NCBI RefSeq assembly: GCF_030028105.1
Contig: NC_092384.1
Coordinates: forward strand, 3,639,665-3,703,664
Reading direction: 5' to 3'
DNA length: 64,000 nucleotides
Origin: Mobula birostris
Taxonomy: Eukaryota
Below, one piece after another: positions 1 through 64,000 of this stretch. A program made the translations under genes and the position numbers. The notes beneath the pieces were generated by a model. That model saw only the letters and a list, made by a program, of their open reading frames with translations. It was not told where the DNA came from and ran no database searches. How positions within the stretch are numbered: position 1 is the stretch's first letter; every line of letters begins with the position of its first letter.

Positions 1-1361
1 AGGCGAGGAGAGGCGAGGAGAGGCGAATTACTGGCACTCGCTTCGGCAGAGACCAGGATGACATCTGCACACCCTACCTGCTATGACTTTGCCGATGCTC
101 CCGCGCCGAACGGCTGAAAGCCGGGACTATAAACTACCGGTTCAGCCGAGTGTGTATTGCCTCTAATAGCCAAAGTCAAGGGACACGGGAAAACAGGGAA
201 TTAACGGCCGGATCGTAACATAAACAAAGTAATTTTAAAGGGACCCCGATCCGGACCATGACACCCCGGGCTTCGTTGATTGCCGGCACCGCTTCATCTC
301 CATTCCTTTCAGGTGTCTACGACCTCTCCTTTCTCGTATCTCCTCTCTTCGTCTTCCACCGAAAAAAGACACAGATCATTTCGGTGTCAGGCACACAGGC
401 AGAACAACCCTCCCAAAATTGAACGTCTCACACTCCAAAGCCTCCGTTATCTCTAAACATAACCCAAACACCGCTGCTACAGAAAGACAAATACTTTGGC
501 AGTGCTGCTAAAGACCATTACACTAGAAGTTAAACGTTTCCTAGGGTGGTAAACTTCCCCCCCCCCCCACCACCAAATTTAGTAATGTCCTCATGACATT
601 AAGATAAATTGCCAACCCTTCATGCAAATCACAAAGTCCAACCCAGGTGTAAAAGGCAGTGACATAGCTCCCCAAGGTGTTAAGTGCCACATTTTGTTCC
701 CTCGGTGCTACATGGCCTAGACTATCCGGTGGTCGCCTGATTCCTTGAGACCTCTGTACCCGCTGATCTATCCCTTCAGGTCCCAACACTACCTGGGGTA
801 CTTCTGTTCTACCTGATGAGGACTCTCCCCGTGCCCTCCTGCAGCTCTGTCCCTCGGCTGAGCTCGGTTCTTCCCTTGCATGGTACAGTTGAATCCCAGT
901 CCCCAGGCTGTCTACAGAAAGACCAACCCCACACCATCGCTCCCCCCTCCGCCCAAGATTTCACCTAATGTGCCTCCTTACATAGTAGGTAAACCTTTCG
1001 TTGTCTTGAACAATGAATTGGCAACTTCCAAAGAATAACACGTGATAAAAAAAAAAAAATCATGGTGATTTTCATAATCAGTAGAGTAAAGTCCATAAGG
1101 TGCATACTAAGGTATTAAGGAAGCAAAATATGTTTTGCCAAGTGTTACCGTAGCCTTTCCTGAACAATGGACAACAGCAGAATCAGTATCAGAATCAGGT
1201 TTATTAACTCCGGCATGTGACGTGAAATTTGCTAACTTACAGCAGCAGTTCAATGCAACTCACAATGTAGAAGGTAAACAATAAATAAATAAATAAATAA
1301 TATATATTTATTTCGGTAAATGAATTGCAGTACACATATAATGAATATATTTTAAAACGTG

Positions 1362-1900
1362 CGTAATGGCTTCTTTGTCATGTTTCACTGCCAATGCTAA
1401 TGTAATAGCTTCTCTGTAATGTTCACTGCCGATGTAACGGTTTCTCTGTAGCAGAAATGTTTGGGTTATGGCTGGAGATAATTATGCACGTTAGCCAATC
1501 AGGATTCTGTTGCCAGTCTGGTAATTCTGGAAGCTGTTGGTTTAGCGGGCGTATGCTAGAGGGAGAGAGAAGGATGAAGAGAGAAGACGCGAATGGTGAG
1601 ATTCGATAGGCCGCCAGACAGAGTGGACTGCAACCGGTGGTCCGAAGGTCAGTTACACTCGGAGGAGATCGAATTGTGGTAGGAAGACTACTGAGTGAGC
1701 TCCAACGGTTCTGCACAGACTGTTTAATAAGATCCCCCCCCCCCATTTTCTTTTATATTTTGTTTCTCCACTGATCACATAGTCAAAGTAAGAGTTATAA
1801 AGCTTAATCATTTAATCGCATTTGGTGTACTGCTTGTTACTTTGGGGTACTGATTTGTGACATGGGACACGTCACGCAGCATCCACCCAAACGAGATTTC
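1362..1900. mobile_element. LTR-like sequence (probable solo or truncated LTR) starting with ~33-bp degenerate tandem units
   Basis: Units of GTAATRGCTTCT(C/T)TGT...CACTGCCRAT repeated 2-3x from 1362. CCAAT at ~1495 and an LTR-like ...GTGACA at 1857-1862. No TSD identified. Confidence 0.4.
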
Positions 1901-1904
1901 TTAA

Positions 1905-3140
1905 GTTTGGCCGGTCCCTGAGGATGTCCTGGTTATTTTTTAGGCTAATACCCAAGATGGAGCTGGCAGATTTACAACCCTCTGCAACTTCTTTTGGTCC
2001 TGTGCAGTAGCGCCCCCCACCCCCATACCAGACAGAGATGCAGCCTATCAGAATGTTCTCCAAAGTACACTATGGAAGATTTTCAGTGTATTTATTGATT
2101 TGCCAAATCTCTTCAAACTCCTAATATAGTATAGCCGCTCTCTTGCTTTCTTTATAACTACATCAATATGTTGGGACCAGGTTAGCTCCTCAGATATCTT
2201 AACAGCCAAGAACTTGAAACTGTTCAATCTCTCCACTTCTGATTCCTCTATGAGGATTGGTATGTGTTCCTTCGTCTTACCCTTCCTGATTTCCACAATC
2301 AGCTGTTTGACGTTGAGTGCCAGGTTGTTGTAGCGGCATTACTCCACTAGTTGGCGTATCACACTCATTTACGCCCTCTCGTCACCACCCGAGGTTCTGC
2401 CAACAACAGTTGTATCGTCAGCAAAGTTATAGATGGTGTTGGAGCTATTCCTAGCCACACAGTCATGTGTATATAGAGAGTAGAGCAGTGGACTAAGCTC
2501 ACACCCCTGAGGTGCGTCAGTGTTGATCGCCTACGAGGAAGATATGTTATCACCAATCCTCACAGATTGTGTTCTTCCGGTTAGGAAGCCGAGGATCTAA
2601 TTGCAGGGGTACAGAGACCCAGGTTCTGCAACTTCTCAATCAGGATTGTGGGAATGTTTGTATTAAATGCTCAGCTTTAATCGACGAACATCATCCTGAC
2701 ATAGGTGTTTGTGCTGGCCAGGTGGTCGAAAGCGGTGTGGATACCCATTGAAATTGCGCCTGCCGTTGAGCTGTTGTGGCGATAGGAAAATTGTAATGGG
2801 TGCAGGTCCTTGCTGAGGCAGGAGTACAGTCTAGTCATGGCCAACCTGTCATAGCATTTTATTATTCTCGATGTGAGTGCTACCGGACGATAGTCATTAA
2901 GATAACCCACGTTATTCTTCAATGCGTTGGTATATGTTGCCTTTTTAAAGCAAGTGGGAACTTCCGCCCGCAGCAGTGAGACATTCAAAATGTCATTGAA
3001 TACTCCCACTACTTGGTTAGCACAGGTTTTCAGAGCCTTACCAGGTAATCCATCCAGACCTTCCGCCTTGCGAGGGTTCACCATCTTTAAAGACAGCCTA
3101 ACATCAGCCTTTGAGACAGAGATCATAGCGATGCTGCAAT
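1905..3140 (-). mobile_element. Rex1/Babar-type non-LTR retrotransposon, RT plus 3' region, degraded
   Basis: ORF 2677-3126(-) reads NPRKAEGLDG...[10 protein letters not shown]...QFSYRHNSSTAGAI...YVRMMFVD. ORF 2048-2296 reads FKFLAVKISEELTWSQHIDVVIKKARERLYYIRSLKRF. Confidence 0.85.
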
Positions 3141-3239
3141 CCTCCTGTTCCTTAGCTGTGGTTCAGACTGCCATAAATACCTCTGCTAAAGCCTACGTCA
3201 TTCCTGCGGTAGTTCACCACGTGGTCACATTAGAACATA

Positions 3240-6200
3240 GTACATAGGAAAGTACAACAGAGTAAGATGTCATACGGTCACAATGTCGAGCCGATACAGC
3301 TACAACTTAAATTAAGAAAACCCAAAAACGAATCCCTCCATATCTCCCCATCTTCCTCCTAATCATGTGCCTGTCAAGACGATACTTAAAATCTTCAAAT
3401 GTATTTTCTTCTACCGCCATATCTGACACTGCATTAAGGGCATCCACGATTGTCCGGATTAAAAAAAANNNNNNNNNNNNNNNNNNNNNNNNNNNNNNNN
3501 NNNNNNNNNNNNNNNNNNNNNNNNNNNNNNNNNNNNNNNNNNNNNNNNNNNNNNNNNNNNNNNNNNNNNNNNNNNNNNNNNNNNNNNNNNNNNNNNNNNN
3601 NNNNNNTTTGATACGATTCTCTTACATTCGATGCTTGCTATCTGGCGAATCAAGAACTTATCTATCCATCTTTGTCTGAAATGCGCTCAATAACTTGGCC
3701 TCCACGGCCAATCCTGCCAGCGAATTCCACAGATTAACCACCCTCTGACTAAAGTAATTTTTCTGCATCTCTGTTCTAAATGGATGTCCTTCAATCCTGA
3801 AGTCGTACCCTGTTTTCCTAGACTCCCCGACCATGGAAAATAATTTTGCCATATCTAATCTGTGCAGGCCATTGGATATTCAGAAAGTTTCTATGAGACC
3901 CCCCCACTCATTCTCCTGAACTGCAGAGAATGCAGCCCAAGTGCTGCCAGTCGTTCCTAAAGCGTTAACCCTTTTGTTCCTGGAATCATTCTCGTGAAAC
4001 TTCACTGAACACTCTCCAATGTCAGTATATCTTTTTTTTTTTTTTTTAAATAAGTAGTCCAAAACTGCACACAATGCTCCAGGTGTTGTCTCACGGGTGC
4101 CTTATAGAGCCTCGATATCACAACCCTGCTCTTATATTCCATACCTCTAGAAAGCAATGCCAACTTTGCAATTGTCTTCTTCACCAGCGACTAAACCTGA
4201 AGGTTAACATTTAGGGTATCCTGCAAAAAGGACTCCCCAGTCCATTTGCATTTCTGCATTTTGAATTAGTTCCCCAACCATTGTATTTCATTTGTCACTT
4301 CTGTGCCCTTTCCTCTAAACTACCAAAGTCCCTCTGAAAGCTCCTTGTTTCCTCAACACTACCGGCTCCTCCACCTATCTTTGTATCATCGGCAAATTTA
4401 ACCACAAATCCATTAATCGCATAGTGCACATCATTGCCATACATCAGAAAAAACAGCAGTCCCAGCACCGACCCTTGCGGAACTCCAGTGGTAAACGGCA
4501 GACAGCCAGAACAGTATCCCTTTATTCCCAGTCTCTGTTTTCTGCCGATCAGCCAATCCTCCACCCATGCTAGCAACTCTTCTGTAATTCCATGGGCTCT
4601 ATCTTACCAAACAGCCTCATGTGCGGAACCTTGTCAAAGGCCTTCTGAAAATCCAAGTACACTACGTCTACTGCATCTATATTGTCTATGCTGCTTGTAG
4701 TTTCCTCAAAACACTGCAGTATGCTAGTCAGGCAGGAAATTCCTTTCAGGAAATCATGCTGGCTATGACCTATCTTGTAATGTGCCTCCGTTATCTCGTC
4801 CCCAACAATCAATTCCAACAACTTCCCAACCACTAACTGGTCTATAATTTCCTTTATGATGCCACACACCGTTCTTAAATAGCAGAGTAGCTTTCGCAAT
4901 TTTCCAGTGATGCGGTATTTTGCCAGAATGTATCTATTCTTGAAAGATCATTATTAATGACTCTACAATCTCTGCAGCTAGTTCCTTCAGAACCCAAGGG
5001 TGCATTCCAACAGGTCCAGGAGACTTATCCACGCTCAGACACTTAAGCGTTCTGAGCAGATTCTCAGTCGTAATTTTCACTGCACATAATTCACTTCCCT
5101 GAAACTCTTGAATGTCCAGTATACTGCAGAACCTTCCCCTGTGAGAACTGATACAAAATACGTATTCAGTTCCTCTGCCATCTCTGCATGTCTCATTAAA
5201 ATATCTGCAGCGTCATAAATAATTCGACTGATAAAAACAAGCGTCACTTAAGCTTTGTTAACTACAATATCGACCTGAAACACCTCACCTTTATCTGGGT
5301 AAAAGTAGACACATTGTCGGCCCTGTGGATTTATCCACCCAATTTGGCTTAGCATTTCAAGATCACCTCCCTGTTTATCTATTCATGAGCCCATCGTTTG
5401 GCAAGCGAATGCAACGACGCCAACGCCTGTTAAGATGTTTCTTGTCTCCCTTGCTTCCATGTAAAAATGACCACGGTGATTATCATGACGACCAATTTGG
5501 TCCACTGCTCTTATTATATCTGTAGAAATGCTGCTATTCCCCTTCACAATCTCGGATAGCACAAACTGATGTCCTCATGATTTCGCTCTTTAGTGTCTTT
5601 TTCATTTCACACACTAGTCACGTACCACATTTGTTCTTTGCTGTCTGTATATTAGCTGGAATAGAATAGTACAGCACAGTACAGGCCCTTTGGCCCGCAA
5701 TGTTGTGCTAACCCTCAAACCCTGCCTCCCATATAACCCCCTCCCACATTAAATTCCTCCATATACCTGTCTAGTAGTCTCTTAAATTTCACTAATGTAT
5801 CTGCCTCCACTACTGACTCAGGCACTGTATTCCACGCACCAACCACTCTCTGAGTGAAAAAAAAAATCCTCTAATATCCCCCTTGAACTTTGCACCCTTA
5901 CCTTAAAGCCATGTCTTCTTGTATTGAGCAAGTGTGCCCTGGGGAAGAGGCGCTGGCTTTCTACTTTATCTATTCATCTCAATATCTTCTATACCTCTAT
6001 CATGTTTCCTCTTATCCTCCTTCTCTCCAAGGAGTAAAGCCCTAGTGTTCCCTTAATCTCTGATCATAATCTATGCGCTCTGAACCTAGAAGCATCCTGG
6101 TAAATCTCCTCTGTACCCTTTCCAATGCTTCCAAATCCTTTCTATAGTGAGGTGACCAGAACTGACCACAGTACTCCAAGTGTGGGCTAACCAGAGTTTT

Positions 6201-6660
6201 ATAGAGCTCCATCATTACCTGTCGTCTCCTAAGCTCTATCCCTTGGCTAATGAAGCCTAACACCCCATAAGCTTTATAATCTACCCTTTCTACCTGTGGG
6301 GCAACTTTCACGGATCTGTGGATATGTACTCCCAGATCCCTCCGGCCCTCCACATTTCCACGTATGCTGACATTTACTTTACACTTCTCTGGGTTTAACT
6401 CTATCCGCCACATGTCAGCACACTTCTGATCCTATCAATGTCTCCGTGCAATATTTGCTATTTAATTATTTCTTATTTTAAGCCAGGCTTCATATCTTTC
6501 TTGATAACAAAAGGGTCCGTAAACCTGTTTGCTTTTTCTTTATTCTGACAGGTACATGCAAACTTTGTACTCCCTAAATTTCTGAAGGCCTCCCATTCAT
6601 TTGGCAGAAAATAACCTGAGCCAATCCACCATTTCCAATTCTGTCTGGTAACGTCAAAAT
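3240..6660 (-). mobile_element. Mosaic of CR1-clade LINE ORF2 and 3' fragments
   Basis: GVPQGSVLGLL, VVKFADDTKIGG, VDVVYLDFQKAFDKVPH and PHLEYCGQFWSPHYRKDLEALERVQRRFTRM in minus-strand ORFs 4295-4576, 4570-4899 and 6042-6413. Confidence 0.9.
3469..3606. other. Assembly gap (138 N)
   Basis: Run of N in the sequence. Confidence 1.
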
Positions 6661-6672
6661 TGTCCATTCTCT

Positions 6673-8900
6673 GTGCAACCGGGAGCGGAGCGGGCCGAAT
6701 CACAAAACGAGTTTGCGGAAGCTAGGGTCGGAGATTTCAAAGACAGGGGTCTATCGTTTCTGAGAAGTGAGGAGACAGAGCGGTCGTTATTGTCTATTAC
6801 AAATGTGGTGAAGAGGGGCACTTCAGGCGAGAGTAGGAATGACAGGAAACACTGCGGAGAGTGAGCCCACGGATACCTCAGCAGAGCGGGTCGTTGGCAA
6901 TCCTTAAAAGACACGCAGTGAGGGATAGCGAGGTGTAGTGGGGTCGGGTGGCACATTTCTCACAATATATTAAGGAACACTGGAAAGCAAAGAACCCTAT
7001 TTCTTAATGCTTTATGGGCCAAGCTCCAGCGTATCGCTGCTGATAGAAGGTATTTATACTAGAGCCATACTTGACACAGAGTCGAAAGTCACTTCGTTGT
7101 ACCGTTCATTTTATAACCATTGGCGTAATTCAGTGCACTTGAGATCCGGGCTCTTAGTGCGACTGGTTATCCGTATGATGGTTACTTGTCAGTAAAACTA
7201 GAGCTTTCGGAGGCCGATGTGTGAGTGGCTGAGGGGCTGGATACATTACCACTAGGCTGTCAGGACCCTGCTGAGAAAGGCGGTGATTCAATTCTTGTGG
7301 AGACCAACCCTCCTATTGTGAAGAAGCTCATGGGAGCCTGTAACGAGAAAGCTGAAGGGAGCTTTCTGAGAACATTGTCCTTTCACTCGGTGTTTCGAGC
7401 TGCCTTTGAGGAAATGCGTGGCTGCATTGGGACTGATAACGAATTTAAACGAGGGACTGTGTGGTTCCCCAGTCCAAGCAAATCATGTTACGGCCCGGGG
7501 AAGTAGCGAGAGTAATGGGAAACCCCAAGTTTCCCAGAATGCCCGAGGGCGAGGCCTTCTTGGTGGATGCTCCGGAAGACCACGAAGAGGAGTCGGGAAT
7601 GCCTGCTGTGGTACTGGTGAGGCCCGAACTGCAAAAACCCTTGGTTGTACAGGCGAACAAGATGGGAGTGATTGTCAGAAACACTACTAAGAGCGGGGTC
7701 ACATTCAGTCGTGGGTTACCCCTGGCTCATCTTTTCCCGGAAACAATAGTGCTCCTGTCCCTGTGAGACAAGCGGGGGAGAAATTATCTGCAAAGAGGGT
7801 AATTGTTGACTGCTGAGTCATTCAACTTCGGGGACTCCCAAGTACCTGCGGGTTAGAAAAACAAGTTCACAGAGAAGATGTTGAAGCTTGAAGATGTATT
7901 TTCCACTGACGAGTTCAATCTGGGGGGTTCCAAGAGCTCTCTACACACTATGCGCGCGACCTAGGACACCCTGTTCAGAAAGAGGTCACAGCAAATGCCT
8001 CCTGTAGAGGTGGAAGACGTTTGGTAAAATCCTGTAAGTTGAAGGAGGCTGAGATTATCATCGAGTCCCGAAGCTCCTATGCGTCACACCATAGTGGTGG
8101 CCAGAAAGAGGAATGGGAAGGTATGGATATGTGTGGACTATAGGACTCTGAACAGCCCTACCGTCTCCGATCGATATACTGTCCCAAGGATCGAAGACGC
8201 GCTGGCCTGTCTGGGTAGTACGAAGTGGTTTAGTGTGCTGGACTTGAGAAGTGGATATTACCTGATCCCCGTCAGTGAGTCTGACAAAGAAGAGATGGCA
8301 TTTATATATCCACTGGGATTCTTCCAGTCGAAGTGCTGCCCAGGGCTTCTCGCATCTCCCTGCAACCTTCCAGCGGGTCATGGGGCATATGAGCTTTCTT
8401 GAAGTATCGGTGTATCTGGATGACTTCATAGTGTGCAGGTCCATCTTGGAAAAAGCATGAAACGGAGCTCAGGCAAGGGTCAGAGCGGTCCGAGTTGTAG
8501 GTAGGGACGAGTGATAGGACGGGGGAGGCCTTGCCAGGTAGACCAGAAGTATCCACAGTAGTGTCGAAACATGAAGAGGTAGATGAGGGACTATGGAGGT
8601 CTCACACATCAGAAGGCTACGGGATAGGCTGGCCTATGTAGCACTGGAGAAACGGAGTGTAACCCCTATTGCTTTGGGCAGCTATGTCACTGCCTTTTAC
8701 ACCTGCGTTGTACTTTGTGTTCTGCTGGAAGGGATGGCAAATTATGTCAAAGTCATGAGGGCATGACTAAATTCAGAGGGGTCAGCGTTTCACGCCCTGG
8801 GAAAGGTTTCACTGCTAATCTAATGGTATCTCTGTACTAACAGTGTTTGCGTTATGACTGACGGGAGCTTTGGAATATGTTGCTCCCAATGGGGGGAGTT
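6673..8900 (+). mobile_element. Gypsy LTR-retrotransposon internal region (protease, RT), internally deleted and degraded
   Basis: Protease-like AILDTES (7007 ORF). RT motifs IVVARKRNGKVWICVDYRTLN and FSVLDLRSGYY (8079-8402) and VYLDDFIV (8275-8460). PPT-like GGGGGGAG near 8891. Confidence 0.85.
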
Positions 8901-9051
8901 TCTTCTTCTTTTTTGTGTTCCCGAGATATAGGGAGTCGCGGCGTTTGTTCAGACACATTTCTGTCACCTGCCCTGTCTCATTTCGTATCTTCCTGATAAT
9001 ATCTGTACCATTAGGTCGTCTGTTATTTTAAATTTCTGCATGTTGCCGCAA

Positions 9052-9069
9052 TGACGTCAAAGTGAAACC
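9052..9069 (+). promoter_or_regulatory. CRE palindrome TGACGTCA overlapping an IRF-like AAAGTGAAACC, upstream of copy A leader
   Basis: Motifs read directly, ~150 bp upstream of ATG 9206. A CRE-like motif sits at the equivalent position in copy B. Confidence 0.45.
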
Positions 9070-9205
9070 AAGATGCAAGGGTTGTGCAGTCTATTTGCAA
9101 AACCATTTCTTACACGACCCTCGAAAAAGCTTCTCATCACTGTGCTATGTGATTGAACATTTAAAATACAGTTACTACGGTCTGATTTCATCAAATTTAT
9201 TGAAA

Positions 9206-9260
9206 ATGCATAGATTTCATTAGCTGCTTAATCTCTGCGTCCTGCAGATTGTGTACACAG
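9206..9260 (+). pseudogene. Leader exon of NKp30-like gene copy A (premature TAG at codon 6)
   Basis: ATG CAT AGA TTT CAT TAG CTG...TAC ACA G|GTATGT. Same 55-nt length and same donor as the copy B leader. Confidence 0.8.
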
Positions 9261-9505
9261 GTATGTATACAATTCCATCGTTGATCTAGAATAACGTGTT
9301 GTGAGATATTCAGAAATTGTTTGTGACAAGCTGTTGCCCATGAAGTAAACCGCAGATTTGTTATTTTAAATTGATTTACTTTACTCACAGTCGAATCGAT
9401 CCATTTCAGTCACAGTGATATAATATATGCATATTTTATTTTTAATAATTTTGTCAATAAAGCCAACCATTATGCTCTGATAACGATTGTTTTTCATTCT
9501 GACAG

Positions 9506-9825
9506 TTGTTGACAGGGCCTCGTTCACAGTGCGCCAGACTCCTGGGCAGGTGACTAAGTCAGAGGGTGCAAATGTGTCAATTTACTGCACCGACCCAGTC
9601 TGCGCTCAGAACACAGCGGTGACTGTTTGTTCGTGGACAGCGGGACAAAAACGATACTCAGGTGCTTCTGCAGACAGAAGGATGAGTATTATAACTTCAG
9701 AGCAAGGTTCTGCCGAATTCCATATCTTCGGGGTGAGATTCGGTGACTCTGGAATCTATTATTCCAGTGTGAGAGACTGAACAAGAAAGACTCCCAAGGC
9801 AAGGGCACGAGTGTTATTGCACACG
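9506..9825 (+). pseudogene. VJ-type Ig V exon of NKp30/NCR3-like gene copy A (pseudogene)
   Basis: Acceptor ttttcattctgacAG. About 86% identical to 61913-62233 (manual count). Lesions: C-strand Trp to Ser, F-strand YYC to YYS, TGG to TGA stop (9778-9780), 1-nt deletion before GxGT, donor GT to AT (9826). Confidence 0.9.
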
Positions 9826-10616
9826 ATAATTCTCAATCGTCGTGTTTTAAACAAATGCAACTTCTAAATTAAACGGAACGCCTTAGGTATTGATAATGTA
9901 CAATAAGAGACCACCTCTCAACCCACAACAGTATTCTTTCTTTCAGGTTTGAATAACCACTGTTTACTGTTGGTGGAACAGTAAAATCTCGTAAAGAATA
10001 TTGTTCTCTAATTTCAAGTAATTTTATGCTCCTTTATATCCGGAGATATAATTCCTGTGATGTACATGTGAAGAAGGACTTTATGTCGGTAGATTGGCAG
10101 TTAATGGAATAGAATGTTACATGTGCTAACTGAAATCATTCAATCAGATTCGACACCTGTGAGTTACAGATGATGACGTGCCCTTCGTAAGTTACGAGTT
10201 CAGACATTACTTGCAGAATATTAAATTGATTCTGCAAAAAGTTCGAGTGCTTTGCCGGCGTATACGACGAATAAACCCTTCTCGGGATTCCAACCGGGAA
10301 CAGATGTCAATTGTAACCGACGTCTCGATGGCATACTCTACCATTCTTGGAGAATCCGAGAAGAGTTTATTTGGAAACTCGAGTCTGCCTGTCCCATTGC
10401 AAATAGAAACAATGAATAAATGTTTGTTGTGTGTATTTAAATAATTACCGAATGCAGAACGCATTAACTGCTAAACAGAATCAGAATCAGAATATCACCG
10501 GCATTTGTCGGGAAATTTATTAACTTACCGGCACCAGTTCAATGTTAAGCACAATAGAACATAATAATGTAAGAAAAAGAGAAAATAAATCACCAGTGAA
10601 TCATATATACGTGAGG

Positions 10617-10812
10617 TGTTGTTCAGTCGTTAAGTCGAGTCCGATTCTTCGTGACATCATGGACCAGGTGGTCTATAGCTTTTTAATGGCAGGATAGGGA
10701 AGTAGATTGCCAGGCATTTGTTCCGCGCATATATTGCTGCAGCCCCGCTGGACCCGGCTGGGTTTGAACTCAGTTCTATCCGCCTTGAAGTCCAGTGCTA
10801 ATGCACTGAGGT
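10617..10812 (-). mobile_element. tRNA-derived SINE with RTE-like 3' tail
   Basis: Minus strand: A-box-like CTCAGTGCATTAG, B-box GTTCAAACCC, tail AATCGGACTCGACTTAACGACTGAACAAC resembling RTE/BovB 3' ends. Paralog at 63026-63232. Confidence 0.65.
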
Positions 10813-10814
10813 AG

Positions 10815-11600
10815 TGTTCATTGGTTTATTATCCATGCGGAATCGGATGGCAGAAAGGAAGTAAAAGTTCTTTGAATCGCTGACTGTGTGCCTTCACGCT
10901 TCTGTACCTCTTTCCTCACGGTAATAAAGAGAAAAGGACATATCCCTGGTAATGTAAGTCCTTAATGATGAACGCAGCCCTCCCGAGACACTGCTACTTG
11001 AAGGTGTCTTGGATACTAGTACTCATGATAGAACTGACTCATTTTGTAACTTATTGTAGCTTACTTCGATCCAGTACAGTAATCGCTCCCCAGCATACCA
11101 GACAGCGATGCAACCTGTCAAAATGCTCTCCTGGTACATCTGTAGAAGTTTTCGAGTGTCCTAGGTGACAAACCGAATCTCCTTAAACTTCTAATGAAAT
11201 ACAGACAGTATCTTACCCCCATTATAGCAACGTCGATATGTTAGGACCAGGTTAGATCCTCAGAGATATTTTCACCCAGGAACTTGAAATTTCCCACTCT
11301 CTCCAAATTTGAGGATTGATTTATGATTCCTCCTCCTATTGTTTCTGAAGTCCTTGGTCAACTTTCTCGTCTTACTGACGTTGAGTAAAAGGTTGTTGCT
11401 GCAATTCCACTCAGCTAGCTAATATCACTCTCTGCTGTACATCCTCACCTTTCTATCTGAGATTCTGCCAACAATTGTTGTATCATTACCAAATGTATTC
11501 ATGACATTTTAGCTATTCCTACCAAATAGCCATGGATATAGCGAGAGTAGAGAAGTGGGCTAAGGACACATCCCACAGATGCACCAGTGATGATCCTCAG
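10815..11600 (-). mobile_element. Old Rex1/Babar-type LINE 3' fragment (shared with copy B)
   Basis: Similar to 1905-2560 and collinear with 63235-64000. Confidence 0.75.
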
Positions 11601-14443
11601 TGAGAAGGAGTTATTGATGCAAATTGTTTTCCTCAGGTCACCAAGTTGAGAATCCATAACACATTTAAGAGAAGACTGGATAAGTGTTTTGCCTATTAGG
11701 GTAATTAACAAATACGGAGAAAAGGCAGGTTGGGATGGAGATGAGTTCATGACCAGATCAGCCATGATCTTATTGAATGACGGAGCAGGCTCGAGGGGTC
11801 AGATGGCCTTCTTCTGCTCCTTTTTCTTATGATCTTATGCACTCAATTAAACAGCAGAACGTTTAAAAGAGCAAAACAATGATATTAATAATTTTAAATA
11901 TATTAAAGATTTCATGAAATTCTGTGGGTTTCTGACATGAATGCGGTAAAGTATGTAATATAAGTTTGTCTTGAAGCAGAGATTGATAAAATAAATGACG
12001 GCATGTTTGTTCAGTATGGAAGAGAGAACACATTAAATCACACAATTCATCATGGTACGTATAATTAATGCAACGTGTAACAAAAGATGGGTCCAAAGGA
12101 GGTAAAAATAGAAATACTTGTTAAATTCAGAATTCCTAAATATTTAACTGCTGTAACCCTCCTTGCGATGATATGTCCTTGTTTAAAAGTCCGGGGCATG
12201 GACTGTGAACAGAAGAAATACCAGTCTAAACTGTCACTGGGAAATTCATAATTTCTTTTGCTCAAAGATGAAACCCGCAATTTCTGGTCATCATTATCAT
12301 CAATGTTTTGGAAGAAACGTGTGTTTAATTGTGTGCTCCCCGTTCACCTTGTGTCTGCATTACCGCATCAAGCTAGCTGGAAAATTTCTATGGTACTATT
12401 CCCCCCCCCAAAAAAAAGGGGTTGTATTATTCTTTTTGTTCCAATATTATTTTCCAGTCTTTCCCTCAGCTTAGCAATATTACTCTGAAAAAAAATCCTT
12501 CTTTATATTCCGTTCTGAACTGCAGGGGGTTTTCATCGTTTTGTCATAACTTGCTGCAGCCTCAGAGACAAAGCAAAAACATATAGCGTCCAAAACATTA
12601 CACAAATAATGATTACTGACATTTTAACATACATATTTCACCAGATTCATTTGAAATAATGGAAAGTAATATAATACCTTTGGCACATTTGCTTTATAAA
12701 TTCTGCTCTGATCACAAGAGAATCAAAGATTTTAGCTTTATTCTTTCACTCTCACTGCAATCCCTTCCTGTTATTTTCCTCCTGTTACTTATTCTTTTTC
12801 ATTCTTCTGGTTTCCCCCTGATTCCAGCATTGTCCAACATGTTGACTTCCACAATCATGTGCTCTTGATCATCTGCGTCCATCAAGCATTTTTTGGGGAA
12901 AAAAAATCTGGATTCTATCCCCACATAAATTGTCTGGCTTCTTAGTGTTTCTGGATTTTTTGGTTTTTATTTCACTCTTCTGTAACTGCAGTGTTTTTGA
13001 TCTGAGGGTTTAAGCTGAATTGCGAATTCAAATTTGGTAGGAATGCAATATAAGGTTCGCTATGGCTTCTTTTAAATACATGACTGAAAATAATTCGCAT
13101 TCAGATTTGGTTCTGAAGCGAATAATAAATATTTTCCCCTTCAAATTTAATCTCACTTTTCGGATTCTTAGTTTCTGGAATAATGTTCGTAGAATAAAAT
13201 CATGAGCATGTCTTACACCAAATCTTTAATAGAAATTCCCAAGAAACAGTCAAAAGATGATGCAGTGTACTTGGTTAATAAGAGAGCAGTGTAACCCATA
13301 GGTCGATGCTTGCATTTTGTTTTACTAACTGAAGTAATAAATATTGAGTATTTTTTTTATCACATTTCACGTTAGATGTTGGAATCAAATGACGAAAATT
13401 TCTGCTGCGTTCTAGTGCTTCAAAACCAACGATTTTCTTATTTGCCGGGCATCGATTAGTTTTTCCTTCTTCTTATTTTTGTTTTGCTCCTGAAACATAT
13501 CTGCAACACCGTAAACAGAACTCCCAACCTCCCAAATACCTTTAGCTGTGTGATGAAAACTGTATTTTTCAAATGCCATCAAATATTGCATCTAAACGGA
13601 TTCTTCCACGGACATTTCCAAAATTTACTTCATTACTTAAACCTCCTATGTGGTAATCGCACCTTCCTCTTAAAAAATGTTATAGCTTCTTTGATGTAAC
13701 CTTGCAGCATCCGAATCACTCTCACGAATTTTCCGCGTTTAGCCCGTGACAACATGTGTTTCCTCCGGGAAGTATTGTTCCTCACGTATTTCATAGATGC
13801 GCAGTGAAGGTTAGTAGGTTATGTGAATGCTGTTTTGACACCACTTGAGTTGTCCAGAACAGGTCTCGCTGATTGAATTTGACGTAAGCTATACATTTCC
13901 CTTTATGTTTTCATGCATATGCCGCAAACAAAGCTAATTTAATTACTAGATATGATCTTGGTTAAGATCAATGCCTCGGGGATATCTACCAAAAATCTAT
14001 TTGTACAGTCATAGGGCAATATACTACCGATGCACGACGTCTGCCTAACCATTCCATGTCGACTACCGAGCTAATTCCGAATTTCTGCGTTTGCTGCCTG
14101 CAGTCCCATCCCCTCTGTGTACCTATTTTACTTGCCTCAGCTATCTACTCTAACAAATCATTCAATATAGGTACCACCCTCCGTGTGAAAAAAAAAGTCA
14201 TTCAGATTTGACTTAAAATATTTTTCCTATCGTACTAAAGTTATGCACCAGAAATTTGGGACACCTCATCCTGGGGAACAGATATTTAGTCTCAGGTAAT
14301 GCCGAATAAAATACCTAACAACTGCAGACATAATAGCACCTTCCGTACATGCGCATACCCATATAAAAGACCTGAAGTGTGATTTTATACTTTTCCATCG
14401 CATTAAAGTTATTCTACAATGATTCGGTACATTTCCATTGCAG

Positions 14444-14554
14444 AAATTCACCACATACAATGGTATGTTCAGAACTGTCGGTCGATTGGTGTTGGATTGT
14501 TCATTCTATTGCTTGTAATAATCATAACTCAAAAGCCTGTAAGAAAATATAGAG
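14444..14554 (+). pseudogene. Candidate connecting-peptide/transmembrane exon of copy A
   Basis: catttccattgcAG | 111 nt, phase 1-1, open: EIHHIQWYVQNCRSIGVGLFILLLVIIITQKPVRKYR | GTAAGG. Hydrophobic stretch followed by a basic stop-transfer motif. Phase matches the V exon. Confidence 0.7.
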
Positions 14555-15441
14555 GTAAGGAATCATGACATTTTCACAAGTTAATTGCGAACTCGGGATT
14601 TCTTTAATAAGCTGAGTGCACTTCGGTTAAAGATAGTTGAAATTGATGCCAAGGTTGATGGAAGGTTAGCACAGTCCTCGATTACATCCCATATCGCAAG
14701 AAAAATATACAGAACATATCATTAGATAATTGGCCGGTGTGGGAAACAAATATTGTCATGCAGTCTCATAATTTCTCTGATGTTGCTTTGAAAATTACCG
14801 GAATAAATGTATTACATCTAGCATTATTGAACAGGATTTGTTTGAACAAGTATTGACACCATGTGGATCCGGATATACAGTATATACAGAAATCTGTCGT
14901 AAAGAGCCAGTAACATCATGAAGGTTTTCACCCATTCGGCCTGTGGATTGTTTGTCCCACTGCCATCGGGAAGAGTTTACGTAGCATCCACGCTAACACC
15001 ACCAGATTGAAAAGCAGTAGCTTTCTTCAAATAGTGAGACCTGAACGGCACCTTCATCCACTAAAGCACCTCTTCAAACCTCCAACCGTCACTACTTTAT
15101 TGTAAACTATATTGTATATATTTCTTTGACATTAAATGTACCTTTCAAAACTTTGAAACCTTTATGGTTTCCTGTTAGTCACCTTATGTACAGACAGTCT
15201 TGTGCCAAGCGACTCTCTATCGACATACAATCAATCTATCTTACGTACTTATAGTTATGGTGTTGTTATATTATTATTGTGTTTTTTATCTTAATGCATT
15301 TTTTTTGTGCTGCATCGAAGCCACAGTAACAATTATTTCATTTTCCATTACACTTGTGTACTGAAAATGACATTAAACTTTCCTGAATCGTGAATCCGGA
15401 ATTTTGACACATACAGTCGTAAATTCAGCGCCGTGCTATGG

Positions 15442-15443
<2 letters not shown>

Positions 15444-15526
<83 letters not shown>
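15444..15526. repeat. Compound (GT)n(GA)n microsatellite
   Basis: Seen directly. Confidence 0.98.
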
Positions 15527-15529
<3 letters not shown>

Positions 15530-15923
15530 TGGGTGAGGGTGTGGGGTTGGGAGGCGGGTTGTAAGGAGAACGTATAAGGTAAAGGGTTGGGATGGTCCCT
15601 GGAATAGATCTTCATTCAATTCAGTAATCGTAAGGCACAATCGACGACACTCAGTTGATTAGTATCAAACAGCGTCGTGGCATTAGCCTTGATACATACT
15701 GGAAAACTATCTGCAGCATCAAATGAGTCGCTACGGCATTGTTACAACCACGGAATCCACGTGTTGTCAAAAATTGCCCAAGCACGCCCTATTCACAAAA
15801 TGCCAGATACAGTGCAGTTACTCTGGTAATTTCCAAAACAATCAAGAGAAAAACGATGGAAATGTAACAGCAACATATTTAGCACTTGGATCTATTCTCC
15901 AACGATATTCTCGTTCGCTTTAG

Positions 15924-15995
15924 AAGTTGTGGACTGCCAGGAATACTCGGTTCCAAAACTCATCAAAACCACTTCCTCTTCCTTTACTACACTGA
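15924..15995 (+). pseudogene. Candidate cytoplasmic exon 1 of copy A
   Basis: attctcgttcgctttAG | 72 nt, phase 1-1, open: EVVDCQEYSVPKLIKTTSSSFTTL | GTAAAA. The following intron would be only ~67-70 nt. Confidence 0.4.
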
Positions 15996-16062
15996 GTAAA
16001 ATGTTCATGAATGTAATACATTATATAAATACCATCCTTTAATTTTGTCATGCTGTTGAGAG

Positions 16063-16195
16063 CAGTGAGCGAGAAGTGAGGCATGGCCGGGGTATTATAC
16101 GCTGTGCTAAATGCTGAGGGTATTGTTAGACACCATGAATACAAATCTACGAGAAATTTCTGTTTTTCACATATGGCAGTATTCAGCAAATATCG
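16063..16195 (+). pseudogene. Candidate cytoplasmic exon 2 with ITIM-like VLYAVL
   Basis: In frame with exon 1 (phase 1): VSEK*GMAGVLYAVLNAEGIVRHHEYKST... One in-frame TGA at 16077. Runs into a LINE 3' end at ~16196. Confidence 0.35.
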
Positions 16196-16445
16196 TACCC
16201 TCCAACTATCCGGACCTGACTTTCGGTTTTGTTTTACACTACCTTACTCCCATTTTTCTATTTTCTATATATGATTTATAATTTATTTTTTATAATATTT
16301 ACTAATTTTAACTACCTTTAAAATATTTTGAATATTTAATATTTGTAATCCAGGGAGTGTGAAACGCAGAATCAAATATTGCTGTGATGAGTGTACCTTC
16401 TAGTACCAATTGTTTGCCGACAATAAAGTATAAAGTAAAGTAAAG
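16196..16445 (+). mobile_element. Rex1/Babar-type LINE 3' UTR fragment
   Basis: Matches the 3' end of the element at 44985-45200 (TACCCTCCAA.TATCCGGACCTG...GACAATAAAG...TAAAGTAAAG). Confidence 0.75.
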
Positions 16446-16719
16446 GTTTTCTTGAGAAAAACATATTTCTTTTCGGTTGCCTTCTGGAGAGATGTGGTTA
16501 GAATTAGCATTGGCCATACTCTGTTTTTTTTTCTGGGTTTTTGTGGAACGGGGATGGTATATTTGTTCTTATTTTAATTTTTTTTCTTTAAACGGGCTGA
16601 TTTGAAACTACCAGAATTCCGAAACGTCGTGACTTCCAGTTCCTCTTTGAACTGTTTTTTTTTCCTCATCCGGGGTCATGAGTTTGTATTCTGGTTAACG
16701 CTTTACATACCTTGTGTTC

Positions 16720-18365
16720 GACTTCAGTACTGTCGATAAGATTAGTAATTTGGTTTCTTGGAATACAAATATTTTAAACCACCCAATTAAACGGAAGAAT
16801 TTTTTTAAAGTATTCCATAGGATAAATGCTCATATTATTTTCGTACAAGAAACTCATGTGCGGAAAGCGGATAATCAGCGTTTTTTTTTTAGGTTTTGGA
16901 AGGAATAGCAGTACATTTTGAATTCACAGACGAAAGTGAAAGGTGTTTCTATTTTTATAGATCCCTCAAGTTCATTTGTGGATTATGAGACTATTTCAGA
17001 TCCGAGTGGTAGATTTTTGTTAATTGCTGCTTTGTTATTTTACCATGGATAATGTTTACACTCCAAATACTGATTGTCCGAAATTTTTTAAACATGTCTT
17101 TACACCCATTACTAACTTAAACGATTATCTGTTGATTATGGGTGGAGATCTCATCTTTTGTTTAAATCCTTTGATGGATAGATTTATGTCTAATCAGACA
17201 CTCCCGAACAAATCGGCTACTCCTATTAACTCTTTTATTGTTGACTCCGGAATTTCAGAAATTTGGAGATTCTTACACCCCAACAATAAAGAGTATTCAG
17301 TTGTTTTCATCCGTATATCATCATTATATTAGAATTGATTACTTTCTTATTGACTCTCGATTAATTCCACTTGTTATTGACTGCAAATATGACTCCATTG
17401 CTGTCTCCGATCATGCACAATTGAAACTATCTATTAAGTTAATCGATACATCTTCTGGTACTAGACAGTGGCGATTTAATACCACTTTGCTTCAACACTG
17501 GGACTTTGTTAATTTTATTGAGGAACAGATTATTTTTTTTCCTCACAACGAATTTTACGGAAGGAATTTCCAGCGGGGTACTGTGGGACACTTTTAGAGC
17601 ATATATTCGTGAACAAATTATTTCATATTCTGCTGAACTGAAAAATGTGAACTAACAATGAAATACTTAAGCTGGTTTCAAGATCAAAGGAATACCAAGA
17701 AATGTTCTATTGCTCCTAATCAGGAGCTTTATAAAAAGAAAGTCCAACTTCAAATGTAATATAGTCTATTACTATCATCTTCGATTGAAAATCAATTAAT
17801 TAAAATTAGGAGTCACTTCTAGATACATGGTGATAAAACTGGGAAACTACTGGCTTAATCAATTGAAATCGGCTTCGGTTAAACGCCAGATCGTTAAGAT
17901 CCGTAAAAGAGATAGTGCTCTGACGGTTGATCATGATGAGATAAACAAATCCTTTCAAGAATTTTATACCTCTCTATACCAATAGGAATCTCCTGATGAC
18001 TCCACTATAATACATGTATTTTGAAAGAAATTGGATATTCCACAATTACCACCCAATGATCGGCTATAACTACAGGTACCTATTACGGTAGAAGAAATAA
18101 CAACATTCTATTTCCTCTATGAATTCAAGTAAAGCTCCTGGTCGAGACGGTTATGCCAGAGAATTTTCTGAATCCTTCTCTACTATACTTTCTCCTTCGT
18201 TATGTAGAATCGTTAGGGATGCAGTTTTTTAGGGATTTTTCTACCGAGCTTCTATATCCCTAATTGTTAAAAAGAATAAGGATCCTACTGAAAATGCATC
18301 TTATAGGCCTATATCTTTGCTGAATGTGGATACTATTTTTTTCGGAAATATTGGCAACGAGCGAA
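16720..18365 (+). mobile_element. L1/Tx1-clade LINE ORF2 fragment (AP endonuclease to start of RT)
   Basis: LVSWNTNILNHPIKRK...FVQETH, RIDYFL...SDHA, WRFNTTLL and KDPTENASYRPISLLNVD. Truncated at the junction with the Rex1 element. Confidence 0.85.
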
Positions 18366-18369
18366 CAGA

Positions 18370-21300
18370 GCAGCGGACATGCCGGCTGAAATCTGGAGGA
18401 AAACACACAGAGGAGGCAGAGGGAGACCAAAAAGGCGAGGGAGAGGACTGGATCGAGACAACAGAGGCTTATGGAGAAGAGAAGTTATAAGCCGTGTCTC
18501 CCCTCTCTCATCGTGGGAAATGTGAGATCGCTGGCGAATAAAATTGACGAACTGACGGCGTTTGTCAGGAGTCAGAGAACATTTCGGGGGAGCAGTGCCA
18601 GGTCCTTCACTGAGACGTGGTTGCATGAGGATATACCCAATCAACGCGTTTCCATAGAGGGCTTCCAGACCGTTCGAGCCGACGGGAATTGCACTGAGAG
18701 CGGTCAGTGTAAAGGAGGGGGGGCTTGCGGTTCTGGTAAATAACACATGGTGCAATCCTGGGCATATTACGAACAAGGAACTTGTCTGTAGCCCGGAAAT
18801 TCAACTTTTGGCTGTTGGACTCCGGCCATATTATTTGCCAAGGGAAATCTCGCATGCAATTGTGGTTGTTGTGTACATCCCACCCTCTGCCAACCAGACG
18901 TCGGCGTATAACATCATTTACACCGTCAGACCCAGATTACAAAACCCCCAGCACCCGAGTGCCCTCATTACCATCTCGGGTGACTTCAACCAGGTTATCA
19001 TGGCTTGAACACTGCCCAACTTCACGCAGTATGTGAGCTGTACAACCAGAGGGGAGAGGACTCTGGATTTGACGTACGCTAACGTTAAGGATGCATACAG
19101 CTCCTCTCCCGCTCCTCCCACTGGGAAGGTCAGATCAGAACCTGCTGCATCTAAAACCCAGCTATGTCCCTCTGGTAAAGAGTAAACCTGCAACCTCGAG
19201 GACAGTGAGGAAATGGTCGGAAGAGGCTTCTGAGGCGCTCCAGGATTGTTTTGAGGTGACAGACTGGCAGGCACTCTGTGAGCCACATGGAGAGGATATT
19301 GATGGGCTCACAGAGTGCATCACTGATTACATTAACTTCTGTGTGAACTGCAATGTTCCGACAAGAACTGTCCATTGTTATTCAAATAACAAGCCATGGG
19401 TGACAAAGGGCATTAAGGATATCATGAACGCTAAAAAGAGGGCATTTAGAGATGGAAATAGTGAGGAGCTGAAGGCAATTCAAAGGGACCTGAAAGGCAG
19501 GATCAGGGAGGCGAAAGATAGGTACAGGAGCAAGCTTGAGTGGAAACTGCAGCAGAACAATTTGAGAGAGGTCTGGAGGAGGATGAGGACCATCACTGGG
19601 TTCCGGAAAACTAACAACAGAGGAGCTGAAGGCAGTGTTGACAGGGCCATTGAACTTAACCTGTTCTTTAACAGATTTGACATTGTGGCCCCTGCCCATC
19701 CCCATTATGAGCCACCTGTTGTCGGTCCCCAATCAACACATATTCCTCTCTCCCCTCATACCCCTCCTCACAGTCCCCCACCCTGCTCTCATGACTATAC
19801 CCCTTCCCCGCACGGAACCAACGCAGTGGGCTTCACAGCTGAACCGTTGAGAAGACAGCTGAAACGTCTCAACCCAAACAAAGCTGCAGGACCAGAAGAT
19901 TTCAGTACCAAGCTGCTCAAAGCCTGTGCCCCTCAGGTGTGTGGAGTATTTCGCCATTTATTCAACCTGAGCCTGAGGCTCCGTAGGGTTCCTGTACTGT
20001 GGAAGACGTCCTGCCTCGTCCCTGTGCCGAAGACGCCGCGCCCCAGCGGCCACAATGACTACACACCGGTGATATTGACCTCCCATATCATGAAGACCCT
20101 GGAGAGACTTGTTCTGGAGCTGCTCCGGCCTATGGTCGGGCCACATTTAGATCCCATCCAATTCGCCGACCAGTCCCAACCAGGAGTTGAGGATGCCATC
20201 GTCTACCTGCTGAACCGTGTCTACGCCCACCTGGACAAGGCAGCGAGCACTGTGACGGTCATGTATTTTGACTTCTCCAGTGCGTTCAACACCATCCGTC
20301 CTGCTCTGCTGGGGGAGAAGCTGACAGCGCTGCAGGTGGATGCTTCCCTGGTGTCATGGATTCTTGATTACCTGACAGGCAGACGGTAGTACGTGTGCAT
20401 GCAACACTCTGTGCCCGACAGAGTGATCAGCAGTACTGGGGCTCCACAGCGGATTGTCCTGTCTCCATTTCTCTTCACCATTTACACCTCGGACTTCAAC
20501 TACTGCACAGAGTCTTGTTATCTTCAGAAGTTTTCGGATGAATCTGTCATAGTTGGATGCATCAGCAAGGGAGATGAGGCTGAGTATAAGGCAACGGTAG
20601 GAAACATTGTCACATGGTGTGAGCAAAATTATCTGCAGCCTAATGTGAAAAACAAAAAACTAAGAAGCTGGTGGTAGACCTGAGGAGAGCCAAGGTACCG
20701 GTGACCCCTAATTCCATCCAGGAGGTCCGTGTGAACATGGTGGAGGACTACAAATAGCTGGGGATACGAATTGACAATAAACTGGACAGGTCAAAGAACA
20801 CTGAGGCTGTCTACAAGAACGGTCAGGGCCGTCTCTATTTCTTGAGGAGACTGAGGTCCTTTAACATCTGCCGAAAGATGCTGTGTATTTTCTACGAGTC
20901 TGTGGTGTCTAGTGCGATCATGTTTGCTGTTGGGTGCTGGGGCAGGAGGCTGGGGGTAGCAGACACCAACAGGATCAACAAACTCATTCGTAAGTCCAGT
21001 GATGTTGTGGGGATGGAACTGGACTCGCTCACAGCGGTGTCTGAAAAGAGGATGCTGTCTAAGTTGCATGCCATCTTTGTGAATGTTTCCCATCCACTAC
21101 GTAATGTATTGGGTGGGCACAGGTGTACACTCAGCCAGAGACTCATTCCACCGAGATGCAGCACAGAGCGTCATAGGAAGTCATTCCTGCCTGTGGCCAT
21201 CAAACTTTATAACTCCTCCCTTGGAGGTTCAGACACTCTGAGCCAATAGTCTGGTCCTGGACTTATTTCATAATTTGATGGCATAATTTACATACTACTA

Positions 21301-21395
21301 TTTAACTGTTTATTTTTCTATTACTATTTATTATTTATGGTGCAACTGTAACGAAAACCAATTTCCCCCGGGATCAATGAAGTATGACAATGAGT
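18370..21395 (+). mobile_element. Near full-length Rex1/Babar-type LINE (APE + RT), several frame disruptions
   Basis: GNVRSLANKIDEL...FTETWL (18471 ORF). 432-aa ORF 19091-20389 with YTPVILTSHIMK...YFDFSSAFNTI. Also QKFSDES, RLRSFNICRKML and a 3' UTR with tail near 21375-21395. Confidence 0.9.
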
Positions 21396-21499
21396 ATGAA
21401 AGGGTTATCTTGCGACGGAACATTTGATGGCTCTTGGTCTGTACTCGCTGAAATTCAGAATGACGGGGGGCAGGAGGCGGTGTCTCATTGAAACATTTT

Positions 21500-21880
21500 T
21501 GAATGTTCAGCGGAAATAAACAGAGTCGATGCGGAAAGGATGTTTCCCATGGTGGGAGAGTCTAAGACAAGAGGGCACAGCTTCAGGATAGAAAGTCACT
21601 CTTTCAAAACAGAGCGTCGGAGAAATTTCTTTAGCCAAAGAGTACTGCGTTTGTAGAATTTGTTGCCACATGCAGTTGCGGAGGCCAGCTTGTCGGGTGT
21701 ATTTAAGGCGGAGATTGATAGGTACTTGATTGGATATGCTGTCAAAGATTACGGGAAGACGGCCGAGATTTGGGGTTAAGGAAGGAAGAAAAAAATGATC
21801 AGCCATGAATGAATGGCGGAGCAGACTCGAAGGTCCAGATAGCTTAATTCTGCTCTATGTCTTATGGTCTTATGATATCT
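21500..21880 (+). mobile_element. CR1 LINE 3' end fragment
   Basis: SRTRGHSFRI...FFSQRV-like coding end and a TCTTATGG tail. Confidence 0.8.
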
Positions 21881-22052
21881 GAGCAAGTAAACACCATGGC
21901 CTAATTAGGGAGAGCCAGTATTTGTGCGGGGCGGGATATAACCTACCAATTTGATTGAGTTTTTTGACAAGGAGAGATTAATGAAGATGGTGCAACGAAT
22001 GTTTACTACATGGATATTGTTAAGACTTTTGACAACTTTCCTCATGGATGTC

Positions 22053-22460
22053 AGCAATGCTGAATCAGTTTTGCGAGTCTGCAAGTGAGGCAGGAAATGC
22101 ACTGCCTACAAAAAGGGATATTAATTATTTATTTACAAACAGTTAAATTCGGCCAAATACTCATGTTCCCCGAGTTACGGACAACACAAAGCTGAATATT
22201 CAACATACATACATACATACATTCAACAAATATATTTAGATAAAGGTGCACAGAGAGCATAATTTCTCAATAATCAATGCTTCATTGCCCAAAACCAAGG
22301 AAAAAGAGAACAAGCCCCTTCCACGTACTACTTTATATACCCGAAATATTTGAAAATGGACACCAGGCAGTTATCTAATGGGAAATAATTATGTTCTTAC
22401 TAAACTAACCAATCAAAACAGAAGTGACTGTTAACATACAGAATAAGGCATGCCCCCACA
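22053..22460 (-). mobile_element. ERV 3' LTR (~408 bp)
   Basis: On the minus strand it starts TGTGGGGGCATG right after the PPT. Contains TATATAAAAG (plus 22330-22340) and AATAAA (~22128). The first ~140 bp align with 25599-25735. Confidence 0.7.
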
Positions 22461-22519
22461 GGTTACCCCACCCCTCGAAAGCTTAGAACGTGATGATCCA
22501 ACACTCAGACTAGTTTCAC

Positions 22520-23530
22520 TCCCAAAAACTCCCAATTAATGTATGCGCCGAACATAAGAGTATAATACTAAGTATTGTAAACCCAAGTCATCTCGTAATA
22601 TACTACAGTAGTCCACCAGCCTCACTTTGTCTCAAAAGTCCAAATATCCCACCCGGAGTGTAGTAGCTAATGAGCTAATGAGCTGGTCTCCCACTTAATC
22701 TAATACACTGCATCTTTCGATACCATCAACTACGTGAATGATATTATCCAATCCGTTAGGAACGCAGATGGTGCATTCTTCGCCAAAAACAATGTAAGTA
22801 CTACCTTCCTTTGACAGCAGGTAATCATAAGCCATTGAAAACAGCTCCCAGGTCAGTCTGGCCGTACCATATTGAGAAATGCTATCATTCATAACATTCT
22901 TCCTTTGAAATAACCCTCTTACACTGTGGGACCAATGGGTGAATCTAGGAAATGCATATCTACTATATTGCCTTCATCTTTTAACAAGTACCCAGCTTCA
23001 CAACACCACTTGCCATAGACACATCTATCCCAGGTTACTGTTTCTGCATACACTTGTATCCACCTTGCAACTTGTACCGTACTCACCATACCACCTGCAC
23101 CAATATTCCCTGTCAGGTGGGGTAATCACTTTAAGAGTCAGAACATTCCAAGTATATAAACGTTAAGTCGGGAAATAACAGCCCTTGAAACACTTACTCC
23201 ATCAAGATTATTAAGGTTCAAGTCCCTGAAGGCTGTTACCAACTCTGGGTTGAGGTTACCTGGAATATATAACCCAGCTCCTCCAAAACAGAAAGCCAAA
23301 AACCGAGAAACCAGACAAATTCCCCCAACTGTGATTTCTTTGTCGTCAAATGGATCGATATCAGCGGCATCCCTTCTGTGGTGTAGCAAGGAATCTTCAG
23401 ACTTGTTGAACAATCTGAGCCGTTGGTCCAGTGTGCAAATTCAAACGCCATTCACAGGAATGTAAACAGGATATCCCACCACAAAATAGCATCCACCACT
23501 TCTGCATCATTCCGTAATGCAGCGAATATA
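22520..23530 (-). pseudogene. ERV env remnant (gamma-type SU/TM)
   Basis: TFL*MAFEFAHWTNGSDCSTSLKIPCYTTEGMPLISIHL (SU N-terminal CxxC-region like). MAYDYLLSKEGSTYIVFGEECTICVPNGLDNI (immunosuppressive domain plus decayed CX6CC). Trp-rich membrane-proximal GWDIW...GWW. Confidence 0.8.
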
Positions 23531-23967
23531 AATACACTTGTTCCTGATTACTCACTGTTTAGCTAGAAAGCAAAAAAACAATAAACTACAAAAATTGCTC
23601 CCTTAGTGTGAAATTCTTCTGAAATGAGGGCATCTCATATTAGAATAAATTTCAATGATCAGTATGAAAATTGAGTCATTTCTAAAACCAATTATATAGA
23701 GAATCAAGTAGCAAAATAACAGATTAAGAAGCAATCAACAATTAAAAGATTTAACAAAAAAAATAGTCCACTAAGAAAAAGAACAAGAAACAAAGTAGCA
23801 GATTATAACACAAATCGCACAGTCCGTGCCTTCCTATGGATATACAGAAACTTAAAACAGACAGTTAATTTCTCACAGAGAAGCAGCACTTATCAGGTAA
23901 CAAATGCTAAGGAAAACAGGATCTGGGCGGTTCTCAACACATTCAGAGTCTCTTAAACGCAGAGTCA

Positions 23968-23971
<4 letters not shown>

Positions 23972-24014
<43 letters not shown>
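23972..24014. repeat. (AC)n microsatellite inside the ERV
   Basis: Seen directly. Confidence 0.98.
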
Positions 24015-24018
<4 letters not shown>

Positions 24019-24249
24019 AACTCACGCGTGTGACCACACCTCACATTTCTCCGCATTCAAACCCTTTACCCTCTATTTACAGGGCAGAGGGATGCATTTC
24101 CAGTGACTTCCTCCTGACAACAATGGGGCGCGAATGTACTAAACACCTTTCCATTCCCACTGCTAGCCAACGTTAGCCGATATCTTTTGAATGGAACCCT
24201 GAATGAAACGTGAGGAATGTGGCAGAGGACGAAGAGCACACTTATCTAC

Positions 24250-25415
24250 AGGGGACTTGAAGAATGACCCTTCCCCCTCAGCAGTCTGTCTTTTTAATGC
24301 TCCTTCCGACAGTATATTCGCGTTGCATAGAGGGTGTGGGTAGTAACCCCATTTACCTCCTTCTCCGGAACCTCAGTTTTAAGCAACGCTAACAACATTT
24401 ATTTACGGAGCATGCGGGTTCCCCCACTCCCCATCTGTTTATTTAACTTCCTTAACTGGCTACGTGCATTCACTCCTATGTACTCTAAACCTTGTAATAA
24501 TTGAAACGCTATATGTACAGGATGACCAACAGCTGGTGTTATTAAAGACAACGCTACTCCCTTATGGAGAAAACGGACTCTTTAACCATGTGACCCACCA
24601 TGCCAGAAGTTAATTCAATATTTTGTGGTGGGATACCACTATCGCGGTATATTTCTGTGATAAGAGCCCACAGAGTACAATTTAGAACCCCGTGTGTTTA
24701 TTAGACAGTGTCCCATTGTTACCTCCTCATCCCACAACCTTAATAGCCACTCGGCCAAATACTCCTATATCTTTTCTGCGCTTGTCTTCTAAACTCCTTA
24801 ATTGCTATATGGAGGTTATCTGAGGTCTGTAGTCTCGAGGGTGTCCATTACACCATCCCTTACACATCCCTGAGTTTCCTACCCCTCTCGCCCCTGAGGT
24901 GAAAAAGCTGCGCATCGATGCCCACCATGGTGGGTGTGGAAACGCGTAATTACTGGTCTGGCTAGTACTCTTTCGGACACACTAGGGAGAGGGCGGTGAT
25001 CACGAGGACGAAACCATGTTGCTCGCTCTCCTTCGTGTTAATCATGCAGCCAGATATCTCCATCTCCCAGCCCACAGAAGGATCACCAACCGTCTCAACA
25101 TGGCTCGAAACTTAACGGGATCTGGTCCCAAAGTGGCCCCTTGAGACGCCACTAAGTTCTTATTTTCATTAGCCAACAGGCTACCTGTATGTTCGTATCG
25201 TCCAATTTCATAGCCCTACTCTGAGCCATCAATAGTGACTCGCTCAGAATAATACAGCGCTGACAGAGATTTTCCAATTCATTCTTAAGACTCGGTATCG
25301 TTTTATAATTATGTCTTACAGTCGCTGCAAAAAACGAGCAGAAAATTCCCAGCGGGCTGTATTTTCTTTTGGGAAAACTCAACGATCTAAGTATAGAAAC
25401 AGTGTGATGTCCCAT
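24250..25415 (-). pseudogene. ERV gag remnant, ERV-L/Fv1-like
   Basis: ORF 25152-25415 starts MG... Minus-strand KEFRRQ/EYLAEWLLRLWDE (~24722-24800) and LLKTEVPEKEVNGVTTHTLY (~24325-24390) resemble ERV-L gag WxLRxWDxG and GVPxxxIDGxxTxxL motifs (recalled, not aligned). Confidence 0.65.
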
Positions 25416-25735
25416 TTAACTCCGTCGGAATCTGACTGCTCTAACAAATCTACCAGCATCCCATAACCCAACAGTCAGTTAGCGAGACTCCAAAGCCTGC
25501 TTTATTAACTGTCCACCCTCGGACCCTACACCTCTCATACTTTCTTTTAAATAACCTCTTCCTGCTCAAAAAAAGCCAAGCATGCTCTCAGCCCCAAATG
25601 TAATGTTCAATCAGTTTTGCAGGTCCGGCAAGTGAGACAGGAAATGCACTGTCTTCGAATAGGCATATTAATCATTAATTTACAAACCGTAAAAAATCGA
25701 CGAAACCTTCATGTTCCACAAGTTACAGACACCAG

Positions 25736-28700
25736 CCTTCTGTCCATACCCCCTGATCCCTTTCGCCACAAGTGCCATATCTAATTCACTCTTAAATATA
25801 GCCAATGAACTGGTCTCAACTGTTTCCTGTGGCAGAGAATTCCACAGGTTCAGCACTTTCTGTGTGAAGAAGTTTTTCCTCATCTTGGTTCTAAAAGGCT
25901 TCCCTCTATCCTCAAACTGTGGCCCCTCGTTCTAGACTTCCCCAACATTTTCCTGCATCTAGCATCAACAATCTTTCCTACATCTAGCCTGTTCAAACCC
26001 GTTAGAATTTTATACGTTTCAATAAGATCCCCCGTCAATATTCTAAATTCCCCAGCCAGTATAAGCCTAGTCGATCCAATCTTTCTTCATATGATAGTCC
26101 AGCCATCCTAGGAATCAATCTGGTGAACCTTCTTTGTACTCCCTCTATAGCAAGAATATCTTTCCACAGATTAGAGAACCAAAACTGCATAAAATACTCC
26201 GGGTTCGTCAGGCAAGATTTTCCCTTCACGAATCCGTGCTATCCTTGTCTTATCTTGTCCTGTGTCACCAAGTCTCCATAACCTCATCTTTAACAATTGA
26301 CTCCAACATCTTCCTACCCACTGAGGTCAGTCTAACTGTTCTATATTTTCCTTTCTTCTGCCTTCCTCCTTTCTTAAGACTGGAGTGACATATGCAATTT
26401 TCCAGTTCTCTGTCACCATGCGAGAGTCGAATGATTTTTGAAAGATCATTACCAATGTCTCCGTAATCTCTATCGCCAACCTCTTTCAGAACGCATCTGG
26501 CACGAGTGACTTAAATACCTTTAAGTCTTCAGATTTAGAGCACCTTCTGGCTTGTAATAGGAACTGCACTTTATTTCTCTTCCCTCTCACTCTTCAACAT
26601 CTGGCACACTGCTTGTGTCTTCCACATTGACGACTGATGCAAAATACTCAAATAATTCATTTGCCATCTCCTTGGCCCCAGTTATTTCCCTGGCCTCATT
26701 TTCTAGAGGTCCTATATCCACTCTCAACTCTCTTTTATGTTTACGGACTTGAAAACGTTTCTCCTATCCACATTGATATTGTTTGTTAGCATGTTTTCAT
26801 ATTTCAACTTTTCCTTCCTAATGACTCTTTCGGTTGCTCTCTGTAAGGTTCTAAAAGTTGTCCAATCCTCTGTCTTCATACCAATGTTTGCTTTGTTGTA
26901 TTCCCTCTTTGATGCTTTTATATTATCCTTGACTTCCCTTGTCAACCACGGTTGTACTTTTTTTGCCATTTTGGGTAGTTCTTTATTTTTCGAATACAAC
27001 TAGCCTGCATCTTCTTCATTTACTTCCCAGAAACCCATTCTGTTCCTGTTTTGCTGTTACGCCAACCAGCATCTCCTTCCATTTTACTTTGGCTATTTTA
27101 CTCCTCTCTCATGCCACTTAATTTCCTTTACTCCACTGAAATACTGCTATGTCAGACTTTAGTTTCTCCATATGAAATATCAAGTTGAACTGACTCATAT
27201 TGTGATCACTAGTTCCGAAGTCTTGTTTATCGTAAACTCCGTAAGCATCTCCGGTTCATTACATAACATCTGATCCAGTATAGCTGATCCCCTAGTCGGA
27301 TCAGCGACAAACCGCTGTAAACAGCTAGTTCGTAGGCATTCAAAAAACTCTCTTTCTTGGGATCCATTTCCAACCTGATTTTCCCAACAACCCTTTACCC
27401 ACAATTCAGTGATGGCCACAATATCATAGCCAATTATCTGTAAAAGTGCAACAAGATCATCCACCTTAGTTCATATACTCCCTGCATAGAGATATAAAAC
27501 TTTCAGTGCTGCATTTGAAACCATTTTAAATTCTGCACGCCTAATGCACCGATACCTTGCTGGCTTCAATTATATTCTATCATCTGCTTTCCTTCCTGAC
27601 AGCCTGACTGCACGGTATCCTTGCTTTTTTTCACTATCTATCCTATCCTGATACTCTGTACTCCGGTTCCCAACCCTTGACAAAATTGTTTAAACTCTCC
27701 CTAACAGCTGTAACAAACCTGCCCTCGAGAATATTAGTTCCCCTCTGATTCAGTTGCATCCCATCACTTTCGAACATATCCTAACTCCCCAGGAGAGATC
27801 CCAATGATCCACGAACCTGTAACCCTGCCCCCTAATCCAGCTGCACAGCTAGGCATTAATTAGCCAGATCCTCTTGTGTCTACCCTCTCTTGGGGCATGT
27901 CACGAGATTTCAGGGTACTTGGAGAAAGTGATAAAATAGGTCAAAGTCAACATGGTTTTTGTAAAGGGAATTATTTCATGTCAAATCCATTAGAATTCTT
28001 CGAGGAAGTAACAAGCAGGGTTGACAAAGGAGAGGCAGTGGATGTCAATTACTTATATTTTCAGAAGGCATTTGAAAAAGTACCTCACATGAGGCTGCCG
28101 AACAAAATAAAATCCAATGGCGTTACAGGAAATATACTGGCTTGGATAGAGGAATGTTTGACAGGCAGGAGGCAGCTGGTGGATATAAGAGGGCCTTTTC
28201 TGGTTGTCTGCCGGTGACTATTGGTGTTCGTCAAGGGTCCCGGTATTGAGAACAATAATTTTCACATTGGTTGTCAATGACGTAGATAATGGAACTGAAG
28301 GTTTTATGGCAAATCTTGCGGATAATACGAAGATAAGCGGTGCGGTAGGTAGCACTGTTGAAGCAATACGATCGCAGCAGGACTTAAACAAATTAGAAGA
28401 AAGGACATACAAGTGCATCTGGAATACAGTGTTGGGAAATGTCTCATAATCCATTTTATTAAAAGGAACAATAGTGCAGATTATTATTTAACGGGGAGAC
28501 CTTTAAACATCAGAGGTGCAAAGGGACCTAAGAGTCCTCTGGAAAGACTCTCGTAAGGTTAATTCAGAGGTTGAGTGTGTGGTTTCTCTCTTTTCTTCTG
28601 TGCCTTGCACATTGCACGCTTGGGTGATCATGGCTCTCCACATCGAACGATCCCTCGCTGTGTCAATGATATCTCGCACAATTAGATCTGTTAGTTCTTT

Positions 28701-29150
28701 CACAGTGTCCATATATTTTCTTATTTGCCTTCCTATTCCGCGTTTCCCAGGCATATGACCTTGTAATATAAGGAATGTGTGGTAAAGAATGCAAATGTAA
28801 AGCTAGTAATTTTTTGAAGGAGAAAGAGTATAAAAAAAAAAACAAGGTGATAACCTTGTACCTTTGTAAGACACAATGGCAAAGATGTATGTTCATTGGA
28901 GACTGTCAAGATGATCACGAAGATAATTCCGGCAATAAAGGGTGATGAAGACTATGATATGGCCAAAGTCCATGGGTATATTCAAAGCGGAATTTGATAG
29001 ACGACAGATTTTATCGGGGTATCAATGGATGTGGTGAGACGGCAGGTGTATGGTGTTGAATAGAATCCAGGATAAGCCATAGTGGAATGGAGATGATGGG
29101 CTGAGTGCCTTAACGCTGTTCCTATAGTCTTATGATCTTATGTACACAAA
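25736..29150. mobile_element. Nested CR1 LINE fragments on both strands, interrupting the ERV 5' LTR
   Basis: Minus: MRKNFFTQKVLNLWNSLP and KDILAIEGVQRRFTRLIP. Plus 27900-29150: QHGFCKGN...EVTSRVDKGEAVDV...QKAFEKVPH. Confidence 0.85.
28581..28753 (-). mobile_element. RTE-clade LINE 3' fragment inserted in a CR1 copy
   Basis: PGKRGIGRQIRKYMD...ARDRSMWRAMITQACNVQGT (ORF 28503-28754). Flanking CR1 sequence resumes on both sides. Confidence 0.65.
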
Positions 29151-29204
29151 CCTTCTGTGGGAAACAAGATTTTAAAAGTAGACTAATGTGAACATATTAT
29201 ACAC

Positions 29205-32030
29205 AATAGACAATAGACAATTGGAGCAGCAGTAGGCCATTCGGCTCTTCGAGCCAGCACCGCCATTCACTGTGATCATGGCTGATCATCCAGAGTCAAT
29301 ATTCAGTTCCTGTCTTATCTCCTTAAACTGTGATTCCGCTATTTTTAAGAGGTCTGTCCATCTCTTTCCTAAAAGCATCCAAAGACTTGGCCTCCACGGC
29401 ATTCTGGGGCAAAGCATTCCATATATCCACCACTCTCTGGGTGAAAAAGTGTTTCCTCAACTCCGTTCTAAATGGCCCTTTCCTTATTCTTAAACCGTGG
29501 TCTCTGGTTCAGAACTCACCCATCAGCGGGAACATGCTTCCTGCCTCCAGCGTGTCCAATCCCTTAATGATCTTATATGTTTCAATAAGATCTCCTCTCA
29601 GCCTTCTAAATTCTACAGTAAACAATTCTAGTCGTTCCAACCTTTCGACATATGACAGTCAGGCCATCCCGGGAATTAACCTTGTGAACCTCCGCTGTAC
29701 ACCCTCAATAGCAAGAAAGTCCTTCCTCAAATTTCGAGACTAAAACTGCACACAATTCTCCAGGTTTGGTCTTACAAGGGCCCTGTACAGCTGCAGAAGG
29801 ACCTCTTTGCTCTTAAGATCTCGTTGTACTTCTCCTTATCCTAACTTGACTCCATTTAGATAATAATCTGCCTTCCTGTTCTTACCACCAAAGTGGATAA
29901 CCTCACATTTATCCACATTAAACTGCATCGTCCATGCATCTGCCCACTCACCCAGCTTGTCCAAGTCACCCTGTATTCTCATAACATCCTCCTCACATTT
30001 CACACTGCCACCCAGCTTTGTGTCATCGGCAAATTTGCTAGCGTTACTTTTAATTCCCTCATCTAAATCAAAATATATATTGTAAACAGCTGCGGTCCCA
30101 GCACTGAACCCTGTGGTATTTCACTGGTCACCGCCTGCCATTCCGAAAGGGACCCATTAATCGCTAATCTTTGTTTTCTGTCAGCCAGCCAATTTTCAAT
30201 TCGTGTCAGTACTCTGCCCCTAATACCATGTGCCCTAATTTTGCAGACTAATCTCCTATGTGGGACTTTATCAAAGGCTTTCTGAAAGTCCAGGTACACT
30301 ACATCCACTGGCCCTCCCTTGTCAATTTTCGTAGTTACATCCTCAAAAAATTCCAGACGATTAGTCACGCACGATTTCCCCTTCGTTAATCCATGCTGAC
30401 TCGGACCGATCCAATTACTGCTATCCAGATGTGTCCTGATTTCATCTTTTATAATTGACTCCAGCATCTTTCCCACCACTGACATCAGGCTAACCGGTCT
30501 AATAATTCCCTGTTTCCTCTCTTCCTCCCTTCTTGAAGAGAGGGACAACATTAGCCACCCTCCAATCCACAAGAACTGACCCTGAATCTGTAGAACTTCG
30601 GAAAATGATTACCAATTCGTCCACCATTTCTAATGCCACCTCATTAAGTACCATGGGATGCAGGCCATCAGGTCCCGAGGACTTATCAGCCTTCAGACCC
30701 AACAGTCTATCCAACACCATTCCCTGCCTAATATAAATTTCCTTCTGTTCAACCATTGCCTTAGGTCTTTTTGGCCACTATTATATCTGGGAGATTGTTT
30801 GTGTCTTCCCTAGTGAAGACAGATCCAAATTACCAGTTCAACTCGTCTGCCATTTCCGTGTTCCCCATAATAACTTCACCCATTTCTGTCTGCAAGGGCC
30901 CAATTTTGGTCTTAACTATGTGTTTTCCTTTTCACATACGTAAAGAAGCTTTTACTATCCTCCTTTATGTTCTTGGCTAGTTTACCTTCGTACCACATTT
31001 TTTTCTCTGCGTATTGCCTTTTTAGTTACCTGCTGTTGCTCTTTAAAAGTTCCCAAATCCTCCGGCTTCCCACTCATCTTTGCTATGTCATACTTCTTCT
31101 CTTTTATTTTTATACTGTCAATTACTTCCCTTGTCAGCCACGGCCTCCCCTTACTCCCCTTAGGATTGTTCTACCTCTTTGGAACGAACTGATCCTGCAC
31201 CTTCCGCATTATTCCCAGAAACACTTGCCATTGCTGTTCCATTGTCGTTCGCTGCTAAGGTATTGTTCCATTGAACTTTAGCCAGCGACTCCCTCATAGC
31301 ACCATAGTGCCCGTTGTTCAACAGTAACACTGGCACTTCCAAGTTTCCCTTCTCCCTCTCAAGTTGTAGATTAAAACTTATCATATTATGGTCACTACCT
31401 CCTAATGGCTCCTTTACCTCGAGGTCCCTGATCAAATCCGGTTAACTGCAGAACAGTAAATCTAGAATTGCCTTCTCTCTGGTAGGCTCCAATACAAGCC
31501 GTTCTAAGAATCCATCTTGGAGGGACTCCACATACTCCCTTTTTTGGGGTCCAGTACCAACCTAATTCCTTCGGTCTACCAGCATGTTGAAATCCCCCAT
31601 AACAACTGTAGCATTACCTTTGCGACATGCCAATTTTAACTCTTGATTCAACTTACACCCTACATCCAGACTACTGTTTGGGAGCCTGTAGATAACTCAA
31701 TTTAAGGTATTTCTACCCTTAGAATTTCTCAGTTCTATCCATACTGACTCTACGTCTCCTGAATCTATGTCCCCCCTCGCAACAGGGCGGGACATAGAAT
31801 CATTCCTCACCAAAAACACCCCGCCCCCTCTGCCCATCAGTCTGTCCTTTCGATAGGACGTATAACCTTGAATGTTCATTTCCCAGGCCCTGTCCACTTG
31901 AAGCCATGTCTCTGTTATTCCCACAACATCATACTTACCAATTTCCAACTGTGCCTCAAGCCCATCCACTTTATTTCTTATACTCCGTGCATTCATATAT
32001 AGACTATGTATAATAATTGTTGAGCCCATT
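29205..32030 (-). mobile_element. CR1 LINE ORF2 (APE + RT) with 3' tail
   Basis: YMNARSIRNK...GITETWL (31697-32029), QHGLTKGKSCVTN...YLDFQKAFDKVPH...PQGSVLGPQLF (30063-30572) and tail CAATAGACAATAGAC at ~29205. Confidence 0.92.
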
Positions 32031-32870
32031 ATCGCGTGTTTATGGAAAATTATAATTGTGATATTCCTCTGAGGTTTCGGACATGTTTACTGGCATAGAC
32101 AACCCTTCCATAGGGAAGTATCCAATGAGTGTTTTTGAGCTTGGGATCGAACAGTGCAGAGAGCCTTTTCTAGCACTTTTTTCTACCAATGCTAAAAAGA
32201 TTGAGCAAGACACAATTAATGTTGCAGGAACGCAATAGCTATTCAAGCGAATACACAGTCGATGTTTCGGACTAAAGCCTTCAACAAAAATGGAAAGATG
32301 TGGAAAGAAGTCAGAAGAAGTAGTTGGGCGACAAGGGAAAAGTACAAAGCGCACTACACAGCTGAGAATGGGTGGTGGGAAATCTGGAAAATTGAGGGAA
32401 GCTGTGAAGAAAGAATCATGCAGTTAGCAGCTGGAAGAGGCATATGACATCAGCCAATAGTTTTTACTACTCCTTTGGCCAGTGAGGACGCAAAGATTAC
32501 CGACAAAGGCGCAACAATTTCTTCCATCTCTTCCCATAGTAATCTGGCTGTAACCTATCAGGCCGCTTGGACTTATGCATCATTTTTTTTTTAAATTCAA
32601 AAAAACAAAACATCCTTTTTATCAAGGTGGACATGACGAGCCCATTTTACCTTGTCCTCACAAACATTAAAAACCATCTCACTGGTGAATACATATCACA
32701 GTATTAAATAAGCTCCTTCACGACCTCCTACGAATATAGGTACAGAATTTGAAGAAAACATGTGAAACTGATCTGCTGATAATTGTTTCATATGAAACTC
32801 CCTTTTGCCGGGCTAGTTAGTCCATGGCTATCACGCCAATGGACTCAGCGGTGAGAAAACCACCTGTCTC

Positions 32871-34116
32871 TGTCATGCGGTGGCGCTGGTTGCGGACACA
32901 AACGAAAGACACAGATACTGAAGTAAAAGGAACAGGACTTGACTAGAGATCTGGGAAAAGTACACAGACTTGGGCTAGTACATAGGCTAGTTAAGCGGGA
33001 CCAGGACTAAGAACTGGGACTAGGAGCCTGGGCTTGAACTCCGAGCCAGAAACTGGACAGGGACCCAGAACCTGGGTCTTGACTCGGGCTCGGACACCGG
33101 AACTAGGCGAGGACATGACGTGGCTACAGGAATGGACATGGCTTAGGATACTCGTGGCTTGGGTTCTTCGTGGCTTGGGTTCCTCGAGGCTTGGACTTCT
33201 CGAGGTGAGGACATGACGAGGCTTGTGCTCGGACTCTCAGCCAGAGACTGGACAAGGACCCAGAACCTGGGTCTTGACTGGGGCTCGGACTCCGGAACTA
33301 GGCGAAGCCGTGACGTGGTGTTCCGCGATAGGACTGCAGAGCCTTGTTCTTGGGAGGACAGGAAGGCAGAGCCTTGGTCTTGGGAGGACAGGAAGGCAGA
33401 GCCTTGGTCTTGGGAGGACTGGAACATGCAAAACAAGAACCTTGGTCTAGAGCACGGGAACACGGAGCCTAGGACTTGACAGACAGGAACAGAGGGACAT
33501 GGAACACAGAGCCGGGACTCTTCCTGGGGAACAGGACTTGGGGCCGGTACTTTACACGGAACGCTGAACACGACGAGACGGTTCCCAACACTAGGTAGCG
33601 GGAAACAGCCGGACCTACCTAGCGAAGGCGTGGACACAGAGAAGGGTCTTAAAGATAGGTAGCGGCAGACGGCCGGACCTGCCTAGCGAAGGCGTGGATA
33701 CAGAGACAGTTCCAACTCAAAGATAGACAGTTCCTTATCTTGCCACAGCAAGGCTCCAGTCTCGCTCCGGTAGTAGAACTTGACAGAGTTTCAGCAAGGC
33801 TCCAGACAGAGGTTGCGGGCATGCTCCGGACACAGGTTGCGGGCAAGGCTTCAGAAGGAAGGGGAAGGAAAGAGAACAGTCTAGCCTCAGGATAACGGCA
33901 AAGGCTTACCCAATGGAGGCAAGGATGGGATACTGACGAGACGAACCAGCAACCACACCCTAACCAAGGGCCACTTATATTCTCAGCAGCAGGACGAGCA
34001 TCGGGTGCCTATGATTAAGCTCAACTGTAACAAGGGACTGCCGGAAGACCTGGAGTCCAGAGTCCATGGACCGGATCGTGATCCGGAACGCGGACTTCAC
34101 GGACCAGACCATGACA
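32871..34116. mobile_element. Solo LTR (1246 bp) with perfect termini and 5-bp TSD
   Basis: Termini TGTCATG...CATGACA. GTCTC on both sides (32866-32870, 34117-34121). Internal 30-bp x3, 16-bp and ~65-bp duplications. Confidence 0.85.
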
Positions 34117-36599
34117 GTCTCGAACTCCGCATGTCTAGGGTCGATATGATTTGGGAGCCACCGCACCAGGAGAATGGTAATGTTTCGACTACCTGTTCAC
34201 TCACTGCATACAATTATAAAGAATGATATTTAGCAATGTCAGCTCTTTCGAACAGTTAGTATTGAAAAGAAAAAAAATAAACGGGGCCCATTACACTGAA
34301 AATGTACACTTCAGCTGGAGTTCACTTTGAAGTTGTCTTTACCTCACTTGATGGATCCACGCTCTGCATGAAAAGATACAGCACTTCCCGATGTCGCCGG
34401 AAATCCATCTCGAACAAACACCCCTCCCCACCAATATTGGCCTTTGCTACTTGAAGCCATTATGCAACAGGGACGGCATCCTCAGCCATCTTCCCTCCTT
34501 TCCTTTCCCAGATCGCACCAAAAAGACCTCGACCTACAACAGTGTCCGTCACAATAATCTCTCCGCTCAGTGCTCCAGAATCTTCTCCCAATTGAACTAT
34601 CCTGGTTGGCTAACACCACATTCCTAAGTTGAACAACGTAGCCCAAAACCCGAACTCGCCATATTCTGAGCAGACTGCTCTTACAGAACTGGTAATAAAA
34701 ATACCTACAACATAGCAGTAACAATATTAACCAGATGTTATACATGTTTGTTGTAAATGTTAACAGCGTTTTCCTATTTATAAATCTGTGGGAATTTTTT
34801 TTTTTAAATGGTCTTTTTGCCGACTATTTCATGGTTATGTACGTCGGCAACGTCTTGTTGTTTCTGGGCCTTTCATCTTGCTGTATTTGTGCTCTTCATT
34901 CCCGTTGTTCATTCTGTTTTTTTTTTGTAAAAGAATACTTCTTAATCAATGGGATCACCAGGCAAGGGAACATGATCAGGCCATTGATTTCCCTCCTCTA
35001 ATTGACGGTGACTGGTTTACTGCTGCCTATCATCATAACGTTTGACACCCTTAATTATCAAGAATCTATCAACCTCCGCAGTAAAGATATCCAGCCGGCT
35101 GAGGCAATGAGTCCGACGGATTCAGTACCCTCTGTCGAAGGAAATTCCTCCTCATCTCCGTTAGTGAGGGTTGGTGTTACATTCTGAGGCTGTGCCCTCT
35201 GGCCCAATACACTCCTTAGAACATAGAAATAGAACCTAGTGAACCTACAGCACAGTACAGGTCCTTCGGCTCACAAAGCTGTGCCGATCATTCCTTTCGT
35301 AGTAAACATTCACTCCACGTCCGCTTTATCCAGACCTTTCAAATAACCATCGACTGTATTTGAATGAGGCCCCCGCCCCCCATCCCCACCCGTCATCCTC
35401 TGGAACTCTGTCGAATAAAAGACAGAAACAGCACACGCTCTCAATACGTTGAAACCTTCATTTCCTGGATAATTCTTGTGACCCTTTTCTGGACAGCCTA
35501 CAGTACCAGAATATCCTTTCGTGGAAAGGGTTGGGGGTGGGGGAATTGCTCAGAATATACCAAATGTGCTCTAACCAATGTCTTATAATTCCTCCCCATT
35601 ACATCTGCGCTGTTGTAGTTTAGCCACCGAAAATTAAATACAATATTTCAATTGCTTCCTTACCACCGACTCCACTTACAAGGTAACCCTTAGAGAATCA
35701 CGAACGAGGACCTCAAAGTCACTTTGCACCTCTGATTTCTGAAATATCTCTCCCTTCAGAAAATAGTCTACCTTTTTATTCCTACCAAAGTTCATGACCA
35801 TTCACTTCCCTATGCCCATTTCTCTGAAGTTTCCCTGCTTCCTCACACCGCCAACACCGATCCTTGTAGAAAACTTCCAGTCGCAGGAATTGCCCTACTA
35901 TTTAATTCCCTTTTGTGCCTTTTGTTAGTCAGTTAATGTCCTGCTCATGTACACACCTGTCATGTGGTGCCACGGGCTTGTATCTTGTTTAGCAACCTCA
36001 TTTAGGCAACTTGTCAAATATCTTCTAGAGATCCAAGTAAACAGCAAGAAATGAATTCCAACACATTTATCCGACAGCTTTTTCCCTCACGGAAACCATG
36101 TTGGTTTCAGGATGTTATATTGTATACCTCTAAGTACCCTGGATTCTCATCCTCAATAACATTCTGTGATATTTGTCTAAGACTGAAGTCGCGATATCTT
36201 CCTAAGATTTTCTACTTTTTGCCCACTTCCCCCAATCCTTCGTCGTTAAAGAGTTAATTGCAATTTTCGAACTATTGGACCCAATGGTAATACAAGAAAG
36301 TTGGTCGCATGGAGAGAAGAATAGCTAATTGACAGAAGGCATAGTGTGGCAATAAAGAGGAACCATTCCAAAATTCTTGAAAGATCCCTATTAAATTCTG
36401 CCAGTCTCTTCAGTAACCTCTTTCAGAATTCCGCATTGTATTCTATCTGGACCTAGAGACCTACCTACATCCAGATTTCCCAGTTTTTCAAGCACATTCT
36501 ACTTCAGGATAGTTAATAAACTTAAACTTACTTCTGCCATCGATACTCTAGAAGTCATGATATATTGGCCCTTCGCTAGTGTAGCTGCTCTAGTGCGAT

Positions 36600-36810
36600 G
36601 ATATTGCATTTCGGGCTGTCGGAGTTCAGTCTCTGCGTCCGCTGGAAGGTGTCTCTGTACATTTGCCTCGTGAAATTATTGACTTTTTCCTCGGGGGATC
36701 CAGTTTCGTCCCACATTCCAGAACGTCATTGTATATTGTTTAGGCTACTGTTAAATCGGGGTTGTCAGGGATTGGTGGCTAAAACGGCTGGAAGGGCCTT
36801 GCATTAAACG
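36600..36810 (+). mobile_element. V-SINE/HE1-like SINE remnant
   Basis: TTTCCTCGGGGGATCCAGTTTCGTCCCACATTCCAGAACGT resembles the V-SINE core (recalled consensus). Confidence 0.5.
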
Positions 36811-37974
36811 TGTGTGTGTATTTATATAAAAACAATGATTGTGTCTTCCAGAGTTAAGTGTCATGAGCCCTGTAAGCCTGTATTGTGTAGTACCTGTATT
36901 TACTAATTGTGGTTTTAAGAACCGTCGTTACGTCCTTATGTTTTCTGTTTAATACTGTCAAGTTAATTGTGACTCACACCAGTTTTCCACTTTCTAAGAT
37001 TGTTTAATGTGACTGTAGTTTAGGGCTGTTCGCCGAGTACTTGTGTGTTGAGAATGATTTGTCTCGTGACGTCGGCCAATGATCTGTTACTATTTCTATG
37101 CATAACCTCTTGATTAATTTTCGGAATGGGAACGGGCCGTTCCTTCTTCAGTTCTTGCCAGTGCTCACCGTGACAGAACATCTCCGCGATCTATGGATTC
37201 CACATTGGTTCAAAAGTGGCTTGGATATCAGTCGGCTAGAAGCGAGGGTGCCTTCTATACTGAATTTGTTCCTGGAGTTTACCTTCCGAGTGTCCCGAGT
37301 GCACGTTTTTATTGCGTTAATTATACGTCTCCAAGATCCCTATTCTATATTTCGAGTGTCCTTAGTCTACATCCCGAGTGTCCTTAGTCTACTTGCCGAG
37401 TACCCCGAGTTTACATTCCGAGCTGCTCCTGTCTATGTGCTTAGCCTTTTCAGTCTCTGTGGCGTGCCTCTCCAATCTACGTTCAAAATATTTTTTTTTT
37501 CCCGAAATCGTCTGGCTCGACAAGGTTACAGAGTCAGAGAGTTGTAGAGTCATAGAAAGATACAGCACAAAAACAGGCCATGAGGAACTTTTTAATGTGC
37601 GTATCCCCAACGACATGCATCGGGAACGCAGCCCTCTGTACCGTACCAAATATGTACTCATGCAAGTATCTCCAAAAAGGTGAAATTGAATTCGCATGCA
37701 CCAATTCTGCTCTCAGCTCATCCTCAGGGCCCGCTGAGTGGAGAAGTCAAAGCTGCAGAAAGTCAAAGTTTCATTTATTATCAAAGTATACAAATTGATT
37801 TTTTTCTCCGGGTAGCCTTGAAACCAAGAAAAAAAAAAGAAAGGCACCACGATCATCAGTCCCCGAATCGTCCCACGCCCACGCACAAATAAACAAACTA
37901 AAACAAAACAAAACACATCAAACTCCAAATCCCTTCTCCCGCATGGAAAATAAAACAGCAAAAACGGAACATAG

Positions 37975-40900
37975 AAACATAGATACACAGAAAATCTACA
38001 GTAAAATACAGGACCTTCGGCCTCCAAAGTTATGCCGAACATGTCCCTACCTTAGAAATTACTAGGTTTACCTATAGTCCTCTATATTTCTAAGCACCAT
38101 ATACCTATCCAAAAGTCCCTTAAAAGATCCTATTGTATCCGCCTCCACCACTGTTGCCAAAGCCCCTGCCACACACTCACCACTCTCTGAGTGAAAAAAA
38201 AAAACTTACCCCTGACATCTCCTCTGTACCTGGTACCAAGAACCTTAAACCTGTGTCCTCTTGCCACAACCATTTCAGCCCTGGGAAAAAGCCTCTGACT
38301 ATCCACAAATCAATGCCTCTCATCATCTTCTATAACTTTATCAGGTCACCTGTCAACCTCCGTCACTCCAAGGAGAAAAGGCGGAGTTCACTCAAACCAG
38401 TCTTATAAGGCATACAACCCAGTCTGGGCAACATTGTTGTAAATTTCCTCTGCACCCTTTCTATGCCTTCCACATCCTTCCTGTAGTGAGCTGACCAGAA
38501 CTGAGCACACTATTACAAGTGGGGTCTGATCAGCGTCCTATATAGCTGCAAGATTACCTCTCGGCTCCTAAATTCAATTACTCGATGGATGAAGGCCATG
38601 GGTGTCATTATACACCAGTCATTGACAGTGGGCATGCAGGTACAGCAGGCGGTGAAAAAGGCGAATGGTATGCTGGCATTCATAGCAAGAGGATTCGAGT
38701 ACAGGAGCAGGAAGGTACTACTGCAGTTGTACAAGGCCTTGGTGAGACCACACCTGGAGTATTGTGTGCAGTTTTGGTCCCCTAATCTGAGGAAAGACAT
38801 CCTTGCCATAGAGGGAGTACAAAGAAGGTTCACCAGATTGATTCCTGGGGTGGCAGGACTTTCATATAATGAAAGACTGGATGAACTAGGCTTGTACACG
38901 TTGGAATTTAGAAGATTGAGGGGGGATCTGATTGAAACGTATAACATCCTAAAGGGATTGGATAGACTAGATGCAGAAAGATTGCTCCCGATGTTGGGGA
39001 AGTCCAGAACGAGTGGTCACAGTTTGAGGATAAGGGAGAAGCCCTTTAGGACTGAGATTAGGAAGAACTTCTTCACACAGAGAGTGGTGAATCTGTGGAA
39101 TTCTCTGGCACAAGAAACAGTTGAGGCCAGTTCATTGGCTATATTTAAGAGAGAGTTAGATATGGCCCTTGTGGCTACGGGGATCAGTGGGTATGGAGGG
39201 AAGGCTGGTGCAGGGTTCTGAGTTGGATGATCAGCCATGATCATAATAAATGGCGGTGCAGGCTCGCAGGGCTGAATGGTCTACTCCTGCACCTATTTTC
39301 TACATTTCTATGTTTCTATACACCGTGAGCCTTCTTAACCACAGAGTCAATCTGCGCAGCTGCTTTGAGCGTCCTATGGATTCAGACCCCAAGATTCCTC
39401 TGATCATTCACACTGCCAAGAGTATTAACATTAAAGCTTTATTCAAAATGAACCACTTCACACTTATCTGGGTTGAAATCCATCTGCCACCTCTCAGCCC
39501 AGTTTTGCATCCTATCAATGTCCAGCTGTAACCTCTGACAGCCCTTCACACTATCCACAACACCTCCAACCTTTGTGTCATCAGCAAATTTACTAACCCA
39601 TCCCTCCACTTCCTCATCCAGGTCATTTATAAAAATCACGAAGAGTAAGGGTCCCAGAACAGATCCCTGAGGCACTCAACTGGTGACCAACCTCTATGCC
39701 GACTATGACCCGTCTGCAGCGACTCTTTGCCTTCTGTGGGCAAGCCAGTTCTGGATCCACAAAACAATGTCCCGTTGGATCCCATGCCTCTTTACTTTCT
39801 CAATAAGCCTTGCATGGGATAACGTGTCAAATGCCTTGCTGAAATCCATATACACTACATTTACTGCTGTTCTTTTATCAACGTGTTTAGTCGCATCTTC
39901 AAAAAATTCAGTCAGGCTCGGAAGGCATGACCTGCCCTTGACAAAGCCATGATGACTGTTCCTAATCATATGATACTTCTCCAAATGTTCATAAGTTATG
40001 CCTCTCCGGATCTTTTCCATCAACTTAAGCTCATTGAGCTTCAAATCCCTCCTCCTGCACAAAATAAATACAGAACAAAACGGAACAGGCACATCTACGC
40101 TGAAGTCCCTCCTCCCGCACAAAGAAAGGAGCAAAACGGAGCAAGCTCATCGACCTCCAAATGCATCCTCCCGCAAAAGAAATTTTCCACTCATGTTCCC
40201 CTTAAGATTTTCACCCTTCACCCTTAACATGACTGTTGGTTGTAGACCCACTCAACCTCAGTGCAAAAAAAGCCTGCTTGCATTTACCCTACCTATAACA
40301 AGCAACATTTTGTATACCTGTATCAAATCGTCTCTCAGACTTCTAGAGGAATAAAGTCCGAACCTATTCCATCTTTCCAAATAACTCACGTCCTCCGGTC
40401 CCGCAACATCCTTCGAAATTTTCTTTGTACTCATTCAACCTTATTTACAGCTTACCTTAACGCAGATGACCAAAAGTACCCACAATACTCCACATTAGAC
40501 CTTTCTAATGTCTTATATAACAACAACACAATATTCCATCTCCTGTAGTCAGTTAGTTTTTATTTATGAAGGCCAACGTGTCAAAAGCTTTTTAATGACC
40601 ATCTAGCTCTGACTCCACTTTCCATGAATTATGGACCTATATTCACAGATTCCTTTGCCCCACCGCACTTCTCGGTGTTCTACCCTTCACTGTGTAAGAC
40701 CTAACCTGGTTAGTCCTACAGAAGTGCAACACCTTGCACATCACTGCATTAAATTCCGTCTGTATTTTTCAGCCTAATTTGCAGCCGGTACCGATCGTGC
40801 TGTAATCTATTCCTCGCTGTCCATTGCACTACCTTTTTAGTGTCATCTGCAAATTTCCTGTTCGGCGGCCCGCAACGTGCATTACCGCCCTGCTCAGGAG
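37975..40900. mobile_element. CR1 LINE fragments, head-to-head and nested (38585-39320 plus strand; rest mostly minus)
   Basis: 210-aa ORF 38589-39221 RPHLEYCVQFWSPNLRKDILAIEGVQRRFTRLIPG. Minus ORF 39439-39675 PQGSVLGPLLF...KFADDTKVGG. Confidence 0.88.
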
Positions 40901-41469
40901 ACGGAGCAGAAGTGAGTAGATGTAAGCCGGAGTTTTAATGCTGCTGGTTCGGACGAAAATCGGATGCGCTAATCAAGCACCCCCGTAGAATATGGGGAAA
41001 AGGAAATTAACCGAAACGAGGAGTCAACTGACCGGACTGTGACACCCTCAGCACCCACGGCATGCTCTTTTCGCACTGGTATCATCGGGTAGGAGGTACC
41101 AAAACCTGAAGGCATACATTCAGCGATTCATGAACAGCTTCTTTCCCTCTGTCACCCGATTCCGAAATGGACATTGAACCCGCCAACACTACCTCATTTT
41201 TTAAAAATATATATTATTCCTGGTGATGCACGATTTTTAATCTATTCAATATACTGCAATTGATTTACTATTTATTAGAATTACTCTATATTATGTAATG
41301 CATTGAATTGCTGCTGCTAAATTAACACAGTTCACAACGCATGTCAAATAATTAACCTGATTCTGATTCGGATTCTGCTCCAATGCCTTCTGGTTTTATA
41401 TCCCAGAATGTTGTGCCAAACTAGTTAAATTAGAAGCCAGCAAGTAATGGTCCACCTAACCCAGGATGG

Positions 41470-43385
41470 TTATTTAAAGCAACGACTGGAAAGATACCCT
41501 AGCAGGGATGACAGTGGAACAACAACGGCAGGTATTTCTGGGAATAATACAGAAAGTGCAGGATCAGTTCATTCCAAAGAGGAAGAAAGACTCTGACGGG
41601 AGTAAGGGGCGACCGTGGCTAATAAGGTAAGTCGAGGACAGTATATGAGTAAAAGAGAAGATAAATAACACAGAAAAGATGAGCAGGAAGCCAGAGGATT
41701 GGGAAACTTTTTAAAGAGCAACAGAAGATAACTGAAAAGGCAATACGGGGAGAAAAGATGAGGTACGAAGTTACGCTAGCCACGAATATATAGGAGGATA
41801 GTAAAAGCTTCTTTAGGTATGATGGTCTGCATCCAAGGGTACTTACGGAGGTGGCTCTAGTAATCGTGACGCATTGTTAATCATTTTCCAATGTTATATA
41901 GATTCAGGATCTGTTCCTGTGGATTGGAGGGAGGCTAATGTTACCCACTTTTTAAGAAAGAAAGGGGAAAGAAAACAGGGAATTGCATACCAGTTAGAGT
42001 GACATTACTGGTGGAGAAGATGTCGGAGTCAATTATCAATGATGAACTGGCTGCACATTTGGATAGCAGTAATAGGATCTGTCCGAGCCAGCATGGATTT
42101 AAGTAGGGAAAATCACGCTTCACCAACCGTCTGGAAATTTTTGAGGATGTAACTATGAAAATAGACAAGGGAGAGCCAGTGTATGTAGTTTACCTGGGCT
42201 TTCAGAAAGCCTTTGATAAGGTCCCACACTGGAGATTAGTAGGCAAAATTGGAGCACATGGTATCGGGGTAGGGTAATGACCTGGATAGAAAATCGTTTG
42301 GCAGACAGAAAACCAAGAGTAGGGATTAACTGGTCCCTTTCAGAATGGCAGGCAGTGACTAGTGGGGTACCGCAAGGCTCGGTGCTGGGATCGCAACTAT
42401 TTACAATGCACATTAATGATTTAGATGAAGGGATTAAAAGTAACATTAGCAAGTTTGCAGATGACATAAAGCTGGGTGGCAGCGTGAAATTTGAGGAGAA
42501 TGTTATGAGAATGCAGGGTGACTTGGACAGTTCACTGACTTGGCAGATGCATGGAGGAAGAAGCTTAATATGGATAAATATGAGGTTATCCAATTTGGTG
42601 GCAAGAACAGGAAGGCAGATTACTATCTGAATGCCGTCAAGTTAGGAAAAGGGGAAGTACAACGAGATCTAGTTGTTCTTGAATATCAGTCACTGAAAGT
42701 GAGCATGCGGGTACAGCAGGCAGTGAAAAACAAAAAACAACTAATAGCATTTTGTCCTTCATCACAAGGGGAATTGACTATAAGAGCAAATAAGTCCTTC
42801 TGCATTTCTTAAAGGCCCTGGTGAGACCACATCTGGAGTATTCTGTGAAGTTTTGGTTTCCAAATTTGATGAAGAACATTCTTGCTGTTGAGGGAGTGCA
42901 GCATACGTTCACGAGGTTAATTCCCAGGATGGCGGGACTGTCATATGTTGAAAGATTGGAGCGACTGGGCTTGTATACACTGGAATTTAGAAGGATGAGA
43001 GGGGACCCGATTGAAGCATATAAGATTATTAAGGGATTGGACATGCTACGGGCAGGAAACATGTTCCCGATGTTGGGGTAATCCAGAACAAGAGGCTACA
43101 ATTTGAGAATAAGGGGTAGGCCATTTAGAAGGGATTTGAGGAAAAACGTTTTCAACCAGAGAGTTGTGGATCTGCGGACTGCTCAGCCTCAGAAGGCAGT
43201 GGAGGCCAATTCTCTGAATATTTTCAAAAAAGAGTTAGATGGAGCTCTTAAAGTTAGTGGAGTCAAGGGACATGGGGAGAAGGCAGGAACGGGGTACTGA
43301 TTGTGGATGATCAGCCATGATCACAGTGAATGGTGGTGCTGGCTCGCAAGGCCGAATGGCCTACTCCTGCACCTATTGTCTGTTG
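41470..43385 (+). mobile_element. CR1 LINE RT to 3' end
   Basis: VTSGVPQGSVLGSQLF...KFADDIKLGG (42277 ORF) and RPHLEYSVKFWFP (42821 ORF). Confidence 0.9.
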
Positions 43386-43609
43386 TCTATTGCAAATTTT
43401 CAACAGAGGGCGCACACCCCTCTGTTCGTTTATTATTTGAATATATGTTCAAAGGAGGAAAAAGTTATCTTAGTTTCGGACACTACCATGCCTGCCCTGG
43501 CAGCTCATTGTAAATAATACACAAATTTATGTTTCAAAGTAACCCACACGGATGTCCATCAATATTTTCTTCCATGTAGAATTGGTTTAGCTGTAGATGG
43601 CAGCGCTTG

Positions 43610-45200
43610 GTATTTCAGGCCTTCCCGAAGATAAATCCAAGGAAGGCGACGGGCCCATATGGCGTCCCAGGACGGGTTTTCCGGGCCTGTGCAAGTGAGC
43701 TAGCTGGAGTGTTTGCTGACATCTTGAACTGCTCCTTGCTTCAGTCTAAGATCCCCTCGTGTTTTAAGAAGGCAACGGTAATCCCAGTGCCGAAGAAGAG
43801 TAAGGTGGCATGACTGAATGACTATCGACCTGTGGCTCTGACATCAATTGCTATGAAGCACTTCGAGCGATTAGTTATGGCACACATCAACCACAGCCTA
43901 CCGGTCAACATCGACACTTTGCGATTCGCCTACCAGAGCAACAGGTCAACCGCAGATGCCATCTCTCTGGCCCTACATTCCTCCTTAGAACACCTGGAGA
44001 GCAAAGAGGCATATGAAAGGCACATTTTCATTGACTACTGCTCTGATTTTAATACCATCATCCAAATAAACTGATTCATAAGCTCCGGAACCTGGGCCTT
44101 AGCCCTCAGAACTGCAGCTGTATCTTCAACCTCCTCACAGACACAACGCAGGCTGTACAAATAGTGGCAAGCTCTCCTCTACAATCACTCTGAGCGCTGA
44201 TGCCCCACAAGGCTGTCTACTCAGTCCCCTGTTGTACTCACTGTACACGCATGATTGCGGGGCCAAGTTGCCATCGAATTCAATATATAAGTTTGCTGAT
44301 GACACAGCAATTGTAGGCCGTATCTCGGTAATGGTGAGTTTGAGTACAGAGAGGAAATTAAGAACCTGGTGGCATAGTGCGAAGACAATAACCTATCCCT
44401 CAACGTCAGAAAGACGAAGGAATTGGCTGTTGACTTCAGTAGGAGTAGCGGACCGCACGGCCCAATTTACATCGGTGGTGCGCAAGTGGAACAGGTCAAA
44501 AGCTTTCGGTACCTCGGGGTCAATATCACAAATGACCTGACTTGGTCCAACCAAGCAGAGTTCACTGCCAAGAAGTCCACCAGCGTCTTTACTTCCCGAG
44601 AAAACGAAAGAAATTTGGCCAGTCCCCTAAAACCCTCACTAATTTTTATAGATGCATCGTAGAAAGAATTCTGCTGGGGTGCATCACAACCTGGTATGGA
44701 AATTGTCCTGTCCAAGACCGGAAGAAGCTGCAGAAGATCGTGAACAGGGCGCAGCACATCACACAAACCAATCTTCAATCCTTGGACTCACTTTACACTG
44801 CATACTGTCGGAGCAGTGCTGCCAGGATAATCAAGGACACGACCCACCCAGCCAACAGACTTTTCGTCCCTCTTCCCTCCGGGAGAAAGCTCAGGAGCTT
44901 GAAGATTCGGACGGCCAGATTTGGGAACAGCTTCTCTCCAACTGTGATAAGCCTGCTGAACGGATCCTGACCCGGATCTTGGCCGTACCCTCCAAATATC
45001 CGGACCTGCCTCTCGGTTTCCTTTTTTACACTACCTTACCTTCCATTTCCTATTTCCTATTTATGACTTATAACTTAAAATTTAAGTATTTACTATCGAT
45101 TTGTATTCCAGGGTGCGGGAAGCGCAGAATCAAATATCGCAGTGATGATTGTACGTTCTAGTATCAATTGTTTGGCGACAATAAAGAATAAAGTAAAGTG
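43610..45200 (+). mobile_element. 5'-truncated Rex1/Babar-type LINE
   Basis: [27 protein letters not shown]...[38 protein letters not shown] and a 3' UTR ending AATAAAG. Confidence 0.9.
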
Positions 45201-46929
45201 AAGTAGAATGTATCCTGCCTAGAGGTCGTTACCTTTGGTGTTTGGAAAACGGATTGAAAATTCCTGCACTTCAGATATTTATATTATAGATGTCTTGGAT
45301 GAGGAAGTGGAAGGGTGGGCTAGGTAGTTCATCGATACAACGAAATTTGGAGGTCATTTCGATAGTATAGAAATTTGTCGTAGTTTACAACGGGACGTTG
45401 ATAAGATGTAGAGATGAGGTGGCAAATAAAGTTCAATCCGGAAAAAATATGAATTGATGCCCTTTGGAAGGTTGAATGAGAATGAAAAGCCGGAATAAAC
45501 GGTTACTGTTTTGACTCTTAGCAGCGTGTGGGAACAGAAGAGGCTGGGCTCCACGGCTCAAAGTGCTCGCGCAATTTTACACGATGTTAAGAAACGTTCC
45601 ATACATTGTGTTTGTTTTCATTAGGGCAGGCCTGAGCTCCGGATCCGCGAGGTATTGCTGCAGACACACAAGATCCAAAGTTAGAAGGCACATGTGTTGT
45701 GTTCATTTCTGGTTGCGTCAAAATAGGGACACTTTAGAGGGGTGACAGAGGAAATTTACAGTGATACCGATTGACTTAGAGACCACATCCGTGGCTTTCC
45801 TTTTTGGAGGTTGACAGGTGATAGAGGCGTCTGAATGGTAAGAAGCAGAGATAGTGTTTAATGCCAATGCCGTTTTCCCAGGGTGGCTATTAAAAGGGGG
45901 TATATTTGGAGGTGATTGGACTTGTTTATGAAGGAGGAGCTCAGAGGTGTTTTTTTTTTAATATAAATAAGGGATCTTTGGGTACATGGAACTTGCATTC
46001 AGAAAAGAGGGCGTGGAAGGGGGTGTGTGGGATTGTGGTGCGGTAGAGGCAAAATAAATTAAGCACTTTTGTTAGTGTCGTCAAACCAGGCACGATAGCA
46101 TTTTGATGTTTTTGTTTTCTCCAAAGTTGCAATAAGTTTGTGAAGTCATACACTGAAAACTCTGAATGCATCAACAACACTGGCGGTTACGAGCACTACT
46201 ATCAGTCAGTGAAGTAGCAGATGACAGTACACCATGAAGATATTGATTGCTGATATCTTCTTTACCAGTCTAGTTCACCTCCATTTTTATAATATGGAGC
46301 ATTACGTTGTCTGGTTCAAGGCAAGAGGTATCAATACAAGTCAAATATTGCAAAGCTTATCTAGCGCCAATATCATATAACCTCAACCTGAGTATGGATA
46401 AATGATACATTTAAACACAGAAAGTTTGAACTTTTTCATATCAGTAGTTGTTTTGCAGATCCCTCAAAAGTGAACAATATTTCTCAATGGATTCACGTTT
46501 CCTTTCCAGATATTTAGCGGCTTCTGCTTTTGTACATGGGAAAAAATATATCATATTTAAATACAGTGGAATTGAGGAAATGGGCACGATTCGGCATACC
46601 ATGGTATAATAACGACGCATTGATATTACAATTCCTTTCTACCATTTCACCATTGAGGGCTTATATTTTGCTTACCTAATCTACACATAGGTTGCAGATT
46701 CGTACCACAATAGAAACCTTCTGACACCAGTTTAACACTATTATTCAGTGGTTGATGGATTTTGTAGATCAGGGTTTTTTCATACACAATGGATTTAATC
46801 TACCGCCTTCTAATCTTCTGGTTTGCAGATGACGCAGTTAATAGCGGCATTGCATTCACCAATCCCTGAACAAATTACAGAATCGTTTGCCTATCTTTTT
46901 CAGTCTTAATCCACGGTTTCACACAGGCA

Positions 46930-47190
46930 TCCATCTCTTCAGTGGCAACATCCCATAAGCGTCAATCTACTGGGGTCGCCTGCTGTGCCAGCTGGTCTCG
47001 ATGCGGCCTCCACTATATTGCCGAGACCAGTCGTAAACTGGGGGACCGCTTCGTCGAGCCAACCTTCACAAGCGGGACTTCTCGCTGGTCAAACAATTTA
47101 ATTACAATTTTCATTCCGGATTCGATGTGTGGTCCGACAGCCGACTCTTGTGTCAAGATAAGGTCACAGGTCATAGAGAATCGCCTTATA
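46930..47190 (+). mobile_element. Penelope-like element GIY-YIG fragment
   Basis: SRCGLHYIAETSRKLGDRFVEP matches the CxxC-x2-YIGETxRxLxxRFxEH pattern. Confidence 0.7.
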
Positions 47191-47399
47191 TTCCATGACC
47201 ACAAAGCCATAAAATCACAAGAAATAGGAGCAGAATTGGTTCATTTGACCTTCGAGTCTATTCCGCCATTTTATATGCCTGATTCAATTTTCCTCTCTGC
47301 CCCAGTCTCCTGCTTCTACCCGTATCCCTTCATACCTTGACCAATCAAAGACCTATTAATCTCTGCCTTACATATACAGAAAAAAAAATAGCCTACACA

Positions 47400-48963
47400 A
47401 CTGCTCGTAGTAAATAATTAAACAGATTCAACACTTTCTGGCGAAAGAAAGGACGCTCCTCTGTTCTGAGGTAGTTTCGTCTGGCCATATCAACTTTACT
47501 ATTGCATGTATTTGTTCGGAAATATGTGTACCTTTAGAGTAATACCTTCTGCCAAAGCAATCTGGATTTCGGTTGTCCAACCAATGAGATGATATTGGAT
47601 GTGAGGGTTGTAGAGGTGCCCTGTCCTTTGAAAAACACACACAGAATCTGGTTACTAACAGAGCTTGTACTTCTCAAGAAAAATCTGTTTATGCGCACCA
47701 TGCCTCGATCGAAACAACTGTTAGAGGACCCTAGAGAAGAATTGTAAAGATGCACGAAGCTAGGAAAAAAAAAAAAAAAACTATAGAAGCATTTGGAAAG
47801 ACATGGGTATTCACCAGCCCACAATAAGAAAATAATATCTACAAATGGAGGAAACTCATAACTGTTATTAGTCTCCCTGGGAGTGGACATCTTCGAAAGA
47901 TCACGCAAAGAGAAAAAGCATGCAGTGCTAAAGGAGGTGAAAAGGAAACCAACGTTAACAGAAAAAAGACCTGCAAAAATATCTACCTGCTTTGGTGTCT
48001 GTTCATGTGTCCACTATAACAAAAAGACTGAACCCAAATGCTGTTCTTTGAAGAATGGAACAATACCGTGGAGGAAATCACTGTCCCACCCCTCCGGAAA
48101 AAGTGTTGCTGCACGTGTCAAGTCTGCAAAAGACTATCTGGGTGTTCTATAACGATTCTGGGATTATATTCTGTGGAAAGATGAGACAAAAGTTGAACAG
48201 ATATTGTAGTTTTTACAGATATGCAGATTGCTATGTTTGGAGGGAAAAAGGCATTGCACGCTAATGCCAAAACATCATTCCAAAATGAAACACGGTGGAG
48301 AAGCTTCGTCGTTTGGGGCTCTGTTGTCTCCTCAAGGCTTGGACGGCTTGCAATCGTTGAGGGAACAGTAAATTCAAAATTGTGTCAAGATATTTTACAG
48401 GAGAATTTCAGGGTGCACTCCATTACCAGAAGCCTAATAGAAGTTGGATATTGCAACAAGACATTGATCCGAAGGACAAGAGTAAATGAGCAACAGAATA
48501 GTTTAAAAAGAAGAAAAATCGTGTTTTAAAATGAACGAAACTTAATCCTATAGAAATGTTGTGGAAGGACCTGAAGCAAACAGTTCACGCAAGTAAGAAC
48601 ACCAACACCCCAGATTTGAAGCACTTTTGTAAGCATAATAGCCTAAAGTTCCCCAAGCCAATGTGGAGGAATGATCAACAGTTACAGTAAACATTTGGTT
48701 GAAATTGTTGCTGTAGAAGTGGGTCACACCAGTTATTGAAAGCAAAAAAAAACATACTTTTACCAACAAATGCATAAAATAATTTTTTTTTGTTAATAAA
48801 TAAACGAACAAGTATAATGTTTTTGTGCAGTTATTTCAATTATGTTCTCTTTAACTAATTTTAGGACCTACATGAATATCTGATCATTATTTTAGGTTAT
48901 ATTTCGTATTTATGCAGAGATAGAGATAACTCTGCAGGATTCACAAACTTTCTAGCACCACTG
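47400..48963 (+). mobile_element. Tc1/mariner DNA transposon, decayed transposase
   Basis: KEVKRKPTLT and KHGG...WG-type segments, NP.EMLW..LK. Right end ...TCACAAACTTTCTAGCACCACTG followed by TA (48964-48965). Left TIR tip not found. Confidence 0.8.
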
Positions 48964-49184
48964 TAAATCTATTATACTGAGATCATGACTAACACTACCC
49001 CAGCCCCCGCCCCCCACTCAACATATTGGACGAAAGTATTTCAGTTTTCACTTTGCTTTCTGTACCGTTTGAATTTCTTGGATATCAGTGAATGTTCATG
49101 TAACTAAAATAGGCCTCTATTGCTTTTATACTTGCCGACACTTTCCCTGAATCATTAAGTTCTGCCTTCGTCTACTTGAAGACC

Positions 49185-49930
49185 TCCATCGTATTCTCGC
49201 CAACGATAGGCCATTTTCCTTGAAAAGGGAAATATTGAAGCCTTCTTTGGTGAAGTACTTCATGCGTCAGCCTTCCGGACGGCTGCGATAGCTTAGGTAA
49301 TCAAGCGTTAAACTGTCGCCCCGGTGCAGAGACCAACCTTCTGATCTCCCCATACATCTTGTCCCACCATCTTAGTATCTGGCATCCGACCACACGATAC
49401 TGTTGAATTGGCTGCATACTGCTGCTACTTTCTGTCTTTTGAGGTCCACAAAGATGATTCCAGGAATGAAGAAGTTAACATATCAGGAACGCTTGGCAGC
49501 TTTGGGCCTGGACCAACTGTAATGCAGAAGAATGCGGGGGGTTCTCATTAAATCCTGCCGAATGTTGAAAGGACTAGATATTTTGGATGTAGGTATCCAG
49601 AACTAGAGGGCACAGTCACAAAATTCAGTGACGACCTTTCAGGACAGAAGTAAGGAGGATTTTTTTTTTTTTTTTTAGCCAGAGAATTGTGAATCTGTAG
49701 AATTTGTGGAATGCTGTACCACAGACTGCAGTGGATGCCATGCTCGTGGGTATATTTTAGTCAGACGATGATAGTTTCCTGATATTCCAGGGCATCAAAG
49801 GATATAGCGAGAAGATATGTGTATGTTGTTGAGTGGGATCCGGGATCAGGCTTGATGGAATTTGCGGAGCAGACTCGATGGACTGAATGGTCTAATTCGG
49901 CTCCTAGGTCTTATGGTCTTATGGTCTCTA
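49185..49930. mobile_element. RTE-like fragment (minus, 49185-49435) joined to a CR1 3' end (plus, 49440-49930)
   Basis: The CR1 part has RTRGHS...FFSQR and a TCTTATGG tail. The RTE assignment rests on sequence resemblance only. Confidence 0.6.
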
Positions 49931-52479
49931 GTAGATATCATACTCATCGGCATGTTCATTAGTTTTTCAACTTCTTTGGTGCAGTCTAGATCCAAGGAAG
50001 CATATATTACTTTCTGGGTGAAATACGAGTCTCTTTCATGAAATTCAGTGTTCTGTGTCAGTTAAGTTAATTTACGAGTTTCTACATTCTCTTCGTTATT
50101 GCATATCATACTTAACTGGCGAATCATGCGCTTACTATGTTGCATTGGAACTTTGAATATGTGTCGCGAGTCTATGGTTGAAACAGATCGGATATCATTG
50201 AAAAAAATATCAATTGTCCAAATATTGTGAGGAACCTGCAGGAAGACTCATAGTACTGCTAATCATCGAATTTTAAAATAAAATTGTCATACCTTAAGCA
50301 TGTCTCGTTTTCTGTTAACAAAGAAATGTGATATCGTAAAGATGGGTCTGGAGGACCTTACGCTGTTTTTTTTTTCTTTTAATCAAATCCATTAATAAGA
50401 GTATCCAATTATATTTTGTCTCGAAACAGTTCAGTCAGAATGATTACAATCTCGACCCTAAGTGACCTGAGGAAGATATTCCTTGTGGACAGATCAAAAT
50501 GAAAACTCTGCTAAGGATGTAATAAAAATATTATTTTTTTTACCAAATCTGTATTATTAATGTACTGCATATGAAAAAAAAATCATAACCCTGTTTCATT
50601 ATGTACATACTCATTTTATTCTAAATAGGTTTTGCTGGCGTTGGCACTCGGTCGACCTGAATTTGAAATTTCAATTTAGTTGGAGGCACAAGAGATTGCA
50701 TGCACTGAAATCCGGAGTATAAAATTGATAAAGTGAATGGGCTCAGGGAATACAGCATTACCTGGGGGAATGTGAGGGACGGTCGATATTTGAGTCGAGA
50801 TTCGGTATCTGGATTTGTGGCTCCTATGATAGTGGAGCATTTTCTCGATCCAAAATTCGGAGCATTCTTTTCCGACCACAAATAATGAAGACCGACTGAA
50901 CTACCACAGCAAAATGATTGTCACTTTAGTTTTAAGTAAAGCGATTTAGGTTTTAACAAACTCTTCATACGTTCGATGTATTTTCAAAGGAAGTAGACAG
51001 ATGATACATTAGCCATATTGCATTTTCATCCTCATGTTCATTCAGAGAATGTCTCTTCGCATTTGCTGAGAAGTGAACTGTGATGAATCGACAAGCAAGA
51101 GGGTGACAGTTATTACTGGATACAGATGTCATATATTAATGGCATAGTGAATGGATGATGTTTCACGATATACCATATGGAGGCTAAAAATGTCTTCTGT
51201 GTGTTGCGTCCCTTTCGATGAATCTGGACGTACTTTTTTAATCTTAAACTTCAGAGTCTGAGATCTCTGAGGTACGAGGCAACACATATTGAGGCAAAGC
51301 AGGGGTGTAAACAAATTTTATCACCAAACTTGTATGCATCATCAACGATCATATTTACAACGATGCTACTTCTGTCGTCATTTCAGACGTGCTTGTATTC
51401 CCTTAACTTTAGAACATGGAACGTAAAGAAATACAGCAAATGAACCGGTCCTTTGGTCTACCGAATTAATTAACATAGTAATTAAAAATTTAACTGAACC
51501 AATCCCTTCAGGCTACATAATGGCCATATCCCTCCATTTTCGGACATTCGTACACCTACCTAACGGTGCCTTAATCGACTCCATGACCAACTTGGCAGCA
51601 CAGTGTTGTTCAAATTACAGTCATCCGAGCTATATCTATGTGCCTAAGACTTTTCCACAGTACTACTTTTGTCAACGCGGAGTGGTGAGCGCAATTATAA
51701 ACCTGGCTGGAGACATGGATGTTGGGAATAACGAGGATGGTGCACAGCGGGAGCGGTATGGGGCGGGTACCGTGAAGGTGAACAGGGGGTGGCTGTGGTG
51801 CGGAGCAAACACATCCAGCCCCGAGACAGCAGGCAAGGTCAGTTGATTCCAAACATTTTATTCGTTGGTCATTACAAAATAACTCTCTGGTACTTTCCAC
51901 TCCATCACTTTTCCATTCTCACGTCTTCTTTCCACTAGCACGTTCTCACGTTAAGTTCATGTTCTGTAGTATTACACCCTGGCGATGGAAAAATACACAT
52001 ATACACTATCTATGCCGCCTATAATCTTATAAACCTTTCAAGTTTCCCCTCAGCCACTGCCGCCCAAGAGTAAACAACCCACATAGTCAATCTTTCCTGA
52101 AAGCATATGACTTCTATCCCATCTACATCCTTGTAAACCTCTTCTCCACACATCTCAAAATATTTCACATCCCCCATTCATCACGAAGATGAGAACTGAA
52201 TGCAGTTCTTCAGATGCGGTCTACCTAGCGTCTTAGGAGACACAACATACTTTTGCAAATTTTGGACATGATGACTCGATTAATAAGGGCAATAAATTAG
52301 ATGACCCATTTACCATCTTATCAACGAGTGCGGCCATTTTCAGCGGCTATGCGCTTCGGCCTCAATGTGACGCTGCAGATCAACTTTGTTAACGGTCTTC
52401 CTATTAATTTATATATATCCTTTACATCCAATTTTCCAAAGTATAGCAATTTACGATTGGCATCAGCTCAGAAACAGAG

Positions 52480-53060
52480 GAGGGGAAAGAGGAGAGCACT
52501 GTGATAGGGAATTCGCTAACTAGGGGGACCGATAAGAGGTTCTGTGGGAGAGATCGAGAATCCCGTTGCTAGGGTCCGCGATATCGCAGACTGAGTTCTC
52601 GGTATTCTCAGGAGGGATGGTGAGCTGCCAGATGTCGTGGTCCACGTAGGGACTAATAACGTGGATATGAAGAAGGAAGAGGCCTTGCAAAGATAATATA
52701 GAGAGTTAGGTGCAACATTGAAGGACAGGACTTCCAGGGTTCCAATCTCAGGATTGATACCCGTGCCACATGTTAGTGAGGCTAGAAAAAGGAAAATAAT
52801 GCAGTTAAGTACATGACTAAGGAGATGGTGCAGGAGGGAGGGCTTCATGTGTATAGACAGTTAGGCTTTGTTCCTGGGAAGATGGAACCTGTTCCGACGG
52901 GATGGGTTGCACATGAACTGGAGGGGGACTAGCATCCTTGTGGAAAGGTTTGCTAGTGCTGCTCCGGAGGGTTTAAACTAGATTTGCAGCGGAAGGGGAA
53001 CCAAAGTGTTAGGGCAGATAGTGAGGTGGAGGAGGAAATAGGTAATACAAGGTAACAGAA
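52480..53060 (+). mobile_element. CR1 ORF1 (SGNH esterase) fragment
   Basis: VIGNSL.RG...PDVVVHVGTN...ISGLIPVP...DGLHMN, collinear with 53630-54200. Confidence 0.8.
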
Positions 53061-53079
53061 GAGGAGTGGCCAGTGTGTG

Positions 53080-56000
53080 AGTGGTTCAGGGTAGGAGTGG
53101 AGCTTTCAGGCTTTGGCTCGAAATGCTTCGATGCGCCTGCTCCAAGTGAGGTAAGGCCGGGTAAGTTCCTTTAATTAATTTAATTAAATTAGGAGTAGGT
53201 AATGGAGGCAGCAGTTAGGGCAGTCGAGTGCTTCGTATGCAGTATGTGGGAAGTCAGGGACAACACATTTGTCCCTGATGTCCACACCTATAAAAGGTGC
53301 ATTCAGCTGTGGCTCCTGACAAACCGAGTTAGGGAACTGGAGCTGGAGCAGGATGAACTTCGGATTATTCCTGAGGCATAGGTAGAAATAGACAGGAGTT
53401 TCTGGGAGATAGTCATCCCTAAACTCAGGCGGTAGGAAGCAGGGTGACTGTCAGAAGAGGGAAGGGGAATAGACAGAATGAGCAGAGCACCTTTCTGACC
53501 GTTCCCATCTATAATAAGAAAAACGTTTTGGATACTATTGGTGGGGACGACCTACCAGGGACAAGTTGTAGTGGTCACTTCTCTGGCACAGAGACTGGAC
53601 CCTCATCTCAGAAAAGAAAACGGTAAAAGAGGAGAAAAGTAGTGATAGGGGATTAGATAGTTAGGGGGACAGATAAGACCTTCTTTGGGAAAAATCGAGA
53701 ATCCCGGATGTTCTATTGCCAACCCTCCCCCCCCCCCGCCCCCCGATGCCAGGGTCCGCGATATCTCTGCTCAGGTTCTCGGTATTCTCAGGAGGGAGGT
53801 TGAGCAGCCAGATGTCGTGGTCCATGTAGATTCAATTATGTGGATAGGAAGAAGGAGGAGGTCCTGCAAAGACATTATAGGGAGTTTGGTGCAAAGTTGA
53901 AGGACAGGACCGCCAGGCTTGCAATCTCAGGATTGCTACCCGTGCCACTTGCTAATGAGGCTAGAAATAGGAAGAGAATGCAGCAAAATACGTGGCTAAG
54001 GAGATGGTGCAGGAGGGAGGGCTTCATGTTTTTGGATAATTGGGTTTTGTTCCACGGAAGGTGGGACCTGTTCCGACGGGACGTTTTGCACCTGAAATAG
54101 AGGGGGACTAGCATACTTTTGGGTAGGTTTGCTAGTGCTTCTCGGGAGGGATTAAACTAGATTTGCAAGGGAAGGGGATCCAGAGTGTTAGAACAGATAG
54201 TGAGGTGGAGGATGATAAAGGTCATTTGAGGACTGCATGTATGGACAGTAATCAAAGGTTTCTACGTGATAGAAAAGTTATCAGGTGCATGTGTTTTAAT
54301 GCAAGGTGCTTTGCAGATAAGGCAGATGAGCGTAGGGCGTGGATTGACAACTGGGATTACGACATTATTGCTATTAGTGTGACTTGGTTGCTGGAGGGGC
54401 AGGACTAAGAGCTAAATGATCCGTGGTTCCATTGTTTCAGACGTGACGGGAGCGGGGGGAGATGAAATGGTGAGGATTGGCATTACTAGTCAAGGAAAAT
54501 ATCACAGCTGTGCGTAGACAGGACAGCCCCGAGGGCTTGTCTACAGAGGTCATGTGGGTGGAGTTGAGGAACGGAAAAGGTGTGACCACACTAATAGGGT
54601 TGTATTATAGACCGACCAATAGTCAGAGAGATTTGGAGGAGCAAATCTGCAGAGAGATAGCAGACTGATGTAAGAAACAGAAAGTTGTAATATTAGGGGA
54701 TTTCAGATTTCCATATATTGACAGGGACATCCACACTGTGAAAGGGTTAGATAGCGTGAAGTTTGTTAAATGTGTTAGAAAACTTTTCTAAATCAATATT
54801 TAGAGGTACATACAAGAGATAGGATGCAATACTTGATCCGTTATTAGGTAACCAGACAGGTCAGGTGACAGACGTATGTTTAGGCGAACATTTTGGGTCC
54901 AGTGAACATAATATTATTGGTTTCAAGTTAATTATGGATAAGGATAGGTCCGATCCTCGAGTTGAGGGTCTAAATTGGAGAAGGGCAAATTTTGTGCAAT
55001 GAGAAAGGATCTAGGTAGAGTGGATTTGGAAGAGTTGTTTTCTGACAAGGATGTGTTCAGTAAGTGGAAGGTCTTCAAAAGCGGGATTTTGAGAGTGCTG
55101 AGATTGCATGTTCCTGCTAGGATTAAAGGCAAAGTTAACAGGCATAGAGAACCTTGATTTTCAAGGGATATTGGCGATCTGATTAAGAAAGAGAGAGAGC
55201 TGTATAGCAGGTATAGGCAACAAGGAACAAAAGAGGTACTTGAAGAGTATAGAAAATGTAAGAAAATACTAAAGAAGGAAATCAGGAAGGCAAAAAGAAG
55301 ACATGAGGTTGCTTTGGCAGATAATGTGAAGCTAAAGCCGAGGGGTTTCTACAAGTATATTAAGAGTAAAAGGATAGTAAGTGACAAAATTGGTCCCCTA
55401 GAAAATGAGAGTGATCGTTTATGTGTAGAGTCTACGAGATGGGGAGGATCTTAAACAGTTTTTTGCATCAGTATTTACTCAGAAAACTGGCATAACGAAT
55501 ATGGAAGGAAGGGAAACAAGCAGTCGTGTCATAGAACATATAGAGATTAAAGAGGAGGAGGTGATTGCTGCCTTTCAGCGAATAAAGGTAGATAAATACC
55601 CCGGGACTCGCATGATATTTCCTCGGATCTTGAGAGAGACTAGTGTAGAAATTGCAGGGGCCCTAGCACAAATATTTAAAATGTCCTTAGCCACCGGAGT
55701 GATGCCAGAGGATTGGAGGTTAGCTCATGTTGTTCCATAGTTTTTTTTTTAAAAAAAAGCTCCAAAAGTAAACCAGGTAATTACAGGCCGGTAAATCTGA
55801 CATCATTATTGGAAGATGCTCTGAGAGATCGCATATACAAGTACTTGGACAGCCAAGGGCTGATTAAGGATGGTCAGCATGGTTTCGTAGGTGGTAGATC
55901 CTGTTTAACGAAACTTGTAGAGTTTACTGAGGAGGTTACCGAGAAAGTAGTGCTGGGCCTATTGTTGTTAGTTGTCTATATCAATGACCTATATAATAAT

Positions 56001-56970
56001 GTGGTAAATTAGATCAGCAGGTTTTCTTACGACACTAAGATTGGAGGCGTTGTGGCAGCGAGGAAGGCTTTCAAAGCTTGCAGAGGGATCTGGATCAACT
56101 GGAAAAAAAGGGCCGGGAAATGGCAGATGGAATTTATGCAGACAAGTGTGAAGTGTTCTGTTTTGGAAGGACAAATCAAGATTGGACATACACAGTAAAT
56201 GGTAGGGCACTGAGGAGTGCGGAGGAACAAAGTGATCTGGGAGTTCAGGTACATAATTCACTGTAAGTCGCAGGTAGACGTCACAGGCGGCGTCACAGGT
56301 AGACAGGGTTATAAAGAAGGCTTTTGGCATCCTGGCATTCATAAATCAAAGTATTGAGTATAGGAGGTAGGATGTTATGGTGAGGTTGTATAAGACATTG
56401 GTGAGGCCAAATTTGGAGTACTGTGTTCAGTTCTGGTCACCTAACTCTAGGAAGGATATCGGTAAGATTAAAAGAGTGCAGACAGGATTCATTAGGATGT
56501 TGCCGGGTCTTCAGGAGTTGAGTTATAGGAAAAGATTGAAGAGGTTACTACTGATTTTCCTTGGAGCGTAGAAGAATGAGGGGGGGGGGGATTTGATTGA
56601 GGTTTACAAAAATTATAAGGGGTTTAGGTAGGGTAAATGCGGAAAGGCTCCTTCCACTTAGATTAGGAGATATAAATACGTGAGGCCATGGCTTTAGGGT
56701 GAGAGGAGAAAGGTTTAGGGGGAACATTAGGGGCTACTTTTTCATTCAGAGAGTGGTGGGAGTGTGAACAAGCTGCCATCTGACATGGTAAATGTGGGCT
56801 CGCTCTTAAGTTTTAAGATTAAATTGGCCAGGTACGTGGATGGCAGTGGTCTGGAGGGTTATGGACTGTGAGCAGGTCAATACGACTAGCGGATAAAGTT
56901 TCGGCACAGTCGAGAAGGGCCGAATGGCCTGTTTGCTGTGTTGTAGTGTTCTATGGTTCTATGGTCTATG
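53080..56970 (+). mobile_element. Nearly full-length CR1 LINE (5' UTR, ORF1 zinc finger + esterase, ORF2 with internal RT deletion, tail)
   Basis: ATG 53202 MEAAVRAVECFVCSMWEV (CxxC), SGNH motifs, CFNARCF..KADE APE start (~54290), RPNLEYCVQFWSP and a CTATGG tail at ~56950-56970. RT is shortened near 55950. Confidence 0.88.
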
Positions 56971-57699
56971 GACTGAATTCTAATTGCTATCTGTCTTTCG
57001 GTCTGTAACTGATATATAGCCTATGTTTCTTTCGATTGTTACGTACACTGCCTTAAATACTTGAGGGTTATTTGAAATAGGTACCACGTTGTTAACTGAC
57101 AGAACAGAGATTATGTGAGATGGTTTTGTCTGATTTAGATTTGGACTCTCCCGGCAGCGGAGAGGATAGACAACCGGCCCGTCTCCATGGATGTGACGAA
57201 CAACCGTGCGCTCAAGATGGCCATTGCAGTCATAGCCCAGGTGCTTTAAAAGTGGTAAGATATATTGCGCTCAGATGCATCATGCTTACCTTCCATGGGT
57301 AGCTTTGACTGTTGTCGCTGAGTGTCTTCTTTTCTGAGAAAAATATTTTCCGGTGTGACCGGAACTAGCTCTTTATATGTGTGCATATGTTTTCTTACTC
57401 CCTTATTCACCTGCCCCTTGGTAAGTGTATCCTTTCACTGGGGAGGAAACAACAAGTGAAATCAAATTTCTATTGCAGTTTCTAACTAGGCCTTATATAA
57501 TTTCGTCTACTTCAAGTACTCTTCGTATGAAGGCGACAATACTGTTTTTCCTTCTTCTGCTGCTTGTTGGTGAATTTCGTTGTCCTGTGCAGGCCATATT
57601 TAGCCTTAGCAATACCAAATTTATCGTTTTTAATAGTACTTTATTCTGTCCTGCTCGGTGTAACAAAGTGGATGAATTTATGCTTGTTCACACTATATT

Positions 57700-59050
57700 C
57701 ATCTGCCATTTACTCGTACGCTCAGTTAGAGTTTCCAAATCCCCAAAAACCTCCCATGGGATTATCATGAGCACTCACAAATGGCATATGTGGCATCGTC
57801 AGCAAACTACCACTCAAAACAACTTGCTTCAGTGTGTTTTAATTCCCTTCCCCAACACGTGTTTTTTTTTTACTATGGACGTTTAGTCCCTGTATTCTTT
57901 TATCTCTCATTGGGAAGGACGAGGAACTCGCTGTTTCTTTCTGGAACACTGACCCAAAGATTTCCCTTTCAACAAAACTTTGCACCATCTGGCAGTGATT
58001 GTGATTACTCTGAACAAACGTTCCATCAGCTGCCTGTATTTTTAGAAACGAAAGTTGCAGCCACAGACGCAAGTAATTTATGGCGGCATCTTTGTTGACG
58101 ACATGAAACAGGCCCGACTCCAATCTACATTGACATCTCACTTCTACTATTCTTCCACTAGATTGATGGTTGTGTTAATGCCTCTTTTTGCACGCGAGAT
58201 GAGCTCCTGAATTTTATCAATTTTGCTTCCCAATTTACCCACCCTCAAATTTACTTAAGGCGTTTTCAACACTTCTGTCACCTTTCTTGATCTCAATCGA
58301 CATATGCGTCCACCTCAGGAGACATACTATCCAGCGACATCGACGACGATACTGATTCCCACAACTACGTTGACTACATCTTCCACCATGTCCCTCACAA
58401 AGACATCCGTCTTTTATCTCAGTTCTACCAGATATCATGTTGTCCAAATTGTTATTTCTACTCCAGAAGGCATCCGAGATATCCTCCAGTATCAGAAAAA
58501 AGAACAACAACTGTGTCTCGCTCCTAACCAGCGTTTACTGTATTTCCTACAACTGCTTCCAACTGCACACAGATCGGGGACAGTTCCCTTCGTCCTCAGC
58601 TAACATCTCAGCAGCTTACGGACTCAATATATCATCATTGACAAGTTCTGACATCACATTGGTATCTCGCCAACAAACACAGCTTTCTTGTATTCGTTTT
58701 CCGCCGAATCCCTCAGCACTTCTCCTCCTCCGCACGCCCACCTTTGCTATGTAGCTACCAGACATGTAACACCTGCCCTGAACTCTCCCTTAATTACCAT
58801 CTAAGACCTAAGCAATCCTTCCAGATCAAGCAGTCTTACACGATGAATCTTCTGTTTTTTAACTGCATCCGGTGCTGCGTTTTTTGCCGGACGCAAACTG
58901 TGTGCCCGCTTCGCTGACCGTCTTTGCTTTGTCCGGCGTACAAAGCCATTCAATTCCCCACACTGTTCTCACACAGACTGGTCTATCCTCCGATTCTTCC
59001 TCGGATTAATTGCGTTCATTTGAAGAGCATCCCATACATGTGTATTATCC
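57700..59050 (+). mobile_element. Penelope-like element RT/endonuclease remnant
   Basis: FTMDV*SLY (~57870), decayed YIDD-type motif (~58160) and ELLNFINFASQF...VTFLDL (~58200-58295). Confidence 0.7.
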
Positions 59051-59129
59051 CATATTCCATCGATAGAACTGAGACCATTACAGCACAATATAGTAATTTC
59101 AGGTACGACGTCTAACGACCTTTTAACTA

Positions 59130-59880
59130 CTCTGAGAACAATCTAACGCCTGCCCCCTAAAACATTTTCCTATCAGTCATGTACTAAGAGTACAATGAAT
59201 AGCTCTACTATCACCCTGACAGGGCGTTCCAACGACACACGACACTACACGTAAAATACTTACCTCTGACTTTTCTCCGAACAATTTGAATTTATGTCTT
59301 CTTATCGTAATCATTTCTGTCTTGGAGAAGTGTCTCTAACCGTCCACTCTCTGCTTTTAGTCATCGTACAGCACAGTAAATTAATATTTCTCCTCCTCCG
59401 ATCCAAAAGGAAGCGCACTAGCTTACTCAACCTACCCTCATAAGACCAGCACTTCCATTCAGGTAGCATTCTGGTCAATATCCCCTGTAACTACTGGAGA
59501 GTTTCCACATACTTCATATTATAAATTGATCAGAATAGAACACAATATTTTAAGTATGATTTAACCAGAATTATAAAGAGCTGTAGTATTATCTCGCAGC
59601 TCTTAAACTCAATCCCCTGACTAATGAAATGAACAATGCAACGCACTATACGTCTTCCGAACAACCCTACCAACTTTCACTGCAACACTGAGGTGCATAT
59701 GGACGTATAATGTAAGGGCCCTCTGTCCCTTCACACCTTTCATCACTCTGCAGTAAAAAAGCGAATGCTCCCAATATCGCAAGCCTGCTAGAAACTTCCG
59801 CACGGTCCTCCTCACTTTTTAAATGTCGCCTCCACCTCGTTAACACATCCATAACATCGACCTGCATTTACTTGGACAAC
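59130..59880 (-). mobile_element. CR1 3' fragments
   Basis: VAVKVGRVVRKTYSALH (59621-59815 ORF) and the reverse of a CR1 3' coding end. Confidence 0.7.
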
Positions 59881-60916
59881 TACTGGAATCATAATATCGA
59901 CAGTCTGTGGTAACAGACGTGTGCCTGTGCAGTCGGACTACTGCTTAACAATAAACATGACTACATCGCGCGCCATTTGTGGTTATTTTAAGCGTACCGA
60001 TTGCGAGTTTTAAAGATAAGTTAGTCATTGTGCTGTATCTGATATAAGCATCTAGGAGTATCCTCAGTTTAGCAAGATTTTAGTGCATTGAGCTCCGCTA
60101 CACAAACTATTTTACTTCACTATTTAGACTTTACAGAAACGTCTAGATTTCAGTCATCACTGTTTCGTGCGGTATTGCGCTTAAATATGTCAATAACTAT
60201 TATTTGACCTTGGCGAATATTATCCTGCCGTCCCAGGAAGCTGAGGATAGCAGAGAACATCTTAGGGCCTGGAAGGTGAATCGCAAGTGTAATGAGGCCT
60301 CTCGGTCGCCGTGGGAGAATCGAACTGAATGATACTGTATGATTCTGCATGATGCTGTATGATTCCATACTTAAATGACTCTTGTGCAATCTTTAATCTT
60401 CGCATACCTCCCCAATGTCTACACGTACGACCCGGCAAAACAGTTTGGTGAATATTCACTACGCTCATTTAACCTCAAGTATACAGATCAAGGACCGATG
60501 AAAATTCCTGCATTTTTTTTTAACATTGCTCTCATACTAAAGCCCCCGCAAAATCCCAAGATATGTAGTCGTTTACTTTATTTGTGGTTTTAGGGATGTG
60601 TGCACAAAGATACCTGGGTTCAGGTTCAACGAAGGCACAGTTCCCAATCCATTGGTCATCGCCTACCAACATGCCTCTGTATTTTAAGTTTTCGAATTCT
60701 GAGCATGAAGCAACTCCTAATAAATACTTCACATTGTTCGCTATGATAACTGAAATCTAATCGTGTGTTATTTTTACAAACGTCCAAGCTATAAACTGAC
60801 TGAACCCTTCGGAGAATCCAAAGGTTGTTATACCCCATCACACCTCACAGCACACCCCTATCTGCACCACCTAACAGATAATTATAAATAATAAATACTT
60901 AATTTGCATGCTTCTT

Positions 60917-60953
60917 CATCTCTCTTTCCCCCTCCCTCTCCCCCTCTCTCTCC

Positions 60954-61005
<52 letters not shown>

Positions 61006-61012
61006 CTCTCTC
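60917..61012. repeat. Polypyrimidine/(CT)n microsatellite
   Basis: Seen directly, ~0.6 kb upstream of the copy B ATG. Confidence 0.95.
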
Positions 61013-61490
61013 CACCACCCCACTATCTATTTTGCTGTTCTGCTCCGAACGTTAATCTTTGGAATAAAATATCAGAGTCATGCGTTTGAAAGCCCAAAAT
61101 TAGGTGCTTGGGATTCTTCATTTTCGGCTCATTACCTCCACTTAGTTTTTGATAGAGTTTCCTTTTCCTCTATCATTTGCACTCATCCTTTATGCGACAA
61201 CATTTATCTAAAGCTTCTGCGAACTCCTAGGAAGGCAGAGGTAATAGGTTCAATTGTTCTGCCTGTTCCTTTTTACTCTAATGCTGTGACTGCATGTTTT
61301 TTTTGGTTTTTCAAATAGACACTGAAACCACAGCGTTGTATCTTTCCGCCGAGTTACTCTCGCATTCGATTTCCATTTCTCAATGTGTTTCATAACAACT
61401 GAGAAAGCCAATGGAAATTCTGACCTGATTGTAATATCAGATACGTCCAGCCAGCGTGCAACTTTAAACGGTTTTTTTTGTTCGCCGTTG

Positions 61491-61498
61491 TGACGTAA
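61491..61498 (+). promoter_or_regulatory. CRE-like TGACGTAA upstream of copy B leader
   Basis: ~130 bp upstream of ATG 61627, at the position equivalent to TGACGTCA in copy A. Confidence 0.4.
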
Positions 61499-61626
61499 TT
61501 TGAAACAAAGTCATCAGTTGCAACAGCTTTTCCATCAGGCACCCTTAAAGCTTCCTTTCATTGTGTTATTTGACTGAGCCGCTGCCAGACAGTTACCACT
61601 GTTCGATTTTATTGCTTCTGTTCAAA

Positions 61627-61681
61627 ATGCAAAAATTTGATCTGCTGCAGTATTTCTTAGTCCTGCAGATTACCTACACTG
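61627..61681 (+). CDS. NCR3-like: Leader (signal peptide) exon of NKp30/NCR3-like gene copy B
   Basis: MQKFDLLQYFLVLQITYT G|GTATGT. 55 nt, phase 1, splices in frame to 61913. Confidence 0.8.
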
Positions 61682-61912
61682 GTATGTATACGCTTCTCTC
61701 GTTAATACTCATTAACGGAGTGGGGGCAGGGAATATCTTCATGAGGTATGTTTTGCTCAATTTGTAAATCGCAGTTTAGATATTTACAATTGATTTATTT
61801 TAATCACAAGTAAATCGACCTTATTTTCTTTACAGTGACAGTTTATATATTTTTTTTCTGGTCAATAATGCCGATCATTATGCTCTGATAACGAATGTTT
61901 TCATTCTGACAG

Positions 61913-62233
61913 TTGCTGACAGGGCCTCGTTCACAGTGAACCAGATTCCTGAGCAGGTGACGAAGGCAGAGGGTGAAAATGTGTCAATTTACTGCACCTA
62001 CCCAATCTTCGCTCAGAACTCACTGGTGGATGTTTATTGGAGGAAAGGGGAACAAAAACAATTTATAGACGCCACTGCAGACAGAAGGATGAGGATTATA
62101 ACTTCGGAGCAAGGTTCTGCCGAATTCCATATCCTCGGGGTGAGCTTCGGTGACTCTGGAATCTATTATTGCAGTGTGAGTGACTGGACAAGAAAATTTT
62201 CCAATGGCAATGGCACGAGCGTTATTGTACACG
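61913..62233 (+). CDS. NCR3-like: Intact germline-joined VJ-type Ig V exon, NKp30/NCR3-like receptor (gene continues beyond window)
   Basis: ttttcattctgacAG | VADRASFTVNQIPEQVTKAEGENVSIYCTYPIFAQNSLVDVYWRKGEQKQFIDATADRRMRIITSEQGSAEFHILGVSFGDSGIYYCSVSDWTRKFSNGNGTSVIVH G|GTAAAT. Has B-Cys, C-Trp, DSGxYYC and GxGT in one 321-nt phase 1-1 exon. GNGTSVIV resembles NKp30 GNGTRLVV. Orthology not established. Confidence 0.85.
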
Positions 62234-63025
62234 GTAAATCTCACTCGGTGTGTCTTAGACAAATGCAACTATTAAATTTAGCGGAGCGCTTTAGATCTTG
62301 ATAAAGTCGAAAAAGGGACTGCCACTCTACCCACAATAGTATTCTTCCGTTCGGGTTTGCATAACCACTCTTTACCGTTGGTGGAACAGTGTAATCCCCG
62401 AAAGAACATTGTTTTCTCATTTCAAATAACTTTAAGCTCCTTTTTTATCTGGAGATTTAATTCATGGGATGTACATCTGATGAAGCACGTTAAGTCCGTA
62501 GATAGGCAATTATTGAAATAGAATGTTACATGTGTTAACTGAAATTATTTCATCCGATTGTAGACCTGTGAGTTGCAGCTAATGACGTGTCTTTCGTAAG
62601 CTAAGAGTTCAGCGATTACCTGCGGAATATCAAATCGATTCTGGAAAAAGTTCTAATGCTTGGTCAGCATATACAACGAATAACCGCTTCTTGGGTTTCC
62701 AGCCGGGTACAAATATCAATTGTAACCGATGTATCGATTGCATACTCTGCCATTCTTAGAAAAGCCCGAGAAGAGTTTATTTGGAAACTCGAGTCTGTCT
62801 GTCACTTTGCAAATGGAAAAAAAGAATAATGTTTGTTATATGTATTTAAATAATTCGCGAATGGAGAACTTCTAAACAGAATTAACTTCTAATCAGATTC
62901 AGAATCAGTATTAAAATCATCGGCATACGTCGTGAAATTCGGTAACGTACCGGCAGCAGTACAATATAAAGCACAATAAAACGTAACAATATAGGAAAAA
63001 GATAAAATCAGTAAATAATTTAAAG

Positions 63026-63232
63026 TTGTCGTTCAGTCGTTAAGTCTTTAAGTCGAGTTCGACTCTTCGTGACGTCGTGGACCATAGGGTATACAGGGTG
63101 TTCATGGCGAGATACGGAATTAGATTGCCAGGCATTTGTCCCGCGCAGATACTGCTGCTGTCATGGCTGGTACCCGGCTGGGTTTGAACTCAGTTCCATC
63201 GGTCTTGGAGTCCAGTGCCGATGCACTGCGGT
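63026..63232 (-). mobile_element. tRNA-derived SINE with RTE-like tail (paralog of 10617-10812)
   Basis: Collinear, same B-box GTTCAAACCC. Confidence 0.65.
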
Positions 63233-63234
63233 AG

Positions 63235-64000
63235 TGTTCATAGGTTCATTATCCATGAGAAATCGGATAGCAGAGAGGAAGAAATATTTCTTTGAATCGC
63301 AAAATGTGTCATCACGCTTTTATACCTCCTTCCTCACGATTAGAATGAGAAGTGGAAATGTCCTGGGTAATGGAAGTCCCTAATGATGGACGCAGCCCTC
63401 CCGAGACACTGCTACTTGAAGGTGTCATGGATACTATGGATGCTAGCACCCATGATAGAACTGACTCGTTATATAACTTACTGCAGCTTCTTTCGATCAG
63501 TACAGTAGTCGCTCCCCAGTATGCCAGGCGGTGATGCAACCTGTCAAAATGCTCTCATGGTACATGTTTAAAAGTTCTCGAGGCTCTTAGGTGACAAACC
63601 AAATCTCCTCAAATTTCCAATGAAATAAAGACACTATCTTGCCCCCATTATAGCAACGTCGATATGTTAGGACCAGGTTAGTTCCCCAGAGATATTGACA
63701 CCAAGGAACTTGAAATTGCCCACTCTCTCCAAATTTGAGGATTGGTTTATGACTCCTCTTCCTACTGTTTCTGAAGACCTCGGTCAACTTTCTTGTCTTA
63801 CTGACGTTGAGTGAAAGGTCGTTGCTGCAACTCCACTCAGCTGGTTAATATCGCTGTCTGCTGTACGTCCTCCCCTTTCCATCTGAGATTCTGCCAACAA
63901 TTGTTGTATCATTACCAAATGTATTGCTGACATTTTAGCTATTCCTAGCTACATAGCCATGGATATAGAGAGAGTAGAAAATTGGGCCAAGGGCACATTC
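63235..64000 (-). mobile_element. Old Rex1/Babar-type LINE fragment (paralog of 10815-11575)
   Basis: Collinear with copy A at an offset of ~52.4 kb. Confidence 0.75.

What the first reader, a model, noticed from the sequence alone, without database searches (positions are those of the whole stretch)
22053..25735. Pol-less endogenous retrovirus pairing an ERV-L-like gag with a gamma-type env
Seen: an LTR pair, PPT, PBS-like site, gag motifs (EWLLRLWDE; VPEKEVNGVTTHTL) and env motifs (NGSDC..., DYLLSKEGSTYIVFGEEC). Only ~700 bp without recognisable pol separates gag and env. Established: classical ERV-L usually lacks env, some class III lineages carry gamma-type env, and ERV-L gag gave rise to Fv1. 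Inference: a non-autonomous derivative of a little-described class III retrovirus lineage in a cartilaginous fish, not flagged by the ORF track. This copy is decayed (stops, frameshifts), so it is not a domesticated gene.
Basis: partly seen in the sequence, partly recalled or inferred. Interest (0 to 1): 0.7.

Follow-up and report, generated by a model that had tools for sequence, protein, structure and literature searches.

The report
Pol-less retrovirus family with dead envelope
This is one decayed copy of an old, many-copy retroviral fossil family in a fish genome (likely a ray) that lacks its copying enzymes and whose envelope gene has the same two breaks in every copy scored, so it likely spread inside cells by borrowing enzymes from complete relatives, much like the MaLR elements of mammals.

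Summary
Window 22053-25735 (minus strand) is LTR-PBS-gag-spacer-env-PPT-LTR with no pol; only about 135 bp of the 5' LTR remain. It is one copy of an old family: gag and env searches returned 150 and 149 matches from 150 scored, and the LTR had 1011 first-look candidates. LTR pairs differ by about 19%. The primer site matches tRNA-Ser and target duplications are 5 bp. A gag profile's best hit is an Fv1-like protein of an electric ray, followed by reptile, frog and bird proteins, which points to class III (XtERV-S/ERV-L-like). Decayed gag-pol-env relatives in the same genome have a gamma-type env, so the gag/env pairing is inherited and of a known kind. New here: the env carries the same frameshift and the same gap of about 123 bases through its heptad repeat in 33 of 33 scorable family copies and 0 of 7 outside relatives, while gag shows no clear family-wide break. 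Env was therefore likely dead before the family spread. Best reading: a non-autonomous, MaLR-like element copied in trans by class III helpers. A new member of a known kind, in an under-studied host.

The parts
25599..25735 (-). Remnant (3' ~135 bp) of the 5' LTR, ending in CA; the rest is lost where a CR1-type LINE end abuts
25579..25596 (-). Primer-binding site complementary to tRNA-Ser (14/18 here; 18/18 in copy L006)
24163..25560 (-). Decayed class III-type gag (approximate ends). The start codon seen in sister copies ~40 nt after the LTR is not found here; private gap of ~200 nt near 24700; many stops and frameshifts
23511..24162 (-). Family-specific spacer in place of pol, AT-rich with a (TG)n run at ~23973-24014; no RT, RNase H or integrase homology
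22500..23510 (-). Decayed gamma-type env (approximate ends); degraded SU CXXC site near 23424; private gap of ~75 nt near 22921
22835..22888 (-). Site of the two family-wide env lesions: a frameshift in the stretch after the furin site and a ~123-base gap removing most of heptad repeat 1 and the first half of the immunosuppressive domain
22466..22476 (-). Polypurine tract
22053..22465 (-). Complete 3' LTR (~413 bp)

Best explanation
The element is a decayed copy of a pol-less class III endogenous retrovirus family whose env was likely already dead in its founder, and which likely spread inside germ cells by borrowing reverse transcriptase and integrase from complete class III proviruses. Shown: the shared pol-less layout, LTRs, Ser primer site, PPT, 5-bp target duplications, shared env lesions, a star-like clade, and complete-layout relatives in the genome. 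Inferred: the founder arose from such a relative when pol was replaced by a non-viral spacer; its RNA was co-packaged, reverse-transcribed from tRNA-Ser and integrated by helper enzymes. Whether it supplied its own Gag is open; the support is weak.
For: Copies share one layout, ~4 kb LTR to LTR. Gag-to-env spacing was under 2.5 kb in 34 of 38 hand-paired loci; the 4 larger ones were fetched, three are colinear copies split by insertions and the fourth (L023) matched only at protein level. None of 53 family-labelled loci has class III pol between gag and env, against 24 of 28 other loci with pol hits, most of them picked by an integrase search. The 13 weak hits in family loci are a repeat tail, the env start, or lie outside or inverse to the element (my reading of positions). 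Target duplications: 5-bp identity 0.80 vs 0.22 control and 0.65 vs 0.18 (4 pairs each, overlapping sets), so copies are separate integrations. 23 PBS-like sites match tRNA-Ser genes confirmed by ARAGORN in 4 of 4 loci. Env: 33 of 33 scorable family copies share both lesions, 0 of 7 outside relatives (40 of 81 loci scorable). Gag anchor distances have an in-frame mode in 14 of 15 intervals, one of these by 7 to 6. 27 of 28 family gag rows form one star-like group (SH-aLRT 97) inside a ray class III group (98) with pol-bearing loci (quick tree). Candidate parent/helper lineage: L092 is a decayed LTR-gag-RT-RH-IN-env-LTR element, LTR pair 75-78%, with ~70% DNA identity in patches to the family's gag, env and LTR end. 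Relative L073 has the same kind of Ser PBS and PPT.
Against: No helper with a fully family-type LTR was found; LTR similarity to pol-bearing loci is confined to short 3' patches. Loci were picked by likeness to the window copy, which could favour copies with its env lesions. Selection on gag is barely detectable: third-position excess 1.11 (CI 1.01-1.22) vs env 0.99 (0.88-1.11), but the non-coding spacer control gave 0.81 (0.68-0.97), so noise is as large as the signal. No RT tree was built. One RT motif among pol-bearing relatives reads YVDD (L090). A PDB search ranks MLV-type RT above foamy RT for L068 (I saw no ERV-L entry among the 60 rows shown). The careful tree did not finish and the window copy is not in it.
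Confidence: 0.8

Rival explanations
1. The gag+env element spread by infection, supplying Gag and a working Env and borrowing only Pol (the reading implied by the first reader's title).
For: Env is kept at near full length in most copies, with CX6CC and part of the ISD.
Against: Both env lesions are in 33 of 33 scorable copies. The gap removes a stretch that aligns with the N-terminal heptad of solved MLV and syncytin TM ectodomains. There is no codon-position bias in env. Some copies have lost env altogether (L028, L035).
Confidence: 0.05
2. The RNA was a purely passive passenger: neither gag nor env was used, and a helper supplied all proteins (possibly including Env, i.e. spread by reinfection). 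This differs from the best reading only in the role of Gag and the route.
For: Pairwise divergence among copies (~0.19-0.23) is close to LTR-pair divergence, and the gag codon signal is within control noise. One gag interval splits 7 in-frame to 6 one-base-short.
Against: Gag keeps an ATG context and in-frame spacing in most copies while env does not. The gag N-terminus shows a third-position excess of 1.26 (CI 1.03-1.51).
Confidence: 0.35
3. Copies lost pol independently after insertion, or multiplied by segmental duplication or LINE-mediated retroposition.
For: Local duplicates exist (L016 and L049 have near-identical env pieces). The genome has tandem arrays of other class III copies.
Against: The same spacer recurs genome-wide (45 matches from 40 scored of 183 candidates). 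Copies have two LTRs, different flanks and 5-bp target duplications.
Confidence: 0.03
4. A domesticated gag (Fv1-like restriction factor) or env gene.
For: The best gag hit is annotated Fv1-like in an electric ray.
Against: The window copy has many stops and frameshifts and no start anchor was found. The longest family frames seen are under 300 codons.
Confidence: 0.01

Closest known systems
XtERV-S of Xenopus tropicalis and its deleted copies Xt-S4 to S22 (PMC8278194; passages and section 10 read)
   Same: Class III-type gag without myristoylation glycine or Cys-His box and with a basic N-terminus; tRNA-Ser PBS; 5-bp TSD; short leader; env with CWIC near the SU N-terminus and a gamma-type TM; YIDD in RT of some related complete elements; deleted derivatives multiply.
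   Different: XtERV-S is young, intact and has a dUTPase (none seen in the three pol frames of L068 scanned). Its 19 deleted copies usually keep the PBS, leader, 5' gag and PPT. This family keeps full-length gag and a dead env, has a non-viral spacer, is old and far more numerous.
ERVL-MaLR (MLT1, MST, THE1) of eutherian mammals (PMC11359688; 12 passages read)
   Same: Abundant LTR elements with an ERV-L-related gag and no pol, suggested to have spread inside cells.
   Different: MaLRs are env-less and described from eutherians. This family retains an env relic, primes with tRNA-Ser and arose from a ray class III lineage, so it is a parallel case, not a member.
ERV-L / Fv1 (PMC8922424 passages; PMC8278194 Table 2 passage)
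   Same: The gag profile's best hit is annotated Fv1-like. The nearest Atlas model of homologue P0003 is an Fv1 cluster (TM 0.36/0.50).
   Different: ERV-L is env-less, has pol with dUTPase and a Leu primer (the primer is recalled).
AnERV8 and clade Huo (bioRxiv 10.1101/2024.07.05.601823 passages; PMC6001957 passages)
   Same: ERV-L-like pol with a covalently linked, gamma-type env in frogs; clade Huo is reported from all major vertebrate lineages.
   Different: Those are complete elements. No pol-less family or ray lineage is mentioned in the passages I saw.

Membership tests
Class III ERV (ERV-L/ERV-S/XtERV-S group) | RT clusters with class III | tested here: inconclusive
   The element has no RT and no RT tree was built. 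Relatives read YIDD (L072, L080), YMDD (L068) in translations printed and YVDD (L090). RT homologues are frog, lizard, bird and bat proteins at 43-55%.
Class III ERV (ERV-L/ERV-S/XtERV-S group) | ERV-L/Fv1-related gag | tested here: met
   66 hits to profile A3, best E 1.6e-23; the best is named Fv1-like of Narcine bancroftii, most others are uncharacterised reptile, frog and bird proteins; Atlas structure row 1 is an Fv1 cluster.
Class III ERV (ERV-L/ERV-S/XtERV-S group) | No myristoylation glycine, no Cys-His box in gag | tested here: met
   Gag starts and C-terminal frames printed for 25 and 28 copies, read by eye.
Class III ERV (ERV-L/ERV-S/XtERV-S group) | 5-bp target-site duplication | tested here: met
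   0.80 vs 0.22 and 0.65 vs 0.18 at 5 bp, lower at 4 and 6 bp; 4 pairs per call, 5 distinct loci.
XtERV-S/ERV-S-like | tRNA-Ser primer-binding site | tested here: met
ERV-L proper | No env | tested here: not met
   Env relic in the family; TLV_coat E 8e-11 in relative L069.
ERV-L proper | dUTPase in pol | tested here: inconclusive
   No dUTPase hit in the 7 natural pol frames of relatives scanned, which do not cover pol fully.
Gamma-type env | CXXC in SU and CX6CC in TM | tested here: met
   CRIC in L007, CWIC in relatives, CX6CC in many copies; both degraded in the window copy.
Gamma-type env | Intact heptad repeat 1 and ISD | tested here: not met
   Gap of ~123 bases in 33 of 33 scorable family copies; present in 7 of 7 outside relatives.
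ERVL-MaLR | pol-less with ERV-L-related gag | tested here: met
ERVL-MaLR | env-less | tested here: not met
   An env relic is present.
ERVL-MaLR | Sequence kinship to MLT/MST/THE LTRs and internal ORF | not testable with these tools
   No repeat library (Dfam/Repbase) was available.

The most novel reading that the evidence does not exclude
An independent origin of a MaLR-like element in rays, caught half-way: a class III retrovirus lost pol, broke env and kept a working gag that it contributed in cis, then became a family of about a thousand LTRs. Later derivatives shed env entirely (L028, L035). The genome would record the stepwise path from enveloped class III virus to gag-only parasite that in mammals is seen only at its end point.
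Probability: 0.35. Interest if true: 0.55.

Novelty: new member of a known kind. Interest (0 to 1): 0.38.

Why it matters
It gives an example outside mammals of a class III retrovirus turning into an abundant non-autonomous element, with complete-layout relatives, integrase-remnant forms, the pol-less/dead-env family and env-less copies side by side in one genome. That makes it possible to test whether loss of env comes before proliferation and whether gag is kept in cis. It also places an XtERV-S-like lineage in a cartilaginous fish. This locus itself is inert decayed sequence.

Tried and rejected
Pfam on the window frames and on 13 natural frames of family copies found no retroviral family; the best TLV_coat score for a family copy was E 0.026, below cut-off. 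A word-indexed search with one gag frame found nothing among longer proteins. The gag profile had no real PDB hit. The Atlas could not read the family sequence, so its results are for homologue P0003. The rest of the 5' LTR is not in the window. The spacer search returned only 66-84% matches, several at known family copies, and no host source. One reference frame (gagC_L010) was out of frame by my error and is disregarded. No RNA holder was listed for the locus, which says nothing about expression. Absolute dating was rejected: the shark rate assumed in PMC4422223 (first 10,000 of 14,366 characters read) would give about 430 million years for K2P 0.19, which I consider implausible. A by-eye check of RT hits against gag hits was dropped because it missed known pol-bearing loci. 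Paper searches showed no description of this family; subscription papers, supplements, Dfam and Repbase were not seen, so it may already be catalogued there. PMC3358877 (env-less superspreaders) was not held; I saw only its citation. Earlier-findings look-ups by sequence and by words were blank.

Full report
Observation. The region reads on the minus strand as LTR remnant (25735-25599), primer site (25596-25579), gag (~25560-24163), spacer, env (~23510-22500), PPT (22476-22466) and a whole 3' LTR (22465-22053). The two repeats are 79.7% identical over 133 nt. The 5' one is cut by a CR1-type LINE end and its remainder is not in the window. The copy alone gives no Pfam hit.

A family, not a single wreck. 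A DNA search of the 4.0-Gb genome gave 132 matching pieces from 40 scored of 1390 candidates, at about 70% identity. Env and gag pieces gave 149 and 150 matches from 150 scored, and the LTR had 1011 first-look candidates. Fetched copies are colinear, about 4 kb from LTR to LTR. In 38 gag/env pairs that I matched by hand, 34 lie under 2.5 kb apart (median 1.36 kb); of the four longer ones, three are colinear copies split by insertions and one matched only at protein level. None of 53 family-labelled loci holds class III pol between gag and env. The spacer recurs across the genome, so pol was lost once, before amplification. Target duplications are 5 bp (five distinct loci, a small sample). The primer site matches genomic tRNA-Ser(CGA/TGA) genes.

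Age. LTR pairs differ by K2P 0.08-0.24, median 0.19 (21 of 24 pairs with at least 120 aligned sites), close to the pairwise divergence among copies, as expected for an old burst. A second organism label holds the orthologous insertion: one contig spans the flank/3' LTR joint, and internal contigs differ at 57 of ~1610 and 41 of ~1090 letters (one sample, one study). The insertion is thus roughly five times older than that split (inference).

Gag. A profile of nine natural gag frames found 66 proteins among 1.84 billion. The best (E 1.6e-23) is named Fv1-like in the electric ray Narcine bancroftii; of the other 19 looked up, most are uncharacterised snake, turtle, frog and bird proteins. The Atlas model of homologue P0003 is nearest to an Fv1 cluster, at a modest TM-score. 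Sister copies start gag about 40 nt after the LTR with a basic N-terminus, no glycine at position 2 and no Cys-His box, as described for XtERV-S (PMC8278194, passages). Anchor spacing in gag has an in-frame mode in 14 of 15 intervals, one narrowly, so the founder's gag was probably open. Evidence that it was under selection is weak.

Env. Relative L069 matches TLV_coat (E 8e-11), syncytin and MLV TM structures and a Hypanus sabinus env at 82%, so the env is gamma-type and the host is likely a stingray-like fish. Against that protein, family copies lack a stretch of about 41 residues covering most of heptad repeat 1 and half of the immunosuppressive domain. Measured between anchors, 33 of 33 scorable family copies, the window included, have both this gap and a one-base frameshift just upstream; 7 of 7 scorable outside relatives have neither (40 of 81 loci scorable). 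Shared lesions in dispersed insertions mean the founder's env was likely already dead. Selecting loci by likeness to the window could inflate this count.

Relatives with pol. An integrase remnant in locus L032 led to 150 matches. Fetched loci include decayed gag-pol-env elements (L068, L072, L073, L080, L082; RT, RNase H and rve hits) and forms that keep only part of integrase (L032, L066, L074). A second search from L036 gave an older set. L092 has the whole layout, LTRs 75-78% alike, and patchy ~70% DNA identity to the family's gag, env and LTR end. In a quick gag tree, 27 of 28 family rows form one star-like group (97) within a ray group (98) that holds the pol-bearing loci; reptile, frog and bird proteins lie outside (unfinished careful search, midpoint root, window copy too short to include).

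Mechanism. Shown: cis signals kept, pol absent, env broken family-wide, separate integrations, complete-layout relatives present. Inferred: transcripts from the LTR were packaged, primed with tRNA-Ser and integrated by enzymes of a complete class III provirus, most likely the L092/L031/L036 lineage. With its own env dead, spread was likely within germ cells, though use of a helper's Env is not excluded. Whether the element contributed Gag is open.

Comparison. Class III elements with a gamma-type env are described in frogs (PMC8278194; bioRxiv 10.1101/2024.07.05.601823), and clade Huo is reported from all major vertebrate lineages (PMC6001957, PMC8922424; passages). Pol-less derivatives with an ERV-L-related gag are known as mammalian MaLRs (PMC11359688; passages), and deleted multiplying copies are known for XtERV-S. 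The elephant-shark survey found snakehead- and epsilon-like lineages and required pol plus env, so it would have missed this family (PMC4422223, first part read; PMC4977317, passages). It works like a MaLR but is not one, and it is not ERV-L proper. Nine paper searches showed no description of it; repeat libraries were not available.

Verdict. A real, old, non-autonomous class III family with a founder-dead env: a new member of a known kind. Interest 0.38.

Noticed in passing
L035 (G000:C8:181582000-181591500) and L028 (G000:C7:166453000-166462900): Two-LTR copies with gag only, no pol and no env, i.e. fully MaLR-like; L035's gag groups with the pol-bearing L031/L036 rather than with the family.
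   Followed up: partly
G000:C17 (about 1-32 Mb), C6:35.5-36.3 Mb, C24:46.6-47.8 Mb: Clusters of near-identical class III RT or integrase hits; the C6 set recurs at steps of about 24 kb, suggesting tandem or segmental duplication of a unit that holds a provirus.
   Followed up: no
P0001 / P0067 (Narcine bancroftii, XP_069772250.1, XP_069792282.1): Annotated 342- and 540-residue class III gag proteins in an electric ray, one named Fv1-like; candidates for intact or co-opted gag genes.
   Followed up: no
P0095 (Hypanus sabinus): The predicted protein joins a gag C-terminus directly to the second half of env, either a spliced gene model or another pol-deleted element.
   Followed up: no
P0013 cluster: A gag that groups with bird proteins is labelled Klebsiella pneumoniae in NCBI, probably host contamination of those assemblies.
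   Followed up: no
P0049, P0053: Gag-like stretches fused to RING/synoviolin-like domains, possibly chimeric gene models.
   Followed up: no
window 19073-21039 and throughout: The window is dense in LINE relics (CR1 and Rex/L2-like RT fragments), including a 438-codon open frame at 19073-20386; the ERV's left flank also looks like a CR1 RT fragment; one N run at 3469-3606.
   Followed up: partly
L016 and L049 (G000:C8:116.46 and 116.58 Mb): Two family copies 120 kb apart with near-identical env pieces, likely a local duplication.
   Followed up: no

What the first reader, a model, noticed from the sequence alone, without database searches (positions are those of the whole stretch)
61627..62233. 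Intact non-rearranging VJ-type (NKp30-like) immune receptor gene
Seen: an in-frame leader plus a single V exon carrying both the V core (Cys, Trp, DSGIYYC) and a J-like GNGT motif, ending at a phase-1 donor with no RSS. Established: single-exon VJ domains define NKp30/NCR3 and related receptors regarded as close to the pre-RAG antigen-receptor ancestor, and cartilaginous fishes carry NKp30 homologs. Inference: this is a functional member of an expanded NKp30-like family, probably poorly annotated in this repeat-rich region.
Basis: partly seen in the sequence, partly recalled or inferred. Interest (0 to 1): 0.8.

Follow-up and report, generated by a model that had tools for sequence, protein, structure and literature searches.

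The report
Manta VJ-C1 inhibitory receptor gene start
These are the first two exons of a real, transcribed giant manta ray gene for a cell-surface immune receptor with a ready-joined antibody-like tip, one antibody-type constant domain and an "off-switch" tail. It belongs to a large shark-and-ray receptor family that databases predict under misleading names, and it is not a true NKp30 gene.

Summary
The window holds a split leader (61627-61681), a GT..AG intron, and one V exon (61913-62233) with Cys, Trp, DSGIYYC and a J-like GNGT motif. The exon ends at a phase-1 donor and there is no RSS. RNA contigs from two runs carry the exact 61681/61913 junction. They continue from 62233 into a C1-set exon or straight into the transmembrane exon.

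The gene is from Mobula birostris and spans about 19 kb, running off the window. NCBI already has two predicted isoforms. One has 361 aa (leader-VJ-C1-TM-tail, "tapasin-related protein-like"). The other has 268 aa (C1 skipped, "uncharacterized").

The transmembrane segment is uncharged. The 118-aa tail carries a canonical ITIM (LMYACV) and an ITSM (TEYAGI).

Relatives retrieved with names are all chondrichthyan. They include short-tail forms with Arg in the membrane segment and 88-96% identical ectodomains, which is the paired-receptor pattern.

NKp30 membership fails. A genuine shark NKp30-type V hits human NKp30 at 58 bits. The manta V does not list NKp30 among its best 60 PDB matches, and it has a C1 domain and an inhibitory tail. 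The V fold alone resembles NKp30 about as well as CD8b, CD79b and TCR V.

An 81%-identical partial copy at 9126-11571 is a dead pseudogene. This scan has already found the same kind of gene on other DNA of this genome.

The parts
61604..61626 (+). 5' untranslated part of exon 1, as far as RNA contigs reach. The true transcription start is not determined.
   Evidence: Contigs of X1 and X2 begin at 61604 and run into the leader (table 8). Contigs cannot show a true start.
61627..61681 (+). Leader exon coding part: ATG plus 18 codons plus the first base of a split codon (MQKFDLLQYFLVLQITYT). Phase-1 GT donor at 61682.
   Evidence: Identical to residues 1-18 of gene models P0001 and P0151. The junction is seen in RNA contigs.
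61682..61912 (+). Intron 1 (231 nt, GT..AG), the split-leader intron.
   Evidence: Skipped in contigs of X1 (77 and 104 nt on the two sides) and X2 (table 5).
61913..62233 (+). Single exon encoding the end of the leader and the whole VJ domain (106 aa; Cys27, Trp42, DSGIYYC, SNGNGTSVIVH). Ends in phase 1.
   Evidence: V-set E 1.9e-10; 100% match to P0001 residues 20-125; AF2 model pLDDT 88.3; no RSS.
62234..64000 (+). First 1.77 kb of intron 2. The C1, transmembrane and cytoplasmic exons lie beyond the window end.
   Evidence: The gene spans about 19 kb. Loose ends after 62233 read VPPVPLKITE (C1 exon) and GSRDKFILIL (TM exon). tblastn finds no C1, TM or tail exon in the window.
62140..62181 (+). 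Two cryptic GT donors inside the V exon (62139|GTGAGC and 62175|GTGAGT). RNA contigs join them to the C1 exon out of frame, and a stop follows after 5 codons.
   Evidence: loose ends of X1 at 62139 and X3 at 62175; translation FRRCR*.
9126..11571 (+). Partial duplicate of 61547-63998 (81% identical): pseudo-leader 9206-9260, pseudo-V exon 9506-9825 and about 1.7 kb of intron 2. A dead V pseudogene with no downstream exons in the window.
   Evidence: stop in the leader, Trp42 lost, Cys86 to Ser, TGG to TGA, 1-bp deletion in the J part, donor GT to AT. No RNA contig of its own.

Best explanation
The stretch is exons 1 and 2 (split leader plus single-exon VJ domain) of an expressed Mobula birostris gene. 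The full product is a type I membrane receptor: leader, non-rearranging VJ-type V domain, one C1-set Ig domain, an uncharged transmembrane helix, and a 118-residue cytoplasmic tail. The tail has an ITIM-like motif (PSYADL), a canonical ITIM (LMYACV) and, 23 residues further, an ITSM (TEYAGI). A second transcript skips the C1 exon.

The gene belongs to a large multigene family for which named searches returned only sharks, rays and chimaeras. The family contains long-tail ITIM/ITSM forms. It also contains short-tail forms with an Arg in the membrane segment and nearly identical ectodomains.

Inferred mechanism (not shown). The VJ tip binds a still unknown ligand on another cell or a pathogen. 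The tail tyrosines are then phosphorylated and recruit tandem-SH2 phosphatases (SHP-1/SHP-2), which damp activation of the expressing leukocyte. The Arg-bearing short forms would pair with an acidic adaptor and signal the opposite way, as in SIRPa/SIRPb and other paired receptors.

The gene is not an NKp30 orthologue or family member. Its V domain is a separate lineage of the VJ-type IgSF domains.
For: Shown:
- Exon structure and intact frame.
- V-set and C1-set E 2.5e-13.
- 100% identity to two NCBI gene models of M. birostris.
- The leader-V junction, the V-C1 junction and the V-TM junction are all present in RNA contigs. The same runs leave a 4-kb control stretch almost bare, so they are RNA and not DNA.
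- No RSS.
- Uncharged TM, ITIM LMYACV and ITSM TEYAGI.
- The tail tyrosine motifs are conserved in register across 27 family members.
- All 13, 31 and 24 named hits of three searches are chondrichthyan.
- Short-tail Arg-in-TM forms have 88-96% identical ectodomains.
- The V-C1 AF2 model has pLDDT 88.5. It matches V-C1 proteins, with SIRPa/b giving the best TM by query, 0.74-0.76.
- The C1 part matches MHC class II membrane-proximal domains at Z 14.8, rmsd 1.2.
- The family V profile scores members at 83-158 bits. Reptile multi-VJ domains score up to 68 bits, NKp30-type 34-42 bits and SIRP-type 35-37 bits.
- In the V tree the family forms its own branch, 96/89 support.

Inferred from established knowledge of ITIM/ITSM receptors: SHP-1/2 recruitment and inhibitory output. 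Adaptor pairing of the Arg forms is also inferred.
Against: - No ligand, expressing cell type or phosphatase binding is known. The tissue of the RNA runs is coded and unknown.
- The first tail tyrosine (PSYADL) is not a canonical ITIM. The second tyrosine conserved in sharks is lost in Mobula.
- 'Chondrichthyan-specific' rests on word-indexed searches. A turtle protein (P0119) nests weakly inside the family in the V tree (80/79), and notes from this scan say related families reach amphibians or turtles.
- The short forms carry an acidic or polar motif (IIVDH) as well as the Arg, so their adaptor is a guess.
- The RNA evidence is from assembled contigs, not raw reads.
Confidence: 0.8

Rival explanations
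1. [quoted passage not shown] PRARP are the non-rearranging VJ-C1-TM-ITIM genes described from bony fish to birds by Fu et al. 2019. This would refine the best explanation rather than contradict it.
For: The architecture is the same as I recall from that paper's abstract (VJ, C1, TM, ITIM). That is my own knowledge: the paper is not held. PMC10751288 and PMC11599192 list PRARP among joined-VJ genes. One turtle protein nests in the family tree.
Against: No PRARP sequence could be obtained, so nothing was tested. Profile and single-sequence searches with names returned no bony-vertebrate protein.
Confidence: 0.2
2. It is a SIRP-family gene: a co-orthologue of SIRPa with one C1 domain instead of two, as NCBI's automatic name for many members suggests.
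For: The layout is a VJ domain followed by a C1-set domain. The tail has several ITIM-type tyrosines, and paired short-tail forms exist. SIRPa/b give the best TM by query (0.74-0.76, 23% identity) for the V-C1 model. SIRPa 2wng aligns collinearly over V and C1 with the family profile.
Against: A true SIRP-type V from a snake (P0053) finds SIRPa at 68 bits. No SIRP chain is among the best 60 PDB matches of the manta V or of the family V profile. SIRP-type V domains score only 35-37 bits on the family profile and sit on a separate long branch. No tetrapod SIRP was retrieved by full-length searches. SIRPg reaches only Z 13.6 at rmsd 6.9.
Confidence: 0.1
3. One reading: a member of an expanded NKp30 (NCR3)-like family.
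For: The gene has a single-exon VJ domain with a split leader and no RSS, and a GNGT J motif as in human NKp30 (the alignment printed shows gNGTrlvv). NKp30 has the best TM by query (0.79-0.80) for the V-only model, and Z 13.8 at 25% identity. The C1-skipped isoform has a V-stalk-TM layout.
Against: - NKp30 is absent from the best 60 PDB sequence matches, while a real shark NKp30-type V hits it at 58 bits.
- Identity to that shark V is 29-31%.
- The manta V sits on a separate branch in the tree.
- There is a C1 exon, an uncharged TM and an ITIM/ITSM tail instead of a basic TM residue and a short tail.
- The structural match is tied with CD8b, CD79b, TCR Va, Ig kappa V and CD7.
Confidence: 0.05
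4. It is a B7/butyrophilin-type ligand (V-C ectodomain), as the automatic names 'NCR3LG1-like' and 'CD276 homolog' for relatives imply.
For: The two-domain model superposes well on B7-H6, PD-L1, PD-L2, CD276 and butyrophilins (Z 15-17).
Against: These scores reflect the V-C two-domain shape, at 15-25% identity. The V has a J-type GxGT G strand, and its nearest V-only matches are receptor or antigen-receptor V domains. The tail has ITIM/ITSM motifs and paired Arg-TM forms, which is receptor-like.
Confidence: 0.03
5. It is a germline-joined immunoglobulin light chain or TCR V gene.
For: VNAR, TCR Va and Ig kappa V are the best sequence matches of the V domain. It is followed by a C1-set exon.
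Against: The identities are low (best 30.6 bits). The C1 exon is followed by an uncharged TM and a 118-aa ITIM/ITSM tail. There is no RSS anywhere near. The family is not one of the Ig/TCR loci.
Confidence: 0.01

Closest known systems
[quoted passage not shown]
   Same: Non-rearranging single-exon VJ domain, a C1-type domain, a transmembrane region and a cytoplasmic ITIM. Expressed as an ordinary germline gene.
   Different: PRARP was described from bony fish to birds as one or two genes. This is a large chondrichthyan multigene family with paired short-tail forms and an ITIM+ITSM tail.
SIRPa / SIRPb (signal-regulatory proteins)
   Same: VJ-type V followed by C1-set domain(s). Inhibitory tail with ITIM-type tyrosines in one form, and a basic TM residue with a short tail in the paired form. 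Best two-domain structural match (TM 0.74-0.76).
   Different: One C1 domain instead of two. The V sequence is not SIRP-type. No evidence for CD47-type ligand binding.
NKp30 / NCR3
   Same: Split leader, single-exon VJ domain, GNGT-type J motif, no RSS. V fold TM 0.79-0.80.
   Different: NKp30 has no C1 domain. It has a basic TM residue and a short tail and is activating. True shark NKp30-type V domains exist (P0034) and are clearly different in sequence.
UrIg / UrIg2 (PMC12227049)
   Same: Elasmobranch non-rearranging VJ exon with split leader, followed by C1-type domains. UrIg2 (9dmx) is hit by the family profile.
   Different: UrIg has 3 C domains and UrIg2 has 9-11. They are disulfide-linked dimers. 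UrIg is secreted, and no ITIM is described for either in the passages I read. They are single genes, not a paired-receptor multigene family. The profile hit is generic Ig similarity summed over several domains.

Membership tests
NKp30 / NCR3 | Single-exon VJ-type V domain with split leader and no RSS | tested here: met
NKp30 / NCR3 | V sequence recognisably NKp30-type (as bona fide chondrichthyan NKp30-type V domains are) | tested here: not met
   The control P0034 hits human NKp30 as its top four PDB matches at 58 bits, with the next match at 35 bits. The manta V has its top match at 30.6 bits (VNAR), and NKp30 is not among its best 60. The family profile scores NKp30-type V at 34-42 bits against 83 bits or more for members. 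Separate branches in the tree.
NKp30 / NCR3 | Ectodomain of one V domain only, then stalk | tested here: not met
   The main isoform has a C1-set domain, E 2.5e-13, and the V-C1 junction is in RNA contigs. Only the minor C1-skipped isoform has a V-stalk-TM layout.
NKp30 / NCR3 | Basic residue in the TM, short tail, activating signalling through ITAM adaptors (established knowledge) | tested here: not met
   Uncharged TM. 118-aa tail with ITIM LMYACV and ITSM TEYAGI.
NKp30 / NCR3 | Linkage to the MHC (class III) | not testable with these tools
   No DNA beyond the window could be fetched. The eight MHC notes shown, of 53 that fit, all lie on other pieces of the genome, which is only a hint.
SIRP | VJ-type V followed by C1-set domains and a TM | tested here: inconclusive
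   V plus one C1. SIRPa has two C1 domains. Collinear profile match to 2wng, TM 0.74-0.76.
SIRP | SIRP-type V sequence | tested here: not met
   The control P0053 hits SIRPa at 68 bits. No SIRP chain is among the best 60 for the manta V or the family V profile. 35-37 bits on the family profile.
SIRP | Inhibitory ITIM tail, with paired activating forms carrying a basic TM residue | tested here: met
   (sequence motifs only; signalling not tested).
PRARP | Non-rearranging VJ - C1 - TM - cytoplasmic ITIM architecture | tested here: met
   The family definition is recalled from memory.
PRARP | Sequence or phylogenetic grouping with chicken, reptile, amphibian or fish PRARP | not testable with these tools
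   The paper is not held and no PRARP sequence was available. Named searches returned only chondrichthyan proteins.
Rearranging or germline-joined Ig/TCR | RSS-flanked or germline-joined V, with a C region of an Ig or TCR isotype | tested here: not met
   No RSS. The C1 is followed by an uncharged TM and an ITIM/ITSM tail.
UrIg / UrIg2 | VJ followed by three or more C1 domains | tested here: not met
   One C1 domain. The definition is from PMC12227049.

The most novel reading that the evidence does not exclude
The two-domain VJ-C1 membrane receptors of this family are surviving relatives of the two-domain VJ-C1 gene that Flajnik et al. (PMC12227049, Fig. 2 legend) postulate as the precursor of UrIg and of rearranging antigen receptors. 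On this reading, an antigen-receptor-shaped chain was first used as a germline-encoded paired inhibitory/activating receptor before the RAG transposon split a V exon.
Probability: 0.08. Interest if true: 0.75.

Novelty: new member of a known kind. Interest (0 to 1): 0.4.

Why it matters
Non-rearranging VJ domains are the raw material from which antibodies and T-cell receptors are thought to have arisen. Cartilaginous fish are the oldest lineage that has both. This gene shows that manta rays, like sharks and chimaeras, keep a large, expressed family of antigen-receptor-shaped (VJ-C1) chains wired to inhibitory, and apparently also activating, signalling.

Databases label these genes SIRPa-like, tapasin-related-like, B7-H6-like, MHC class I-like or Ig lambda-like. 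These labels would mislead comparative immunology. I found no paper on the family in the held library.

For this single finding the gain is modest. It gives a correct gene identity, transcript evidence for two isoforms, and a clean negative for NKp30 membership.

Tried and rejected
- Fetching DNA beyond the window for the downstream exons and neighbours failed because the file is too large. Synteny and MHC linkage could therefore not be tested.
- PDB profile searches with V-C1, V-only and C1-only alignments were dominated by multi-domain antibody, titin and pIgR chains. They could not rank single-domain families. The control searches were used instead.
- The ESM Atlas feature search gave only generic V-set clusters.
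- Rigid two-domain structure searches mostly reflect the V-C shape and the interdomain angle, so they do not discriminate between families.
- Papers on shark NKp30, PRARP and UrIg (PubMed 30770416, PMC3709836, PMC4594805, PMC10530332) are not held.
- A resemblance between the four tail tyrosines and SIRPa's four tyrosines is recalled from memory. It could not be tested, so it is given no weight.
- An RSS was searched for and not found.
- No complex prediction was run, because no binding partner is claimed.

Full report
**1. What is in the sequence**

An ATG at 61627 opens a 55-nt leader exon (MQKFDLLQYFLVLQITYT plus one base). It ends at 61681 before GTATGT. After a 231-nt intron, the acceptor cag|61913 opens a 321-nt exon. 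This exon finishes the leader and encodes a complete 106-residue V domain:
- Cys27 in ...NVSIYC...
- Trp42 in ...VYWRK...
- DSGIYYC (Cys86)
- the J-like G strand SNGNGTSVIVH

The exon ends in phase 1 before GTAAAT. Pfam calls it V-set (E 1.9e-10). A scan for a CAC-heptamer, a 12- or 23-bp spacer and a nonamer found nothing on either strand of 61500-62700.

**2. It is a real, annotated and transcribed gene**

An exhaustive protein search found a 268-aa protein that is 100% identical and uses the same leader-V splice (P0001). A named search identified it as 'uncharacterized protein isoform X2 [Mobula birostris]'. It also found its 361-aa sister, 'tapasin-related protein-like isoform X1' (P0151). 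The gene spans about 19 kb on an 86.2-Mb chromosome of GCA_030028105.1, so exons 3 onward lie beyond the window end. No DNA could be fetched for them.

Four public runs hold the exons. The runs are coded; three are of one study and organism, and the fourth is of another organism.
- Contigs of X1 and X2 skip 61681..61912 with GT..AG ends.
- Contigs of X1 and X3 continue after 62233 with letters that translate to VPPVPLKITE, the start of the C1 exon of P0151.
- A 777-nt contig of X3 continues with GSRDKFILIL, the transmembrane exon of P0001.
- X4 continues with VPPAP, as in the M. hypostoma orthologue.

As a control, the same runs leave 8600-12600 almost bare apart from short repeat-derived pieces. 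They are therefore RNA and not genomic DNA. Both isoforms are transcribed.

**3. The whole protein**

P0151 has this layout:
- leader (1-19)
- VJ domain (20-125)
- C1-set domain (Pfam E 2.5e-13, residues 132-205)
- short stalk
- uncharged transmembrane helix (FILILTGALAACGAIILVLLLLM)
- 118-residue tail with PSYADL (ITIM-like), LMYACV (canonical ITIM) and TEYAGI (canonical ITSM)

In an alignment of 27 full-length relatives, the tail tyrosine motifs are conserved in register. The second one is lost in Mobula. AlphaFold models of V-C1 and of V alone are confident (pLDDT 88.5 and 88.3). The C1 part superposes on MHC class II membrane-proximal domains at rmsd 1.2 (Z 14.8), so it is a true C1-set domain.

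**4. The family**

Three named searches returned 13, 31 and 24 hits (single sequences and a 27-sequence profile). All are from Mobula, Hemitrygon, Narcine, Heptranchias, Heterodontus, Scyliorhinus, Hemiscyllium, Chiloscyllium, Carcharodon, Cetorhinus or Callorhinchus. A cluster look-up added Mustelus. Their automatic names disagree wildly: SIRPa-like, SIRPb-like, tapasin-related-like, NCR3LG1-like, CD276 homolog, H-2 class I-like, Ig lambda-like, butyrophilin-like.

Most members have long ITIM/ITSM tails. Others end soon after a membrane segment that carries an Arg and a conserved IIVDH-type motif (P0160, P0173/4, P0011, P0022, P0071). Their ectodomains are 88-96% identical to long-tail neighbours of the same species. 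This is the signature of paired inhibitory/activating receptor families.

Within M. birostris, P0151 and its paralogue P0002 show a mosaic pattern that suggests 3' homogenisation:

| Region | Identity |
|---|---|
| V domain | 72% |
| C1 domain | 87% |
| stalk, TM and tail | 99% |

**5. Is it NKp30-like?**

Structure of the V domain alone says 'as much as anything'. In Swiss-Prot AlphaFold models, NKp30 gives the best TM by query (0.79-0.80, 23-24% identity). However, its E-values are within a factor of about two of CD8b and CD79b. TCR Va, Ig kappa V, CD7 and PILRa follow within roughly twenty-fold. Against solved chains, VNAR (Z 14.8), CD79b (14.0), NKp30 (13.8) and TCR Vd (13.5, 31% identity) are tied.

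Sequence says no.
- The manta V's best PDB match is a shark VNAR at 30.6 bits, followed by TCR Va and pIgR. NKp30 is not among the best 60, nor for the family V profile.
- As a positive control, the first V domain of a horn-shark protein from the same hit list (P0034, three V domains) finds human NKp30 as its top four matches at 58 bits. The next match is at 35 bits. Genuine chondrichthyan NKp30-type V domains therefore exist and are easy to recognise.
- The manta V is 29-31% identical to them.
- A snake SIRP-type V (P0053) likewise finds SIRPa at 68 bits.
- The family V profile scores as follows:

| V domains scored | Bits |
|---|---|
| Family members | 83-158 |
| Reptile multi-VJ receptor domains | up to 68 |
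| NKp30-type | 34-42 |
| SIRP-type | 35-37 |

- In a maximum-likelihood tree of 60 V domains, the family forms its own branch (96/89). P0151 sits next to its M. hypostoma orthologue. The NKp30-type and SIRP-type domains are on separate long branches. One turtle protein nests weakly inside the family. The tree is unrooted and lacks Ig/TCR references.

Add the C1 exon, the uncharged TM and the inhibitory tail, and NKp30 membership fails on three of four testable defining features. The GNGT motif is real and is shared with human NKp30 (alignment).

**6. Closest known kinds**

By architecture the best matches are two:
- PRARP (VJ-C1-TM-ITIM), recalled from the abstract of Fu et al. 2019. The paper is not held, and PRARP is listed among joined-VJ genes in PMC10751288 and PMC11599192.
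- SIRPa/b (VJ, C1 domains, ITIM tail, paired forms), which gives the best two-domain structural match.

UrIg and UrIg2 differ. They have three and nine to eleven C domains and form dimers, and in the passages I read of PMC12227049 no ITIM is described for them. I could not test PRARP orthology, and SIRP orthology of the V domain is not supported. I therefore file the gene as a new member of the known kind 'non-rearranging VJ(-C1) IgSF receptors with ITIM signalling', in a chondrichthyan family that the held literature does not describe.

**7. How it probably works (inferred)**

Ligand binding by the VJ tip leads to phosphorylation of the ITIM/ITSM pair. The pair is 23 residues apart, a spacing I recall as typical of receptors that bind tandem-SH2 phosphatases. 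SHP-1/SHP-2 would then be recruited and activation damped. The Arg-TM short forms would signal through an adaptor. Nothing of this was or could be tested here.

**8. The second copy**

Positions 9126-11571 duplicate 61547-63998 at 81% identity. The copy has these defects:
- a stop in the leader
- loss of Trp42
- Cys86 to Ser
- TGG to TGA
- a 1-bp deletion in the J part
- a GT to AT change at the donor

No C1, TM or tail exons follow it within the window. The only RNA contigs on it are those of the functional gene. It is a dead partial duplicate.

**9. Context from this scan**

All of these are unchecked AI notes.
- The adjoining window's reader described the same gene as a VJ-C1-TM-ITIM receptor (s1-145222).
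- More such genes are noted 258 and 315 kb upstream on the same chromosome (s1-145220, s1-145095).
- Follow-ups on other chromosomes reached the same kind of verdict for related genes (s1-145101, s1-145048, s1-145073, s1-145046).

The scan has therefore found this kind of gene before, on other DNA of this genome.

Noticed in passing
window 62139 and 62175: There are two cryptic donors inside the V exon: GG|GTGAGC, and TGCAGT|GTGAGT just after the conserved Cys. RNA contigs join them to the C1 exon. Both joins are out of frame and stop after FRRCR. The second lies exactly where a rearranging V gene would carry its RSS, but no RSS-like sequence is there.
   Followed up: partly
window 9126-11571: This is an 81%-identical partial duplicate (leader, intron, V exon and 1.7 kb of intron 2) decayed to a pseudogene. 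Its leader resembles the paralogue P0002 more than the gene at 61627.
   Followed up: yes
outside the window: proteins P0151 and P0002 of M. birostris: The paralogues show mosaic identity: V 72%, C1 87%, stalk+TM+tail 99% (143/145). This suggests gene conversion or recent exchange of the 3' exons. A scan note (s1-145952) mentions an orphan set of cytoplasmic exons 33 kb beyond the window end.
   Followed up: partly
protein P0034 (Heterodontus francisci; not in the window): This horn-shark protein has three tandem V domains. The one I searched (domain 1) is unmistakably NKp30-type (58 bits to human NKp30). The protein is auto-named 'protein turtle homolog B-like' or 'SIRP beta-2-like'. A multi-V NKp30 relative may itself deserve a look.
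   Followed up: partly
proteins P0003, P0014, P0024, P0036, P0042 (turtles, lizards, snakes; not in the window): The nearest non-chondrichthyan relatives of the V domain are reptile receptors with 2-6 tandem VJ domains. Several of them have ITIM/ITSM-like tails. They are auto-named NCAM2, FCRL5, titin-like or CEACAM1-like.
   Followed up: no
window 2677-6413, 19091-21249, 27876-28217, 30063-30572, 38589-40134, 42277-45161, 55713-56012: These stretches hold many broken ORFs that read like LINE-type reverse transcriptases (motifs such as YLDFQKAFDKVPH). The window is mostly retrotransposon debris between the two V copies. They were not scanned against Pfam.
   Followed up: no
window 60899-61089 and 3469-3606: A long (GA/CT)n microsatellite lies about 550 bp upstream of the leader exon. 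There is a 138-base run of N at 3469-3606, which was left untouched.
   Followed up: no
window 61912-62233, run X4 (organism B): Contigs of a second organism match the V exon at 90-97% and continue into a C1 exon reading VPPAP. That matches the Mobula hypostoma orthologue P0152, so the orthologue appears to be transcribed in a related species.
   Followed up: partly
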